A stretch of 64,000 nucleotides of DNA from assembly GCA_050261115.1 (NCBI GenBank), contig JBLNCY010000031.1, positions 1 through 64,000 on the forward strand. The letters run 5' to 3'. The translations under genes and the position numbers were made by a program. The notes below the pieces were generated by a model. That model was not told the origin of the DNA, did no database searches, and worked only from the letters and a program-made list of their open reading frames with translations. This stretch comes from Methanocella sp. Its GTDB lineage: Archaea; Thermoproteota; Bathyarchaeia; Bathyarchaeales; Bathycorpusculaceae. This document shows, piece after piece, positions 1 to 64,000 of the stretch (within the stretch, counting starts at the first letter, position 1; each line of letters opens with the position of its first letter).

Positions 1-1521
1 GCTGATCGCAAGGCCCTTAATCGAGTTGTCGAGGGGTTTTAGGACAGCTGCATCGTTGGGGCCTGCGTAGTCGCCTTGGAGAGGTTTTAGGAGGGTGTTA
101 CCTTTGACTTCGTGGTCGTAGGTGCGGATGACTGCTTCTTTGCTTGCGATGTTGGGCGCCGCCAATAGCTCCATAAGCGTCAACGTCAAGTGCTCAGGTT
201 CAGGAAACGCTGGCTCTGTTAATTGGACTGTTTCGGTTGTGGCTATCTTTGTGGTTTCGCAGGGGCTGAAAAGAAAATCCATGTCTATGTCTGAGACGAC
301 TTCTCCTTTGTAACTTAGCCTTAGTCGACGTTCTGGTATGAGTTGGCCGATAACGGTGGCGCGAACGTCTTCTTTTTCAAAGATTGCCAAAACTTTCTCT
401 AGATTCTCGGGGGGTACCGTCATGAGCATGCGTTCTTGAGATTCGGAGAGGTAAATCTCCCAAGGCGCAAGTCCCTCGTGCTTGAGCGGAACCTTATCGA
501 GGTCGACTGTTACCCCGCAGTTGAAGCGCTCCGCGGTTTCGCCCACTGCAGAGGATAGACCGCCTCCGCCGATATCAGTTATGCCGCTTCCTAGGCCTTC
601 GTCACGGATTTGAATAACCGCCCGCTTGACTTTTTCCTCCTCGATGGGGTCAGCGATTTGAACAGCTGGGCGACTGATTTCCTCAGATTTCTCCGTTAAC
701 TCGGCAGATGCAAATGTGACGCCGTGAATGCCATCTCGGCCGGTTTTGCCGCCTGAAAGAACAACATAGTCACCGACTTTGCCCCTACGAACATACTTGT
801 TGAGCGGGAGTAGCCCGATACAACCACAGTACACGACAACGTTACCTGTGTAGCTGTCATCAAAGTATATGGCGCCGTTTACGGTTGGGATACCCATGTT
901 GTTTCCATAGGCGCTAATGCCTGCGGTGACGCCCCGATAGATGTATTTGGGATGTTTAACGCCTGCAGGCAGCTTGCTGTAATCATAATCTAGCGGTCCA
1001 AAACCCAATACGTCGGTGCATGCAATGGGATCTGCCCAGACACCAAGAATATCTCGAATGACGCCGCCAACACCGGTTGCTGCTCCACCAAAAGGTTCGA
1101 CCGCAGAGGGGTGATTGTGAGTTTCTACCTTAGCGGCTACGCCGTAGCCTTTGTCGAATTTAACGATGCCAGCGTTATCCTCAAAGACACTAAAGCACCA
1201 GGGGGCATTGATTTCTTTAGTGGCTTTAGCAAGGTAGGTTTTGAATAGGCTGTTGATGGTTTTGCCGTTGTATTCTATTTTGCCCTTGAAGGTTTTGTGG
1301 CAACAGTGCTCGCTCCAGGTTTGACTGATGGTTTGAAGCTCAACATCAGTCGGGTTGCGCTTCTGGTTTCTGAAGTAGGCTTGAATGCCGGCTAATTCCT
1401 CTGCGCTAAAGCCCAGTGCCATCTCACTGTTGATTTCAGATAGCTGAGCCATGGTTGCTTTTGCCATTAGAATTTCTATTACTTGGCTTGTTTTGCGTTG
1501 CTTGATTAGATTAGCGTTCAT
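1..1521 (-). CDS. purL: Phosphoribosylformylglycinamidine synthase subunit PurL (3' end outside window)
   Basis: Not in the ORF track because it runs off the edge. Manual translation from the ATG at 1521 (ATGA overlap with the purS stop) gives MNANLIKQ...QTWSEHCCHKTFK...KVETHNHPSAVEPFGGAATGVGGVIRDILG, which are canonical PurL motifs. Confidence 0.96.
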   Translation of the reverse strand, partial: MNANLIKQRKTSQVIEILMAKATMAQLSEINSEMALGFSAEELAGIQAYFRNQKRNPTDVELQTISQTWSEHCCHKTFKGKIEYNGKTINSLFKTYLAKATKEINAPWCFSVFEDNAGIVKFDKGYGVAAKVETHNHPSAVEPFGGAATGVGGVIRDILGVWADPIACTDVLGFGPLDYDYSKLPAGVKHPKYIYRGVTAGISAYGNNMGIPTVNGAIYFDDSYTGNVVVYCGCIGLLPLNKYVRRGKVGDYVVLSGGKTGRDGIHGVTFASAELTEKSEEISRPAVQIADPIEEEKVKRAVIQIRDEGLGSGITDIGGGGLSSAVGETAERFNCGVTVDLDKVPLKHEGLAPWEIYLSESQERMLMTVPPENLEKVLAIFEKEDVRATVIGQLIPERRLRLSYKGEVVSDIDMDFLFSPCETTKIATTETVQLTEPAFPEPEHLTLTLMELLAAPNIASKEAVIRTYDHEVKGNTLLKPLQGDYAGPNDAAVLKPLDNSIKGLAIS

Positions 1522-1769
1522 TTTAGTTCAACAATACTGATTGTGTAGTTGTCTTTTGTGGGGTTTGCAAGTAGGCGTTTACTCATTTCCTGAGCCTTGG
1601 ATTCCGCCTCTTCGATGGATGCAGCTTCTAGGAATACGGTGTAGACTTTGCTGACTTCAACAGCTGCAACATTAAAACCCAATTCTACAAGTGATCGTGC
1701 GGTGGTTTCGCCTTCCGGATTACTGTGGCCGGGTTTGAGGCTTATTTCGATTTTAGCGGCGTATTTCAT
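1518..1769 (-). CDS. purS: Phosphoribosylformylglycinamidine synthase subunit PurS
   Basis: 83 aa with LKPG..NPEG and LLANP motifs; directly upstream of purL. Confidence 0.95.
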   Translation of the reverse strand: MKYAAKIEISLKPGHSNPEGETTARSLVELGFNVAAVEVSKVYTVFLEAASIEEAESKAQEMSKRLLANPTKDNYTISIVELK

Positions 1770-1827
1770 AGTTCTTTAAACTAAGCTATCGAGATTTAAA
1801 CACTTTCATCAAAAAACATGCAAAAGC

Positions 1828-2910
1828 CTACGACAAAATCATGTGTTTACCTTGGTACTCTATTTCGACAACGCGGGGTTTGTCTGTGACTTTGCCGATG
1901 CGTTCAGGGCGATAGCCTGCTTGCTCAAGGGCATTCATGGCTTTGTCTATTTCAGTTTTATCGACGATTATCCCCATGCCCCAGCCCATGTTAAATGTTC
2001 TAAACATTTCCTCGTCAGCAACTCTTAGGCCGAGTTCTGCGGCTGTTTTCTGGATTAAGCCAAAGATAGGCTGAGGATGGAAATTAGTAAATTTGAAGCC
2101 GATCCCTGGTGAGGCAACATTTAGGTTGTTAAATTTCGTGTAGGCATCCCCGGTTATGTGCACGGCACCTTTGATTTTAACTTCGTGAGCTAACGCAAGG
2201 AGGGGTTTAACATAGATTTCTGTGGGTTCAAGCGCTTCTAAGCCAACTTCGCGGTCCAAGCCATCTGGGATATCAGTGGATTCGAATTTGCCGCCCCATT
2301 TTTTGAAAAGAATTTTACGAACCATTGTTATACCGTTGCTATGTACGCCGCTGGATGGCAACCCAATGATAGGGTCATCGGGTTTGATGTTTTGGCCGGT
2401 AATGATGTCTTTGCGTTCGACTTTACCTATGCATGAAACAACCATGTCAAAGCCCGAGTTGGGACTGAGGCCTTTTATGATTTCTGCTACGTCGCCAGTC
2501 TCGCCGTTAACCACAGGGCACATTGATTCCTCTGCGCCATCGATTATGCCCTTAAGCCAGGCGTTAACCAACTTAGGGTTGCTGGCTACAGCGTGAATGT
2601 TATCGGCAAGCGCCAATGGCTTAGCGCCGCTCCGTATAACATCGTTCACCACCATGGCTACAGCGTCGATGCCTATGGTGTCATGTTTGTCCATTAATTC
2701 GGCGATTAAGACTTTAGTGCCCACACCTTCGATTTCGAGATCCAAAAATGTGTCGTTGCCGATTGGGAAGATGTTGCTGTAGGGTAAGTGCATGATTCCG
2801 CCAAAGCCGATGTGCCGGTAGGTTTCTGTGAGGGTTGTGAGTGCTTTTTTGGATTCGTGACGTTGTTCTCGGTTGACGCCTGCGTCGGTGTAGGTGTAAT
2901 TTTTGGACAT
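1828..2910 (-). CDS. purM: AIR synthetase (phosphoribosylformylglycinamidine cyclo-ligase)
   Basis: YTDAGVN, EGVGTK, IDAVAMVVND, SSGVHSNG, HITG, FRTFNMG motifs. Confidence 0.95.
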   Translation of the reverse strand: MSKNYTYTDAGVNREQRHESKKALTTLTETYRHIGFGGIMHLPYSNIFPIGNDTFLDLEIEGVGTKVLIAELMDKHDTIGIDAVAMVVNDVIRSGAKPLALADNIHAVASNPKLVNAWLKGIIDGAEESMCPVVNGETGDVAEIIKGLSPNSGFDMVVSCIGKVERKDIITGQNIKPDDPIIGLPSSGVHSNGITMVRKILFKKWGGKFESTDIPDGLDREVGLEALEPTEIYVKPLLALAHEVKIKGAVHITGDAYTKFNNLNVASPGIGFKFTNFHPQPIFGLIQKTAAELGLRVADEEMFRTFNMGWGMGIIVDKTEIDKAMNALEQAGYRPERIGKVTDKPRVVEIEYQGKHMILS

Positions 2911-2973
2911 GCTCTTTCGCCTGTACGCTTATGTTGTGGGTTCTGTCCTTTAATGGTTACGTTTAACAAAAAG

Positions 2974-3882
2974 CTATAGAGGTAGCTCGTTTGCGGTGGG
3001 CAGTCCGTCGCGTGCACCCATCTTCATAACGCATCTGGAACCAACAAAGTTACCTAATCTGCCACATTCTTCTAAGGGGCGGTTTTGGATTAAGCTGTAA
3101 AGGAAACCTGCATCGAAAGCGTCACCAGCTCCAGTGGTGTCAACTACGTTAACTTTGTAGGGCGGGATTGTTTTTTTCTCTTCGCCGTTGGTAACGTAGC
3201 AGCCTTTATCACCCATTTTGACCGCGACGATTTTAACGCCCATATCGATTAGTTTTTGGGCACCTTTAGGTATGCTTGTTTCGCCAGTTAAGAGCTCGAG
3301 CTCTATTGCGTTTGGCATCATAACAAACGAATTCTGAACTATAGGCTCGATCGCGGAAAGCCCCTTCTGTGCGTACAGGGAGCCAGGGTCAAAACTAATT
3401 TTAACTGAATCAGGCAAGAAACTCATTAACTTCTTCTGTGCCCGAAAAGACTTCTCTCCTACAAACGATGACAAATGCAGAAACTGAGTATCAGTTATGT
3501 AGGGTGCGCTAAGTTCTCTGAATTCAATGCTATCGTTGACGCCGGGGCTAATGTAGAGTGCACGCTGACCTTTCTTGTCAACAAAACCCAGGCAGACTCC
3601 GCTTTTGCCCTTGGCTGAATGGATGATGCCGTCTGTGTTGACACCTTCTTTTTTGAAGCATTCAATTTGGAGTTGACCTTCATGGTCGTCTGCGATTTTG
3701 CCGACAAACCCCACTTTGCAGCCCAACCGCGCTAAACCGACCGTAGTGTTGGCTGCTGAGCCACCGCAGGCTTCAGCGATTTCACGCACAAAACTCTCTT
3801 CCTCGGCGCTTGCTATCTTGTCGACCTTTAGCAATGTGTCGACGTTGAGTGCTCCAAAGCCTATTACGTCAAATTTGGTCAT
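2974..3882 (-). CDS. PfkB/ribokinase-family kinase (EhaT-like); candidate nucleoside kinase inside the pur operon
   Basis: GGSAANT and DTTGAGDAF PfkB signatures; ATGA overlap with the upstream Ftr-like gene. Confidence 0.9.
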   Translation of the reverse strand: MTKFDVIGFGALNVDTLLKVDKIASAEEESFVREIAEACGGSAANTTVGLARLGCKVGFVGKIADDHEGQLQIECFKKEGVNTDGIIHSAKGKSGVCLGFVDKKGQRALYISPGVNDSIEFRELSAPYITDTQFLHLSSFVGEKSFRAQKKLMSFLPDSVKISFDPGSLYAQKGLSAIEPIVQNSFVMMPNAIELELLTGETSIPKGAQKLIDMGVKIVAVKMGDKGCYVTNGEEKKTIPPYKVNVVDTTGAGDAFDAGFLYSLIQNRPLEECGRLGNFVGSRCVMKMGARDGLPTANELPL

Positions 3883-4790
3883 TGGAATATCTCGCTGAAG
3901 GGGATTTTGTATTGGCCAAGTTTGCCTTCATAATTGCCGGCTGAGATGCGAACCACGCCTTCGATATCTTGAGTTGCTTCGATGCCTGCCTTAGTAGCTG
4001 CTTTAATAGCATCGACTGAGACGGCATCGTAAACTACTTCGGCTATGTATCCTACGCCGTTGGGAACTTTGGATTCCTTGCCGAGTTTGGCTTTGAGGCT
4101 GGGGCAGTAGTAGTGGTTGGTTGTGGGGCCGATTTGTGGATAGTGTGTTTCAGGTTTAGAGCCCGCTGAGCATATGTCAAAGGTGGTTACGACGCCATCT
4201 ATGTGATGAATTGCGTCAAGGGCTGCTTTGCCGGCTTGTTTCATGGCTTCTTTGGTTGTGCACATAAGCCAAAAGTTGCCGCCCGCAACACCCCTAGCAT
4301 AGCCGATATAGCGCTCTATTACAAAGTCAGGAACCATCAAAGGCACCACGATGACTTCGCGGCCATAGCGGTTCTCCACCCATTCATAGCCGTCGCCGCA
4401 GTGACCGACACGCTCCATCATGTCCATTTTGCCCTCAGCGTTAGGAAGAGCATCATAGACTGCGGTGAAAGGTTTGACGAGGATGTCTTGGCGGATGCGG
4501 TAACTGAGTTCCTTCTCAAACTTTGCGAGGCAATCCTCGAAACTCTTTTTGGGGTTGAGTTCGCCCCAGAATTGCAATATCGCGCCGACTCTGTGGTCGG
4601 GGGTTTGGTCTTCGTTCAGGTAGCGTTCGACGCCGCCTTCGGTTCGTCCGATGACAACTGAGGGGGTGGCGGTTGAATCTGACGCTGCCTTGCAGAGGGT
4701 TTCTATGTCATCTGCAGTTACGATAACCCGGCAGTACAAGCCGGCGAATCCTTCTATGAAAGTATCCATATCGATTTTTTTGTTCACCAT
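3879..4790 (-). CDS. Formylmethanofuran:H4MPT formyltransferase-like paralog (Ftr-II/EhaS type)
   Basis: Ftr fold motifs DTF.E.F, TPD.R.G, GDGY, GVAGGNF, TNH.YCP, ISAGNYEGKLG. Divergent motifs RIRQDILVKPFT, HCGDG and ICSAGSKPET replace canonical RIGQCV, FFGDG and GGIV.S.SKVG. Confidence 0.88.
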   Translation of the reverse strand: MVNKKIDMDTFIEGFAGLYCRVIVTADDIETLCKAASDSTATPSVVIGRTEGGVERYLNEDQTPDHRVGAILQFWGELNPKKSFEDCLAKFEKELSYRIRQDILVKPFTAVYDALPNAEGKMDMMERVGHCGDGYEWVENRYGREVIVVPLMVPDFVIERYIGYARGVAGGNFWLMCTTKEAMKQAGKAALDAIHHIDGVVTTFDICSAGSKPETHYPQIGPTTNHYYCPSLKAKLGKESKVPNGVGYIAEVVYDAVSVDAIKAATKAGIEATQDIEGVVRISAGNYEGKLGQYKIPFSEIFQ

Positions 4791-4793
4791 TCT

Positions 4794-5885
4794 TTATCCT
4801 AGTCTCCCTATTGCTACTCCTCTAACATTTCTGCGGAACTCACAGCTCTCCCGTACGAGGGCTTCAACGTTTCGCAGGGTAACTATTTCGACTCTTGGAA
4901 GCGCCCCCGGATAGAGTGCATAGAGCTGTCGTAGCAGTGAGGTGTTTACTCCGCTTTGCTCTACTGCAGACTTTACCCAGTATGAGAGCACTTTTAATGT
5001 TTGTTCTTTGCCTAGCCCGCAGAAGCGGTCTGCAATCACTGCGGTCACTAGGTTGCCATCTGCCATAACGGCTACGTCTGCGTTGCGTACAGCATAGCTG
5101 TTGCCATTAAATGAGACGGCTAGGCCGCCGTATTTGCGGACAAGCTTGAAGGCTTCCACATCGGTTATGCTGTCGCCGATGTACATAACATCAGCAATCC
5201 TTACGCCTAGACGGCTTGTGGCGTCTTGGATGGCTTGGGCTTTCTGTTCGCCGCCTATAGTTTTTACTTCGCAGATTAGTTTACCGGCGGTCATTTGGGG
5301 GATTTCTTGCCAAAATATTTGGTCTAACCGCTGGATTATGGCTTGGTCTGACGCTGAGAAGTCAGATAGAGACTTTGCGTCGGGGGGTATTTGGATAAGG
5401 GGCATCTGGGAAATTTCCTGTGCCACCATCTTTAGGCTCTGCTTTTCTTTGTCTGTTATGCTGTAGTTGTCAAGGGTGACTTTTGTGCAGTAAGTGTGGT
5501 CGAAGGGAAAGTCTATGGCTTTGCAGAGCGCTTTGATGTAGTGCTCATAACTGGTGCTTACGATGAAGACTTCACCATAACTCTGTAGGTGAGCCATTAA
5601 TTCGGCGGTTTGGGGTATCAAGAGGATGTTTTTAGCTGAAAACTCCTCCATCAGATTATCGGAAATGTCATATGCCTTGAAGAAGGGTAAAATCAATTTT
5701 AGTGTGCTGCCAGCTTGGTAGCCGGATTTACGGATAACATCAGCCAGTACGTCATCGTATTTGCTTATGTTGCAAAAGAGTTTGTCGCCGTTTGGGATGA
5801 AGGCGGTGCAGAGCTCATAGGCATTGTCGTTTTTTGTTATTGGGCCTTCACAGTCCGTAAATATAAGTCGTTTTATGGGTTGCAC
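4794..5885 (-). CDS. HAD-superfamily predicted phosphatase (EhaR/COG4030-like)
   Basis: Motif I FTDCEGP, motif II VSTSY, motif IV YIGDSITD. Start moved to the GTG at 5885, overlapping the purD end; the track start at 5954 lies deep inside purD. Confidence 0.85.
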   Translation of the reverse strand: MQPIKRLIFTDCEGPITKNDNAYELCTAFIPNGDKLFCNISKYDDVLADVIRKSGYQAGSTLKLILPFFKAYDISDNLMEEFSAKNILLIPQTAELMAHLQSYGEVFIVSTSYEHYIKALCKAIDFPFDHTYCTKVTLDNYSITDKEKQSLKMVAQEISQMPLIQIPPDAKSLSDFSASDQAIIQRLDQIFWQEIPQMTAGKLICEVKTIGGEQKAQAIQDATSRLGVRIADVMYIGDSITDVEAFKLVRKYGGLAVSFNGNSYAVRNADVAVMADGNLVTAVIADRFCGLGKEQTLKVLSYWVKSAVEQSGVNTSLLRQLYALYPGALPRVEIVTLRNVEALVRESCEFRRNVRGVAIGRLG

Positions 5886-7297
5886 CGTAGTTTCTCCATG
5901 TGGCCGATGCTTTTGTTTATGTGCTGTTGGGAGGCGATGTCGGTGCGGTTCCACAGTCCGCCGCCTGTGATGGCTTGGGCGCCTTCTTGGCTGATGAGTC
6001 GTGCTTCCTCGATGCTGTCGCCGATGCCTAGCACACCGATGGCACGGGATTTGAGCGCATAATTTTTGCCGTCGCGGACCTCCATGCTGCCGGGGTAGAT
6101 TCGGATTTTGTCGCCAAACTTTTTCGTTAGTGCTTCGGCTTTGGATAAGTCAACTGCGCCGCCAACTTGGGTTTTGTCGACTCTGTCGGCGTAGACTTGG
6201 CTGTATCCCCCATAGTCGGCTGGAACCTTGTAGGTTAATACAGTGGCGGATTGCTCCATTTCGACGCTTTTGAGGTTGCCGTCTATCATGCCTAGGCATA
6301 TGTCGGTGAAGTCGTCTTTGATTACTGGGAGTAGGTTCATAATTTCGGGGTCGCCGGGGCGACTGTTGATTTCCAGAATCTTTATGCCTTTACCCGTGTG
6401 CATAAACGCCAGGTATAGGGGGACGCCGCGGAGTGCGGTGTCGTCTGGGATTTGTTTTTTCCAGCCGTTGAAAACCCTCTCGGCTAGGGCAAGTTCTGCT
6501 GCGCGGTCGGCGGCTGTTAGGAAGGGTAAGTAATCTTTGGCGTCCTTGTAGGAACCCATGCCGCCCGTGTTTGGGCCCTGGTCGCCGTCGAATGCGCGTT
6601 TATAGTCGCGTGTGTCGGGTAAGGGAATGAAGTGTTTGCCGTCGCAGAAGCCCATGCAGCTGGATTCTTCGCCGGGCACCTTTTCTTCGATTATCACTGA
6701 GCCATATCTAAAGCTGGAGAGGAAATGCTCCCAGAGCTGTTCTCGGGTGGTGAAGTGGTCGCCCCATACGCCGACGCCTTTTCCTAAAGCGGGTTTATCG
6801 GGTTTTACTGCGACTTGGTTGTCTAGTTCGTCTAGCCATCTGTAGAGGGCTGCTTTTGCTTCTGTTTCGGATGGGAATTCCGCTGGGTTGAAGACTTTGA
6901 AGCGCGGGTTAGCCTCGGGGGCTATTTGCTCAAAGAGAAGACGTTGAGCTACTTTGCTTTCCTCGATGGCGTAAGCCTTTTTTGGGCAGACAACTGGGAT
7001 ACCGACTTTAGATTCGATTAAGTCCCGGATGCCTTTGATAATGGGGTTCTCGGAGCCTACTAAAACAAAGTCCAAGTTTGCTTTGTTGGTTTCTGCGAAG
7101 TGGCAGATTTCGTTCACGTCTAAGCTGGGGATGACGGCGTGTTTTGTGGCGTGTTTGGCGTTGTAGGGGTTGCGTTGCTTGTCGGCGATGTAGAGTTGCA
7201 CTTGATAGTTTTGGCTGCGTAGAAGTGTATCTGCCATAGCGACTTCTCTTGCGCCATAAGAAACCAGTAGGACACCTAGTTTATCCATCCAATTCAC
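5873..7297 (-). CDS. purD: Phosphoribosylamine--glycine ligase
   Basis: GARE, E.SK, KPD....GKGV, DYKRAFDGDQGPNTGGMGSY, EINSRPGDPE; start may be the ATG at 7288. Confidence 0.95.
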   Translation of the reverse strand: MNWMDKLGVLLVSYGAREVAMADTLLRSQNYQVQLYIADKQRNPYNAKHATKHAVIPSLDVNEICHFAETNKANLDFVLVGSENPIIKGIRDLIESKVGIPVVCPKKAYAIEESKVAQRLLFEQIAPEANPRFKVFNPAEFPSETEAKAALYRWLDELDNQVAVKPDKPALGKGVGVWGDHFTTREQLWEHFLSSFRYGSVIIEEKVPGEESSCMGFCDGKHFIPLPDTRDYKRAFDGDQGPNTGGMGSYKDAKDYLPFLTAADRAAELALAERVFNGWKKQIPDDTALRGVPLYLAFMHTGKGIKILEINSRPGDPEIMNLLPVIKDDFTDICLGMIDGNLKSVEMEQSATVLTYKVPADYGGYSQVYADRVDKTQVGGAVDLSKAEALTKKFGDKIRIYPGSMEVRDGKNYALKSRAIGVLGIGDSIEEARLISQEGAQAITGGGLWNRTDIASQQHINKSIGHMEKLRCNP

Positions 7298-7338
7298 CGT
7301 ATGTATGCTTAGTGTTTGACGTATTCAGTTAATAGCAA

Positions 7339-8820
7339 TTACGGCTGAATTTCTTCGTTCTCGTAGATTCGGCCCTTTTCCTCATAGCCTTCTTCGAAGC
7401 GTTTTTTCATGGCGTCAGCGATTTTCTGAGCGCAGGGCGTGGGGTACTTGCCGGTTACGCAGGCTAGGCAGAGTTCGTCTTTTGTTTTGCCTGTGGCTTC
7501 TATGAGTGCCTCTATTGATTGGTAGCATACACCGTCGGCGCCGATGATTTGAGCGATTTCCTCGGGTGTGTGGCGTGCACCGACGAGTTGCCCGTAGCTG
7601 GACATGTCGATGCCATAGAAGCATGGGCCGATGATTCGGGGGAACGTGACAAAAACGTAGACTTTTTTGGCGCCGGCTTGCCGCATCTTTTCGATGATAA
7701 CTTTGGTTGTGTCGCCCCGAACGATGCTGTCCTCGGTTATGATGACGCTTTTGCCTTTGATTTTATTGCCTAAGATGTTGATTTTTTTGTCGATGGTTGT
7801 GAATCGTTCTGCGTTTAGCAAAATGAAGGCGCGTTCGGTAACATAGCGGTGGCGTCTTGAGCAGCGTTCCCAGCGTAATCCCGACGCCTCATGCACGCCC
7901 ATGGCGGAGTCGTCGCCTGTTTCAGGGACAGACATGATGATGTCGCATTGATTAACTACATCTGGGTATTCTTTGACGGTGTTTCTGCCGAATTGTTCTC
8001 GGATTTCATAGACGTATTTGCCGTTGAAAATCGAGTCGGGCCTAGCGAAGTAGGCGAATTCAAAGGCGCAGAAAGCTTGTTTGGGGTTTTGGATGACTTG
8101 GATGCGTTTGAATCCGTCTTTTGTGGCGATTGCGAGTTCGCCAGGGTTTAGTTCGAAGTCGCGGACAAAACTGTTCATGTCTAAGCTGACGGTCTCAGAT
8201 GAAAATGCATAGGTTTTGGTGTTGGGGTCATGTCCTGCGCAGAGGGGTTTTATTCCATGCGGGTCTTTGAAAGCAAAAAAGTCGCCGTCTCCGGTTATGC
8301 CGGTTACGCTAAAAGCACCGTCTAGGCTTTCCATGACGGCTTTTGCAGCGGCCACGATGTCCTTGTTTTTTTTGTATGCAAGCAGGAACTTGTGGCAGAC
8401 TAGGTCACTGTCACAGTTGTAAATAAAATTGGCAAAGTTTTGCTGCATCTCTTTTTTGAGGGAAACCGTGTTTACGATGTTGCCGTTGAATGATAGGGCA
8501 ACTTTTACGCCGTCGGCGGATGCAGTGAAGGGTTGAGTGCCTTCGACTATGGAGCGGTCGTCGCATTTACCTGAGGTGGTGTAGCGTACGTTGCCGATGC
8601 CGACATGGCCAGGTAGGCGGTTATCCCAGTCGTTTATCGCGGTACCTTTGACTTTGGGAACAAGGTCTAGGTTTTTGTATGCGTAGAATTCACCGTTGCT
8701 GTAGGTGAGGAAGCCATGTGATTGGTGACCTCGGTGGTTTTGAGCTCTTAGTCCCCAGTAAACATAGGGGAAGACTGGTTGATTATCGTAATTTATTGCT
8801 CCAAATATGCCGCAGCCCGT
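7339..8820 (-). CDS. purF: Amidophosphoribosyltransferase, Fe-S type; apparent ACG start
   Basis: The frame extends 124 codons upstream of the track start to (ACG)GCGIFG...QNHRGHQSHG...GNVRYTTSG...QPF...NGNIVN. PRPP site EDSIVRGDT; four Cys (CAFE, CFYG, CLAC) typical of 4Fe-4S PurF. Confidence 0.95.
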   Translation of the reverse strand, partial: TGCGIFGAINYDNQPVFPYVYWGLRAQNHRGHQSHGFLTYSNGEFYAYKNLDLVPKVKGTAINDWDNRLPGHVGIGNVRYTTSGKCDDRSIVEGTQPFTASADGVKVALSFNGNIVNTVSLKKEMQQNFANFIYNCDSDLVCHKFLLAYKKNKDIVAAAKAVMESLDGAFSVTGITGDGDFFAFKDPHGIKPLCAGHDPNTKTYAFSSETVSLDMNSFVRDFELNPGELAIATKDGFKRIQVIQNPKQAFCAFEFAYFARPDSIFNGKYVYEIREQFGRNTVKEYPDVVNQCDIIMSVPETGDDSAMGVHEASGLRWERCSRRHRYVTERAFILLNAERFTTIDKKINILGNKIKGKSVIITEDSIVRGDTTKVIIEKMRQAGAKKVYVFVTFPRIIGPCFYGIDMSSYGQLVGARHTPEEIAQIIGADGVCYQSIEALIEATGKTKDELCLACVTGKYPTPCAQKIADAMKKRFEEGYEEKGRIYENEEIQP

Positions 8821-8974
8821 GTTTTAGTCCCTTCTAGCCTTGAATGACACAGTAGTGAAGGTTGGGGTTTATCAATTTTTAGTACAAATTTAGCTAAAAT
8901 CAATGATTTTTTTGACAGCAACCAGTTTTAACTTGACCAGAGTTGCGGTAGGTATTTTCTTGGTGCAGAAGGCG

Positions 8975-9044
8975 CTCTCGTGCTCTGCCGACTTACCATC
9001 TCCCTTATATATAGAGTCAACCATGGGTTGAATCTGCACTTGAA
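8975..9044 (+). repeat. Dispersed intergenic element, copy A
   Basis: ctctcgtgctctgccgacttaccatctcccttatatatagagtcaac...; 36/47 identical by hand alignment to the reverse complement of copy B. Confidence 0.75.
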
Positions 9045-9146
9045 AAACCCAAGAACCGCATTGCCAGAGAACGATAAGCCTGCTTATTAGCTAGCGTCTC
9101 AGGGTAATGTTTTTGTGCAATAAGCTGTAGAGTAAGTCTGATTAGC

Positions 9147-9974
9147 GTGCCTACCCCCATATACCACCTCTACATCGAATACGCTGAACCCCAAAAAGGC
9201 GGCTTCCGATTCAACATCTCGCAAGAAGAACTTCAACGCACCTTCGCAGAACCCTTCAACGAAGGCAATCACTTCTGGCACTTAGGCCGCCTACTTGACC
9301 CCATAAAAGTTAAAAAAATCGCCATATTCTGGTCCTACGAACAAGCCAACCTACTGGACTTGCCAAACAATGAACGGGTAGTGTCAGCCAAAGACAAAAA
9401 ATACGCCGTAGAATGCCTCGAGAAAAACAAGGTAAAAGGCGCATACGTCTGCACACACAAATTCATAACCAAACCCCACACCGTACAAGCGTCGTCGGCT
9501 GCGTCTGGGTCGGGTAAGCGTCGGGTTCTCATCGTAAGTGGCGCAGATAAAGAAATGCAGACCGCCCTGACCACAGCTCTAACCAAGCTCTTACTGGTTC
9601 CGGTGGTACTCCGTGAGGAACCGGGTAATGGAAGAAAAATTGTGGAACGCTTCACCGCCGATTACTCTGATATAGGGCTTGTTGTCGCGTTGCTTTCCCC
9701 TGACGATTATGCTTATCCCGCCTCTGTGCAGGCGTCAAAGCGGAAGCTTCAGCCCCGACGGGACGTGATGTTTGAACTCGGCTACCTCATTGGCAAAATG
9801 GGCAAAAGCAAGGTTCTTGCGTTTTATCGGGAAGCCCCCAACTTTGAGGCGGGCACCGACTTTGAGGGCATAAATGCCTGCCCCTTCGACGAAGAGGGCA
9901 CCTGGAAACATACACTGCTAAGTGAACTTACATGCAACGGCTATGTGGTTGAGCCAGACAGAATACTAAAATAA
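9147..9974 (+). CDS. Protein with a C-terminal TIR-like nucleotide-binding domain (CAP12/Pycsar-type TIR family)
   Basis: RVLIVSG.D, PVVL.E.P..G.KIVE.F, VALLSPDD, PRRDVMFELGY..G match the prokaryotic TIR-like domain with the putative catalytic Glu; N-terminal ~120 aa unrecognised. Confidence 0.75.
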   Translation: MPTPIYHLYIEYAEPQKGGFRFNISQEELQRTFAEPFNEGNHFWHLGRLLDPIKVKKIAIFWSYEQANLLDLPNNERVVSAKDKKYAVECLEKNKVKGAYVCTHKFITKPHTVQASSAASGSGKRRVLIVSGADKEMQTALTTALTKLLLVPVVLREEPGNGRKIVERFTADYSDIGLVVALLSPDDYAYPASVQASKRKLQPRRDVMFELGYLIGKMGKSKVLAFYREAPNFEAGTDFEGINACPFDEEGTWKHTLLSELTCNGYVVEPDRILK

Positions 9975-9999
9975 GCCTGTCGGTTTCTGTTAGGGATGC

Positions 10000-10075
10000 G
10001 CGGTTGTAGTCTAGCTCGGTAGGACTCCAGCTTCCCAAGCTGGCTACCCGGGTTCAAATCCCGGCAACCGCACCA
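10000..10075 (+). tRNA. tRNA-Gly(CCC), CCA encoded, no intron
   Basis: Acceptor GCGGTTG/CAACCGC, anticodon arm CCAGC-TTCCCAA-GCTGG, T arm CCGGG-TTCAAAT-CCCGG, ACCA end. Confidence 0.97.
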
Positions 10076-10302
10076 AAATTTGAATTAAAACGTGAATTGT
10101 AAACATAGGACTTATTTTTTCTTAGCTCACAGAAGGAGAAGACCCCAGGCTATTTCTGTTGGTTTCAGGAAAACGTTAGGTGACATACATACTTACGTCC
10201 ACATAGCCATTGTCTCAAGATAATTCGAGCTCACTCGTTTAGTAAGTCTTTTATGATTAGGTACCGCTAACTTGTGCACCAACGATTCAAGGAGCAGAAA
10301 AA

Positions 10303-11595
10303 ATGAATAAACTATCGAAAACTACAAGCGTACTATTAATCGGCTTGTTAAGTTTCACCCTAATAGCCTCTTATGCAGCAGCGGCCTCAACGGGCGTATG
10401 GACCTTTGGCGGCGCAGCATACGAGGCGGTAATCAACAACATCGAAGCGCCTGATGGAGGCCACATAATTGTTGGCACCACCGAAGCCAGCAACAACAAC
10501 TATGATGCATGGATGTTCAAAGTAGACTCTGACGGCAATACCGTATGGAGCAGACCCTACGACGGCGGAAAAAACGAATCAGCATTTAACGTCATATCCA
10601 CAAGCGATGGCGGCTACGCAATAGTGGGCGCCACCACATCCTACGGAGCAGACGAAACAGGCAAAACTGACCTTTGGCTGATAAAAACCGACTCTGAAGG
10701 CAACATGCAATGGAACAAGACCTATGGCGTCAACTACTATGACGAAGGCTGGATGATACTTGAAGTTGACGACGGCTACATCATAGTAGGTATAACCTAT
10801 TCCGCTGAAGAGATAGGCGACGGCTGGCTACTAAAAACCGACAAGGAAGGCAACTTACTGTGGAATAAAATTTATGGCGGCAGCGGCGATGATGGCTTGT
10901 ATGGTGTAACTAAGACTGCAGCAGGCGGATACATTCTAGCGGGCTACACTAACTCGTCAGGTGCAGGCGGCTATGATGTTTGGCTAATCCGTGTCGATGA
11001 GATGGGTAATCAGCAGTGGGCACAGACCTATGGCGGTGTGGAAGATGACTTTGGGTACATTGCGTTTGAAAGTGAAACAGACTTTGTCGTTGACGGCACA
11101 ACATACTCCTATGGTGCGGGCGATGCAGACGTGTGGCTACTTAGAGTCGACGCGATGGGCAGCTTGATGTGGAACTATACTTATGGTGGACCAGACGGCG
11201 ACCATGGATGGTACGGCGCCAAAACCTCCGACGGCTATGCGTTATGCGGCTTCACCTACTCCTACAACACTGAAGACAGAGCGGAAGCGTGGCTTGTGAA
11301 AGTTGACGAACACGGCATGACACTCTGGAACAAAACCTATGGTGTAAGCGGCAAAGACTACTACGCCTGGGCAGTAATACAGACAAAAGAAGGCGGCTAT
11401 GCCCTTTCAGGCGAAGTCTCACCAATCGACAGCGAAGTAAGCGACGCATTCCTTATCGTCACAGACTCCGATGGCAATGCAGTAGTTGAGAATGCACCCT
11501 TAACTGGAAACCTCACAATCCATATAGTCGGCGCAGTCATCGCAGTCATTATTGTTATAGTCGTTGTTGTTTTGTTGATGAAACGAAAGAAGTAA
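10303..11595 (+). CDS. Secreted, C-terminally anchored beta-propeller repeat protein
   Basis: Signal peptide; about 7 repeats of D.W..K.D..G...W..TYGG; C-terminal TM helix followed by KRKK. Confidence 0.85.
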   Translation: MNKLSKTTSVLLIGLLSFTLIASYAAAASTGVWTFGGAAYEAVINNIEAPDGGHIIVGTTEASNNNYDAWMFKVDSDGNTVWSRPYDGGKNESAFNVISTSDGGYAIVGATTSYGADETGKTDLWLIKTDSEGNMQWNKTYGVNYYDEGWMILEVDDGYIIVGITYSAEEIGDGWLLKTDKEGNLLWNKIYGGSGDDGLYGVTKTAAGGYILAGYTNSSGAGGYDVWLIRVDEMGNQQWAQTYGGVEDDFGYIAFESETDFVVDGTTYSYGAGDADVWLLRVDAMGSLMWNYTYGGPDGDHGWYGAKTSDGYALCGFTYSYNTEDRAEAWLVKVDEHGMTLWNKTYGVSGKDYYAWAVIQTKEGGYALSGEVSPIDSEVSDAFLIVTDSDGNAVVENAPLTGNLTIHIVGAVIAVIIVIVVVVLLMKRKK

Positions 11596-11862
11596 TCATC
11601 CTTTACTTTCTTTTTCCTCTGGTTGTTTTTGACCGCATTCTGGACAGAAGTGCGCTGTCTGAGGGATTCGGTTCTGGCATTTGGGGCAGATTTTTAGAAT
11701 AACTGGTTGGGCCTTGAGGGAAGCTCCGCAATAGTTGCAATAGTTAGATTTTGCCGTTACCTGAGAGCCACACCTTGGGCAAGTTAGGTAGTTTTCACAG
11801 AATGGAATAGGAATAAGGATGCCGGCGGAAAGCATAGCTAACCACGGTATCAGAGAACCCAT
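11596..11862 (-). CDS. Double zinc-ribbon protein (start uncertain)
   Basis: CPRCG, CNYCG, CPKC, CPECG motifs. Confidence 0.75.
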   Translation of the reverse strand: MGSLIPWLAMLSAGILIPIPFCENYLTCPRCGSQVTAKSNYCNYCGASLKAQPVILKICPKCQNRIPQTAHFCPECGQKQPEEKESKG

Positions 11863-11973
11863 CTACACTTTATAACTTTACATTTCCCTTTACCTTGGAT
11901 ATAAGTGCATTTTCTTGGGAAATCAGCGGGTTTTTTATCCCCCACAACACACTATTCTATTGGAGGAAAAGGT

Positions 11974-12342
11974 GTGACTGTTTTTCTTGTAAGAACCTAC
12001 ACCGTAAAACCCGACAAGCTAGAAGCCCATAACGCGTGGGGCAAAAAACTCGTAGCTATGATAAAGAAGCATCCTGAACTGTTTAGCGGTATTAAATCCA
12101 TGCGGGTGCTTAGGCACAAGTATGGCGGCGCAGTGGGTGGCTTTACGGCTCTGTGGAAGTTTGAGAGTTTGGCCGATTTGGAGGCGTTTGAGCAAGGGTT
12201 TAGAGAGGTAAAAGAGAAAGCGGCCTTGCGGGAGGAGTTTGTGGATTTACTTGTGCCGGGCTCTTACTCACAGTGCGTTTTGGAGACGGTACGAGCAATT
12301 AAGCGCAAATCTGAATCCAAATCCAGGAAGCGAAAGCGGTAG
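11974..12342 (+). CDS. NIPSNAP-like / dimeric alpha-beta barrel small protein
   Basis: RTYTVKPDK...LWKFESLADLE pattern; GGAGG RBS before the GTG at 11974. Confidence 0.6.
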   Translation: MTVFLVRTYTVKPDKLEAHNAWGKKLVAMIKKHPELFSGIKSMRVLRHKYGGAVGGFTALWKFESLADLEAFEQGFREVKEKAALREEFVDLLVPGSYSQCVLETVRAIKRKSESKSRKRKR

Positions 12343-12461
12343 CCCCCAAGCTTGGTTTCAAAGGAATACGACCTATTTTTTTATCCTGAAGATATGGAGC
12401 AGTGGCTAACAGAAGAAAAGCTTGGCTAAAATTAAACAAAAGGAAAGGAAGGGTGGATGGC

Positions 12462-13895
12462 TTATGGTTGCCATTTATCTATGATGTACTTGGGGATCTC
12501 GCTGCTGTCGCGTGGACCAACCAAGACTTTCCAGCCGGATAGTTCTTCGATTTCGCCGCTGATTCTGCTTGCTTTGCCTGGGCTGATGATTTTGCGGTGT
12601 TTAACTTTGCTCTCAACGCCTGAGGCTTTGATTGCGTCTGCGATGCGTTCGGCGGTTAGTTTGCGTCCTGCAACGCCGCTGTCAATTGCGCTACCTTCTG
12701 CGTCGACTACGATGAGGTATGCGTTGGTCTTGCTGCTTTCGATGTCGCTTGCGACTGTGTAGTAGGTTAGGGCGAAGTTGCTTGTGAACATGACTGGGCT
12801 GTTCTCGTCTGGTGTGCCGAAGACCTTGAGGCCGGGTGCGACTGCGACTGGTTTGCGTGGGTCAGTGTAGATGTTTTGGCGTAGGACTGCAAGTGGAAGT
12901 AGGCTCCATCCGTCGTTTCCGTGGAGTATTAGGGCGTCTGCATAGCGGACAACCAGCATGGATGCGAGGTATGATTCGCGCCATTTGATGAGGTCGTCTG
13001 CTGTTTCACCTTTGTTTGCCCAGACAGTCATGGGTATGCCGAGTAGCGGTAGGCCTGCGAGTTCGTCACCAGCTTTGGTGGCTGCGCGTCGAAGCATGGT
13101 AAAGTTGTTTAGGGTGTCTTGTAGTCCTTCATTGGCAAAGGTGCCGGGGTCAAGGACGATGTCTTTTACGCCGTAGGCTTGGAGGGTTTTTGTGAGTGAT
13201 GCTAATGTGTTAAGATCGTTTGGTGCAGATGCAACGAGGGGTGCATCATACATTATTGCGAGTTCAGCCATTTCTTTCCAGTTTTCTGTTGTTGCTGCGT
13301 AGAGTAGTGGGCGTGCTTTGGGTGCGGCCATGATGCCTGCTTCCATGACTTGGGGGTTTAGGGTGCACAGGATCATGGGTAGCTTGGTGGTTTCGCTGAC
13401 TTTTTTGACGCAGGCTTTGAATTTGTCTGCATCGTCGCTTGTGCATCGGATCGCAATCATGTCAAGTCGCAGAGTGTTTCCGATGTATTCGTAGCTAAAG
13501 TTTTCAGTCTTTTGTACGCGGGCGACAACTTCGCTCTCGGGCATTTCGTCGGTTACATCGATTGCGATTGCGGTTGGGTTCTTGTAAGTCAGTTCGTGGC
13601 GGTACATGACGAGTTTGCCGCCGATTTTCTTGGCTTTCTCGCCGACGCCGACGACTACTTCTTTCACTGCGGGTTTAAGGAGCTCTTGGAGGGTGGCGTA
13701 TGCTTTGGCGTGTTCTGGTTTTAGCAGTGGCTTGCATGCGTCGAGTTCCATTTCGCGGTTGACAAGCTTGGTGGCGAAGGCCATGCAGTTGTCGACGCCG
13801 CATTCTTTGCAGTTAATTTTCGGTAGGTTCTTGTAGATGGTGATTGGGCTGAGTTCTTTTAATCCGCCTTTTTTCTTTTCTGCCATATCAGTCAT
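12462..13895 (-). CDS. cdhE: ACDS gamma subunit (corrinoid Fe-S protein, large subunit)
   Basis: LPKINCKECGVDNCMAFA Fe-S motif; LRQNIYTDPRKP, NFALTY, VGPRDSS. Confidence 0.96.
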   Translation of the reverse strand: MTDMAEKKKGGLKELSPITIYKNLPKINCKECGVDNCMAFATKLVNREMELDACKPLLKPEHAKAYATLQELLKPAVKEVVVGVGEKAKKIGGKLVMYRHELTYKNPTAIAIDVTDEMPESEVVARVQKTENFSYEYIGNTLRLDMIAIRCTSDDADKFKACVKKVSETTKLPMILCTLNPQVMEAGIMAAPKARPLLYAATTENWKEMAELAIMYDAPLVASAPNDLNTLASLTKTLQAYGVKDIVLDPGTFANEGLQDTLNNFTMLRRAATKAGDELAGLPLLGIPMTVWANKGETADDLIKWRESYLASMLVVRYADALILHGNDGWSLLPLAVLRQNIYTDPRKPVAVAPGLKVFGTPDENSPVMFTSNFALTYYTVASDIESSKTNAYLIVVDAEGSAIDSGVAGRKLTAERIADAIKASGVESKVKHRKIISPGKASRISGEIEELSGWKVLVGPRDSSEIPKYIIDKWQP

Positions 13896-13901
13896 GACTC
13901 C

Positions 13902-15134
13902 TTAAGCCTTTACTTTGACCCATTCTAGGAACTTGGCTGGGTCTGCTTTCTTGTTTGCTGTTAAGTAGTTTGTGACGTCTTTGAGGGTCTTGACGGCTGC
14001 GGGATGCATCATCATGAATAGATCGACACCTGCGGTGAGTAGGGTGAGAGCTGTTGTAACTTCCCAAAGTGGACCTCTGAGTTCGCGTGGCTCCCAGTTA
14101 TCGGACATCTTTAGCCATGCTTCACGGGCTGCCCAAGCGTTTGTTGTACCGGAACTCATTGGCTGGGCTAATTCGAGGTCACCCATTAAGCCGCCGATGC
14201 GTGCGCGTTCCATGTTAGTGAAGGCGTAGTCTAAGCCGTAACCTAAGGCTGCGGTTGTTAAGTCCATGATGATGTCTTCGCGTCCAAGGTTGTCAAAGAG
14301 GTGTCTGTTTAGTTCGCGTGCAAAGTTTAGGTCCATTGGTGTGAAGGCTAGGACTGCGTTGCCGGATTTCTTGATGAATTTGCCGCATTTGTCAACATCC
14401 ATGTCGCGTGTGACTGAGCTGATAAGGAAGCGTTCACCTGGGAACTGTGCACAAACTTCTTCGAAGAGCGCGGTGTCTTTTACTGGGTCACCGCATCCGC
14501 CGATGACAAGTGGCACATCTACTGCTTGCAGGACCTTCTCGATGGTTTTGCATGCGTCTTTGGGTGTTGCATCCTTCAGTAGTGGGTCAACGCTGATGAG
14601 GTGTAGTGTAACCATGTCTGCGCCGAATTTTTCGACTGCAAGTTTTGCCCAAGCTGCTGGGTCGCCGACGACGTCTTTAACGTGCATCTTGACGGCTTTG
14701 CTTAGGGGGACTTCCATGTCGAAAACGTCTAAGGTGACGACTGGCTTGTGTGGTGTTGGGTTCTCAAAGCTGTAGAAAGCAGGGGAGAGTTCTCCGCCGA
14801 TGGTGATGGTTTTGCCGCGTGTGCCGCCTTCGCTTCGGGTTGCGCCTAGTTTGACTGTTGCGATTTGGTTGGGGTATTTCTCAATTGGTGAAACAAAAGA
14901 TGAGGGAAGGAGGCTTGTTGGTTTGCCGCCTGCCACTGCTGAGACGCCAGCTGGAAGCTTGAGCTTGGGCAAGATAGCTGGTGCCATGCCAGGCTCAAAG
15001 AGGATTTCTAGCTCTTTGGCGTCAAGTTGGAAATCCTCCAACTCGATCGTCTTGAACTTAGCTAGCGCGGCTAGCAAGTCATCGGAGAGCTGTAGGCCCT
15101 CGCTTTTGTTTTTGTCGTTGTTGTGGTGAGTCGT
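13902..15134 (-). CDS. cdhD: ACDS delta subunit (corrinoid Fe-S protein, small subunit); probable ACG start at 15134, alternative TTG at 15077
   Basis: LGAT..EGGTRG, ALGYGLDY...MERAR, NAWAAREAW, RGPLWE, MMMHP; position in the cdh operon. Confidence 0.95.
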   Translation of the reverse strand, partial: TTHHNNDKNKSEGLQLSDDLLAALAKFKTIELEDFQLDAKELEILFEPGMAPAILPKLKLPAGVSAVAGGKPTSLLPSSFVSPIEKYPNQIATVKLGATRSEGGTRGKTITIGGELSPAFYSFENPTPHKPVVTLDVFDMEVPLSKAVKMHVKDVVGDPAAWAKLAVEKFGADMVTLHLISVDPLLKDATPKDACKTIEKVLQAVDVPLVIGGCGDPVKDTALFEEVCAQFPGERFLISSVTRDMDVDKCGKFIKKSGNAVLAFTPMDLNFARELNRHLFDNLGREDIIMDLTTAALGYGLDYAFTNMERARIGGLMGDLELAQPMSSGTTNAWAAREAWLKMSDNWEPRELRGPLWEVTTALTLLTAGVDLFMMMHPAAVKTLKDVTNYLTANKKADPAKFLEWVKVKA

Positions 15135-15149
15135 TTTAGTTCACCAGGT

Positions 15150-16565
15150 TTAGGCTTTCTTGTCGTCTTTTGCGGTGGTGATGATGACTTTGTTGGCGTA
15201 GATCTTGGCGTCTTTGAGGATGATCTTGAATCCGCCGGCCATGATTGGCAGGGATCCTGCTGTGGCAACTGGCATCATGGTGCCTGCTGCTTCCTCGTTG
15301 ACTGTGACTGCTGTGGCTACTTCTTCTGCTGCGGGGGCTTCTTCTTTTGCCCATCTTGCAACAACTGGGTGGTTCTTTGCTTGCAGGAACGCTTTGAGTT
15401 CGTCAACGTTCTTGGCATCCTCTTCAGTGGCGATTTTGTCGACGACGTCTGCTGGGATGAAGTCTTTGACTTTTTCTTTGACTTCTTTAGGTACCCAAAC
15501 GATGCGGTTCCATCCGCCGTCTGCCGCAAAGAATTTGCTGCTTCGCATGTACTCGATGGACATGCCGTGGAAGCCGTCGATTTGTCTGCCGCCTGCCGCG
15601 GAGTCTGCTAAGGTGCTGAATGGTAAACCGTTTACGGTTGCACCCTTAAAGTTGCGTTGGACGACACCTAAGCCGTCAACTTCTGGGATGTAGAAGGTTA
15701 CTGCTTCAAAGCATCCACATGAGGTGTGTGGGTGATCAAAGGCTGTGTAGAGCCAAACTTTGTTGACTTCGCCCATGCTGCGTTTCTGTGCTGCTTCGTT
15801 AACGCCGCTGAATTCTCCTTTTTCTGCGTTAATTATTTCGCCTCTTGGGATTGCAAAGACTGGACCCTTGGGGTCAATGCTTGCGGAGGCTTTACCGTCA
15901 AACCAGCTGATGGCGCCGCAGTTGCTGTATCTTTGTGGTGTGATGACACAGACGTGGCTTGGCGCAAATGACTGACAAAGTGCGCAGCCATAGAATTCAT
16001 CAACTTCTGCGTCTTTTAGGCCTCTGGCTTTTGAGTCGCGTGCTTCATAAGCTTGGATAGCTTGAGGTGTCATTTCGTCTAGTTTTGCTGGGTCGGTTAT
16101 GAAGGTAACCTGTAGTTTCTCAACAATTGGCAGTTCGCTCTTGAAGAGTCTGAAGAGAACTTTACCAATTTGTTCAAAGCTGTTTAGGCCTTTCTGGAAG
16201 GATTTCTTGCCGATGCGTATCCAGATGTCATAGCGCTGGTTTAGGTGCATGAAGCCCTCGATGTAGTTGAGGTAGCCGTGAATGCGTCTTTCTAGGACAC
16301 CTTCAAGGCCTGAGTCGAGTTTTGCGCCTGCTGCTTCGATTAGGATACCGAATGGATATGCGCCGCCTTCCTTTAGGTCTTTTAGATCTGGGCCGATGAT
16401 GGTGACTTTGCCATCTTCGACTTCGTTCATGGGTTTTACTTTTGCCAGTTCAAACTTTTGTTTGACTGTTGGTCCGCCGAGTTCGACTTGCATGTCGTTT
16501 CTGCGGATACGTTCGCCTTCGTAGATTACGCCAACTTCTACAGGTATATCTTTAAACATTGACAT
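15150..16565 (-). CDS. cdhC: ACDS beta subunit (acetyl-CoA synthase)
   Basis: YEGERIR, LERRIH, HLNQR, FYGCALCQSFAP, HTSCGCFE A-cluster ligands; start set at the ATG at 16565 after GGAGG. Confidence 0.97.
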   Translation of the reverse strand: MSMFKDIPVEVGVIYEGERIRRNDMQVELGGPTVKQKFELAKVKPMNEVEDGKVTIIGPDLKDLKEGGAYPFGILIEAAGAKLDSGLEGVLERRIHGYLNYIEGFMHLNQRYDIWIRIGKKSFQKGLNSFEQIGKVLFRLFKSELPIVEKLQVTFITDPAKLDEMTPQAIQAYEARDSKARGLKDAEVDEFYGCALCQSFAPSHVCVITPQRYSNCGAISWFDGKASASIDPKGPVFAIPRGEIINAEKGEFSGVNEAAQKRSMGEVNKVWLYTAFDHPHTSCGCFEAVTFYIPEVDGLGVVQRNFKGATVNGLPFSTLADSAAGGRQIDGFHGMSIEYMRSSKFFAADGGWNRIVWVPKEVKEKVKDFIPADVVDKIATEEDAKNVDELKAFLQAKNHPVVARWAKEEAPAAEEVATAVTVNEEAAGTMMPVATAGSLPIMAGGFKIILKDAKIYANKVIITTAKDDKKA

Positions 16566-16569
16566 TTTC

Positions 16570-17115
16570 TTATTGTCCTCCTTCAACAAATTTTTGGGTC
16601 ATTACTTTTAGATTTGCAGCCCAATCTTCTAGGCTTGCATTGGGAAAAGACCAAGATGCGTGTACATGGTACATGTTGTCGATGGTCATTGTTTTTAGGT
16701 CTGGTGCAAAGTGTTTAAGACCGCTAAGGATTAGTGCCTCCATGTAGTAGGGCATGCCAACATAGATTACGAGGTCTGGGCGGCCTTTGCCGTCTAGTCC
16801 CATCCATGTTGGGTCAGCGACGCGTTGACTGATTTCCATTGCGTTCATGTAGCCTGCTGGTGTGTAGCCGCGTTTGACGAATTCACCGACCATGTGAGCT
16901 GTTGCAACCACTGGAATCTTGGATGCCTTTGCTAAGTCGATGACGTACTCGATTGCCTGTTTGCCTTCCATCCATCTTTCGGTTACGTTACTGCCGACAA
17001 TGAGAAGGGGCCGTTGGGCCTTCTTCATCATTGCGACTGCTATCTCGGGTTTTTGAATTGGGTTTGCTTTTTTGGTTGCTGCAATTTCTGCACATTGCCA
17101 TGGTTCACAGGACAT
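16570..17115 (-). CDS. cdhB: ACDS epsilon subunit
   Basis: KAQRPLLIVG, PVVATA, W.GLDG.G..DL, LSGLKHF; between cdhA and cdhC. Confidence 0.93.
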   Translation of the reverse strand: MSCEPWQCAEIAATKKANPIQKPEIAVAMMKKAQRPLLIVGSNVTERWMEGKQAIEYVIDLAKASKIPVVATAHMVGEFVKRGYTPAGYMNAMEISQRVADPTWMGLDGKGRPDLVIYVGMPYYMEALILSGLKHFAPDLKTMTIDNMYHVHASWSFPNASLEDWAANLKVMTQKFVEGGQ

Positions 17116-17135
17116 AGTTTTTTCTCCTCCGTTCC

Positions 17136-19484
17136 TCACTTCATTTTTCGGACCATTCTTGGAAGTAGGGTTGGGTCCGGAATTATGGTTTCTTTCCAGT
17201 TGTTTGCTTCGAGGATCTTGACGATTTCGTCTTTCATGGTGATTGGCACATCAGCCATTGTTCGGACATATAGGTGAATGTCGTTTGGCATGACACCCAT
17301 ATAGCGTTTGTGTAGGTCGATGTAGTGGCTGAGTTTGCCTGCGCGTCCCTTCCAGGTGTCGTTTGGTCTGAAGCAGAGTTTGGCGATTTGGACAATGCAT
17401 TCTTCTTTGGTTTCTGCGATGGCAAAGAGGTGCTCTGGTGCTGGGCCAGCGTTGACTGTTTCGCCTGTGCGTGCATCAAGTACATTCCAGTTGGATGGGT
17501 CTTCCTTGCGGCCTTGGAGGGTACGTCTGTATTTGCTGCCGTGTGGACCGACGACGACTGGGACACCTAAGCGCCAGAAGCCTGCGCCGATTGCAGCTGC
17601 TTTCTGACTGTATGCACCCCATGCTAAGCCGACTGCGCCGAGTCTGTTGTGGATGTAGTCTGCGATTTCCTCGTAGTTGCCTCTTAGTGGGCGTTTTGCA
17701 AAGATGTTTGCTACTTTAATAGCGGCGCCTGCGATGTGGCTGTTTGAGACACATGAGCCGACGTTGCAGACTCCTCCTGCTTCGAATCCGCCTGGGAATT
17801 CTTCATAGAGGGTCTTGCCTTCTTCGTTGCGGTAGCTGCCGGCAGACATTGCACTGCATCCTGAGAGGACGACGATGTATCGTCTGCTTGCGAATTCACG
17901 GGCGATATCGTAGACGTCTTTGCCGCCTTTTGGATAGTTGCTGCAGCCAACGATTGCAACTATACCTGGAATTTCTCCAAGCACGATTGGGCTGCCGACG
18001 TTGCGGATTTCGACGTCTGAGACGGCACCTCTACCGCTGCGGCACAGGTTGTCTTCTGCATACATCGCTTTTTCGCCTGCTTTAACGATGAGGCTGTGGA
18101 TCTTGATGCCTTGTGGGCATGCGCTTTCGCATCTTCCGCATCCGATACAGACTTCATAGAGGTTCGTTAATAGTGAGAGGTCACCGGCTGCTGCGGCTTT
18201 TAGTGCTGGCGGAATTGCAAAGTCTTGTGGGCAGTTGCGTTGGCAAGCCTTGCATTGTGTGCAGGTCTTTGCGATGGAAACGATCTCTTCGGGTGTTGGG
18301 AGAACGTTTTTGCGTTTGCGGATTGGAGCTACTGCCATCGCGACGCGTACGGCGACTTCGCCGACTTTTTCTGGGTCAAGGATTAGTACACCTTTGACTT
18401 TGCCGCTAACGAGGTCTTCGACTATTGCGTCGACTGGATCGTTTGTGCGGTTCTTGAAGCCAACACAGTTCTTTTCTGAGGCGGCGATAACTGGTGTATC
18501 GACTAATGCGGCTTGTTCTGCGACGTCGGTTCTGATGCATTGCTCATCGAGAACTATGACGTCTGCTAAGCCAGCGCGGATGAAGCGGAGTTCCCAGCTG
18601 ATTGGACCAACGATTCTTGCGCGGGTGTAGTATCTGGTCATGTCGTGTGAAGTGCAGCATAAGCCGACTACTTCGATTTGTTCGTCAACTTTCTTTTCTT
18701 TTGCATAGTCGATAATACCGACTGAAGGAACAACGTTGTGACCGATGCACATGACAACTGGCTTTGTGCGGTCAACACTTGCAATGCCGAGTTTGACTAG
18801 TGGTGCCTCGGGGTCTGCTTTTGGATAGCCTAATGTAGAAATCTGTGCAATGTCGCCGATTTCCATGCCGATGTGGTCGCACATACCCACGTGGAATGCT
18901 TTTGATTCAAAGTCGAGGTTGGATGCTTCTTGACCTGTGTGGGCTGTTGCGAGAATTTGGGTGATTTGTTCTTCGACATAGGTCATGGCTTCGTCGAGGT
19001 CGCCGAGGGTTTCAGGTTTGATACCTGTTACAAGGCGAGTGATTGGTGCTTCAACTTTGACGTTTAATCCGCCGACATCTAATCGATGGTTTCGGCCGTA
19101 TTTTTCGATTAGATGGTGAACTAAGTGCCTTGAGTGAGCTGAGTGGCATGCCGCACCAATCGCGCAAGCGATCATGACGATACGGGATGATTGGGCCGCT
19201 ATGTCTAAGCCACATGCACCCCGTTTGCCAGCGGTCAAGTCACATTTGCCAAAAGTGCAAAGGCAGCATGAGTCGCAGTCGGGCATGTAGAAAGGCTTGT
19301 ACTTGTTGAGGAGTTTCAGGTCCCAATCTCGCAGGGCGGTAACGGAGGGCATTGGAGTTGGACCCATTGGCTCTTCGGTATAATTGTCTTTCATAACCTT
19401 GCCAATAGACAACTCGAGGTTCTTGATGAGACCGGCGTTGGTCTTCATTTCGTCTATTTTCACATGGACGTTTTTACTAGTCAA
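17136..19484 (-). CDS. cdhA: ACDS alpha subunit (Ni-CO dehydrogenase)
   Basis: GPTP.P....LRDWD, CCLCTFGKCDL....GACG, H..H..H, GHN, CCT.HD, two ferredoxin CxxCxxCxxxCP motifs. Confidence 0.97.
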   Translation of the reverse strand: MTSKNVHVKIDEMKTNAGLIKNLELSIGKVMKDNYTEEPMGPTPMPSVTALRDWDLKLLNKYKPFYMPDCDSCCLCTFGKCDLTAGKRGACGLDIAAQSSRIVMIACAIGAACHSAHSRHLVHHLIEKYGRNHRLDVGGLNVKVEAPITRLVTGIKPETLGDLDEAMTYVEEQITQILATAHTGQEASNLDFESKAFHVGMCDHIGMEIGDIAQISTLGYPKADPEAPLVKLGIASVDRTKPVVMCIGHNVVPSVGIIDYAKEKKVDEQIEVVGLCCTSHDMTRYYTRARIVGPISWELRFIRAGLADVIVLDEQCIRTDVAEQAALVDTPVIAASEKNCVGFKNRTNDPVDAIVEDLVSGKVKGVLILDPEKVGEVAVRVAMAVAPIRKRKNVLPTPEEIVSIAKTCTQCKACQRNCPQDFAIPPALKAAAAGDLSLLTNLYEVCIGCGRCESACPQGIKIHSLIVKAGEKAMYAEDNLCRSGRGAVSDVEIRNVGSPIVLGEIPGIVAIVGCSNYPKGGKDVYDIAREFASRRYIVVLSGCSAMSAGSYRNEEGKTLYEEFPGGFEAGGVCNVGSCVSNSHIAGAAIKVANIFAKRPLRGNYEEIADYIHNRLGAVGLAWGAYSQKAAAIGAGFWRLGVPVVVGPHGSKYRRTLQGRKEDPSNWNVLDARTGETVNAGPAPEHLFAIAETKEECIVQIAKLCFRPNDTWKGRAGKLSHYIDLHKRYMGVMPNDIHLYVRTMADVPITMKDEIVKILEANNWKETIIPDPTLLPRMVRKMK

Positions 19485-19620
19485 ATCTAATAACCTCTGT
19501 AAAGGTTTACCAGTTAACCAGATTACAATCTTTTTAAACCTTTCCAGAATCTTTATTCAAAAGTCAGGTGCGAGTGATAGAAATGTTAAAAGAAGAAAAT
19601 TTTGTGTAAAAATTTTTGGG

Positions 19621-20385
19621 CTATAAGTAACCCAGGGTTTGGAGGATTTTTTTAACTGAAAGGTAAGCTTTGTTATCGTTTGGGAGGTCTAAAAGTGAAT
19701 CTCCGTTAAGTACAGCTTGATCTAATTGGTCATCTGCTTCGATTTTACCCAAATATTTAAAGCCTAAGTTTTCCTCGGCCTCTTTCCCCAATTCGGCTGG
19801 GAAACGGTATCCTCCGATTATGTAAAAGTTTTCGAATTTCATGTCAACTTCTTTGGCTATTCTGTATGCTCTTTTGACATGGTCCTGTGACTTTTTGGAA
19901 TGGTCCAAAATATCAAAAATGTCGTTAACGTTGGAGGTTATTCTACGGTTAAGGTTCTCCAAGCCAGCCGGAGAGTCAACAATAACATACTTGTAGGTTT
20001 TTGTAAGTGACTCAAGCGCGTTTTTTAGTGCAGTGTTAGGCATGCAGTAGCAACCCTCAATCCACTTGTTACCAACCGCCATAAAATCAAAGTTGTTGCT
20101 TTCGTAGAGTCCCTGTTCCCAAATCCGTGCCTCAATGCGCTGTGCTGGAGGAACGCCGACCGTGGTACCGCCGCCTTCAATAAAAGTGCTAACAATGAGG
20201 TCCGCTATGGTTGATTTACCGGCCTCTTTGAGGTCAACGCCTAGCATCTCAGCTAAGTTCTGATCCGGATCAGCATCAACAAGTAGAATGGGAGATTGTT
20301 TTGCTTCTATGAAGGCCTTTGCCATAAGAGCTGAAAAACTGGATTTTCCTGTTCCACCACGACCAACAGTTACTAATGTTTTCAT
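19621..20385 (-). CDS. cooC: CooC/AcsF-type nickel-insertion ATPase
   Basis: GRGGTGKS Walker A, VDADP..NL...LG, EGCYC, DSPAGLE; adjacent to cdhA. Confidence 0.88.
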   Translation of the reverse strand: MKTLVTVGRGGTGKSSFSALMAKAFIEAKQSPILLVDADPDQNLAEMLGVDLKEAGKSTIADLIVSTFIEGGGTTVGVPPAQRIEARIWEQGLYESNNFDFMAVGNKWIEGCYCMPNTALKNALESLTKTYKYVIVDSPAGLENLNRRITSNVNDIFDILDHSKKSQDHVKRAYRIAKEVDMKFENFYIIGGYRFPAELGKEAEENLGFKYLGKIEADDQLDQAVLNGDSLLDLPNDNKAYLSVKKILQTLGYL

Positions 20386-20701
20386 ACAATAACCTCAAAG
20401 AGTCTTTAGCTTTGTCTAGCAAAATCTCGCATATATTTTCATTGGTCTCTATGCAGCATTTTTCCAATCCATCTTGCCACCATTCCGCGGTTTACTCTGC
20501 ATGGCATGCTATCGTGTTAATGGCGTATTCAGGCTGTCTAGGCTAAGTTTTCTGGCTTCTTGGAACGGTCTGTTTGGCCGTTTTCTATTAACCGACTGTT
20601 GTTTTTAATAACAACCATCGCTAACCCGCGTAATATTATACAAGTTACCTATAAGTCAGGTGGGACTTGGCCGTTAATACATGAAAGTTTGTTTAAAAGG
20701 G

Positions 20702-21082
20702 TTAGGTGAGGTTTTCGTATTTTTCTTGGGTTATTGTTTCCACGATGTCTGTGGCGATGTCAACGATTGAATTCGCCTGCTTCATCATGGCGTCGCAGTT
20801 TACTTCCTCGACTTGAGAAATCTGCTGAACGATGGTTTCAACCTCAATTAAGAAACGCAGAACAGAATCATTGGTCTTTGGATTTTTTGCCAATTCTTCA
20901 CGGATAAGTATCTCAATAAAAGCTGGCTCGCCGAGGCTGTAGTAGATTGCGTTTCTTGCCTTCCGTATGGCCTCAAGAACTAGGTTTGGAGCCATATAGG
21001 GAATTTTTTGTGCAGCTTCCAACTCAGCCTTTGCTTCGCGTAGATACCTTAGCGCCCAGCCTTTGCGGTACTCATCCATCAT
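20702..21082 (-). CDS. Hypothetical all-alpha protein, possibly HEPN-like
   Basis: WALRYLREAKAELEAA resembles the first helix of HEPN domains; no Rx4-6H motif seen. Confidence 0.55.
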   Translation of the reverse strand: MMDEYRKGWALRYLREAKAELEAAQKIPYMAPNLVLEAIRKARNAIYYSLGEPAFIEILIREELAKNPKTNDSVLRFLIEVETIVQQISQVEEVNCDAMMKQANSIVDIATDIVETITQEKYENLT

Positions 21083-21095
21083 TTAATGTTCCCGT

Positions 21096-21329
21096 TTATT
21101 CGATGATTTCTTCTTCGATGTCTGAATCCATGGCAGAGCTAGCTTGGGCTAATGCGTTTGTGCGTGTGATGTAGCCGGCGACCTTGTTGCGTACTCGTGT
21201 GGTGGCGCCTTTGGTGACTTCGTCTACTATGCGTTTGTTCTCATCAAAGTTGGTTGTGAACTTGTTGGGGAAGCGAGTCATTAGTTCTTTGCCAAGGTGT
21301 TTTATCTGCTCAGTCTTTACTTTTCCCAG
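21096..21329 (-). CDS. rps17e: 30S ribosomal protein eS17; probable CTG start
   Basis: GKVKTEQIK...FTTNFDENK...RNKVAGYIT; GGAGG lies 8 nt before the CTG at 21329. Confidence 0.93.
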   Translation of the reverse strand: MGKVKTEQIKHLGKELMTRFPNKFTTNFDENKRIVDEVTKGATTRVRNKVAGYITRTNALAQASSAMDSDIEEEIIE

Positions 21330-21478
21330 TTTGGTTTCCTCCGATGTTATAGTTAATGTTTCTTCGCCTTTTTTGGCGTCGAAGCAACCTTCAATAGCTG
21401 CATGGCTTAATTTAAGCTTACGCCTCAAAGATAATTTTTTAGCACTTGATAGAAACCAAGGCAGGATAACGTATGGGG

Positions 21479-22255
21479 TTATGCTGGTAGTTTAATGTTG
21501 AAGAATGCTTCAAAGTTATCAGCAATCTGCTCGGCCACCTCTTCGGCGGGCAGCTTTTTTATTTCTGCGATAGCTTCCACGACGTTTCGTATGTAGGAGG
21601 GTTTTGTGAGTTGTCCATTGTAGGGTTTTTTCCAGTAGGTAACTGGACCGTCGGTTTCGGTGAGTAGGTTGGTTAGGTTGGCTTTCTCGATGACTTCGCG
21701 GATGCCATTAGAGTAAGTTGCAGGTGGACCTTCGGTTATGTAGTAGCCGTTGTCCATAGCTTTGGAGAGCGCGGTTAGGGGGTAGCTAAACCAGTGGAGC
21801 AAAACCTTTTTGACGCGATATGAAGGCAACATCTGGACAATCAACTCGGTGGTACCCCGTGAATGAATTATTACAGGCAGGTTAAGCTGCTCGGCTAGAT
21901 GCAGCATTTTATCAAAGACAGTGGTTTGTTGCCCCCAGGTCGATTCGTATTTATTGTCTAAGCCGATTTCGCCTATGGCTTTGACTTTGGTTTTGTGATG
22001 CTCTATAAAATCGATGGTGTCTTGGACTTCGGTTTCATTGAGAAAGTTTACGTTCCAAGGGTGTATACCAAGTGCCGGGTAGACCAGTTGGGGGTACTGC
22101 TCGGCGAGTTTAATGTCGTTTTGGCAACTTTTAAGGTCCATCGAGTTAGTCACAAGAGCCAGCACGCCTGCATTTTTGGCGTCTGCTACTATCTCCTCAA
22201 TGTGGCCACTGTATTCTGTTTCGGATAAATGAACATGTGCGTCGGTTAACCGCAT
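21479..22255 (-). CDS. tatD: TatD-family metal-dependent nuclease
   Basis: DAHVH, GIHP, AIGEIGLD, IHSR, LH.F, ETDGP. Confidence 0.93.
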   Translation of the reverse strand: MRLTDAHVHLSETEYSGHIEEIVADAKNAGVLALVTNSMDLKSCQNDIKLAEQYPQLVYPALGIHPWNVNFLNETEVQDTIDFIEHHKTKVKAIGEIGLDNKYESTWGQQTTVFDKMLHLAEQLNLPVIIHSRGTTELIVQMLPSYRVKKVLLHWFSYPLTALSKAMDNGYYITEGPPATYSNGIREVIEKANLTNLLTETDGPVTYWKKPYNGQLTKPSYIRNVVEAIAEIKKLPAEEVAEQIADNFEAFFNIKLPA

Positions 22256-22402
22256 ATTACTCAGCGCTATATGCGTCCTTTAGGCTTTTAAAATTTTGTT
22301 TGCCGCGGCTATCGTTTGTAGTTGACGATTTTTTAGAGGAAAAAGCGATAACAAAGATTAAATATAGCCTTAAATAGAAAAAGAAGCTGAAGAGATGTCG
22401 AT

Positions 22403-22624
22403 ATGACTGAATTAGAAATAGCCGTAGCTCCCATGCATAGATTATGCAAAAAAGCAGGCGCTGACAGAGTAAGCGAGGCAGCAGCTAAAGAACTCGCCAA
22501 GGCACTAGAAGAAATCGGCGTAAAAATCGCAAAAGAAGCACTAGACTTCGCAATGCATGCAGGCAGAAAAACCATCAAAGCAGAAGATATCGAAATCGCC
22601 GCCAGAAAAATCATGGGAAAATAA
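22403..22624 (+). CDS. Archaeal histone (HMf family)
   Basis: [16 protein letters not shown]...[12 protein letters not shown] histone fold. Confidence 0.96.
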
Positions 22625-22779
22625 GCAAATTAACAACAGTATACTCTTTTCCTTTCTTTTATTCCGTCTTTATCCTGATTTTTGGCATACGGCAATTTTT
22701 TCTACTATTCACCGTTACTGCCAACCCCAAGTTGAATCAGAAAGCCCCACAAAACAAAAGCCATAGACAACTAAGCAGA

Positions 22780-23511
22780 TTACTTTATCAGTTGATCTAT
22801 ATCTTTAGGAAACAACTGCAGACTTTCTATAACACAATCAGGTCTTAGGTTGCTTTCTTTGAGGTCTTTTAGACTGTTAAACTGAGAAGACACAAACACC
22901 GCCCGAAGCCCCATATCCAATGCGCCCTTGATATCCTCCATGGGGCTGTCCCCCACAAAGACGGTTTCAGCCGCAGACACCCCCAAGCGCTGGAGCATAT
23001 CTTGAAAAATCACGGGGCTTGGTTTTCTCCAACCGATGTCATCTGAGACTAACAGGGCATTAAAGTACTGGCTTATGCCAATCTTCCTTAGGCTATTGTG
23101 AATTACGGGGCCGTAGGTAAAGTTGCTAATTAATCCGAGCCGATACTGCCGAGAGGTTTCTTCAAGGAGTTCTCTGGCGCCGTCCCGGAGTTCTATGGTG
23201 TTAATGAAGTCCTGAAAGAATATGTTAAGCGCCTCTTTTACTAGGGGATCGTCTGGCGTGGTTGGGTAGCCAAGGTTGGTAAGGGCTTCTGCGACCCAGA
23301 CCGCGTTGGTTACTTCCCGATACTGTTCATAGCGGATTACACGGTACTTCTTGTGTGCCACCCTGTAGGCGTCAAGAAACGCTTTTTTCTCCACCTTAAA
23401 GCCCGCGCTGTAGAGTGAGTTGTAGAGGGTGTTCTCAGAATCAGCCATATTGTACCCTCGGCAGTTCACAAGTGTGCCGATGTAATCATAGATGATTGCG
23501 CGACATTTCAT
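22780..23511 (-). CDS. HAD-superfamily hydrolase (subfamily IA)
   Basis: YDYIGTL, LISN, RKPSP.IF, FVGDS..EDIKGA; ATGA overlap with hypB. Confidence 0.88.
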   Translation of the reverse strand: MKCRAIIYDYIGTLVNCRGYNMADSENTLYNSLYSAGFKVEKKAFLDAYRVAHKKYRVIRYEQYREVTNAVWVAEALTNLGYPTTPDDPLVKEALNIFFQDFINTIELRDGARELLEETSRQYRLGLISNFTYGPVIHNSLRKIGISQYFNALLVSDDIGWRKPSPVIFQDMLQRLGVSAAETVFVGDSPMEDIKGALDMGLRAVFVSSQFNSLKDLKESNLRPDCVIESLQLFPKDIDQLIK

Positions 23512-24248
23512 TGCATTGCCAAGTCCCATGCGGCATGCTCTATTTTATCAAGCGAGGCACCCATAAGCTTGAGCAGCTTTTGGGGGTTGCCGATAGAGTC
23601 CTCAACTGCAACATCATAGCTAACGGCACCCAGATACTTGATTTCAAGCTTGGAGGCTTCAGCCATAATAAAGTCGGTGTTGTCTCGCTTCATGTTTTCA
23701 ACAATACCAACAATGGGCATCTTGAGTTCGCTTAAAACTTCAACCTGCTTTTTGACCACATCAAAAGCAAGAAGTGAAGGCGTAGTTACAATCAAAAACT
23801 CTATGCGCTCAACAAGGCGCACCAAATCAAGGACGGGGTCACCGATACCCGGCGGCATATCGATAATTAAATAATCCAACTCGCCCCACTGGGTAACCGC
23901 CAAAAGCTCAATCAACGTATTAGACACATCAGAGCCCCGCAGAGGGGTGGCTTTTCCGGCGACAAAGTAAACCAGAGACATGTACTCTAAACCTTCAACC
24001 TTGGCAGGTACAAGTCCCTTGTCCTCTTTTGGCTGCACAGAACGTGGCACCCCAAGAATGAAATGGGTGGAGGGGCCAGTGAAATCGATGTCAAAGAGGC
24101 CCACTCGGCAGCCTTTCTGGGCAAGCGAGAGCGCCAACGCGGTGGACACCATACTTTTGCCGACGCCGCCTTTGCCGCTGGTAACAGCGACTATGTGGCG
24201 TATTTTGGATAAGCGTTTTGTGATTATACTTGTGCGGGGGTCTATCAT
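23508..24248 (-). CDS. hypB: Mrp/MinD-type ATPase, Thermococcales-like HypB (Ni delivery)
   Basis: MIDPR start, SGKGGVGKS, TPLRG, IDMPPG, ENM with no CxxC after it; coupled to hypA. Confidence 0.8.
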   Translation of the reverse strand: MIDPRTSIITKRLSKIRHIVAVTSGKGGVGKSMVSTALALSLAQKGCRVGLFDIDFTGPSTHFILGVPRSVQPKEDKGLVPAKVEGLEYMSLVYFVAGKATPLRGSDVSNTLIELLAVTQWGELDYLIIDMPPGIGDPVLDLVRLVERIEFLIVTTPSLLAFDVVKKQVEVLSELKMPIVGIVENMKRDNTDFIMAEASKLEIKYLGAVSYDVAVEDSIGNPQKLLKLMGASLDKIEHAAWDLAMQ

Positions 24249-24649
24249 TCGATTTTTTCTCCTTTTAGGCCTTCAATCCATACTCCTCGGCCCAGGGTGA
24301 TTTCGAAGTCGGGGCTACCGCATTTGGGGCATTTTATGTAGCTGTGGGCAACTTCGGGAATAAAGTGGATAGCTTCAGCGGTTTCTTTGTCGAGTTTTTT
24401 GGCGTTGTATTGCCAGGTCTTTTTGCAGACTCTACATTTTAAGGTAGACTTGGATTTTAGAATGTGATATTTGGCGTTCTTTAAGAGGCCGCTTGCCATT
24501 TGCTTGAGTGCAAACCGAAGGATTGAGGGTTCAACCTGTTGTAATGCGCCGACACGTATAGTTACTTCACAAATGGAGGTTAGGTCTTCTTGCTCGGCGA
24601 TTTGTTGTGCGGAGGCAAGGATTGCTTCTGCTAGCGCCCATTCATGCAT
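24245..24649 (-). CDS. hypA: Hydrogenase nickel metallochaperone HypA
   Basis: MHE Ni motif, CRVC and CPKCGS zinc site, IHFIPE insertion. Confidence 0.95.
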   Translation of the reverse strand: MHEWALAEAILASAQQIAEQEDLTSICEVTIRVGALQQVEPSILRFALKQMASGLLKNAKYHILKSKSTLKCRVCKKTWQYNAKKLDKETAEAIHFIPEVAHSYIKCPKCGSPDFEITLGRGVWIEGLKGEKIE

Positions 24650-24845
24650 ACAGTGTAGTTAGTTGTTTTGATAATTAAAGGGTATGCTCAGCGTTTTGAC
24701 TTTTGAATATATTCTTGTTTTTGTATTTAGATTTTGACTATCTAATCTCTAGCCATTAGGCTCAAAGGTGTTTTTCAAGATAAGTTAATCTATAACCTGG
24801 TTCTATTAGCGCCTACCGCATGGTTAAACATGCGTAAGGGGATGC

Positions 24846-26141
24846 ATGGCTATCCGAGTAATCGCTGATTTACACATCCATGGCCGATATAGCCGCGCAA
24901 CAAGCGAACAGATGAGTTTAGCCGATATCGCAAAGTACGCAAAAATAAAGGGCCTCAATCTGGTGGGCACAGGTGACTTCACACATCCCATGTGGCTAGC
25001 GGAAATTCGCCAAGCGCTCAGCGCAGACCAGGACACGGGGTTACTAAAACCAGCCGGCGATAAATCGGTCCGTTTTATACTTCAAACTGAAGTCTGCACC
25101 ATCTATGACTATAAGGGCGAATCAAAAAAGATTCACCACGTAATCCTTGCGCCTAACTTGGAAACGGTGGAGCAAATCAATGACCGCCTAAAAAAGTACG
25201 GTGACCTATCAGCTGACGGGCGACCCATACTTGACTGCACGGCACCTCAGCTTGTCGAAGAAATCATGAGCATATCGGCGGATAATGTGGTTTTTCCTGC
25301 GCACGCCTGGACCCCCTGGTTTAGCATCTTTGGAGCGTTTAGCGGCTTTGACTCTGTTGAAGCCTGCTATGAGGACATGACTAAGCATATTCATGCACTT
25401 GAAACTGGTCTCTCATCTGATCCCTCTATGAATTGGCGTCTAAGCAAACTTGACCGCTACACTCTGCTTTCTAATAGTGACTGCCACAGCTTCTGGCCCT
25501 GGCGCATAGGCAGAGAAGCCAACGTGTTTGACCTCCCCGACCTAACATATAGTCACGTAACCTCCGCCATCTCTGACAACGACCCCGAACGCTTAAAGTA
25601 CACCATAGAAACCGACCCCGCCTATGGCAAATACCATTGGACAGGACACCGCAACTGCAAAGTCTCCCTATCACCCCAAGAAGCCATAAAGCTCGGCAAC
25701 AGCTGCCCCCTTTGCCACAGAAAACTCACCAAGGGCGTGGAACAGCGCGTCGAGGAACTAGCAGACCGACCCTGTAGCTACAAGCGTGCGGAAGCGCCGG
25801 GGTTTATGCGGTTGCTGCCCCTATCAGAAATTTTAGCAGCCGTTTTGGGCAAGGATTCACCCGCTACCCAAGCAGTGTGGAAACCCTACAATCAGCTTCT
25901 TGAGCACTTTGGTGACGAATACAGTGTGCTAATCGATGCACCCATGGATGCGATGGCATCGGTGGTCGACCCCGCGATTGCGCAAGCAGTGATTGCAGTG
26001 CGTGAGGGCTCAGCAAAGGTTACCCCCGGCTATGACGGCGTCTATGGGCAACTCGTCTTAGGCATCGAACCCCCCAAAGTTAAGGCTCAAGCGGCTACAG
26101 CTGCTAAGGTACAGCAGAAGAGCATGAGTGACTTCTGGTAG
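24846..26141 (+). CDS. Endonuclease Q family protein (PHP domain + Zn finger)
   Basis: DLHIHGRYSRATS, GTGDFTHP, PAHAWTPW, ETGLSSD, SNSDCHS, GKYH, CPLC, PGYDG.YG. Confidence 0.9.
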   Translation: MAIRVIADLHIHGRYSRATSEQMSLADIAKYAKIKGLNLVGTGDFTHPMWLAEIRQALSADQDTGLLKPAGDKSVRFILQTEVCTIYDYKGESKKIHHVILAPNLETVEQINDRLKKYGDLSADGRPILDCTAPQLVEEIMSISADNVVFPAHAWTPWFSIFGAFSGFDSVEACYEDMTKHIHALETGLSSDPSMNWRLSKLDRYTLLSNSDCHSFWPWRIGREANVFDLPDLTYSHVTSAISDNDPERLKYTIETDPAYGKYHWTGHRNCKVSLSPQEAIKLGNSCPLCHRKLTKGVEQRVEELADRPCSYKRAEAPGFMRLLPLSEILAAVLGKDSPATQAVWKPYNQLLEHFGDEYSVLIDAPMDAMASVVDPAIAQAVIAVREGSAKVTPGYDGVYGQLVLGIEPPKVKAQAATAAKVQQKSMSDFW

Positions 26142-26207
26142 AGAACCAAGCGCTAGCAACACAGCCTTTAATATCCACACAGCCATTTTTTCTAGGGCGA
26201 ATCTGAC

Positions 26208-27590
26208 GTGAAGGACCTTCTAACAAAGTTAACCAACATAGCCGCTGACCAAGGCACATCATACGCTGAGGCAAGAGCACAGCGGCTAACCAAAACCAGC
26301 CTTACCCTAAAAGAGGAACGCGTCGAAGCCGCCAAACAGGGCATCGAGTCTGGCGTCGCCATCCGCGTGCTTGTGAATGGCGCTTGGGGATTTGCGTCTG
26401 TGGGCTCACTGGATACGGCAGTGTTGAAGAAAGCCGTCATGGATGCTTGTGGCATGGCGAAGTTGGCGAGTGCACGCCTAAAAACCCCCATAAAGCTAGC
26501 CCCAGCCAAGACGGTTGAAGACAAGGTGTTGTCTAAGCCCAAAAAGAACCCTCAGAACATAGCTATGGAAGACAAAATCAAAACCGCACTAACCATAACC
26601 AAAACAAGCCTATCGTATAATAACCAAATCAAGAGTTGCGGCGTAGACTACATGGACCTTATGGGCATCAGCACTTTTGTAAACAGCGAAGGCACCCACA
26701 TCGAGCAGGACAAACTCTATGTCTGGAGCCGCATAACCGCTTCAGCCCAAACCAACGGCGCCTTCACTTTTAGCCGAGAAGAAGTCGGCTCCACCTCGGG
26801 TTATGAACTCTTTGACGAGCAAGCCCCCGAGGAGCTGGGCAAAAAGGTGGCGGAACGGGCAATTCAACAACTAACCGCAAAGCAACCAAAAGGCGGCAAG
26901 TTCCCAGTAGTTCTGGGACCCAATGTTGTTGGCGTATTTGTGCACGAAGCGTTTGGGCATCTTGCCGAAGCAGACCTTGCACTCTCAGGAGGCTTACTTG
27001 CCAGTCACATGGGCAAAAGAATCGGCTCCAATCTCGTCACCTTCTATGACGACGGCACCCTCCCCGGCGCGTTTGGCGCATTCAAATATGATGACGAGGG
27101 CATCCCAACCCAAAAAACCCTACTCATAAAAGACGGCGTCGTCACAGGTCTTATGCATAACCGCGACACAGCCCAAAAATTCAACACCCAACCAACAGGC
27201 AACGCGAGAGCAGAAGACTTCCGCGTGGAACCCATTATACGTATGCGCTGTACCTATATGGCACCTCGGGACCAAACCTTTGAAGATCTCCTAGAAGGAG
27301 TCAAAGAAGGCTACTATTTCAAAAGCTTCCGCGGAGGTCAAGCAAGCCTAGACGGCACCTTTCAAGTTGGCATACAGGAAGGCTACGAAATAAAGAATGG
27401 TGAAATCGGCGAAGCAGTCCGCAATGCATCAATCAGTGGCAACACGCTTGAGACATTGCATAAGGTTGATGCGGTGGGTAAGGATTTTGGTCTTGATCCC
27501 GGCAGGTGTGGGAAGGGTCAGACAGCGTTTATCTGTGACGGGGGACCGCACATACGGTTAAGTGAGGTGGTTGTTGGTGGCAGTGCTTGA
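26208..27590 (+). CDS. tldD: TldD metalloprotease
   Basis: HEAFGH zinc motif, YDDEG, TGNARA, CGKGQ. Confidence 0.93.
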
Positions 27591-28941
27591 AAAGAACCAA
27601 ATGATCAGTTTAGCCGAGGACGCGGTTAAGGCTGCCCTTAGGCTTGGCGCTGAGGAAGCAGAAGCCTACCTATACGAGGGGCAGGCAACCAACATCGGCA
27701 TCGAGTTGGGCCAAATCAGCAAAACAAACCGCATAATAGACCGCGGCATAGGCATCCGCGTCATCGTAGACAAAGCTACTGGGTTTGCCTACACCAACAT
27801 CATAGTCGACAAAACCGCAGTCGATAACGCCATAATGCGTGCGCTTAGCGCCGCCAGAGCCAGTAAACCCGACCCCGACTGGCATACACTACCCCAAAAG
27901 AAACCCTACAGCACCCCCCAAGGCACCTTTGACCCCGCAATTGTAGAGTTAAGCCCTGAAGATTTAGTGAAAATAACCACCAGTATGCTTGACGCTGCAC
28001 AAACGGTGGATAAGCGTGTTTTTCCAGTGGAGGGGGGAGTCGGCAGTGGATATGTCGCCAACGCCATTGCCAACTCCAACGGCGTGGCAGTCTACGACCA
28101 AGGCACCATGGTAGAATGCAGTTTAGCCGCGTTGGCAAAGGAGGGCGGCGCAGTTACACCCATCTGCTTTGAATTCAACGCTTCACGAACCTATGCATTA
28201 AACCCAGAGTGGGTAGGTAGAGAAGCAGCTAAACTCGCCCTCTCCGCACTCAAACCCAAGCCTATTGAGTCCAAAACCACCCGAGTCATCTTTACCCAGT
28301 TTGCCTTGCAGGATCTTTTTGCGTATACCTTGATGGGCGCTGTTAAGGCAGATAGTGTGCAGCGAAGTCAGTCGCCGTTTAAGGGTAAACTCGGTGAACA
28401 AGTAGCATCAGAAAACCTAACCATAATTGACGACGGCTTATACTCTGCGGGTCTTCGAACAGGAATCTTTGATGGCGAGGGTGCGCCGCATCAGAAGACC
28501 CCAATCATAGAGAAAGGCATACTCAAAAACTATCTCTATGACAACTATTCAGCCCGCAAAGAAGGCAAAGAGAGCAGCGGCAACGCTTCCCGGTCAGGCT
28601 ATCTCAGCACCCCCTACATAGAGACCACTAACTTTCATATCCAGCCAGGCACTAAAACCCAAGAGGACATACTAAAAGAAGTGGGAGATGGCTTAATCAT
28701 CTACTACCTGCAGGGTGCACATAGCAGTAATCCCGTGAGCGGCGACTTTAGTGTTGTAGCGACACCCGCATGGAAAGTCAAGGGTGGCAAAATCGACCAC
28801 TCATGCAGCGGGGTCATGTTGGCTGGCAACGTCTTTGAGCTACTCAAGAATATCGCTGTCGTTGGCTCTAATGTGCGTCAGATGGGCAGCATTATTGCTC
28901 CGTGGGTTATAGCGGAGAATGTCCGGGTGATAGGAAAATGA
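27583..28941 (+). CDS. pmbA: PmbA/TldE protein
   Basis: EAEAY, GIGIRV, FDGEG, SGNA.R, GAH..NP.SGDFS; no HExxH; GTG start overlaps the tldD stop. Confidence 0.9.
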
Positions 28942-28944
28942 CCG

Positions 28945-31479
28945 CTAGGATTCGGGGTCTATATAGGTTGTCTTAATTCGAACACAGTCAACGTATGTTG
29001 TGATTGTCGAGTCAGACCATGAGATACCAGTGAAGACGAGGTTGCTGTTGCCAACGTGGTTTCGCGTGACATCCACCTTTAGGGTTCCATCTATCCATAG
29101 ACTGGTTTTGTGGTTGGTGACGTCCCGGAGAAACTCTACGGTGTAGTAGGTGCCTGCCTGTGGATTGCTTGGCGTCGGCTCTAGGTCCCAGTAGAATACG
29201 CCGTTGATTACGGAGACTATTCCCCAGTAGTACTGTCCGTCGCTGTTGTAGATGAAGGGGTCAACGGTGTTTTGCCAATTCGTGTTCTGAATGCTTCCCA
29301 AGCATGTGCGGCTCCCCAGCGGCGGCAAGTTTTCTAGTTTTATGAGTGCTCGACTGTAAGTCTGGGGGCTGCTGTTTATGGCGTGGCTGGCCCAGCTTTC
29401 TGAGTTGGCGCCTGCGATGAATTTGGCGTTGTAGTTTCCGCGGTAGGGGTTGGCGGTTTCGATCGTGGATTTGTGGGTGCCAACGCCGCTTACGGTGGTG
29501 TATTCGTTAAAGTTGCCGTTTTCAAAGTCTGCCATGAATAGGTAGGTGGTTGGGGTTGGCGTTGGGGTAGGGGTGTCTGTAGGTGTTGGTGTTGGGGTAA
29601 CGGTTGGTGTGGGAGTTGGAGTTGGGGTGGCTGTCGGGGTTGGAGTAGAGGTTGGTGTAGTGGATTCAGGTCCAATATATGATGTAGACACTTTAACGCA
29701 GTCAACGTACAATGTCGCAGTATTGAAGGCGTAGGTAATACCGCTATAAACCCTGTTAGCGTTTCCTATGTGAGGTTTAACCGTATCCACTTTAAGGACG
29801 CCATCTACCCAGAGTTTGCTTCTTGCGTTTGTTACGTCACGCATCGATTCAACACAGTAGTACACGTTTGCTTGGGGATTGCTAGGCGACATTTCCCTAT
29901 CATGATATACTACTCCATTGATTGAGGCATATAAGCCCCAGTAGTACTGCCCATTCTGGTTTTCAACGTATACATCAACATTGTTGTCTGAGTTTGTGTT
30001 CTGAATAGTGCCAAGATAAATACGGCTCCCAGACGGGGGCTAACTGGCCAGTTTAACGTATTGCTGAAGGTAGACGGTTGGCGAGGGAGGTATCGTTTTC
30101 TGTGCCCAGCCTTCACTGGATGCCCCCACGGTTATTTTTGCGTTGTAGCTTCCATGGTGAGGGTTGGCGGTTTCTATGGTTTGGGAGTGTGTTCCCCCAC
30201 CGCCGGTTGTAGTCCAACTGTTAAAATTGCCCGATTCAAAGTGATCTTCGAATATTACTTGCCCAAGAGGGGTCGGCGTGGGAGTGGGCGTAGCTGTGGG
30301 TGTCGGGGTGGGTTGAGTTGCGCCTTCAGAGATAACATAATTTTTCCCTGGGCCATCGGAGCAGAAGACTAAACCTCTTGGGTTAATCGTCAAAAAGTTA
30401 GTGTGATGCAGCCATTGTGGTAGTGCGGTTTCTTTGATGATTTGCCAGTTGACGCCGTCTTCGCTAGCAACTACTCGAGTGATGCCTTTGTAGAATTCGG
30501 GCGTGCTTGCAAACAGCAGGATACGGTCATTTAGTTTAGCGCCTGAGAGGACTGGGCACGGGCTGTCGGAAGGGAAATTATAAACTCTCTGTGTCGAGAA
30601 GGCCCTGCTGGAACCGTCATCGTAAAAACGGTCGATCCAGTTAGGCTGGAAGGCTTGATCTGACCCCAGATATACCCATCTGCCTTGAAAAAGTATAGGA
30701 AGATACACTGTGCTGCCCTGCGCCTCCATCTCGACAGGACGGTCGACAACTACTCGCCAGGTTTGGCCGTAATCCTTGCTTCGAAAGATCCGTTCGCATT
30801 CGCTGTTGTTGTAGCCATATGTCCATTCGCCTGTGGCTACATAGAGGTATCCGTCATAGGAGTTGAATTTGATATTGTGTAGATGTATGGTGCCGAAGGT
30901 GCGAATTGTAAACCAGCTTGAGCCTCCATTGGTGCTTTTGAGTATAGCTGGCTGCTGTGGGCTTATGCTGTTGCAGTAGGTGGCTGCATAGAGGTTTCTC
31001 TGGGAATCCTCTGTCATGGCTATGTAGAACCCGTCGTTCTGGGTTCCGTTTGTGTTTAACACTTGCTGGAAGGTGGCGCCCCAGTTGGTGCTACGATATA
31101 GCCGATTGGTGGCTGGGATAGATACAAAAATGTAGTTGCGTGAATCGATAAAGACGGTCCACAAATAGCCTGTTACGGCACTGCTGGGGCTAGGCTGCAC
31201 AGGAAAACGGTAGACCATACGATAGGTGGAGCCGTTATCGTCACTTCGATAAAGCGTATAGTCATTGTCTCCTACAAAAAAGGTGCCGTTACTGGTGAAT
31301 GCAGAACTACACATTTGACCACTAAAACCCGGCACAGGATTAACTTGTAAATCACTGACCGCCGCCTCTGTTTGAACGTTAAAGTTTAGAAATGATACTA
31401 AGAGAATCAGTACGCTTAGAGTTAACGTTTCTTTCTTGTATTTCACTAAAACACGCCCTCCTAAACAGGCAGATACCAA
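28945..31479 (-). pseudogene. Secreted Asp-box (BNR, sialidase-like) propeller + PT linkers + two repeated beta-sandwich domains, interrupted by one in-frame TAG at 30040-30042
   Basis: Track ORFs 30040-31479 and 28945-29892 share a frame, and the 49 codons between them are open. KLAS*PPSGSRIYLGTIQ aligns with KLENLPPLGSRTCLGSIQ in the second repeat. Confidence 0.8.
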
Positions 31480-31571
31480 GAACAGCCTTCGATAACTTAG
31501 AATAAGCTGTCGCTTGATTTCTGCCTAAAAAAGACATCTCTATATTACTAAAAGATCCATATAGCCTTTTC

Positions 31572-33233
31572 TTAGCGCTCGCTCAAACACCGCTGCACGT
31601 CGCTTTTTCTGCTCTTTTTAGCAAAAATCGCAACCAAAGTCGCAAGAACAATCACAAAGCCAATCGTCAACTTGAGGGTATCATGGGGCAATTCGGGTAT
31701 GGTGGGCTTTGGTGTGGCTTGGCTCTTCGGGATAGGTGTTGGTGTGGTGGTTGCTGGGGTGGGGGTGTTTGTAGGTTGGGTTTTCTTGGGAGAGATGTTG
31801 GCGGATTGTTTTATGGTGGGTCGATCTGTTGGTGTGGGGGTTTTGTCTGTTGGTGGTTGGGATGTTGGGTTTTCAGTGGGATCTGAGATCGGAAGTGATG
31901 TGGAGACGGGGGTTTCTTGGGGTGTTGAAGTCGGATTAGGTGATGGTGTAGGCGTGAGAGTTAGGGTGGCAGTCGGTGCTGGGGTGGGGGTAGCGGTAGG
32001 TGTGGGAGTAGGCGTCGGGGTTGGGGTCGGTGTGATGGTGGGGGAAGGTGTAGGAGTTGCAGTGGGTGAAGGAGGTGGCGGTGGAGGCGTATTGGACTGT
32101 GATATGGTGTAGGTTTGCCCAATGCCTTCTGAGAAGAATGCTGCCCCTTTTGGGTTGATTGTTAATATGTTGGTGTGATGTGCTGATTTAGTAACTGACG
32201 TTTCCCTGATAATGTTCCAGTTTTCTCCATCGACGCTAGCCACTATCCGCTGGATTCCAGAGTAAAACTCTGCAGAACTCGCAAAAATCATCGTATCATT
32301 AAGCCAGGTAGCGGATATGACGGGAAAGTAGCCGTCACTTGGGAAATCGTATACTCTTTGCCGGGCAAAGCTTCTGTCGGAGCCGTCATCGCAGAAGCGA
32401 TCTATCCAGTTATTCTGGTAACCTTGATCTGAACCCAAATACACATAGTTCCCCTTAAACAGCATCGATAGGTAAACGGTTGCTCCCTGCCCCGCAACCT
32501 CCACGGGCCGCGATATGACGGTGCTCCAGGTTTGCCCATAATCTTTGCTTCTAAATACGCGTTCGCAGTCTTGATTGTTAAATCCATATGTCCATTCGCC
32601 GGTGGCTACGTAGAGGTATCCGTTTGCGGGGTTGAATTTGACGTTGTGGAGGTGGATGGCTTGGAATCTGCGAATCACATACCATGTGGCTCCGCCATCG
32701 CTGCTTTTTAGCAAGGGCGGGCTTTGAGGATGGAGAACGTTTGTGTAGGTAGCTGCATAGAGGTTACCTTGATAGTCTTCGGTCATGGCTATGTAGAAAC
32801 CTTCGTTTATGCTTGCGTTATTGCATAGTACTTGAGTGAAGGTAACGCCAAAGTTTGTGCTGCGGTATAGCCGGTTTGTTGCAGGTATAGAGACAAAGAG
32901 GTAATCCCGTGAATCGAGGTATATCATCCATACATAGCCAGCTATGAGGCTGGTGGGGTTTGGCTGCGTCGGGAACTGAGCAACCAAGTAAAATGTTACG
33001 CCGTTGTCGTCACTGCGGTAGAGTCGGTAGTTGGTGTCTCCTGCAAAGAGGGTTCCGTTGCTTGCGTAGGCTGAACCGCACATCTGCCCTGGAAAACCAG
33101 TCTTCGGAGTCACCTGTAGAGGGATAGCTGCGGCGCAGCCGGGAAAATTCATCGATAAAACCAACGTTACAGCTACCGTTAAAGTTGTAAATACGATAAA
33201 ACGTTTCCTTAGAGCTATACTTGTAGCCTCCAA
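31572..33233 (-). CDS. Membrane-anchored Asp-box propeller surface protein with Pro/Thr stalk
   Basis: YRSDDNG, YRSTNFG, LKSSDGG, FRSKDYG Asp-boxes; long PT tract; C-terminal TM; paralog of the downstream gene. Confidence 0.85.
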   Translation of the reverse strand: MEATSIALRKRFIVFTTLTVAVTLVLSMNFPGCAAAIPLQVTPKTGFPGQMCGSAYASNGTLFAGDTNYRLYRSDDNGVTFYLVAQFPTQPNPTSLIAGYVWMIYLDSRDYLFVSIPATNRLYRSTNFGVTFTQVLCNNASINEGFYIAMTEDYQGNLYAATYTNVLHPQSPPLLKSSDGGATWYVIRRFQAIHLHNVKFNPANGYLYVATGEWTYGFNNQDCERVFRSKDYGQTWSTVISRPVEVAGQGATVYLSMLFKGNYVYLGSDQGYQNNWIDRFCDDGSDRSFARQRVYDFPSDGYFPVISATWLNDTMIFASSAEFYSGIQRIVASVDGENWNIIRETSVTKSAHHTNILTINPKGAAFFSEGIGQTYTISQSNTPPPPPPSPTATPTPSPTITPTPTPTPTPTPTATPTPAPTATLTLTPTPSPNPTSTPQETPVSTSLPISDPTENPTSQPPTDKTPTPTDRPTIKQSANISPKKTQPTNTPTPATTTPTPIPKSQATPKPTIPELPHDTLKLTIGFVIVLATLVAIFAKKSRKSDVQRCLSER

Positions 33234-33390
33234 ACAAAAGGGATGCTAAAAAGAAAGCCGAAGAATCAACTAAGCGGTAGCATTAGAATCGGGAAGCCGA
33301 GTCGCTTTCTTTGTAGCTGCACAATTACCTTCCTATTTGAGGTAGCGGGTGGATATAGTCTTTTTTACGGCTAAGAGTTCCCTCTTCTGC

Positions 33391-34599
33391 CTAAACTCTA
33401 GCCCAGAAACTCTTAGAGTACTCGCCTAAGACACCCTCGTAGATGCGTTTGGTATCCATGGCGATTTTTTGCCAGTCATAGCGTTCTAGGACACGGCGGA
33501 AAGCATTGTCCTTGATGTACTTGGCGTAAGCATCATCCTTGAGAACTTTGGCTATGCCCCACGCCAGTGAGTCGGGGTTGTTAGGGTAAACCTTCACGCC
33601 AGTTACATCATGCTCCACGATCTCTGAGAGGCCACCTGTATCTGAAACAACTATAGGGCTCCTTGCAGCCATAGCCTCCAACGCTACAATGCCAAACGGT
33701 TCAAACAGCGACGGCACCACCGAAACGTCGGCGCACCTTTGGAGCTTGAGCAGTGTAGGTTCATCCATGAAACCCTCGAAAAGCACCTTATGCTCTAGGC
33801 CCATGCTGCGAACTATGTTCAGCAATTGCTCCTTCATGTAGCCGCTTCCAACGATTATGAATTTAGCGTTGACCTGCGAGAGGATTTTGGGAACGGCGTT
33901 AATTAAGATGTGAACACCCTTTTCATAGACCAATCTGCCTACAAAGAGAACAATCTTTTCTTCTGGCAAAGCAAATCTGCCCCGGAAAGCCGCAATGTCA
34001 TTTTTCTCAGGGTAATTTTTGGGGTTAACGCCGTTGGGTACCATGACTAGTTTATCGTTTGGTAACCCGAAGACATAGCGGACATGGGAAACCATATAGT
34101 CGCTGCAACAGATGACTTTCCAAGCCTCATAGGTGAGCCAAGCTTCGGTTTCGTGAATCATCCGCTCAGCGGTGGTGTGCAAGCCGTCGCGTCGGCCCAT
34201 CTCGGTAGAGTGCATAGTAACTAGAAGAGGTTTTCTGAAAATGTGCTTAAGCCCAATACCGGCGTTGGCAACCAGCCAGTCATGTGCGTGAATGACATCG
34301 ATTTTGCTGCCGATTCTCTTCATCAACGCGGCGGTTTCCCGCTGCATATTCATGTTCATGAGGTAGACCCATGTGGCAAAGTCAGGGGAGGGGCTCTTGT
34401 AGGAGTCGATGCGGTAGACTTCTACGCCGTCTACGACTTCGTGTGAGGGGGCATCGGGGAAGTCACAGGTTACAACATACACTTTTACGCCTTGCTTGAC
34501 GAGGTATTTTGAAAGGAAGTAAATGTGGGGGGAAATGCCGCCGATGACTCTGGGCGGGTACTCCCAGGACAGCATCAAAACAGAGAGGTTATGTTGCAT
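33391..34599 (-). CDS. GT4 glycosyltransferase (glycogen/alpha-glucan synthase-like)
   Basis: SWEYPP..IGG, HAHDW, VGRLVYEKG, PSLFEPFGIVALEAMA. Confidence 0.92.
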   Translation of the reverse strand: MQHNLSVLMLSWEYPPRVIGGISPHIYFLSKYLVKQGVKVYVVTCDFPDAPSHEVVDGVEVYRIDSYKSPSPDFATWVYLMNMNMQRETAALMKRIGSKIDVIHAHDWLVANAGIGLKHIFRKPLLVTMHSTEMGRRDGLHTTAERMIHETEAWLTYEAWKVICCSDYMVSHVRYVFGLPNDKLVMVPNGVNPKNYPEKNDIAAFRGRFALPEEKIVLFVGRLVYEKGVHILINAVPKILSQVNAKFIIVGSGYMKEQLLNIVRSMGLEHKVLFEGFMDEPTLLKLQRCADVSVVPSLFEPFGIVALEAMAARSPIVVSDTGGLSEIVEHDVTGVKVYPNNPDSLAWGIAKVLKDDAYAKYIKDNAFRRVLERYDWQKIAMDTKRIYEGVLGEYSKSFWARV

Positions 34600-35218
34600 T
34601 CCGCTTACCCTCCGAGGCCCTACTGTAGCTTTTGAGCACCTCAGTTACCCAGCTGATCGTGTCCACAGGGATAACCGAAATCTTCTCGTTAGGAACCTGA
34701 TAGATGCGTGCGACTTCTTCCTTCATCCACTCCGACTTCACATTAACCCTCACAGATTCAAAAAAACCCAGCCACTCAATGCTTTTGATAGCCAAATTAT
34801 AGGCAGAGTTAGCGGTTGGCGACCGATGATCCTCCAAGCTTTCGACAGAATAGATAAATGGGATACCTAAACCGTTTTTGAGGGCAACGGCGGCGGGGAT
34901 AAAATGCCAATCAAACACATCGATTAAATCGATTTGTTTAGCTGAGTCATAATAGAGATTTGCTGCGACTCGCTCGACTTCTTGGTTTAAGGTGAGTGCC
35001 CATGTTAGCACGCCTATGTGGGTTTGCACGGGGTTGTTAACTCGTATGACTTTGACGCCGCTGGGTTCAATTGTTTCACCCGTCGCTTTGTCATCATATG
35101 TGACAACGCTAACATTCATTTTGTGAGCTGATAGTTCAGTGGTTAATGATTTAACGTATCCTGATAGTGTTCCTACCACCCGAGGCGGATACTCCCAAGA
35201 AAAAACGATGGTACGCAT
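34589..35218 (-). CDS. GT4 N-terminal-domain-only protein (degenerate paralog)
   Basis: SWEYPPRVVG start parallels the adjacent GT4; ends before the C-terminal Rossmann domain. Confidence 0.75.
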   Translation of the reverse strand: MRTIVFSWEYPPRVVGTLSGYVKSLTTELSAHKMNVSVVTYDDKATGETIEPSGVKVIRVNNPVQTHIGVLTWALTLNQEVERVAANLYYDSAKQIDLIDVFDWHFIPAAVALKNGLGIPFIYSVESLEDHRSPTANSAYNLAIKSIEWLGFFESVRVNVKSEWMKEEVARIYQVPNEKISVIPVDTISWVTEVLKSYSRASEGKRNAT

Positions 35219-35236
35219 AAGCGTGTCACGCTATCG

Positions 35237-35488
35237 CTAAGTAAATAGTGAGCAGACCTTGATGATGCCCCTTCCGTTTAGGTAATAGCGTTTCTTACCT
35301 TCGCCGTCATAGAAACTCTCTGCAAACCCCTCGTTCTTGTATTGGTCTAGTATACCCTCGATTTCTTGTGTGTCCTTTTGCAGTAGCCGTGCAACCTCTT
35401 CGCCCCGTCTCGCTAGATCGGCTGCGGTTGCACACAGGTTGTGGAGGGTCTGCAAAACCTTGTCTGGAAAAGGAAGTTCCTCTCTCAT
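35237..35488 (-). CDS. Small winged-helix-like hypothetical protein
   Basis: EVARLL...EIEGIL...EGF...KRYYL..RG pattern; in operon; ATG at 35488 after GGTGA. Confidence 0.6.
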   Translation of the reverse strand: MREELPFPDKVLQTLHNLCATAADLARRGEEVARLLQKDTQEIEGILDQYKNEGFAESFYDGEGKKRYYLNGRGIIKVCSLFT

Positions 35489-35552
35489 CTTACAATCACC
35501 GTGACACCACCTAGTACTCAAATCCAAATATAAACACCCATGTGCAAGAAGC

Positions 35553-37097
35553 CTACGATAACCCGGTGGCTTCCTGAACTTGTCGGCTTTGGCTGCTGAA
35601 GCGTTTCTTTGCAGCAGCTATAAGGGTTTTGCGGAGTTTCTCACCCTTCTGGGTTGACGAGGCTGCCTTGATGTCGCTTGCGAGTTTGGGGTCTTTTAGT
35701 GAATGCTGTGCCCATGTTTCAAAGTCGCCGTTGACTGCATGGAACTCGACTGCCGATAGGTTAACAGCCGTGAGTGCTTTGGTGAAACCTTTTAGACTCC
35801 AAGCTTTCACACCGGTAAAGCGCGATTCGCCGCTGCCAGTATAGAAGAGGAAAGGCTCATTTGCCGTCAAAATAGCTAAGCGTAGTCTTGTTTCAAAGTC
35901 GTTGATGAGTGTCTGGGCGGCCACGAAGGCATCCATGGGAGACTCATATGGGCTGAAGTAGGAGTGCACTTCTCCGGGGCCTCCGCCTGCGGTGAACATG
36001 TAGTAGAGGTGGTCGCTTGTCTGGAAACACCGCCACAACCGCATGAACTCGGGGTCGTCGGCTTCCAGCACTAGCGGCTCTAGCCTGCGAAGGGTGGTGT
36101 AGTATGCCCATTGCATAACGTTGCCCAGCCAACCGGACTGGTCTCGTTGGATGTCTGCCCAGGAGACTGTGCCCTCTGTTTCGGGGACATCTACTTCGCC
36201 GGCGGATGCATGCCGGGCAACTACTTCGGTGGGAGTCACCATCTGCAGGTGATCATACTTGAGTAACTCGTCAGGGAGATGCCGAAGGAAGCTATGGATG
36301 CCGGTTTCTGGCCAATGATGCTCGCCGAAGGTTTCGTAGTCGGGGAATATGTTGATGACTTCACCGTTGGTTTTGGCTATCCAATTTGCATATTTGGGGG
36401 CTGTTAGCGGCCACTCAGGCCACCACCTAGCGGAGAAGCGGAATCCAACATCATCAGTTAATTTGTAGTTGCGAAGTAGCAGATGGATTTTCTTTGTGCC
36501 TTTGGGGTGGTAGACGAAGTTGGGGGATTTTTCGCCAAGAATCTTCTCGACGCCCTCAGTATAGATGCCCCTATAGCCCATCTCCTCGACGATTTTTGCG
36601 ATAGTGTTATTGTAGAGTAGCTCTGTATTCTCAAAAATCGTCGGAGAGTAGCCTAGGAGATCTTTGATTGCTTGATTGTGCATTTTTACTTGAGCGATAA
36701 ATTCGTCTTTTTCGGGGTAGAGGCTTGCAATGGAGTGGTAGTATGTTTGGTCAAGAAACTCTACACAGCCTGTTTTAGCCATCTGCTTGAAGGTTTCAAG
36801 AAGGTCCTTGTCATACATTTCGCACTGCTCAAGGTAGACGCCTGAGAGGCTGAAGGCAAATTTGGCCTGTCGCTTCTCGTGTCGGTGTTTGTCTATGACG
36901 TCGAGTATAATTTGGTTGGAGGGATAGTAGCATTTGCGTGCAGCGCGTTTGAATATATCGCGGTCTACTTCGTTATCAAAGTAATAGTTGAAGAGTTCTT
37001 GTTTGGTTTGGCGCCTGAAGGTTTTTCCTTCCCAAAACAGGTTTCGACGTAGCCGATGGGGCTGGTGAACCTCAAAAACAAACACTACATCAGTCAT
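35553..37097 (-). CDS. GH57 alpha-amylase with C-terminal DUF5752-like domain
   Basis: FEVHQP, CY.P.N, QTYYHS, FENTEL (nucleophile), DYETFGEH (acid/base), QTSDH; C-terminal PF.FYTG...A.SL..F...EFH...GDFE.W. Confidence 0.92.
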   Translation of the reverse strand: MTDVVFVFEVHQPHRLRRNLFWEGKTFRRQTKQELFNYYFDNEVDRDIFKRAARKCYYPSNQIILDVIDKHRHEKRQAKFAFSLSGVYLEQCEMYDKDLLETFKQMAKTGCVEFLDQTYYHSIASLYPEKDEFIAQVKMHNQAIKDLLGYSPTIFENTELLYNNTIAKIVEEMGYRGIYTEGVEKILGEKSPNFVYHPKGTKKIHLLLRNYKLTDDVGFRFSARWWPEWPLTAPKYANWIAKTNGEVINIFPDYETFGEHHWPETGIHSFLRHLPDELLKYDHLQMVTPTEVVARHASAGEVDVPETEGTVSWADIQRDQSGWLGNVMQWAYYTTLRRLEPLVLEADDPEFMRLWRCFQTSDHLYYMFTAGGGPGEVHSYFSPYESPMDAFVAAQTLINDFETRLRLAILTANEPFLFYTGSGESRFTGVKAWSLKGFTKALTAVNLSAVEFHAVNGDFETWAQHSLKDPKLASDIKAASSTQKGEKLRKTLIAAAKKRFSSQSRQVQEATGLS

Positions 37098-37301
37098 AGC
37101 GGTGTGCCTAATGGAGATGTGTTGGCGGCATATTTATCTCTAATTTTAAAGTGACATATGGGTTGCATGGCTGGTTTGTTCTCTAAAGGGGTTTTAGGAT
37201 TATTTTTCTGGTATTTATCCGAGACTGCCCAAAAATGGTTGTTTTGAAAAAGCTTTAATGACTACCTTTTGTAATTATTGTGGAGCAGTCGGGGAACGGG
37301 C

Positions 37302-38612
37302 TTGGCTGAAGGTAAAGAAGAAATCTACTCCATTATGTTTAGTTCACTTAAGCATCCAGCCCGCCGCAAAATACTACGTGTTCTATCCGACAAGCCCTTA
37401 ACGTTTTCCGAGATGCTTGAGTTACTCGGCATATCCAGCTCCAATTTAACCTATCACCTAGAAAACCTAGGCGAACTAGTCTCTAAAGACGAAAAAGGAG
37501 TCTACCGTCTCTCCACTTTTGGTCAAGCCGCAGTCGGCACCATGAAACTCGTCGAAGACGCCCCCGTGGTTCAACCCAAAAAACGTAGTGCCATAACCAA
37601 GAAATGGCGCATAATAACAGGCGTCCTACTTGTCGCTTTAATCATCGCCGCAAGCTTTGCTGCAATAGGGATAACCACCTTAAATTCGGCGGTGGGTGAG
37701 CTTGATTCTCTTCGAAAAAAGTATGATCAATTGTTATCTTGGACAAGCACCACGGATGATGCTATCGAGTTTCTGCAGAGGGTCGTGGAGATAGATACAA
37801 CCAGATATGCGGCAACCCTAAGGGAACGCACAATCGAATCTAAGCCCAATTTGGGTGGGGTAACTGAGGAGACAATGAAATACACCCTAAGCGGAGTCGA
37901 TAACAGTGGCTCGGAGAGCAAATTAAGTATTACTTTCCGATTTCGTAACGGCCAATTCTCCCGCTATCAGCTTAGTATCGATGAAGGTTCACCGATATAT
38001 GCGCAGCCTCAATCACCATTCGTGCTAGACGCAGCCAAGAACCTAGTCGACCGATTAGAAGACTACCTAAAAAGCCCATACTTATCTAACATGAGCCGCC
38101 TAATGTCGCTAGTCAGCACCTCAGAGAGCATGGAGATCAAAGAAGGCAACCTAAAACTAAACGCCACCATCGCAGGAAATGACGCCGACGTCCTGATGCA
38201 GTACACCGAAAACGGAGTGGACTTTGAACAGAAAGGTCTGCGGTTAGTGTTTGACGATGGGGTCCTTAAGGACTTGACGGATGGCTGGGGCCTATACAAC
38301 ATCGGAAGCTCATCAGTAACGGTTAACCGCGACCGCGCAATAACCCTTGCAAAGAATGCCCTCAACGGCTACACATGGACCCAGAACGGTATGGTAATTT
38401 CAAGTTTCCAATACAACCCTGACCCCGCGCTTGTTATCTTCCGCCCAGCCACAAAAAACGACTTGAACCTCTATCCCCAGTACGCTATAACGTTCTTCCT
38501 TGACAAAGTCTACGCTGGCGGCGTCTACATGATTGTAGTGTACGTGTGGGCAGATACTGGCGAAGTTGCGTACATAGAGCCGCGTGATAGCCCCTTATCA
38601 TTCAGTTCATAA
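37302..38612 (+). CDS. ArsR-type wHTH + single TM + large extracytoplasmic domain (membrane one-component regulator)
   Basis: FSSLKHPARRKIL...LTFSEM...SSNLTYHLENLGELV; TM IITGVLLVALIIAASFAAIGI; about 300 aa of C-terminal domain. Confidence 0.8.
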   Translation: MAEGKEEIYSIMFSSLKHPARRKILRVLSDKPLTFSEMLELLGISSSNLTYHLENLGELVSKDEKGVYRLSTFGQAAVGTMKLVEDAPVVQPKKRSAITKKWRIITGVLLVALIIAASFAAIGITTLNSAVGELDSLRKKYDQLLSWTSTTDDAIEFLQRVVEIDTTRYAATLRERTIESKPNLGGVTEETMKYTLSGVDNSGSESKLSITFRFRNGQFSRYQLSIDEGSPIYAQPQSPFVLDAAKNLVDRLEDYLKSPYLSNMSRLMSLVSTSESMEIKEGNLKLNATIAGNDADVLMQYTENGVDFEQKGLRLVFDDGVLKDLTDGWGLYNIGSSSVTVNRDRAITLAKNALNGYTWTQNGMVISSFQYNPDPALVIFRPATKNDLNLYPQYAITFFLDKVYAGGVYMIVVYVWADTGEVAYIEPRDSPLSFSS

Positions 38613-38683
38613 CCCCTTTGTTTTCTGAAGGCTTTAGCCTGAAACTTTATACAAAACACAACGTACTCTCATAAAGAGCAAAC

Positions 38684-38968
38684 ATGCCTTTAACAGTAAA
38701 ATTCCTTGGCGCATTTCGTCATCTTTCTGGCAATAACCAACTATCATTAGAGTTCCAACAAGACAGCACTGTAAGAAGCCTAATTGAGCAACTCAGCCAA
38801 GACATCCCGGGCCTGAGGCGAACCTTCACTGATGGAGACCTCAATGACGCCCGCTCCAACTCGCTGATCCTAATCAATGGAACAGAGATCAGTGTCTTAG
38901 ACGGCTATGAAACTAAGCTAAACGATGGAGACGAAGTTGTGCTGGTTCCGGTTGTTCATGGTGGCTAG
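38684..38968 (+). CDS. Ubiquitin-like sulfur carrier (MoaD/ThiS/SAMP/Urm1 family)
   Basis: Beta-grasp pattern, LING, L.DGDEV, C-terminal VVHGG. Confidence 0.9.
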   Translation: MPLTVKFLGAFRHLSGNNQLSLEFQQDSTVRSLIEQLSQDIPGLRRTFTDGDLNDARSNSLILINGTEISVLDGYETKLNDGDEVVLVPVVHGG

Positions 38969-38974
38969 CCAGCA

Positions 38975-39748
38975 ATGATTACGCTGACAACAGACTTTGG
39001 ACTCAAAGACCCCTATGTAGCAGAGATAAAAGCGGCAATCTTGGGCATTAATCCCCAAGCAAACATAGTCGACGTCAGCCACCTTGTCGATAAGTTCAGT
39101 GTACGTATGGGCGCCTTTATCTTGGCTTCCGCTGCACCTCATTTCCCCAAGGGAACCGTGCATGTGGCAGTAATCGACCCAGGCGTGGGAACTGAGAGAC
39201 GAGCCATCCTTATCGAAACCAAACAAGCCTGCTATGTGGGGCCTGATAATGGCGTTTTAATGCTGACTGCACAGGCACAGAGCATCAAGCACATCTATCG
39301 ATTAAGCAACCCCAAACTTATGCGCCAAGAAATCTCGAGCACATTCCACGGCCGAGACATATTTGCACCAGCTGCCGCATATCTCGACTTGGGTGTTAAA
39401 CCTAAAGAGTTTGGCGAAGAAATCACTGACCCAGTCACCCCAGAATTCACGAATGTTAAACGCAGCAAAAGCGGTTCAACCGTAGGGGCAGTGTTGCACA
39501 TAGATGACTTTGGTAACGTAGTTACTAACATTAAACCAGCAAATAACAAAGCCCAAACCATCAAAGTAAACCTACATCATGTCTCCTTGGAGCTACCTTA
39601 CGTTAAGACTTATGGCGATGTTAAGGTGCATGAGCCTTTAGCGCTTATTGGTAGTCACGGATTTTTAGAATTCGCGCTCAACACAGGAAGCTTTAGTGAA
39701 AAATACCGAGTTAATAACGAGGACCAAGTCGAGGTAGTCGACGTTTAG
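38975..39748 (+). CDS. SAM hydroxide adenosyltransferase (DUF62, chlorinase/fluorinase family)
   Basis: TLTTDFG, VIDPGVGT.R, GPDNG, TFHGRDIFAP, HIDDFGN. Confidence 0.93.
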   Translation: MITLTTDFGLKDPYVAEIKAAILGINPQANIVDVSHLVDKFSVRMGAFILASAAPHFPKGTVHVAVIDPGVGTERRAILIETKQACYVGPDNGVLMLTAQAQSIKHIYRLSNPKLMRQEISSTFHGRDIFAPAAAYLDLGVKPKEFGEEITDPVTPEFTNVKRSKSGSTVGAVLHIDDFGNVVTNIKPANNKAQTIKVNLHHVSLELPYVKTYGDVKVHEPLALIGSHGFLEFALNTGSFSEKYRVNNEDQVEVVDV

Positions 39749-40677
39749 GATTTTTTGAAGCCATCAACTAAGTCAGCGATGACCTTAACCGGATTTTCCA
39801 GCCCCGCCAGCTGCTCGGCTACATCAAACCGTCTACCCAGATACTTTTTTGCAAGCTCCATCACTCTGCTTTCGGCGGTTATGAATAGTGGAAAGCCTTT
39901 CTTGGCAAGGTAAGTGTTAAGAGGGGCCTTTGCTGCATCTGAGATGGCGACGCTTGGAACCCCCTGCAGCGCAGCTTCCCGACACACGGACCCACCATAG
40001 CTAACCACTAAATCCGCTTTCGAGACAAGTGCAGCTGAACTCTCAACCGAATTACCTTGACCTAGCAGGTATACTTCGCCTATTTCAGCAAGTTTTTCTG
40101 CGAGGGCCCTATTTTTTTCTGCCTGGCTTGTGCTCTGGTCATAAATGATTAAGGGCTTTTTAGAAGCTGAAGCGCTATGGGATTTTGAGCTCTCTATCCA
40201 TGCAACCTCATCCACACCCTTAAACCTGACCACCCGTTGAGCACAGTAGGCTTTGGGGAACCGTTTTGGCAGAGCCTCAGAAACCACCGCCGTATGGGCA
40301 AAGGGTATGGTTAGACGGTTTAATGCATCGGCGTCGAGTTTGTCGGCAGTTAATATTATTGGGATGCCTAAGCCGTAAGCTGTTCGAACAACCTCAGCTG
40401 ACTGAGGCGTTATTGCAACATCGGGATTGTTATCTTCGAATAGCTTGCAGAATTCGATTATACGTTGGGCATTTGCCTGCAGCCCAGATATCAATGAGTC
40501 TGAGCTAGGCTTGCCTATGGCTTTAGGTTTCTCGCCATACAAACCAGCTTGCGACAGCGCTTCGGGGCAGTCAAGAGCGGTAAAAATGAATTCGTGCCCA
40601 CATCTTTTGAGTTCTTTGCTTAAAGCACAACCAAACTTTAAGTCCCTAATACTGTGCGCGTCGTACCAGACTTTCAT
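39745..40677 (-). CDS. DUF354 family GT-B-fold protein
   Basis: MKVWYD, R.AYGLGIP, F.GVDE.AW, ADLVV..GG...REAALQGVP. Confidence 0.75.
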   Translation of the reverse strand: MKVWYDAHSIRDLKFGCALSKELKRCGHEFIFTALDCPEALSQAGLYGEKPKAIGKPSSDSLISGLQANAQRIIEFCKLFEDNNPDVAITPQSAEVVRTAYGLGIPIILTADKLDADALNRLTIPFAHTAVVSEALPKRFPKAYCAQRVVRFKGVDEVAWIESSKSHSASASKKPLIIYDQSTSQAEKNRALAEKLAEIGEVYLLGQGNSVESSAALVSKADLVVSYGGSVCREAALQGVPSVAISDAAKAPLNTYLAKKGFPLFITAESRVMELAKKYLGRRFDVAEQLAGLENPVKVIADLVDGFKKS

Positions 40678-41189
40678 TAGCGTGGAACCTTTTGCTTTTC
40701 TGCCAAGAACTCTTCGCGTTTTTTCTCAAACTGCTCTAGGGTCATGACTTTTTTGGCTGGGCAACCAGCAACCACCGTGTTTGGCGGGACGTTTTTGGTG
40801 ACTACGCTTCCACCACCGACGACAGCTTTTTCGCCTATGGTGACGTTTGGCAGGATGGTGACTCCACCGCCTATAGCAGCCCCGTTTTTAATCACGGGGG
40901 GCGTCATGAATGGTGACTTGGGGTACTTGTCGTTTAGCAGACTGGTGTTAGGGGCTATGAATACGTTGTCGCCGAGTACGCAGCCGTTTGAGATGGTTAC
41001 GTGTGCTTGGATGTTACAGTTTTTTCCTATGGTGACGTCTTTGCCTATGTCTACGAAGCTGCCGATGATAGTGTTGTCGCCGATTGTGGTGTTGTCGCCG
41101 ATGACGACGTAGTTCCAGATGGCACAGCCTTCTCCGATTTTGACGTTTGTGCCTTGGATAATGCCTAAGCCGCGCTTTGATGTTTGCAT
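40677..41189 (-). CDS. Hexapeptide-repeat sugar N-acetyltransferase (WbpD-like)
   Basis: Left-handed beta-helix I-G-x-x-x-x repeats, ND.YP, GSVVTK.VP, AG.PA. Confidence 0.88.
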   Translation of the reverse strand: MQTSKRGLGIIQGTNVKIGEGCAIWNYVVIGDNTTIGDNTIIGSFVDIGKDVTIGKNCNIQAHVTISNGCVLGDNVFIAPNTSLLNDKYPKSPFMTPPVIKNGAAIGGGVTILPNVTIGEKAVVGGGSVVTKNVPPNTVVAGCPAKKVMTLEQFEKKREEFLAEKQKVPR

Positions 41190-41227
41190 GGCTTGTCTTT
41201 CTGTTGACCAACTTTAAATAGTTTAAC

Positions 41228-42166
41228 ATGGACTCTCAATCAGCAGTCGGAGACATCACTTTGCCACGTGAGAAAGTCTTACTTATCGGGTTAGGCGAAA
41301 TCGGCCACACACTATTCAGCTTATACAATGAAAAAAAAGATGTTTTTTCAACCTTCGGCATAGACCTCGACGAAACAAAAATGCGCAAGCTAGACCAAGA
41401 ATGGAGCAAGGTCCCTCCACAGGTGGATACGTTGCAGGTGGCACTGCCCTGCGGCAACCCTGACCGATTCGCTGAAATAATAGCCGACTATGTCGATAAA
41501 TACAGGCCTAAACTTGCAATCATAAACAGCACGGTACCGCCTGGAACAACCCTTATAGTTGCAGAAAAATGCCACTGTGAAGTCGCCCATTCGCCTGCGC
41601 GGGGCGTCCACATAACTGCAGAGCACATGGTTTGGGAGATGAAGCGCTGGCCCAAATATGTAGGAGGCGCCACTCCAGCGGCAGGAGAGATGGCAAAAGC
41701 GCATTTTGAAAAGTTGGGCTTAACGGTTAAGGTGCTTAAGAGTTGCCGCGAAACAGAGCTTGCGAAAATCTTTGAAACAACCTATCGTGCCTGGATGATT
41801 GTCTGCTTCCAGGAAATGCACCGAATCGCACGTTCCAACGGCGCAGACTTTAACGAAGCTGTGGACTTTCTTGAGGACACCCATCGCCAACGCCTTGATC
41901 GACCCATAATGTTCCCCGGCTATATAGGCGGCCACTGCCTGATCCCCAACACAGAGTTACTGCTAAAAACCTACGACTCAGACATGCTACGACTCATCCT
42001 AGAATCGAATGAGAAGCGTAAAGAGGAAATGAAGAACCCCGAAATCAAAGCGGAAGCCGAGAAAGTAGCCAAGAGAGCAGAAAAACTCCAAAAGGACCTG
42101 ACGGGTGAGAAGAATCTTGTTTTGCCGCAGAGTCGGGGAGAAACCCGACTCAACTGCGATAGCTAA
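41228..42166 (+). CDS. Short nucleotide-sugar dehydrogenase (UDP-Glc/GDP-Man DH family, lacking the C-terminal domain)
   Basis: IGLGEIG Rossmann motif, STVPPGTT, ELAKIFE, GYIGGHCL. Confidence 0.8.
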   Translation: MDSQSAVGDITLPREKVLLIGLGEIGHTLFSLYNEKKDVFSTFGIDLDETKMRKLDQEWSKVPPQVDTLQVALPCGNPDRFAEIIADYVDKYRPKLAIINSTVPPGTTLIVAEKCHCEVAHSPARGVHITAEHMVWEMKRWPKYVGGATPAAGEMAKAHFEKLGLTVKVLKSCRETELAKIFETTYRAWMIVCFQEMHRIARSNGADFNEAVDFLEDTHRQRLDRPIMFPGYIGGHCLIPNTELLLKTYDSDMLRLILESNEKRKEEMKNPEIKAEAEKVAKRAEKLQKDLTGEKNLVLPQSRGETRLNCDS

Positions 42167-42291
42167 AGTTGATGCCTGAATAATTTTTTCGTATGGATTC
42201 AAGCGGATTGTTTAGTGGTGCTTGAGGCAGGGTTAAAAAACAAAAATGAAAGAAATATGTTGGATTGGTTTCCGGGCAAGCAAACTTTTGC

Positions 42292-42582
42292 TTATGCTTT
42301 TTTGGTGAGAGTTATTTCCATCGTGGAAACCATTCTGGATTTGTTCTCGCCCTCACGAGGTGGCATCTCTGCGGTGCCGATTGCGATTTTAGATACTTTG
42401 AGGTCTTTGATGAAACGGTTTCTTGCGATCTCGGCTACGTCGACTGCGGTGGTAATGGCTTGGCCTCTTGCTTTGAGGGTGATCTCGTTTAGTTTACCTG
42501 AAGAGAGGCTTGTGATGATAGCCAATACATAGCTCATGGGGGGTTTGTTTCCGACGAAGATAACGTCTGCATTTTCGGTCAT
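42292..42582 (-). CDS. albA: DNA/RNA-binding protein Alba
   Basis: FVGNKP.MSYVLA, LKARG.AI..AVDVAE, SRMVSTMEI.L. Confidence 0.95.
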   Translation of the reverse strand: MTENADVIFVGNKPPMSYVLAIITSLSSGKLNEITLKARGQAITTAVDVAEIARNRFIKDLKVSKIAIGTAEMPPREGENKSRMVSTMEITLTKKA

Positions 42583-42789
42583 ACCATTTTACTCCTTATG
42601 TGTCTTTGTGTAACGTTGCTGTCTTGCGCTCTGTTGCGCTCAGAACGTCACTGCCCAATATTGGAAGTTCCTCCTAATAAGGTCATTGAAAGATAACGGC
42701 TTGGCAGCTAACGACTAAGTGGGTTCCAGTTAAGAAAGAAATATCTACATGCGACCCCTAATTGGCTACAACCCCCGGACGCATCCACT

Positions 42790-43431
42790 GTGCTCACCAT
42801 ACTAAAGAAAAGAATTCAAGAAATGCTTGCCACAGAAGCAAAAATAGCACACGAGCTAGGGCTAACACCCAACCACATCAGCGTCATCGGCTTCATTCTT
42901 GCCATAGGCACAGCGGCAAGCTATGCCTTCACCACTACGGAGTCCCTTTGGCTGCTATTGTTGGCGGTGTTTTTCATGATGGCTTCGGGGTTTTGTGACG
43001 CCATGGACGGTATCGTTGCACGTACATTTCAGCAGGCCTCTAAATTCGGGGGCTTCTTTGACTCCGTATTGGATCGCTTTGCTGACGCAACATCATATGC
43101 AGGGATACTGGTTGCGGGGCTTTGTAATTCGGCTTTTGGGGTTTTCTGGGGAACCATCGTGACGTTGGCGGCGTTAATTTCATCGATGCTTGTTAGCTAT
43201 ACACGGTCTAGGGCGGAAGCCATCGGGGTAAAGATGGAGTCGGTGGGTATTGCTGAGCGTGCGGAGCGTATGCTGATTCTGGCGGCTGTGAGCATAATGG
43301 GTTTTTGGTATCTGCCAATTTTGGGTTATGGGGTTGCCTTAATAGCAGCCTTGTCAACCATAACGGTTCTACAAAGAGTATGGCATGTCTATGTCGAGTT
43401 AAAGAAAGAAAAGCAGCTTAAAACTGCTTAG
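42790..43431 (+). CDS. CDP-alcohol phosphatidyltransferase (archaetidylinositol-phosphate synthase-like)
   Basis: TPN, DAMDG.VAR...G.FFDS.LDR..D signature, SY.R.RAE, G.AERAER. Confidence 0.9.
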   Translation: MLTILKKRIQEMLATEAKIAHELGLTPNHISVIGFILAIGTAASYAFTTTESLWLLLLAVFFMMASGFCDAMDGIVARTFQQASKFGGFFDSVLDRFADATSYAGILVAGLCNSAFGVFWGTIVTLAALISSMLVSYTRSRAEAIGVKMESVGIAERAERMLILAAVSIMGFWYLPILGYGVALIAALSTITVLQRVWHVYVELKKEKQLKTA

Positions 43432-43721
43432 TATCGTGGGCGACGATACTTTGTGTGGCGCTCGTTTTCCGCACGGACTTTAACGATGCCACGGTGAACA
43501 GCGCACGAGATACAGTAATACTTGGTGTCGACCCAAGAGGCTAGGAAGGTGCCTTTCTGCCGGAGTTCCTTGGCGAGTTGGGGCTCAACGAATGAGACGC
43601 GTCGTGTGGATTTCTTGGCTTTATCACGCGGCACCATCGATCCGCAGTTAACGCATTGAACTAGTGTGCTACTTCCTTTGCTTCCTTTTGATCTTCCTCG
43701 GCTTTTTCGCTTAAATGGCAT
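43428..43721 (-). CDS. rps26e: 30S ribosomal protein eS26
   Basis: MP.KRKSRGR.KG, VQC.NCG..VPRDKA, YCISCAVH. Confidence 0.96.
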   Translation of the reverse strand: MPFKRKSRGRSKGSKGSSTLVQCVNCGSMVPRDKAKKSTRRVSFVEPQLAKELRQKGTFLASWVDTKYYCISCAVHRGIVKVRAENERHTKYRRPRY

Positions 43722-43773
43722 GAAGTTTTGACTCCTTATTTTCCTTTTTTAACCATTATTTGAATTAGCTTTC

Positions 43774-44661
43774 TTATATATCTGCTCTTAACTTTAAGAG
43801 AGAAGCCACGTTTGTTTTCGATTCAATCTTTGGGACGATTTTGCCCTCGGCTGATGACATTATCGTGGTTACGCCCGGTCCATGTCCTGCGACATGGCAG
43901 TTTGCGTGGACGACTACACCGATGGATATGGCACCTTGGCGGTAGACTCTGCCATAAGAGTGGTCAGCATCAATGATGGCGATTATGTCGCCTATTCGCA
44001 GGGAGTCTAGGCCGTACTGTTCGATGATTGGTTGATCGAAGAGTTGGATGTCGTAGTCTCCTGTGTTGACATTGTTGCTGCCTAAACCTGAACCCATGAT
44101 GGCGGCTGGAACAAGGTGGGTGACGCATACTTCGAGTTTGTCTCCGTTTGACTTTGGATCCCACGCCTCCAGTAGGGAGGGGTCCATGTTGAAGACTTTG
44201 ATGTCGGGGTAATCGGGGAGTTGTAGTCCTGTGCCGTAGGCTTTGATTTGTATTTTGTCGCCAATCAGCAGCTTATCGAGCACTTCACTTGAGAAGTCAA
44301 CCAGCACATGTTCGACGCCGCCATGCTTACCGATGACGATGCCTCTGTCGCCTTTTGCGTCGCCGGATGCTACGATGGCTTGGTTACCTATGCAGCAGAG
44401 GGCGTTTAGGGCAGTGTTTGGGCCTCGTCCTGTGCCCGGGTCGTTTTCTTTGTTTTCTATGCTAACGCCTGGTTCTACATGGTCTGCTTCCCATCCGACT
44501 GCGGGGTCGCCTACTCGGAGGTTGTAGGTTATGCCGCCGACGCCAGGTAGAACAAACGGGTTGCCTGATGCGGAGACTTTGTATAGCTGGCGAAAGCTTG
44601 GGCTGGCGACTTCGCCCATAACGGAGAGTTTTATGAGTTTATCAGCGTTTGTTCTAATCAT
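43774..44661 (-). CDS. DUF4438 family protein
   Basis: PGVGGITYN..VGD, DHVEPGVS, GKHGG.EHV, MGSGLG, GDYDI, GHGPG. Confidence 0.8.
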   Translation of the reverse strand: MIRTNADKLIKLSVMGEVASPSFRQLYKVSASGNPFVLPGVGGITYNLRVGDPAVGWEADHVEPGVSIENKENDPGTGRGPNTALNALCCIGNQAIVASGDAKGDRGIVIGKHGGVEHVLVDFSSEVLDKLLIGDKIQIKAYGTGLQLPDYPDIKVFNMDPSLLEAWDPKSNGDKLEVCVTHLVPAAIMGSGLGSNNVNTGDYDIQLFDQPIIEQYGLDSLRIGDIIAIIDADHSYGRVYRQGAISIGVVVHANCHVAGHGPGVTTIMSSAEGKIVPKIESKTNVASLLKLRADI

Positions 44662-44796
44662 AAATTAGTCCTCAAATACTACATGGTGTAACCTGAGGGC
44701 ACCATATAAAGCTAGACACGGCGATTTTTTTGAACTAAGCAACTCTTAAATCATGCGCCTCTTTTTATTGTTCAATTAGAGCTAAGCCTATCTAAA

Positions 44797-45393
44797 TTGT
44801 CGAAGGAACTTGCCATGTCGGAAATTGGATTAAGACCCAAAATGCTGGTGCGAGACGTAATGAGCAGCCCAGTTGTAACTATAGACGAGGATGAAACCGC
44901 CAATCAAGCTGCCATGAACATGGATATGAAGGATCTAGGCGCGGTTATCGTTCAGAATAAAGCGGGGAAATCTATCGGCATCATAACTGAGCGGGACCTA
45001 GTCATCAGGGTTGTTGCTAAGAACCTTAAACCGGACACTGTTAAAGCTAAAGAGATCATGACAACCCCACTTGTCACAATCGAGCCTGAAGCCACCGTAA
45101 GCGACGCTGCCAGACGCATGACGCGCCTTGACATAAGAAGGCTTGGCGTAGTCTACAAGGGTAACTTGGTCGGGATTATCTCAAGCAAAGACGTCCTAGG
45201 CGTCATGCCTGAACTGCTGGAAATCTATCAGGAACGCGAACGCATCATTGGTGACTCACGCGCTGAAGAAACCATTGAAGTGCCGCTATCAGGTTACTGT
45301 GAACGCTGCAATGCCTTCTCAGACAGCCTAAAAGAGCGTAACGGCCAACACATCTGCGACGAATGCAGAATCGAGTTAGAAACCGAAACGTAA
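44797..45393 (+). CDS. CBS-pair protein with C-terminal zinc ribbon
   Basis: VRDVMSSPV, GIITERDL, IMT.PL, GIIS..D; C-terminal CERC...CDEC. Confidence 0.88.
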   Translation: MSKELAMSEIGLRPKMLVRDVMSSPVVTIDEDETANQAAMNMDMKDLGAVIVQNKAGKSIGIITERDLVIRVVAKNLKPDTVKAKEIMTTPLVTIEPEATVSDAARRMTRLDIRRLGVVYKGNLVGIISSKDVLGVMPELLEIYQERERIIGDSRAEETIEVPLSGYCERCNAFSDSLKERNGQHICDECRIELETET

Positions 45394-45407
45394 GATCTCC
45401 TTCTTTT

Positions 45408-45635
45408 CTATTCTTTTGTCACTAGCTTCTTTTGTACAACTGCTACACCGTATTTTAGCAGGCTTTTGGCGCCACTAAGCCTTTTTCTGGGAACGATTGT
45501 AACGCTGTAGACTAAACCGTAGAGCGATAGCAAGATAGTGGCAAGAAACGATGAGCCAGAGTAAACCACCGGACGCAGAATCAAGAGAAACAAACACGTA
45601 AACCATTCAGTAGGGGTCTTTTTTAAACTCATCAC
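45408..45635 (-). CDS. Possible small membrane protein
   Basis: Fills an intergenic gap and has a hydrophobic segment; no recognised family. Confidence 0.35.
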   Translation of the reverse strand: MMSLKKTPTEWFTCLFLLILRPVVYSGSSFLATILLSLYGLVYSVTIVPRKRLSGAKSLLKYGVAVVQKKLVTKE

Positions 45636-45711
45636 ACCGCTTCAGTATTATAGGTTTGAATGTATGAAACTTATTAACAAACTCTTCGCTACACTATAGC
45701 CGTGAACTCTC

Positions 45712-47061
45712 ATGATAGTTGATTCTGTCCTCACCAACGCCAAAGCCTACCTCAAAGAACGGGGCCAAATCGTTGACTGCTGCATAGCCATTGAAGAAGG
45801 AAAAATATACAAAATCGGCAAAGAACCCCAAATGCCCAACGCCGACGAAAAAACTGACTTGCATGGCTTGATGGTGCTTCCAGGGTTAATTGATGAGCAT
45901 GTGCATCTGCGAGATGAGGGCAGAGCATACAAAGAAGATTTTGCTTCAGGAACAGCTGCTGCCGCGGCTGGCGGATTTACCACCGTCTTAGATATGCCCA
46001 ACAATGACCCGGTTACGAAGACTGCTAAGCGGCTGGAGAACCGTATGGTGCTCGCGGACCGTCGGTTGCTAGTTAACGTGGGCTTCTACTCCGAGTTCCC
46101 AAACACCCTCACTGAGGTCAAAGAGATTGCGGATATGGGGGCGGTTGCATTCAAACTGTTCCTAAACGGCCAAATTGGGGGGGTAAACATAGATGACGAT
46201 GCCGCTCTCCTGGAGGCCTTTAAGGCAGCTGCTGGCGCTAAACGGCTGGTGGCGGTTCATGCCGAAGACCGCTCTATGATTACGGCGGCCGAAGAGAAGC
46301 TCAAAAGGGCAAAAAAGGCTGCGCCGGTCGAGTTTTTGCGGGCCCACAGCGAGGAAGCGGAACTCCGAGCGGTCCATCGACTTCTGCGATTAACCCAAAA
46401 AACCGAAACGCACCTGCATTTCTGCCATATTTCAACCGGAGAAGCTCTAAAGGAAATCGAGCAAGCAAAAACGGAGAACCGAAAGGTCACCTGCGAAGTG
46501 ACCCCCAACCACCTTATGCTGACAGATGACGAGGTAGGCCAAAGTGGCGGTTTAGCAATCATGGCTCCACCCCTCCGTAACCGCTTACAAGTGAATGCAC
46601 TCTGGAGCGCCATAGCCGATGGAACAGTTGACTGCCTAGGCTCCGATCATGCCCCCCATACACTGGAAGAGAAACAGGCAAGTAGCGTCTGGGAGGTCAA
46701 ACCCGGCATACCCGGTCTAGAAGTTACCTTGCCGCTGATGTTAACTATGGTACAGAAAGGCAAAATCTCACTCAATCAAGTCGTCGCTCTTTTAGCGGAG
46801 AAGCCAGCAGAACTCTACGGCTTAACCGATCGGGGCCAACTGAAGGCAGGCTTAAACGCCGACCTAACGGTTGCCAGCTTTAAACCTTTCAAGATAGATA
46901 CAGCCAAATTCAAGACCAAAGCCAAATTCTCACCCTACAATGGCTGGGAAGTCTATGGGCGACCCATAAAAACCATAGTCAACGGTACCCTCGTCTATGA
47001 CGACGGTGACATTGTGGCTAAGGGCGGGGTGGGCGCTGTGGTGCGGGGAGGCAGCCTTTGA
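45712..47061 (+). CDS. pyrC: Dihydroorotase (amidohydrolase family)
   Basis: PGLID.HVHLRD, AAAGGFT...DMPN, HAED, CHIS, CEVTP.HL, PPLR, SDHAPH, PG.PGLE. Confidence 0.88.
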   Translation: MIVDSVLTNAKAYLKERGQIVDCCIAIEEGKIYKIGKEPQMPNADEKTDLHGLMVLPGLIDEHVHLRDEGRAYKEDFASGTAAAAAGGFTTVLDMPNNDPVTKTAKRLENRMVLADRRLLVNVGFYSEFPNTLTEVKEIADMGAVAFKLFLNGQIGGVNIDDDAALLEAFKAAAGAKRLVAVHAEDRSMITAAEEKLKRAKKAAPVEFLRAHSEEAELRAVHRLLRLTQKTETHLHFCHISTGEALKEIEQAKTENRKVTCEVTPNHLMLTDDEVGQSGGLAIMAPPLRNRLQVNALWSAIADGTVDCLGSDHAPHTLEEKQASSVWEVKPGIPGLEVTLPLMLTMVQKGKISLNQVVALLAEKPAELYGLTDRGQLKAGLNADLTVASFKPFKIDTAKFKTKAKFSPYNGWEVYGRPIKTIVNGTLVYDDGDIVAKGGVGAVVRGGSL

Positions 47062-47558
47062 GGTTCTTAGCGGATGGGATGCTGGGTGGGCTTACACGTT
47101 GGCTAAGGATGCTTGGACAAGATGTCCTGTATAGTACAGAGCTAAGCGATAACGAGTTGCTTTCCCTGTCAAAGGGCGAGGGACGTGTGCTTTTGACGAG
47201 GGATTTGGAGCTCTACAAACGTGCCGTCAGTCGAGGAATAGAAGCCTTCTATGCAGAAGGCGAAGGGGAGGCGGAGCGGCTGGCAGGGGTTGCTAAACGC
47301 TATGGGTTAACGCTTGAGATTGATATGGATAGGTCTCGTTGTCCGCTTTGCAATGGGAAACTTGAAGTTGCGCCAAAAGAGCAACTCAAAGACAAGCTCC
47401 AACCCAACACCTACCGCCATTACAACCAGTTCTGGCAGTGCCCCAACTGCGGCCAAATCTACTGGCAAGGTTCCCACTGGAAACATATCAGCCAAACAAT
47501 AGCCTTAGCACAACAAAAAATCGTCCCTGCACCTGTTGAGGGCACCAAGCCAGCCTAA
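47058..47558 (+). CDS. Mut7-C RNase domain protein (DUF82, PIN-like + Zn ribbon)
   Basis: FLADGMLG.L.RWLR.LG.D, LLTRD, RCP.CN, C..CG.IYW.GSH. Confidence 0.9.
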   Translation: MRFLADGMLGGLTRWLRMLGQDVLYSTELSDNELLSLSKGEGRVLLTRDLELYKRAVSRGIEAFYAEGEGEAERLAGVAKRYGLTLEIDMDRSRCPLCNGKLEVAPKEQLKDKLQPNTYRHYNQFWQCPNCGQIYWQGSHWKHISQTIALAQQKIVPAPVEGTKPA

Positions 47559-47591
47559 TCAATCGGTGTTCTTCGCGTCTGGCAGGTTGCC

Positions 47592-47658
47592 TTCAAGCGT
47601 GGGTTTACCCGTGTTGGTTCTATATATAAGGAAGGGGGTAGGTCGGCAAAACAACAGA
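47592..47658 (-). repeat. Dispersed intergenic element, copy B
   Basis: Reverse complement gtctgttgttttgccgacctacccccttccttatatatagaaccaacacgggt...cttgaa matches copy A. Confidence 0.75.
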
Positions 47659-47739
47659 CAACAACAAAAACCAGAATACAAAGCTATTAGGTTGAACAAA
47701 AAAAGAAAAAGGAAAGATTGGTTGCTTTTTCCAGTCTTT

Positions 47740-50334
47740 TTATGGTCGCTTCTTCAGAGTCATGATGATTACAACGCCGACAACCACTATTGCGATTGCC
47801 AGGGCTGCAATTGCTGGGAAGAAGTATGTTTCAACCATGGAAGCTGGTTCAGCTGTTGGTTCTGGTGTTGCTGGCGGTGGGTTGGTGACGCTGACTACTG
47901 TTTCTGCCTGTGAGCCCCAGTATGAGTTGGAGCCTGAGTAGACTGCAAAGATTCTGTAGATGCCTGGTACTTCGGGTGTGTAGCTGATTGCGTAGAGTCC
48001 GTTAGCGTCGCTTGTAGCTTCGCCGATGCTTACATAGTTGCCGTTGGGGTCAACTGCCATCAAGCTGACTGTGACACCAGTGACGTCCATTGGGCGTGGC
48101 TGCTGCTCGTAAACGTATTCCATCCATGCAGTCATGCTTTCTTCAGAGACTGCGGGAACACCGTCTGGGAAGCGTGCGGCCTGCTCGTGTTGCTTTGTGC
48201 CAGGTGAAATGTCGTAGACTTTGCCCTGAATCAGTACACTGTTGCCCTGTTGGATTACGTCGTTTCGGATTTCAACTGTTGTCTTGCTTGGGCCCTTGCC
48301 TAGAGTGTAGATTTGGCCGTCGTATGCATTGAGGAATGACATGTAGCCGTCTGCGATGGCGACTGGAGCGTTGGAGGTTCCTAGACCGGATGCTGACCAG
48401 TCAAGAAGCGTCCAGAGTTCTTCGCCGGTAGTTGCGTTGAGTGCACGTGCACGGTACCCGAGGTAGAGTGGCGTGTTAGGTGAGTGCTCGCCTGACATGG
48501 TGTAGACGATGCCGTTAGCGAATGCTGCGATGTGTGTTGGGTAATTGCCCCAAGGTGTGTCTGAGCCAGTGTTTGTGCTGTTGCCTTCGCCGCCGTTGCC
48601 GTATGTCCAGAGTAGTGAGCCGTCTTTCATTGAGTAGCAGTAGACGACACCGCCGTATCCAGCGACATAGAGGTTGCCGTATGCGGGTAGACCTTCACGT
48701 GCGCTGTAGTACTGGAACTGTGGAGGCATTTCTGGACCAACTGGACCCCAGAGTTTGTTGCCAGTGTCTAAGCTGTATGCTAAGCGTTGACCGGTTTCAA
48801 ATCTTGTCATGGTGAAGGCACGTGTAACTGGATCGATGGGTTGCATTGAGAGCATTTCGGTTTGGTTACCTTCGGGAGCTGCATAGTCTTTCTTCCAGAC
48901 TAGGCGTCCGCGGTCGTCTGCTTCGTCACTAAGTGCCCACATGGTCCATGGGTTGCTGTTGGGGTTTGGCTGTGAAACTAACCCGATATTGCTGCTGCGA
49001 CCAAGGATTATGTCACCTGGAAGAACACCGACAATAGCGGGGCTTACGTTACCGACAAGATCAGCAGTGATTGTCACGTTAGCCGAGTAGCATGCGGATG
49101 TGCCCGCGTTTATGACTACACCTGCGCCTACTGCGCCGGTTGTTGTAGTTGAGCCACCGTTTGGCCAGCCAGGTTCATTGTTAATAGTGGATTGGCTAAG
49201 GATTGCTGCGGTGCTGTTCCATACCAGTAAGCGTCCAGTTTTGGCAGTTGTGTTGTAGCTTAGGACATATCGGAGGATGTCGCCAGTGTTTGTTGTGACT
49301 TCTGTACCTGAAGGGACGTTAGTGAGGTTCATAAGCCACTGCTTGTTAGCTGCGTTGTATCCGACCCAAGTGTTGCCTACAACTTGCCATAGAATACCGC
49401 CTACAACACCGTGTTGGTTAGCGGACTCAAATTCGACAAGTGAAGCTTTTGTTGGGAAGAAGGTATCGCTTGTCCAAACAGTTTCGCCAGTGGCTAAGTC
49501 AACGCCGACCATTTGGCCGTTACCGCCGTTTTCGCCGTTTGGTTCACGGTAGTATAGTATGCCTTGTAGTATGATGGGGTTGCCGAATCTTGTGTTGTAT
49601 GAGAAGCCGCTGTAGTATGTTGGTGCGGTTAGGGTATCTTGGTCATACTGCACTGTCATGTCGCCCGTCAAGCCGCCGTATTCAAGGGGCTTTGTCCAGA
49701 CGATGTGTGCACTTTCTGGTGAAAGACCGTTCTTTTGCCAGAGGTCAGCTGTTGCTGCGCCTGCTAGCCAGTTAGAACTGATGGTGGACCAAGCATGGTT
49801 TTGGCCGAAGATTGGACGTGACCAGTACTCAGTTGGCAGTGGAATTGCAGGTAAACCAGTGACTGGAGTCTCCTGTACTGTTAGAGTTGTAGATGCACTG
49901 CTTGCTGTGTAGGTATCGTTTTGGTATTGTCCGCCGTAGTCATAGACTTGACCGGGGAAGTTGAAGTAGAGGTTGTATGTGCCGACTTGGTCAGGTGTAA
50001 ATTGGTAGTACTGTGAGGATGTTGTGTCGGTGATTGTTGGGAAGATTTTCTCTGTTCTTGTTCCGTCAGGTGCAACGATTGTCAGGTTGTAGTTGCGGAA
50101 GCGGATGTTGTTAGTGATGCCTGCGCCCTGGATGACGGTGTCAAGCCAGAAAACAATGTTTGTCTGTTGACCAACGCCAACAGGGTTTGGTGCCGCGCTG
50201 ATGTAAGCAAATGTCGTGATTTCCCAAGGTGGAGTATGTGCCGATGCGTCTGGTGGTAGTATTGACAGACCGATTGATGCTGCTAAGACAGCAACAATCA
50301 AAACGGTTATAGTTTGCTTTTTATACAATTGCAT
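47740..50334 (-). CDS. Large secreted PQQ-like beta-propeller surface protein with Ig-like domains and C-terminal TM
   Basis: Signal peptide, APNPVGVGQ, several A.d..TG...W propeller repeats, C-terminal TM followed by KKRP. Confidence 0.85.
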   Translation of the reverse strand: MQLYKKQTITVLIVAVLAASIGLSILPPDASAHTPPWEITTFAYISAAPNPVGVGQQTNIVFWLDTVIQGAGITNNIRFRNYNLTIVAPDGTRTEKIFPTITDTTSSQYYQFTPDQVGTYNLYFNFPGQVYDYGGQYQNDTYTASSASTTLTVQETPVTGLPAIPLPTEYWSRPIFGQNHAWSTISSNWLAGAATADLWQKNGLSPESAHIVWTKPLEYGGLTGDMTVQYDQDTLTAPTYYSGFSYNTRFGNPIILQGILYYREPNGENGGNGQMVGVDLATGETVWTSDTFFPTKASLVEFESANQHGVVGGILWQVVGNTWVGYNAANKQWLMNLTNVPSGTEVTTNTGDILRYVLSYNTTAKTGRLLVWNSTAAILSQSTINNEPGWPNGGSTTTTGAVGAGVVINAGTSACYSANVTITADLVGNVSPAIVGVLPGDIILGRSSNIGLVSQPNPNSNPWTMWALSDEADDRGRLVWKKDYAAPEGNQTEMLSMQPIDPVTRAFTMTRFETGQRLAYSLDTGNKLWGPVGPEMPPQFQYYSAREGLPAYGNLYVAGYGGVVYCYSMKDGSLLWTYGNGGEGNSTNTGSDTPWGNYPTHIAAFANGIVYTMSGEHSPNTPLYLGYRARALNATTGEELWTLLDWSASGLGTSNAPVAIADGYMSFLNAYDGQIYTLGKGPSKTTVEIRNDVIQQGNSVLIQGKVYDISPGTKQHEQAARFPDGVPAVSEESMTAWMEYVYEQQPRPMDVTGVTVSLMAVDPNGNYVSIGEATSDANGLYAISYTPEVPGIYRIFAVYSGSNSYWGSQAETVVSVTNPPPATPEPTAEPASMVETYFFPAIAALAIAIVVVGVVIIMTLKKRP

Positions 50335-50489
50335 TTCTTTTTCTCCTGTGGTGTCGTAACTTCATTTAAAGATGATACTTATGAGTTAGTTTTCACAGTG
50401 TGATGCGACAGGTCGCCAAAATACCATCAAAGAAAGACCCATAGGGCACTAACGTGTCAGCCATCGATTAAAAAATTAAATAGAGAGGG

Positions 50490-51185
50490 TTAGTCTCTGC
50501 TGGATAATACCAGAATGTAGTCTGCTGTATCAGCACACATGTCTGCGGCTTGTTCAATAAACTCGATCAAGTCATCAAAGATAACCATAGCGCCGCAGTT
50601 CATCGATACCCCATACTTGATAAATAGCCCCTTTGCTTTGAGGTACTCTTCGTCGATGAAGTGCTCGATGTCTCCGACCTTCTTGGCTTCTTTTATGGCG
50701 TCATTGGGCGCGGAGGATATCTTTTCGATGCTTCCACGGAGCGTTTGAGCAGTCTCCACCAGCTTTGTAGTCATGAAAACTGTCTTGTCCATCAACTCCG
50801 AGGGGATGTCCGCCTCATATAGCATCTCAAGACAGCGAGCTGCGTCCTTTACGTGATCAGCTAGGGTGTCGAGGCGTTTAACGAGGTGAAGTAGATCTTC
50901 TCGATAATCAGAAACCAACGCGGCGCCCTTTGATAGCTCCATAAAGGTGTCTGTGCGGAGCTGGTCTACTTCCTCTTCGGCTTCGTAGAGGTTTGCGATG
51001 TATTTTTTGGCGTCTTTCACGTTCTTTTCTGAGAAGCACTTCGTTGCTTTCTGCAACCAAGTAACGGTATCGAACGCTTTTGTGATCTGCTCATGTGCGA
51101 GTTCCAATCCACGGGTTCTACGTCGCTGCTCGAACCAGTCGTAACTCTTTTTTTCCACTATACCAACTCCGAATTTACTACTCAT
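50490..51185 (-). CDS. DUF47/PhoU-like phosphate transport regulator family protein
   Basis: E.E.D..R, REDL..L...LD..AD, E...D, E..AD...D.AD helical repeats. Confidence 0.85.
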   Translation of the reverse strand: MSSKFGVGIVEKKSYDWFEQRRRTRGLELAHEQITKAFDTVTWLQKATKCFSEKNVKDAKKYIANLYEAEEEVDQLRTDTFMELSKGAALVSDYREDLLHLVKRLDTLADHVKDAARCLEMLYEADIPSELMDKTVFMTTKLVETAQTLRGSIEKISSAPNDAIKEAKKVGDIEHFIDEEYLKAKGLFIKYGVSMNCGAMVIFDDLIEFIEQAADMCADTADYILVLSSRD

Positions 51186-51241
51186 TAGACTCTCTTGTAG
51201 ATATAACCCTTCCTTCTACGCCCTGTAATGGCTCCTTGTGC

Positions 51242-52162
51242 TTAGGCATGAAGCACCGCCCGTGCCAAAGCGACCTTATCATCCAGCGACTTCATCACCG
51301 TATTAGTAACTGTAACATCCAACCCCAACTTTTTGATAGGCTCCTTTAGTGAGACATCTTTAACATCGATTACGAGGGCGTCAAGAAAATCCGAATAAAA
51401 CTTTGCTATGCCCAATGCTGAAACCTCAAATCCTAATCCCCGAAGCATCCTATCGGCAGGGCCCTTAATGGTTGCGCCAGCTACAATGGGACTTACCGCC
51501 ACCGCTCTTGCTTTGGCACGCCTTAAAGCATCGCGAACGCTGACTATCGAGAGTATTGTGCCGATGCTAACTACAGGGTTGCTGGGGCAAACAACAAGCA
51601 AATCCGCCTCGGAAATAGCTTGCAAAACTCCGGGGGCTGGTTTTGCTTGGTCTTCACCGAGGAAGTCTACGCCTAAAAAGTCATCTTTGCATTGCCGCTT
51701 CACAAAGTACTCCTCAAAGTGAATTGAACCGGTGGGTGTTTTGACTCTTGTTTCGAAGTGGTCGTTGCTCATGGGTAAAATTCTTGCTCTAACGCCCAAT
51801 TGACGCCGAATCTCATCAGTTACCTGGGTTAGTTTGGCGCCTTGGCGGAGGCGGTTGGTTCGATAGATATGTGTTGCCAAGTCTCTGTCGCCTAGGTTGA
51901 ACCACGCTTCTGCGCCGTATGCTTTGAGCATATCAAGGCATTGGAAAGTGTCGTTTTTTATTCCCCAGCCCTTGGTTTCATCAACGATGCCAGCTAAGGT
52001 ATAGGTGACGATGTCTATATCGGGGGATATGTGGAGTCCATGCAGAGTTATGTCGTCGCCAGTGTTGACTATTACCGTAAGGTTCTCGGGAGACATTGCC
52101 TGTGTTAAGCCGGTTAGGAATCTTGCTGCACCAACTCCGCCTGCTAACGCTGTTACCTTCAA
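51242..52162 (-). CDS. cofD: 2-phospho-L-lactate transferase (F420 biosynthesis)
   Basis: LAGGVGAARF, VNTGDD, PDID...YTLAG, WF.LGDRD.ATH, HFEEY, PSNP.VSI, GPA; start set at the TTG at 52162. Confidence 0.94.
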   Translation of the reverse strand: MKVTALAGGVGAARFLTGLTQAMSPENLTVIVNTGDDITLHGLHISPDIDIVTYTLAGIVDETKGWGIKNDTFQCLDMLKAYGAEAWFNLGDRDLATHIYRTNRLRQGAKLTQVTDEIRRQLGVRARILPMSNDHFETRVKTPTGSIHFEEYFVKRQCKDDFLGVDFLGEDQAKPAPGVLQAISEADLLVVCPSNPVVSIGTILSIVSVRDALRRAKARAVAVSPIVAGATIKGPADRMLRGLGFEVSALGIAKFYSDFLDALVIDVKDVSLKEPIKKLGLDVTVTNTVMKSLDDKVALARAVLHA

Positions 52163-52266
52163 ACAGTTCTCTCCAGTAGTTGATTTGGCACCATTAGTAA
52201 GCATGCGGTTAGATGCTTAAAAAGCGTTTAGAACTAAGTTAAAAGTAAAGTTGGGGGTTTGGGGAT

Positions 52267-52968
52267 TTATTCAGAAGCTGAGGGAGCCTCTGGTTCTTCA
52301 ATTTCTTCTTCTATTTCCTCTTCGGTTTCCTCAGCGTCTTCTGGCTCTTCTGCTTCTTGGATTGGAGCGTCTTTTGGTAGGTTTGTGGGGGCAGCGATGA
52401 GTTTGGATTTGCGTATGCCGACGTGTCTTAGTGGCGCGACGAGTTTAGCTTGGTTGTAGATGTCTGAGGCGATTTTGCCGAGAACCATTTCTTGTACGAA
52501 TTGGTCAAGAGTTAACGAGGCAGATTTTTCTCGGATAATCTTTTCCATCATGTCACGGATGAGTTTTTCCTGAGAGGTCTTTATGCGTGAGAGGGTTAAT
52601 GCTGAGACGGAGATGCGTAGTTTGAAGCCGTCTTTTGTTGTGATGTTGAATAATCCGTCGACTTTGGTTGTTCTTCTGCGGACCAAGCTTCTTAGGAAGT
52701 CACGCGAGTACTCATGACCCTTAAAGAGGGTGCGTGCGGTTTTTCCTTCGATAGCGTGGATTTGGAAGAACATTTTCAGGTAGTGATGTGAAAAGTCGCC
52801 GGTGATATCGTAGAGTGTAGCCTCGACGACTCTGCCTATTAACATCTGTTCTTCTTGGGCTGGAATTGAGCCTAGCTCTATGTTGCCGAAGAATGACGGC
52901 GCAACGACCATGTACCATGTCTTGCTGCGCCATTTATCGCGAATATGCTTTGCTGATTTAGCGGACAA
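52267..52968 (-). CDS. rps3ae: 30S ribosomal protein eS1 (S3Ae) with acidic tail
   Basis: DKW..K.WY...AP..F, GRV.E.TL.D.TGD, F.GHE..RD..RSLVRR. Confidence 0.95.
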   Translation of the reverse strand: MSAKSAKHIRDKWRSKTWYMVVAPSFFGNIELGSIPAQEEQMLIGRVVEATLYDITGDFSHHYLKMFFQIHAIEGKTARTLFKGHEYSRDFLRSLVRRRTTKVDGLFNITTKDGFKLRISVSALTLSRIKTSQEKLIRDMMEKIIREKSASLTLDQFVQEMVLGKIASDIYNQAKLVAPLRHVGIRKSKLIAAPTNLPKDAPIQEAEEPEDAEETEEEIEEEIEEPEAPSASE

Positions 52969-53020
52969 AGGTTATTTCTCCGAACCGTCCCAAAACAATC
53001 TCAACGATATATTAAAACTT

Positions 53021-54310
53021 TTAGCGTTTTTTAGTTATTTTTTCTCTACCGCCCAAGTATTTTCTTAGCGCATCGGGGACAGTTATGGTTCCATCACTGT
53101 TTTGGTAGTTCTCAATTATGGCGACTATGGTGCGGCCGGTGGCGATGGCGGTGCTGTTAAGCGTGTGTACGGGGCCCTGTGGCGGCGCGCCCTCTTTGAT
53201 GCGGTAGCGGACGCCTAAGCGGCGGGCTTGGTAGTCGGTACAGTTGCTGCAGGATACGGCTTCGCGGTAGTCACCCTGTGCGGGCATGTAGACTTCGAGG
53301 TCATATTTTTTGGCTGCGACGGTGCCTATGTCGCCTGTGCAGACGTTGACTACGCGGTAGGGTAAGCCGAGTTTTTGATAGATGGCTTCAGCGTTTTCTA
53401 AAAGTTCCTCATGGAGTTTTGGGGCGTCTTCGGGTTTGCAGAAGATGAATTGCTCGATTTTGTTGAATTGGTGAGTGCGGAAGATACCGCGGGTGTCTTT
53501 GCCGTGGGCGCCTGCCTCTTTTCGGAAGCAGGTGCTGATTCCGGCCAGTTTGACGGGTAGGTCGTCTTGTTTTAGAACTTCGTTCCAGTACATAGCCGCC
53601 AACGGATGCTCGGATGTCGCGATCATGTAGAGGTCTTCCCTTTCAATCTTGTAGAGAACCTCTTCGAAGTCTCCTAGCGCCGTTACGCCTTCATATGCGT
53701 CGCGTTTCATCATGTAGGGCGGCACTACTGGGGTGTAGCCGCGGTTTTGGAGTTCCTCAAGCGCAAAATGCATAAGCGCCATATCAAGCATGGCGATGTC
53801 GTTTTTGAGGTAGAAGAATCGGGCGCCAGCGACTTTTCCTGCACGCTCCATATCGATTTGGTCGAGTGGTACTGCGAGGTCAATGTGGTTTTTGACTGGG
53901 AAATCAAACTTGGGTATGGTGCCCCAGGTTTTGATTGTAACATTCTCGCTTGAGTCCTTGCCGACTGGAACCGAGTCCTCAAGCAGGTTGGGTAGGGTTA
54001 GGAGGTAGGTTCTGATTTGGGCTTCCTGCTCTGATACCTGCTTTTGGGCCTGTGTGATTTTCTGGTCGACTTCTGCGGCTTTGGCGAAGTGGGCGTCGGC
54101 GTTCTGGCAGGCTTTTTTGGCTTTGGCGATTTCGATGGTGATTTGTTTGCGTTCATGGCGCAGGTCGTTTAGTTTGGTGCTGTTTGTACGCCAGTCTTTG
54201 TCTAATGCGATGAGGTCTTCTAGCATTTTTAGGCATTCGGGATTGTTCCGTTTAGCTAGGTTTGCTCTTACGAGTTCGGGGTTTTCCCGGATAAGCTTGA
54301 TGTCTAACAT
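53021..54310 (-). CDS. serS: Seryl-tRNA synthetase
   Basis: MLDIKLIRENPE, ATSEHP, CFRKEAG.HG.DTRGIFR.HQF.K.EQF, SCSNCTDYQARR, HTLNST. Confidence 0.97.
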   Translation of the reverse strand: MLDIKLIRENPELVRANLAKRNNPECLKMLEDLIALDKDWRTNSTKLNDLRHERKQITIEIAKAKKACQNADAHFAKAAEVDQKITQAQKQVSEQEAQIRTYLLTLPNLLEDSVPVGKDSSENVTIKTWGTIPKFDFPVKNHIDLAVPLDQIDMERAGKVAGARFFYLKNDIAMLDMALMHFALEELQNRGYTPVVPPYMMKRDAYEGVTALGDFEEVLYKIEREDLYMIATSEHPLAAMYWNEVLKQDDLPVKLAGISTCFRKEAGAHGKDTRGIFRTHQFNKIEQFIFCKPEDAPKLHEELLENAEAIYQKLGLPYRVVNVCTGDIGTVAAKKYDLEVYMPAQGDYREAVSCSNCTDYQARRLGVRYRIKEGAPPQGPVHTLNSTAIATGRTIVAIIENYQNSDGTITVPDALRKYLGGREKITKKR

Positions 54311-54450
54311 TGGGTCCAGGACCTGATTGTGTACTTGGAAAAGGTGCTATTTAACTCTAATAGCCTAAACAAAGCCGACTAGCTAAGGCTACACTTGCGG
54401 GTCAACCTTTTGGAACATTGATGCTAGCAATTCACAGGAGCCATGTAAGA

Positions 54451-54500
54451 CTCTGTTGCTTTGCCGAGGGACCCCTCCCTTATATACAGACACAGCAACC
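54451..54500 (+). repeat. Dispersed intergenic element, copy C (more diverged)
   Basis: ctctgttgctttgccgagggacccctcccttatatacaga shares the TCTGTTG.TTTGCCGA...CCCTTATATA.AGA core. Confidence 0.65.
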
Positions 54501-54675
54501 GCAAGGAAATAGCAGAGCACAAATAGGTGTTTGCTGATTTTGGCAGTGAGCGCCTGTACGGTTGCGCGTGGGGTTGTTTTTTGGTTGCCCGACTGGTACA
54601 GATAGAAAATACGCCTGTTCGCGAAGCGGTACAAACACAAGAATCTTTAGGATCCACTGGGTTGTGGGGGTTGTG

Positions 54676-55191
54676 TTAGGGGTTCGTTGTTGAGAAGTCG
54701 TCTGTTAATTCTTTGATGTGGTCTTTTTTCTGTTTTCTCTTCTTTCTGCCGCGGACATCGATTGCTATCATGAATATGTAGGGGAGCGAGAGGTAGAAAG
54801 ATGCGAAGAATACGTTGCTAAACAGCTGCAGATTAGAATTAGAAAGTAGCGCCTCCTGGGAGATTGTAAACCCATAATCCGCCAGAACATCAACCAACAC
54901 AAAAGCGGTCAACGTCAACGCTAAACAGACGATAAATTGAACAATAACACCGCGGTCCTTGCCCAAAATTAAAGACGGAATAATAGATGACAACACGAAC
55001 ACCCAAGCAAACGCATAGACAAAAACAATCATGTCTAACCTAAAAAGCAGCCAGCCACCAAAGCTAGGGAACCCAACCGCGATTGTATCTACAACTGTTC
55101 TAACAGCAGTTTCAGTAAAAATCTGATAACTAACCATCAGAACCCAAGCGACAGATAAATAGGCGGGCGTTGCCAAGGCAGCTTTAACCAA
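54676..55191 (-). CDS. Four-TM membrane protein of unknown function
   Basis: Four hydrophobic segments and a basic C-terminal RGRKKRKQKK. Confidence 0.75.
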   Translation of the reverse strand: MVKAALATPAYLSVAWVLMVSYQIFTETAVRTVVDTIAVGFPSFGGWLLFRLDMIVFVYAFAWVFVLSSIIPSLILGKDRGVIVQFIVCLALTLTAFVLVDVLADYGFTISQEALLSNSNLQLFSNVFFASFYLSLPYIFMIAIDVRGRKKRKQKKDHIKELTDDFSTTNP

Positions 55192-55601
55192 ACAGCTTCA
55201 CAGCCATATTTGCGGCAATTTACGTATATATAATTTATTACACAATTTACCTAGCACACAGCCGTATTTTATTTACACATCATGTTATTTACGGCAATTT
55301 ACGTGTAACACTTTACATTGAAACTTGATTTACAAACAAGCATCTACGCCTAAAGAAAAAGAGGAATATTATCGGGTTAGTCAAATTTGTTAACTAAAGC
55401 AATCAGTCTGTTTGCAGTTAAATTATCAAGCGGTCTTCATCTATTGCCACGATTAAACCATAATTTGCTGTGATTATTTTCAAGCAGCCAAAGATGGCGG
55501 CCTCGATAGTCTCGATTTGAAATTGGCAGACACTAAGTAACCGAGCAAGGTCAATAATGCTAATGCTTTTTATCCATTAGTAGAACAGAAAAATCAGTTC
55601 T

Positions 55602-55689
55602 TGGTGCGGAGGGTGGGATTTGAACCCACGAACCCCTGCGGGATAGGAGCCTCAGTCCTACGCCTTTGGCCATGCTGGGCGACCTCCGC
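55602..55689 (-). tRNA. tRNA-Leu(GAG), long variable arm, CCA encoded
   Basis: GCGGAGG/CCTCCGC acceptor, TAGGA-CTGAGGC-TCCTA anticodon arm, CCCGCAGGGG variable arm, GTGGG-TTCAAAT-CCCAC T arm. Confidence 0.96.
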
Positions 55690-55768
55690 GCACTGTAGCG
55701 GAAATATAGGACAAGGGCACATTTAAAGCCTTTACCGTAAAAAACAAAGAGAAAGACGAAGCGGCTGC

Positions 55769-56362
55769 TTAAATGCCAATGCGGCTAAGCAAGAAATAGC
55801 CATATTCAGCTAGCAGGTTGGGGAAGAGTCGGACTTTGCGGTTGTCGGTCTTGTAGAAGGCGTCTTCGATGGCTATGCCTTTCTGTTTTGTGTAGTCGCG
55901 GAAGTCAGCGATGCTTAGGAAGTGCAGGTTGGGCGTATCATACCACTGATAAGGCAACGAGGGTGTAACAGGGACACGGCCCTGGAACAGTATGCTTGCG
56001 CGCGCCTTGTAGTGAGCAAAGTTCGGGATCCCGACAACGACTTTTTTGCCAACCCGAAGCGCCTCTTGCAGGACAAAATCTGGCTTCTTAACCTGCTGTA
56101 GGGTCTGGTTGACGATGACGTAGTCGAAGGATTTGTCGGCGTACTCAGAAAGGCCCGTGTCAATATCCTGTTGGTAGACACTTAAGCCTAAAGCTACACA
56201 GCCCACAATGGCGTGCTCGTCAAGTTCGATGCCCTGTGCCCGGACATGCTTTGTCTGGGAGAGATAAGCTAAGAGTTCGCCGTCTCCGCAGCCCAAATCC
56301 AGCACCGAAGACCCCGGCGCTATCCAATCAGCTATGGCTTTACAATCGATTTTACCTGCCAT
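55769..56362 (-). CDS. metW: Methionine biosynthesis protein MetW
   Basis: GSSVLDLGCGDG.LL, FDYV...QTLQ, PNF.H, LPY.WYDTPN.H; follows metX. Confidence 0.93.
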   Translation of the reverse strand: MAGKIDCKAIADWIAPGSSVLDLGCGDGELLAYLSQTKHVRAQGIELDEHAIVGCVALGLSVYQQDIDTGLSEYADKSFDYVIVNQTLQQVKKPDFVLQEALRVGKKVVVGIPNFAHYKARASILFQGRVPVTPSLPYQWYDTPNLHFLSIADFRDYTKQKGIAIEDAFYKTDNRKVRLFPNLLAEYGYFLLSRIGI

Positions 56363-56363
56363 G

Positions 56364-57455
56364 CTAGGTGCCTCCGTTACCGTTACTTAATCCCTTAAGG
56401 AAGCCGGCGATTAACCTGTCTTCCTGCTCTGTCTCCACAAGGAAGGAGTCATGACCATAGGATGCGTTGATTTCGCAGTAACTCGCTTCCACACCGCTGA
56501 GTTTGCATGCCTTAACGATCTCCTGTGACTGGTAGGGGGGGTAGAGCCAGTCAGATTTGAAAGCGATAACCAGCACTTTAGCCCTCAAGCCGTGGAAGAT
56601 GCTGCCCAGACTGTGACCGTTTAGCAGGTTAAAGTAATCCATGGCTTTGGTTATGTAGAGGTAGCTATTTGCGTCAAACCGTTTAGTGAAGGTGTCACCT
56701 CGGTTGTGAAGGTAGCCTTCGACTTCAAAGTCAGCGCCAAACTTGAAAGGTGCCTTGTCGGCTCGGATTTTGCGGCCGAACTTTTCTGCCATCGAGGTGT
56801 CACTCATATAGGTTATATGCCCAATCATTCTGGCGATGGCTAAGCCCTTAACGGGGGTGGTTTTGCCGTAGTAGTTACCGTTTAGCCAGTCGGGGTCCGC
56901 CATGATTGCTTGACGTGCGACTTCATTGAAAGCGATCTGCTGGGGATTATGTTTTAGTGTCGTTGCAATTGGAATTGCTGAGCGTATCCGTGTAGGATAG
57001 GCAGCCATCCATTGCAGCGCCTGCATGCCACCCATCGACCCTCCCACAACAGAGAGCAACTGCTCGATGCCAAGGTAATCGATTAGGCGACGCTGAGCGT
57101 TAACCATGTCGCCGATGGTGATGAGCGGAAAGTCTGTTCCATAGGGCTTCCCTGTTATGGGGTTAATTGAGGATGGCCCTGTGGAGCCACGACAGCCACC
57201 TATGACGTTGCTGCAGATAACAAAGTACTTGTCGGTGTCGATGCCTTTCCCGCCGCCTACCAGACTACTCCACCAACCGCCCTCACCTGAAACATGGGAG
57301 TCACCACTAAATGCATGCAAAACCAAGATGGCATTGGTTTTGTCAGCGTTGAGTTCCCCGTAAGTTTCATACGCCAGCGTAACCGGACCGAGTTTTTCGC
57401 CTAACTCCAGCGTTAACTCGTCGAAGCTGAACTGGTGAACGGGTTGATTTGAGAT
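56364..57455 (-). CDS. metX: Homoserine O-acetyltransferase; no canonical start for the conserved N-terminus
   Basis: [22 protein letters not shown] lies upstream of the track start; [28 protein letters not shown]. Start placed tentatively at ATC 57455 after AGGAGGT. Confidence 0.9.
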
Positions 57456-57489
57456 TAGCCTGTTACCTCCTAATAGATGAGGGGTGGGT

Positions 57490-58791
57490 TTAGGGTTGGG
57501 CGGCGGCTTTGAGGGCTTGGTCTAGATCCTCGATGATGTCTTGGACGTCTTCGATGCCTATGGATAGTCGAATATAGTCTGGTGTGACGCCAGTGGCTGC
57601 CTGCTCTGTGGGGGTTAGTTGTTGATGGGTGGTGGAAGCTGGATGGATGATGAGGCTTTTTGTGTCTCCGATGTTGGCAAGGTGCGAAAAAAGCTTTACT
57701 GATCGGATCACTTTTTTCCCTGCTTCTAAGCCGCCTTTAACGCCAAAGCCTACCAAGCCGCCGTAGTATCCATCGAGATATTTCGAGGCGATTTTGTGGT
57801 TGGGGTTGCTGGGTAAGCCTGGATAGTTAACCCAACTGACAAGGGGGTGCTGGCTTAGGAACTGGGCTACATTGAGTGCATTTTCGCTGTGTTTGCGTTG
57901 ACGTAGCGCAAGCGTTTCTAGGCCCTGTATGAATAGCCACGCATTGAAGGGGCTCACGGCTGGACCGACATCCCGCAGAAGCGTAACCCGAGCCTTAAAC
58001 GCCAACGCGACGTTGCCTAGGCCGGGGAAGTTACCGAAGGCATCCCAGTATTTGACGCCATGGTAAGCTGGGTCGGGTTCGGTGAATTCGGGAAATTTGC
58101 CGTTGTTCCATTGGAATTTGCCGCTGTCTACGATTATTCCGCCGAGGCTTGAGCCGTTCCCAGCGATGTATTTGGTGGCGGAGAGGACAACTATGTCTGC
58201 ACCGTAATCGATGGGTGCGACTAATCCTACGCCGACGGTGTTGTCGACTACAAAGGGTATGCCTGCGTCGTGAGCGATTTCTGATAGGACTTCAAAGTCA
58301 GGGACATCCAGCTTGGGGTTGCCGATGGTTTCGGCATAGATTGCCCGTGTTTTAGCGTTGATGGCTTTTTTGAATTCCTCAGGGTTCTGTGAGTCTACAA
58401 AGGTGACTTTTCTGCCCAGTTTGGGGAAGGTGTGGTGGAAGAGTTCGTAGGTTCCTCCATAGAGGTTGTTGGCTGCGACGATTTCGTCGCCGACACGTGT
58501 TATGGTTAGGAGTGCTAGTGTGATGGCGGCTTGGCCTGAGGCGACTGCGAGCGCCGCTGTACCGCCTTCGATGGCTGCTATCCGGCGTTCAAACACGTCG
58601 GTTGTGGGGTTCATAAGTCGGGTATAGATGTTGCCGAGTTCTTTGAGCCCGAATAGGTTTGCTGCATGTTCGGGGCTTTTGAACACGTATGAAGAGGTTT
58701 GGTAGATGGGGACAGATCGCGCGCCGGTTGCTGGGTCGGGGGACTCTTGGCCGGCGTGGACGGCGATTGTGTCTATTCTTCTTTTGGTCAT
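57490..58791 (-). CDS. metY: O-acetylhomoserine aminocarboxypropyltransferase / sulfhydrylase
   Basis: [29 protein letters not shown] (PLP Lys), [19 protein letters not shown]. Confidence 0.95.
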
Positions 58792-58831
58792 TGTTTGTTG
58801 CTCCTTGGTTTGGGTTTAAAACAAGAATGCA

Positions 58832-58844
58832 ATAACGGCGTTAT
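58832..58844. promoter_or_regulatory. Palindromic operator candidate upstream of metY
   Basis: ATAAC-GGC-GTTAT; the 13-mer taacggcgttata is identical to the site at 61706. Confidence 0.6.
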
Positions 58845-58938
58845 AATGGTTGTTGATTGTAATATTCAAAAAAGAATAAACTGCAAAAAAGAATGGAGAC
58901 CTAGGAATATGAAAAAGGGCCCCTAAGCGCCAATACGC

Positions 58939-59997
58939 CTATTCTTTGGGCGGCGTATGGTTCTCCGTCTTATAATTCTGCTGCGGAGCCGCAATCGTAA
59001 TCTTTGTTCCCGGCGGCACTGGCCCCGTAACCCACACGTTGCCACCAATTACCGAATTATCGCCCACAACGGTCTCAGCGCCAAGCAGTGTAGCACCTGA
59101 ATAGATGACCACATTGTTGCCTATAGTTGGGTGTCGTTTGCGGCCTTTGATAATGTTGCCCTTCTCGTCCTTGGGGAAGCTGAGCGCGCCAAGCGTGACG
59201 CCCTGATAGAGTTTGACATTATCGCCAATCTCAGCGGTCTCCCCAATTACCACGCCGGTACCATGATCTATAAAGAAGTTATTGCCGATTCTTGCGCCCG
59301 GATGAATGTCTATACCCGTTAAGCTGTGCATATGTTCGCTCATAATGCGCGGGATTAGGGGCACACCACTCCGGTATAGTTCATGTGCAATGCGGTAAGT
59401 GGTGATTGCAAGAACAACAGGATAGCTCAAGATGACTTCATCAGTGCTAACCGCTGCAGGATCGCCTCTGTATGCGGCTTGTACGTCGCCACTGAGTTTA
59501 GCGCGAATTTCAGGTAGCTTCTCAAGAAGCTCCCGCGCAACTACATGCGCCCGCTTCTGGCAGATGTCTTGAGCACATTCGTTGTTTTTTCTGCAGATAT
59601 ATTTGAGGCTCTTTTCTATCTGCTCGGTGAGCCTTATGTAGATGGAGTTGATTTTTATTCCAAGATTATACTTAATGTTTGCCTTGGTGAGTTCAGAGTC
59701 CCCTAGGTAACCAGGGAAAAGGACACTGAACAAATCTTCCAGTACCTCAATGACGACTTTTTTGGAGGGTAAATCGCGTCCTTCAAGGTGATCCATACCG
59801 CCGAATTTCTCGTAGCTAACCAACACTTCGTCTACGAGTTTAGGTATGCCCTTTATCATCCAGTCTTCCTCGACCTTAGGCTCTGACCGCATCAGGGTGT
59901 CTAGCATGCGCTCGGGGTTCCAGCAATCGACGTCCCGGTTTTTCTCTATACATTCTTTGCAGTCTTTTGGTCGAGTAGGGTTAGGTTCTGTCGTCAT
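58939..59997 (-). CDS. cysE: Serine O-acetyltransferase (EpsC/CysE type)
   Basis: GDPAA, YRIAH.L, TGIDIHPGA.IG, FFIDHGTGVVIGET, YQGVTLG, KRHPT. Confidence 0.94.
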   Translation of the reverse strand: MTTEPNPTRPKDCKECIEKNRDVDCWNPERMLDTLMRSEPKVEEDWMIKGIPKLVDEVLVSYEKFGGMDHLEGRDLPSKKVVIEVLEDLFSVLFPGYLGDSELTKANIKYNLGIKINSIYIRLTEQIEKSLKYICRKNNECAQDICQKRAHVVARELLEKLPEIRAKLSGDVQAAYRGDPAAVSTDEVILSYPVVLAITTYRIAHELYRSGVPLIPRIMSEHMHSLTGIDIHPGARIGNNFFIDHGTGVVIGETAEIGDNVKLYQGVTLGALSFPKDEKGNIIKGRKRHPTIGNNVVIYSGATLLGAETVVGDNSVIGGNVWVTGPVPPGTKITIAAPQQNYKTENHTPPKE

Positions 59998-60069
59998 GTC
60001 TGGTCCCTTCTCTGTATTAGTGAGTGGGACATATAAGAGAAGCGTTACAAAAAGAAAAAAGAGAGGAGT

Positions 60070-61023
60070 TTAGATGGTTGGGGGCAGGATGGGATCCTGG
60101 AACAGTACGGTACTTAGATATCGTTCGCCTGTGTCTGGCAGTATGACGACAATCATTTTATCCTTGTTTTCGGAACGCTTTGCCACTTCAAGCGCCGCCC
60201 AAGTTGCAGCCCCCGCGGAAATGCCGACAAGCAATCCCTCTTCCTGTGCAAGCAACCGTGCGGTTTTCAATGCGGCCTCATCTGTCACCCGGATAATCTC
60301 ATCTACCAACTCTATCTGAAGGGTATCTGGTTTGAATCCTGCGCCTATTCCTTGAATTTTGTGGGGTCCTTTTGTGCCGCCGCTTAGCACTGGAGACGCA
60401 GCTGGCTCAACAGCTATGGCCTTAAAGGAGGGCTTTTTAGGTTTAATGAACTGTGCTACTCCTGTTATGGTTCCGCCTGTTCCGACCCCCGCGACTATTA
60501 TATCGGCTTTGCCTTCTGTGTCTTCCCAGATTTCTGGTCCAGTGGTTTCGCGGTGGATTTTGGGGTTGGCTATGTTTTTGAATTGCTGGGGTATGAAGCT
60601 GTTAGGGGTTTGAGAGGCGAGTTCTTCGGCTTTTTTGATGGCTCCACCCATACCCTCAGGGCCAGGGGTAAGGACGAGTTGTGCACCGTATGCTTTGAGC
60701 AGGTTGCGGCGTTCAATGCTCATGGTTTCAGGCATGGTTAGGATTAGTTTGTAGCCTTTGACGGCTGCAACCATCGCTAGACCGATGCCGGTGTTTCCGC
60801 TAGTGGGTTCGATTATAGTGGCGCCGGGTTTTAGGAGGCCTTGTTTTTCGGCTTCCTCGATCATGGCTTTGCAGATGCGGTCTTTGACGCTTCCGCCGGG
60901 GTTTTTTGATTCAAGTTTGACTATGACGGTGGCGTTTGTTTCTTGGGTTAGTTTGTTTAGGCGTATGAGGGGTGTTTTTCCGATGGTTTCTAATATGTTG
61001 GTTTTTATTGTCATTGTAACCAC
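60070..61023 (-). CDS. cysK: Cysteine synthase A
   Basis: [50 protein letters not shown]. Confidence 0.96.
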
Positions 61024-61027
61024 GTAC

Positions 61028-61044
61028 CTATAACACTGTTATAG
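61028..61044. promoter_or_regulatory. Palindromic operator candidate between the TATA box and start of cysK
   Basis: CTATAAC-ACT-GTTATAG with perfect 7-bp arms; minus-strand TTTAAG at about 61053-61058. Confidence 0.65.
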
Positions 61045-61136
61045 TGTTTGTGCTTAAAGCCTTTATGGTAACCCCAAACCCAAGTTTAAAAAAAGCATCA
61101 ATAAAAAAGAAATTAAAACCACAATAAAAGAATACC

Positions 61137-61691
61137 CTAAAGCATCCTCAACAAATCCGCCTTGGTGATGATCCCAATAACAACACCCTTCTTGGAAACC
61201 AGAACCGCTGAATAATTCTGCAAAAGCGTAGTAATCAACGACAAAGGAGCATCCTCATTAATTTGCGGAAAAGCCTCCTCCATTATGCGCTCAGTCGGCA
61301 ACTTGGAAATTTCAGCCAAGTCTTTCCCGGCCAGAATTTCACGCAAAATTGCCTTTTCTGAAATGCTACCGACGGATTGTTTTCCGTCAAAGACGGGTAT
61401 CTGGGAGTACCCGTGTTCCTTCATGATTTTCACGACTTCAGAGACCGGTTGGGTACGTTGTATGCCTACGACGTTGGTATGCACGAGTTTCTCAGCTTGG
61501 ACTTTTGTTTTGAATTCTAGGCGTTCTAAGACGTCAAAGATGGCTCGGACTTTGGTGTAGGATGAGTCTATGGTTCCAGCTTCGAGTTTGGCGATTAGGG
61601 ATTGGCTTACGCCGGCGGCTTTGGCTAGCTCGGATTGTTTTAGGCCTAGTTGTCTGCGTCGTTTGCCTATGTCTTCTAGTGTGGGAAACAT
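61137..61691 (-). CDS. XRE-HTH + CBS-pair transcriptional regulator (COG3620-like)
   Basis: RRQLGLKQSELAKAAGVSQSLIAKLE HTH; GYSQIPV, GSISE and GIITKADLL CBS motifs. Confidence 0.9.
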   Translation of the reverse strand: MFPTLEDIGKRRRQLGLKQSELAKAAGVSQSLIAKLEAGTIDSSYTKVRAIFDVLERLEFKTKVQAEKLVHTNVVGIQRTQPVSEVVKIMKEHGYSQIPVFDGKQSVGSISEKAILREILAGKDLAEISKLPTERIMEEAFPQINEDAPLSLITTLLQNYSAVLVSKKGVVIGIITKADLLRML

Positions 61692-61704
61692 GGTTTATTG
61701 TTAG

Positions 61705-61717
61705 TTAACGGCGTTAT
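61705..61717. promoter_or_regulatory. Operator candidate overlapping the TATA box of the HTH-CBS gene
   Basis: TTAAC-GGC-GTTAT adjoining minus-strand AAAAGAATATATAA (BRE/TATA). Confidence 0.6.
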
Positions 61718-61837
61718 ATATTCTTTTTTGAATACCAAACCCTAGTCTGAAGCACCCTAGAGCACTATGCAGAGAAAAACCTGCAGAACCCCAGAAACGA
61801 CTTATAAGTATAAGCATGTTATAATCCAACGGTAACC

Positions 61838-62191
61838 ATGAACCCGCAATGCGAGATAATCGGCAAATACGTCCTACCGATATTCCGATCAATGCTAGCC
61901 AAAGAACTCGTACAAAAATACAAACTCTCCCAAACCGAAACCGCAAAAAAATTGGGCACTACCCAAGCCGCAGTCAGCCAGTATCTAAGCGCAAAACGCG
62001 CATACAAAGGAGTAGAACACGTAGAGCAGTATCTCCCCAAAATCCAGGCAATGGCTTGCCAAACTGCCAAGAAACTAGTAAACAAAGAAATTACCGCAGA
62101 CGACATTACACCTGACTTCTGCAGTCTCTGCGCAAGCTTCTGCCGGCATAGAGAGGTTCCTGAATCAGAAAAACCCGAGTATTACATATAA
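61838..62191 (+). CDS. Small HTH regulator with Cys residues (COG2522-like)
   Basis: P.CE....LP..R..LA.EL, SQ.E.A.KLG.TQAAVSQYL..KR, C-terminal FCSLC. Confidence 0.82.
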   Translation: MNPQCEIIGKYVLPIFRSMLAKELVQKYKLSQTETAKKLGTTQAAVSQYLSAKRAYKGVEHVEQYLPKIQAMACQTAKKLVNKEITADDITPDFCSLCASFCRHREVPESEKPEYYI

Positions 62192-62406
62192 GCACTCCAC
62201 AGCAACAGAGCAGTTGCCCCATTCAGGGGGTTAATGATGTTGCAGAATTTCATTTCCATCTGCTAGCATACTTAATCAAAATGGCCCGTATACAAAAGCA
62301 TCAACCAGCATACCAGTAAACAAAACGCCACCACACACCACGCAACATGCAAGGGGCAGCTAAGTCCTTATTTACCTCCACACCCTTAAAACTCATGGTG
62401 AACTTT

Positions 62407-62910
62407 ATGACTAAAACCGACGAAAACCTAAAAGAGGCGTTTGCAGGCGAATCTCAAGCAAACCGACTCTACCTCGCCTTTGCCAAAGCAGCCCAACAAG
62501 AAGGCTTTCCCCAAATCGCCAAACTCTTCAGGGCCGCAGCCGAGGCAGAAACTGTCCATGCCCAAAACCACCTAAAAGTCATGGGCCAAATCAAGACCAC
62601 AATCGACAATCTAGGCACAGCAGTCTCAGGCGAAACGTATGAGTTCACAAAAATGTACCCCCAATTCATTGAGGAAGCAAAAGCTGAAGGAAACAAACAA
62701 GCGGTCAAGAGCTTTGACTATGCCAACAAAGTGGAAGCTATCCACGCAGAGCTATACAAAAAAGCCATCGAAAGCATAAAAGCTGGCAAAGACCTCCCAG
62801 CAGCTCAGATTACGGTCTGCCCAGTCTGCGGAAACACCTTTGAAGGCACCGAACCCGATATATGCCCGATTTGCGGAACACCCAAAAGCTACTTCATGAA
62901 AATAGAATAG
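62407..62910 (+). CDS. rbr: Rubrerythrin
   Basis: NL..AFAGESQA, AE.VHA, GE.YE...MYP, VE..H; C-terminal CPVCG...CPICG rubredoxin site. Confidence 0.94.
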   Translation: MTKTDENLKEAFAGESQANRLYLAFAKAAQQEGFPQIAKLFRAAAEAETVHAQNHLKVMGQIKTTIDNLGTAVSGETYEFTKMYPQFIEEAKAEGNKQAVKSFDYANKVEAIHAELYKKAIESIKAGKDLPAAQITVCPVCGNTFEGTEPDICPICGTPKSYFMKIE

Positions 62911-62977
62911 GCCAAAGCCTAACTAACCTAACTTTTTATTTTAAGGATTACTTAACGTCGTCTAAAAAGGAAAGGGG

Positions 62978-64000
62978 TTAGGCTTTGATTTTTTGGCCGA
63001 TTGCTTGGCCGAATTCAAAGCACTTCTTTAGCTCCTCAGCGGTTGGAACCCACTTTAACTCCATAGTCGGCTCTTGGGTTTCGAGGCCAAACTCTTTTGC
63101 CATCTTGACCATGCCTCGGACTGCGCCGCCGCCCCAACCGTAGCTTCCAAAAAAGTACCATGCCTTCCCTTTGGGCTTCAAGCCGCCAGCATAAGTCAAA
63201 AACGAGCCCAGAGAGGGAAACATCCCGTTGTTAAGGGTTGGCGAGCCAACTACGACTGCTTTTGCATCCACAATCTCAGTGACAAGGTCGGTGTTGTCGT
63301 TGCATCTTAGCTTGAGCAGTTTGACCTCAACTCCTTGACTTGCGATGCCTTCACCGATTGCGCGTGCCATCTTGTCGGTGCTGCCCCACATGGTATCGAA
63401 TACGACTACCGCTTTGTTTTTCACGATTTTGCCTGTACACCAATCGAGGTATGCGTTTATGATTTTCATGGGGTCTTTGCGCCATATGATGCCGTGGCTT
63501 GGGGCTATGATGTCGATGGGTAGCTTCATGGCTACGACTTCTTGGATCTTTTTAACGATAAGCGGCGAGAACGGTGTTAGGATGTTTGCGTAGTATGTAA
63601 CTGCCTCTTCCATGAGGATTTTCTCATCCACTTCGTCGTCGAATCGTCCTGAACTTGCAAGGTGCTGGCCAAACGCGTCGTTAGGTAGAAGTATTTTGTC
63701 TTCAATTATGTAAGTGAACATGCTATCAGGCCAATGTAGCATTGGCGCCTCAAGGAAAGTCAGCGTCTTTTGTCCCAACGAGATTTTGTCGCCAGACTTG
63801 ACGACCTCTATGCGCTCAAACTCTGATCCGTAATGCTTGATGAGTTCTTCTTTGCCTCTGGCAGTCGAGTAAATTTTGGCTTGCGGTGCAAGGCGGGCAA
63901 CGATGGGTAGGCTGCTTGAGTGGTCCATCTCTACATGGTTGACGATTATGTAGTCGATTTTCTCAAGTGGCGTGTGTTCTTTGATGTGTTCGATGAGTTC
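62978..64000 (-). CDS. fprA: Flavodiiron protein FprA (5' end outside window)
   Basis: Frame is open to the window edge: NHVEMDH, HWPD, DAFGQH, PSHG, then flavodoxin TMWGST and FGSYGW.GG. Confidence 0.95.
   Translation of the reverse strand, partial: ELIEHIKEHTPLEKIDYIIVNHVEMDHSSSLPIVARLAPQAKIYSTARGKEELIKHYGSEFERIEVVKSGDKISLGQKTLTFLEAPMLHWPDSMFTYIIEDKILLPNDAFGQHLASSGRFDDEVDEKILMEEAVTYYANILTPFSPLIVKKIQEVVAMKLPIDIIAPSHGIIWRKDPMKIINAYLDWCTGKIVKNKAVVVFDTMWGSTDKMARAIGEGIASQGVEVKLLKLRCNDNTDLVTEIVDAKAVVVGSPTLNNGMFPSLGSFLTYAGGLKPKGKAWYFFGSYGWGGGAVRGMVKMAKEFGLETQEPTMELKWVPTAEELKKCFEFGQAIGQKIKA

Follow-up and report, generated by a model that had tools for sequence, protein, structure and literature searches.

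Gene organisation of the locus

The purine locus of the window, i.e., of the whole stretch of 64,000 nucleotides analysed here, comprises eight genes, all on the minus strand. Their families were assigned with Pfam and NCBIfam profiles, and the junctions between them were read directly from the DNA. In order, the genes are as follows.

7339..8823, minus strand: purF, amidophosphoribosyltransferase, step 1 (TIGR01134, 244 bits on a 369-aa ATG ORF)
5873..7297, minus strand: purD, GAR synthetase, step 2 (matches to GARS_A, GARS_N and GARS_C)
4794..5885, minus strand: HAD-like phosphatase of the EhaR/AF1437 family, 363 aa, GTG start (weak HAD, Hydrolase_3 and HAD-IB matches)
3879..4790, minus strand: Ftr2, 303 aa, a divergent paralog of formylmethanofuran:H4MPT formyltransferase (PF01913 and PF02741)
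2974..3882, minus strand: PfkB-family kinase, EhaT-like, 302 aa (PF00294, 187 bits)
1828..2910, minus strand: purM, AIR synthetase, step 5 (TIGR00878, 264 bits, above the cut-off of 236)
1518..1769, minus strand: purS, FGAM synthase subunit, step 4 (TIGR00302, 69 bits, above the cut-off of 39)
1..1521, minus strand: purL, FGAM synthase subunit, step 4 (TIGR01736, 471 bits, profile positions 11-436)

This order is exactly that given in the initial annotation, and the tight coupling described there was read from the DNA in every particular. The GTG start of the HAD-like gene at 5885 lies 13 nt within purD, whose TAA stop occupies 5873-5875; the HAD-like gene ends in TAA and is followed, after a 3-nt gap, by the ATG of ftr2; and the stop of ftr2 and the start of the PfkB gene share an ATGA overlap. 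The operon had also been described as devoid of purN and purT, and neither was found among the Pfam and NCBIfam profile matches in the window. The ACDS genes (CdhD/E, CdhC and CdhA), previously placed about 7 kb away, are located at 12462-19484, 6.6 kb from the triad of HAD-like, Ftr2 and PfkB genes.

The ATG ORF of purF covers 7339-8448, and the same frame is open up to 8823. It contains the catalytic Cys motif GCGIFG; relatives start with M-G-C-G-I-F-G, and the sole codon before GCGIFG that matches the ATG of a relative is ACG. The purD product is of a divergent type (TIGR00877, 234.5 bits, below the NCBIfam cut-off of 288), and scores of this kind are bimodal across the class Bathyarchaeia. 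The N-terminal 507 aa of PurL are inside the window, the remainder lying beyond its edge. Metatranscriptome contigs at least 99% alike cover the triad in four runs from three studies, and single RNA-library contigs span the PfkB/Ftr2, Ftr2/HAD and HAD/purD junctions; such contigs may include DNA and are not proof of one transcript.

Purine and C1 genes in the genome

The genome (Bathyarchaeia, 2.15 Mb in 66 contigs, 94.85% complete) was searched as a whole with profiles. PurN (TIGR00639) gave no match, the best match to PurT (TIGR01142) reached 44.8 bits against a cut-off of 502, Formyl_trans_N (PF00551) gave no match even at E ≤ 1, and PurH was not found. PurP was present, with two adjacent PurP-family matches on contig C51. 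None of the three triad proteins matched Formyl_trans_N or the ATP-grasp PurT families; the likeness to PurN and PurT proposed below is one of function, not of family. The genome also encodes FwdA, Mch and a canonical Ftr1, so that both formyl-MFR and formyl-H4MPT would be available. This separate, canonical Ftr is on contig C57 and scored 181 bits with PF01913, as against 137 bits for the window copy.

Other archaea have the same gap. Brown 2011 reports that Archaeoglobi, four Methanobacteriales and M. kandleri lack a GAR formyltransferase, and Chadwick 2022 reports the same of ANME-1; the latter paper also records Ftr2 in Archaeoglobales, M. kandleri, M. marburgensis and ANME-1. We found no paper that links the HAD/Ftr2/PfkB triad to GAR formylation.

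Properties of the triad proteins

Both lobes of Ftr2 are full length (PF01913, 135.3 bits, profile positions 9-142 of 142; PF02741, 176.7 bits, positions 1-148 of 149), and the protein exceeded the cut-off of NF002554 (319.8 bits vs. 297). It fell below that of the canonical Ftr/FhcD equivalog TIGR03119 (219.3 vs. 292.6 bits), in keeping with its earlier description as a divergent paralog. In a tree whose rows exclude PDB sequences (among them 1M5H, 1M5S and 1FTR, the solved enzymes of the Ftr1 type), the window protein was placed in a 40-row Ftr2 clade and the other copy of the genome in a 40-row Ftr1 clade that has an SH-aLRT of 99. Its identity was 34-41% to Ftr1 and 48-85% to Ftr2 orthologs. 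Ftr2 accompanies Ftr1 in most of its carriers, at least two Ftr-family matches being found in 55 of the 60 Ftr2 genomes surveyed below. According to Chadwick 2022, all versions characterised so far are of the Ftr1 type.

In two sets of Ftr2 sequences, of 11 and 34 members, the active-site Glu (E251) did not vary, and it is common to both clades. In the alignment with A. fulgidus Ftr (1M5H) it falls on the Glu of the 'YEIVI' stretch, and we take it to be equivalent to Glu245 of M. kandleri Ftr. In FhcD, the active-site Glu (Glu252) acts as an oxyanion stabiliser (Hemmann 2019). About 20 positions are conserved solely in Ftr2, including two arginines, R49 and R100, which could be phosphate ligands.

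The HAD-like protein has all four HAD catalytic motifs, with D11-x-E13-G-P, S-T-S-Y, K215 and G237-D-S-I-T-D242 invariant in 29 sequences, the +2 residue being Glu instead of Asp. Its HAD-IB score (TIGR01488, 34 bits) was below the cut-off of 45. The AlphaFold model (pLDDT 93.7) has a Rossmann-like HAD fold with a cap, and a Foldseek search with it returned 1Y8A (AF1437) first, followed by phosphoserine phosphatases (SerB), ThrH and MtnX; the relation to 1Y8A was close both in sequence (E = 5e-36) and in structure (TM 0.79/0.91). The PfkB protein is a full-length domain (PF00294, 187.3 bits, profile positions 4-301 of 302). Ribokinase was its best named match (TIGR02152, 175 bits), still well short of the equivalog cut-off of 299.65, and PDB ribokinases were matched at E = 1e-30 to 1e-21. 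The nearest PfkB atlas clusters are from Methanobacteriota.

Distribution of Ftr2, PurN and PurT

The sample comprised 151 Bathyarchaeia genomes, each at least 85% complete, 133 of which were PurD-positive. Ftr2 only was found in 57 of these 133, a PurN-like gene only in 61, a PurT-like gene only in 10, two of them in one and none in four; the genomes are related, so that a 2x2 table overstates their independence, and clear switches are few (families f11, f22 and f8). Family f11 holds all three solutions, never together: Ftr2 in two genomes (G011 and G033), PurN in G053 and a PurT-like gene in six. Family f22 has Ftr2 in three genomes and a PurN-like replacement in G027. None of these formyltransferases was found in 18 genomes, 14 of which were also without PurD. 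Ftr2 and PurN/PurT were almost, but not absolutely, exclusive of each other in the 151 genomes: the single double carrier, G115, has Ftr2 and a PurN-like gene below the cut-off, and outside this sample Ftr2 occurs alongside PurN in ANME-2a/2b (Chadwick 2022). G001 was discarded as an Ftr2 + PurT genome, its apparent PurT being PurK.

The HAD-like gene was present in 65 of the 151 genomes, namely all 60 with Ftr2, four in which Ftr2 is replaced and one in which it was a fragment cut off by the end of a contig. Genomes with only ordinary PurN or PurT never had it. The HAD-like gene was found in none of 256 Thermoproteota outside Bathyarchaeia. PfkB orthologs (at least 45% identity) were present in 53 of the 151 genomes, all of them Ftr2 carriers. 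An Ftr1-type match without Ftr2 was obtained in 68 of the 151, among which the HAD-like gene was restricted to the four replacement genomes. These whole-genome searches spanned Thermoproteota only; the profile across phyla comes from two papers.

Conservation and displacement of the cluster

In 20 loci of Bathyarchaeia that belong to other genera and families, purD-HAD-Ftr2 was contiguous 18 times, which indicates that the arrangement in the window is not due to chance, and HAD-Ftr2-PfkB 17 times. The pur neighbourhood recurs, rearranged, in distant lineages: nine of 13 metagenome loci with a distant Ftr2 (41-48% identity) contain a pur gene, in several different arrangements. HAD was directly upstream of Ftr2 in eight of these 13 and PfkB adjacent in only three. 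Some distant loci (L130, L129, L136 and L140) have Ftr2 without an adjacent HAD or PfkB gene, and a Njordarchaeota-like locus reads purF-purD-Ftr2 with no HAD gene within its 5.7 kb of sequence. When the eight window proteins were used as probes and 10 neighbours were scanned with Pfam, no hydrogenase genes were found near the triad in 20 + 19 loci. Genes like FhcA/B/C or for a hydrolase partner were not found beside Ftr2 in the window cluster or in the 20 loci.

In four genomes (G032, G027, G010 and G002), Ftr2 is replaced by a divergent PurN-like gene while HAD and PfkB are kept. The order in G032 and G027 is purF-purD-[PurN-like]-HAD-PfkB; in G010 and G002, the parts are scattered along a contig or across two contigs. 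The replacement enzyme retains N-x-H-P and D-x-G-P and has S-[ST]-G-R-D-x-x-A where canonical PurN has S-G-x-G-[ST]-N, the loop with which E. coli PurN presumably holds the 5'-phosphate of GAR. Since HAD and PfkB stay with a PurN-type enzyme that has no phosphate-loop motif, formylation at the nucleoside level, one of the options raised in the initial annotation, gains support.

A candidate pathway for step 3

The triad had been put forward as a candidate for step 3 independent of PurN and PurT, and the genome-content, profile and synteny checks that were run all favoured this proposal. In several archaeal groups the GAR formylation enzyme has been a gap since 2011, and we regard the triad as the best candidate so far to fill it. 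Ftr2 is probably the step-3 formyltransferase in some form. That the complete HAD/Ftr2/PfkB module replaces PurN/PurT, including a detour through the riboside, is put forward more tentatively. The module reading draws on junctions, gene content, co-occurrence, PurN/PurT exclusion, synteny, catalytic motifs and RNA libraries, from which we infer every chemical step, including the activity of Ftr2, its acceptor (GAR or the riboside) and its donor (formyl-H4MPT or formyl-MFR).

The three proteins would act as one functional unit in archaea whose C1 carrier is tetrahydromethanopterin. Ftr2 keeps the Ftr fold and the catalytic Glu and would run the Ftr reaction in 'reverse' onto a different amine, the H2N-CH2- of glycinamide replacing the aminomethyl group of methanofuran; the donor would be N5-formyl-H4MPT or, less likely, formyl-methanofuran. 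The reaction would most likely proceed at the nucleoside level, with the HAD-like phosphatase removing the 5'-phosphate to convert GAR into glycinamide riboside, Ftr2 formylating this riboside, and PfkB using ATP to convert formylglycinamide riboside into FGAR, which would then be consumed by PurL/PurS. The net cost would be one ATP, as with PurT, and the kinase step would render the low-potential formyl transfer irreversible. We know of no precedent for an obligatory dephosphorylation and rephosphorylation within the purine pathway, and this counts against the detour, as do the adjacency of PfkB in only 3 of 13 distant loci, the HAD-less Njordarchaeota-like locus and the possible phosphate binding by R49/R100. 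It is quite possible, if somewhat less likely than not, that the detour is obligatory in many H4MPT archaea, namely Bathyarchaeia; going by the distribution in the literature, Archaeoglobi, Methanobacteriales, Methanopyrus and ANME-1; and by sequence relatives, Asgard groups, Altiarchaeota and Methanoliparia. If the pathway is true, GAR formylation would have a third solution, coupled to ATP and non-homologous to the other two.

Alternatively, Ftr2 may formylate GAR itself, with the 5'-phosphate on, from formyl-H4MPT or formyl-MFR, and HAD and PfkB may be a repair or salvage pair that could, for example, remove a ribosyl intermediate that was mis-formylated or had broken down and put a phosphate back on the freed ribose or riboside. 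The profile and synteny data that place Ftr2 at step 3 all apply equally to this explanation, R49 and R100 could hold the phosphate, and Ftr2 has no adjoining HAD or PfkB in the distant loci named above; the ribokinase matches of PfkB also fit it, although the protein is far under the ribokinase cut-off. We nevertheless consider it rather unlikely: a repair pair is not expected to co-occur so strictly, with HAD never accompanying only ordinary PurN or PurT, or to be kept where a PurN-type enzyme with an altered phosphate-loop motif replaces Ftr2, and the order HAD, Ftr2, PfkB with its coupled junctions resembles consecutive steps.

Explanations that take GAR formylation away from Ftr2 appear less probable still. 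The precedent of FhcD, a homolog of Ftr that supplies a hydrolase of formyl-MFR (Hemmann 2019), and the dependence of the genome on PurP, which uses formate (Kaster 2011), would suit an Ftr2 that helps free formate from formyl-H4MPT for PurP and a hypothetical formate-dependent GAR ligase, leaving GAR untouched. This is quite improbable, as it leaves step 3 without an enzyme and gives no role to HAD and PfkB; Ftr1 already interconverts both formyl carriers, the cluster has no hydrolase partner, and Ftr2 is exclusive with PurN/PurT but not with PurH or PurP. It is highly improbable that the triad makes or repairs the ribose-containing part of H4MPT or methanofuran, or consists of true Eha accessory subunits, with the purine context incidental. 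The co-transcription of ehaS and ehaT with ehaA-R (Kaster 2011) and the sharing of PurB between H4MPT synthesis and the purine pathway (Brown 2011) are consistent with such a role, but the 68 genomes with an Ftr1-type match and no Ftr2, only four of which have the HAD-like gene, indicate that H4MPT/MFR metabolism does not need the triad; the eight probes and 10 Pfam-scanned neighbours showed no hydrogenase genes near the triad in the 20 + 19 loci, and the link with purD/purF recurs in several arrangements. We give as little credence to a step-3 enzyme of another kind, e.g., a second formate-using PurP-like ATP-grasp protein, with the triad acting on a purine side product. The two adjacent PurP-family matches on C51 and the widespread, unexplained purP duplicates (Brown 2011) would accord with it, but Methanobacteriales have a single PurP-like protein and yet no PurN/PurT (Brown 2011), that paper does not tie the purP duplicate to the gap, and the exclusion pattern of Ftr2 would be left unexplained.

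Comparison with known systems

Ftr2 resembles Ftr1 (PDB 1FTR, 2FHJ, 1M5H and 1M5S) in its two-lobe fold, 34-41% identity and conserved catalytic Glu, and the chemistry to be expected of it is the movement of a formyl group onto or off a primary aminomethyl group. Unlike Ftr1, it belongs to a clade of its own and is encoded in purine operons, not among genes of the C1 pathway, and its proposed acceptor is the glycinamide moiety instead of methanofuran. With the folate-dependent PurN and the formate/ATP-dependent PurT, the triad would share the net conversion of GAR to FGAR and the same operon place; the phyletic patterns are almost exclusive, and the ATP cost of the detour would equal that of PurT. 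It differs from both in that Ftr2 is non-homologous, the formyl donor would be H4MPT- or MFR-bound and two extra enzymes (HAD and PfkB) accompany it. FhcD of the methylotroph formyltransferase/hydrolase complex (PDB 6S6Y; E = 2e-21 to Ftr2) is likewise an Ftr-family protein outside methanogenesis, but it acts in an Fwd-like complex on methylofuran, whereas Ftr2 has no FhcA/B/C-like neighbours.

PfkB kinases that phosphorylate the 5'-OH of purine-pathway ribosides include the aminoimidazole riboside kinase of Salmonella and adenosine kinase acting on AICA riboside. Their role is in salvage, whereas the PfkB protein of the window would catalyse an obligatory de novo step. Among solved structures, the HAD-like protein is most closely related to AF1437 of Archaeoglobus fulgidus (PDB 1Y8A), a structural genomics target with no assigned function from an organism without PurN/PurT (Brown 2011).

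The initial annotation had named the same three families as EhaR, EhaS and EhaT, the last genes in the eha operon of Methanothermobacter. This stands for two of them, EhaS being a formyltransferase and EhaT a ribokinase homolog in the text of Kaster 2011; for EhaR, it is a lead from the automatic name 'EhaR' of the HAD atlas cluster. Judged by this text and by atlas names and taxa, the families appear to be the same, and going by the letters so does the order (HAD-like, Ftr, ribokinase homolog). In Methanothermobacter the three are linked to a hydrogenase operon and carry the annotation of hydrogenase subunits, unlike the triad of the window, which lies in a purine operon. If the proposed pathway is true, EhaR/S/T would be re-assigned from 'hydrogenase subunits' to purine enzymes. 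The reduced ferredoxin of Eha replenishes formyl-MFR drawn off for biosynthesis, and such a ferredoxin-driven refill of formyl-MFR would then explain why EhaR/S/T ride on Eha.

Organisation of the purine operon and its presence in RNA libraries

Naming with Pfam and NCBIfam showed that one string of minus-strand genes fills the first 8.8 kb of the window.

Genes of the purine operon, named with Pfam and NCBIfam
7339-8823, minus strand: purF (frame)
5873-7297, minus strand: purD
4794-5885, minus strand: HAD-like protein
3879-4790, minus strand: Ftr-family protein (Ftr2)
2974-3882, minus strand: PfkB-family kinase
1828-2910, minus strand: purM
1518-1769, minus strand: purS
1-1521, minus strand: purL, continuing past the window edge

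This naming confirmed the gene order claimed by the initial annotation, and the tight junctions that it had described for the HAD-Ftr2-PfkB triad were exact: the GTG start of the HAD-like gene lies 13 nt within purD, a 3-nt gap separates its stop from the ATG of ftr2, and ftr2 overlaps the PfkB gene at ATGA. Metatranscriptome libraries from anaerobic digesters and from bioreactor sludge contained contigs with at least 99% identity to the window, and those from four RNA runs (three studies) covered the triad and bridged each of its junctions. Since library DNA is possible and a contig is not a transcript, these contigs show presence in RNA libraries and nothing more.

At the start of purF (8812-8830, minus strand), no ATG, GTG or TTG lies ahead of the catalytic Cys, and the codons read TAA-AAC-ACG-GGC-TGC (stop, N, T, G, C). 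The related locus L009 has an ATG at the position of the ACG, giving M-G-C-G-I-F-G, and RNA-library contigs from three runs span this region with no difference listed. An ACG start, a dead start codon and a strain variant are possibilities. Just upstream of the frame, contigs of three runs from two studies (X1, X2 and X6) end within 4 bases at 8827-8830, where no loose ends are listed, which hints weakly at a transcript end that leaves almost no leader.

Upstream of the operon and on the opposite strand, 9147-9974 (plus) encodes a protein of 275 aa carrying a TIR domain of the CAP12/Pycsar-effector type (PF10137, 72 bits), possibly a defence gene. It is followed by a 430-aa ORF (10303-11595, plus) with no Pfam family at E ≤ 1e-5, whose translation is hydrophobic at the N-terminus and in a C-terminal stretch and contains many short repeats rich in Gly, Tyr, Asp and Trp. 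ACDS genes (CdhD/E, CdhC and CdhA) occupy 12462-19484 and, together with a CooC-like ATPase, 12462-20385 (minus), adjoining the purine cluster. Judged by translations only, ORFs beside purF in genome G032 (locus L108, 10187-13465) resemble a CooC-type ATPase and ACDS subunits, so that the pur/ACDS adjacency may recur in a different family.

Ftr2 is distinct from the canonical formyltransferase

The closest relatives of the window Ftr2 are named Bathyarchaeia or Candidatus Bathycorpusculum, which makes the source organism a Bathyarchaeon. When it was used as a query against 151 Bathyarchaeia genomes (at least 85% complete, the window's own genome among them), matches were obtained in 128 and fell into two groups with nothing between them: Ftr2-type matches (48-85% identity, at least 260 bits) in 60 genomes, and Ftr1-type matches (at most 41% identity, at most 180 bits). 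Two or more Ftr-family matches were present in 55 of the 60 Ftr2 genomes, and 68 genomes had the Ftr1 type alone. The window protein scored over the cut-off of a broad NCBIfam subfamily (319.8 vs 297) and under that of the Ftr/FhcD equivalog (219 vs 292.6); hardly any names came from looking up the clusters of ten Ftr2-like representatives.

A quick-search tree of 88 sequences, with SH-aLRT support only, bore out the initial view of a divergent paralog. The window protein fell in a 40-row group (support 84) that takes in Bathyarchaeia and sequences source-named Njordarchaeota, Atabeyarchaeum, Promethearchaeota, Borrarchaeum, Altiarchaeota, Methanoliparum, Methanolliviera and others, apart from a second 40-row group (support 99) containing the Ftr1 of the same genome. 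The branch joining both groups against the remaining rows had a support of 96. The Glu that stabilises the oxyanion, according to Hemmann et al. 2019, is kept in both groups (E251 in the window Ftr2), and about 20 other positions, two arginines among them, are conserved in Ftr2 only.

Scanning genome contigs for Ftr2 gave 80 loci, all from Bathyarchaeia save one contig under a bacterial MAG name. The latter (L071, DATIXS010000302.1, 3.4 kb), filed under a Candidatus Acidoferrum MAG, encodes an Ftr2 73% identical to that of the window, and its label is probably a binning error.

The step-3 gap in the genome carrying the window

The initial annotation had seen neither purN nor purT in the visible part of the operon, and the same held for profile searches of the assembly (2.15 Mb, 66 contigs), whose 94.85% completeness means that absence is not provable. 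PurN and PurH gave no match, PurT gave weak ATP-grasp matches only (best 44.8 bits vs a cut-off of 502), and nothing with a Formyl_trans_N domain was found even at E ≤ 1. PurP was present on contig C51 (229 and 157 bits), and the second purine formylation is thus covered by this formate/ATP enzyme. A separate canonical Ftr, for which the initial annotation had proposed a search, was located on contig C57. Since FwdA (809 bits) and Mch (384 bits) were also found, this genome has a complete normal methanofuran/H4MPT branch even if the window copy is left aside.

Ftr2, PurN and PurT rarely coexist

PurD was found in 133 of the 151 Bathyarchaeia genomes. The PurN search gave a match in 64 genomes, over the cut-off in 22, and the PurT search gave 11 at E ≤ 1e-40, none over the cut-off. 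Among the PurD-positive genomes, 57 had Ftr2 only, 61 a PurN-like protein only and 10 a PurT-like protein only; one (G115, contamination about 4%) had Ftr2 with a sub-cut-off PurN-like fragment, and four (G039, G048, G089 and G147) had none of the three, the cassette cluster of G147 being cut by a contig end. A formyltransferase of any kind was missing from 18 genomes, 14 of which also lacked PurD, as expected of purine non-makers or assembly gaps. Because of kinship, these whole-genome counts within Thermoproteota are not independent and carry no P value. What matters more are state changes within families: in family f11, Ftr2 occurs in two genomes, PurN in one and PurT-like proteins in six, never together, and in family f22 three genomes have Ftr2 and one has the replacement enzyme described below. 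The anticorrelation that the initial annotation had proposed to look for was near-exclusive in the 151 Bathyarchaeia but not absolute, given G115 and the report by Chadwick 2022 (PMC9012536) of Ftr2 together with PurN in ANME-2a/2b.

One candidate for coexistence of Ftr2 and PurT, genome G001, was rejected, as its PurT match is PurK (458 bits). A second PurN-like type (L118-L124; about 270-315 aa, about 80-106 bits) carries an 'HPADL' motif and ends in a long C-terminal part. Most genomes of family f18 have no other PurN-like gene, and in L122 and L123 (genomes G085 and G109) this type stands in tandem with canonical PurN, straight after purD.

PurD scores in Bathyarchaeia were bimodal, with 300-505 bits (over the cut-off) or 222-281 bits (under it), and the low-scoring type mostly accompanies the cassette. 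The low type occurs in the cassette genomes of family f11 and the high type in the others, a distribution suggesting that the purF-purD-HAD-Ftr2-PfkB block was transferred as a whole. A functional tie between divergent PurD and the module was considered and rejected: canonical-type PurD lies beside Ftr2 in G025, L130 and L145-L147, and family f15 as well as the genomes G029 and G058 carry divergent PurD without HAD, so that the divergence looks lineage-bound. In G081 (L016, 6815-8376 and 12994-14654), the matches to purD and to purL are each split in two, possibly owing to frameshifts or assembly errors.

The HAD-like, Ftr2 and PfkB genes form one unit

The HAD-like gene was present in 65 of the 151 genomes, namely all 60 Ftr2 genomes, the truncated G147, and G032, G027, G010 and G002. 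None of the sampled Bathyarchaeia relying on ordinary PurN or PurT carried it, nor did any of 256 Thermoproteota outside Bathyarchaeia. PfkB orthologs of at least 45% identity occurred in 53 genomes, all with Ftr2. More divergent PfkB genes adjoin Ftr2 in G001, G007 and G013, the ortholog of G046 is shortened by a contig end, and no PfkB was found in G055, G056 and G094, where Ftr2 lies at a contig end. The three genes are thus one unit.

Conservation of the pur neighbourhood, a check that the initial annotation had proposed, was borne out. In 20 Bathyarchaeia loci from different genera and families, purD-HAD-Ftr2 was contiguous in 18 and HAD-Ftr2-PfkB in 17, usually with purF upstream and with purM-purS-purL nearby. 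When metagenomes were scanned with a profile built from distant Ftr2 sequences, 19 loci were obtained, 6 of them Bathyarchaeia-like and 13 distant (41-48% identity to the window Ftr2). Within the stretch available, 9 of the 13 had a pur gene, in several layouts.

Layouts of distant metagenome loci with a pur gene
L132, L134, L135: purD-HAD-Ftr2-PfkB
L145, L147 and in part L137: HAD-Ftr2 facing convergent purD, purF adjoining
L146: Ftr2 (5' end cut) beside purD and purF
L130: purF-purD-Ftr2 without HAD; next to a Njordarchaeota sequence in the Ftr tree
L140: Ftr2 beside purL

The longer loci L129 and L136 had Ftr2 without a pur neighbour. That the linkage of Ftr2 to pur genes outlives rearrangement is a classical sign of a shared pathway. 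HAD lay directly upstream of Ftr2 in 8 of the 13 distant loci and PfkB directly downstream in only 3, and it is a caveat to the module that the two are not always beside Ftr2 in distant lineages.

In the HAD-like protein, whose structure model was confident (pLDDT 93.7), all four HAD motifs were invariant across 29 sequences, with Glu at +2 and a conserved C-terminal tail. A neighbouring atlas cluster carries the automatic label 'Energy-converting hydrogenase A subunit R EhaR', which is a lead only, and the atlas also hints at bacterial (Thermodesulfobacteriota) relatives of this family. A complex prediction for two Ftr2 copies with this protein, run without controls, scored 0.00 and speaks neither for nor against binding.

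A PurN-like enzyme in place of Ftr2

G032, G027, G010 and G002 carry the HAD-like and PfkB genes without Ftr2. The order in G032 is purF, purD, a 281-aa Formyl_trans_N protein, HAD, PfkB and FolD, with a PurH-type AICAR formyltransferase domain on the opposite strand, and the core order of G027 is identical. This order implies that the formyltransferase was exchanged for a folate-type one while the phosphatase and kinase were kept.

Replacement PurN-like genes
L108, 6359-7204, minus strand
L109, 8341-9333, minus strand
L126
L112

The replacement proteins form a subgroup of 278-330 aa that scores only 51-75 bits on the PurN model, and their genes adjoin HAD directly in G032 and G027. The catalytic motifs N-x-H-P and D-x-G-P are intact in all four. 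The loop S-G-x-G-[ST]-[ND], which in E. coli PurN structures holds the 5'-phosphate of GAR, is present in five canonical PurN and in a further seven PurN-like proteins of Bathyarchaeia; all four replacements have S-[ST]-G-R-D-x-x-A instead. The Asp and Ala of this altered loop would fit a substrate lacking the 5'-phosphate. Among the hints that HAD and PfkB work on the substrate side of formyl transfer, whatever the carrier, no single one is stronger than this replacement pattern.

Discussion

Two published accounts separately hold both halves of this problem, lineages without PurN/PurT and lineages with Ftr2. Brown 2011 (PMC3261824) did not find purN/purT in seven Euryarchaeota, namely M. kandleri, two Archaeoglobi and four Methanobacteria (which the paper prints as 'Methanomicrobiales'). 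The same paper states that M. thermautotrophicus makes its own purines and that Methanobacteriales have a single PurP, calls C8 labelling inconsistent (from acetate C2 in M. stadtmanae, not in M. smithii), and records that formyl-H4MPT has been viewed as not a good donor. For Methanothermobacter, Kaster 2011 gives EhaS and EhaT as a formyltransferase and a ribokinase homolog. Chadwick 2022 (PMC9012536) assigns GAR formylation in ANME-1 to 'an as yet unidentified enzyme' and describes 'Ftr2' paralogs in ANME-1, ANME-2a/2b, Archaeoglobales, M. kandleri and M. marburgensis, their function unassigned and their transcription below that of Ftr1. No link between Ftr2 and GAR formylation was found in the full-text literature outside subscription journals and supplements, nor in the passages of Brown, Chadwick and Kaster.

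The gene arrangement is confirmed, and its interpretation is supported by every computational test available: Ftr2 is probably the step-3 enzyme in some form. Working in reverse, Ftr takes the formyl group from N5-formyl-H4MPT and passes it to methanofuran, at its primary aminomethyl group, via a tetrahedral intermediate that a protonated Glu holds in place (Hemmann et al. 2019). The glycinamide moiety of GAR offers the same H2N-CH2- nucleophile, and the simplest change would therefore be a new pocket for the acceptor and an unchanged donor site. On the nucleoside detour, which the initial annotation had offered as one option, GAR would be converted to glycinamide riboside, formylglycinamide riboside and FGAR at the cost of one ATP, and by a rough estimate of the energetics, the ATP-driven last step would pull transfer from the low-potential formyl carrier.

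We favour this riboside route, tentatively, because a phosphatase and a sugar/nucleoside-type kinase strictly accompany Ftr2, because their genes are ordered around it with coupled junctions, because both are retained when Ftr2 is replaced, and because the phosphate loop is changed in the replacement enzyme. The main rival, that Ftr2 acts on GAR itself and that HAD and PfkB are a repair or salvage pair, is less probable. The remaining rivals take Ftr2 as a supplier of formate, give the triad a cofactor or hydrogenase role, or assign step 3 to another enzyme such as a PurP paralog. Each of these rivals leaves the exclusion pattern or the gap unexplained.

If Ftr2 formylates GAR or its riboside, a third class of GAR formyltransferase could be named, and the methanopterin branch of the Wood-Ljungdahl pathway would be shown to have a direct tie to purine C8. 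The conflicting labelling of M. stadtmanae and M. smithii could then, we infer, both fit an H4MPT-bound donor. Widespread misannotation ('formylmethanofuran--H4MPT formyltransferase', 'ribokinase' and 'EhaR/S/T') would be mended, and metabolic models of Bathyarchaeia, ANME-1, Asgard archaea and methanogens would be improved. Should the detour hold, it would provide the first case in which a kinase/phosphatase pair drives one of the intermediate steps of purine synthesis. The finding reduces a gap that has stood for 15 years in the archaeal pathway to an experiment with three soluble proteins.

Among known systems, A. fulgidus AF1437 has the structure nearest to the HAD-like protein; next come SerB, ThrH and MtnX, which are type-IB phosphatases and a phosphotransferase. 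The window kinase is a full-length PfkB protein whose nearest relatives are ribokinases, and it scores far below the ribokinase equivalog cut-off. PfkB kinases that act on purine-pathway ribosides are represented by salvage enzymes.
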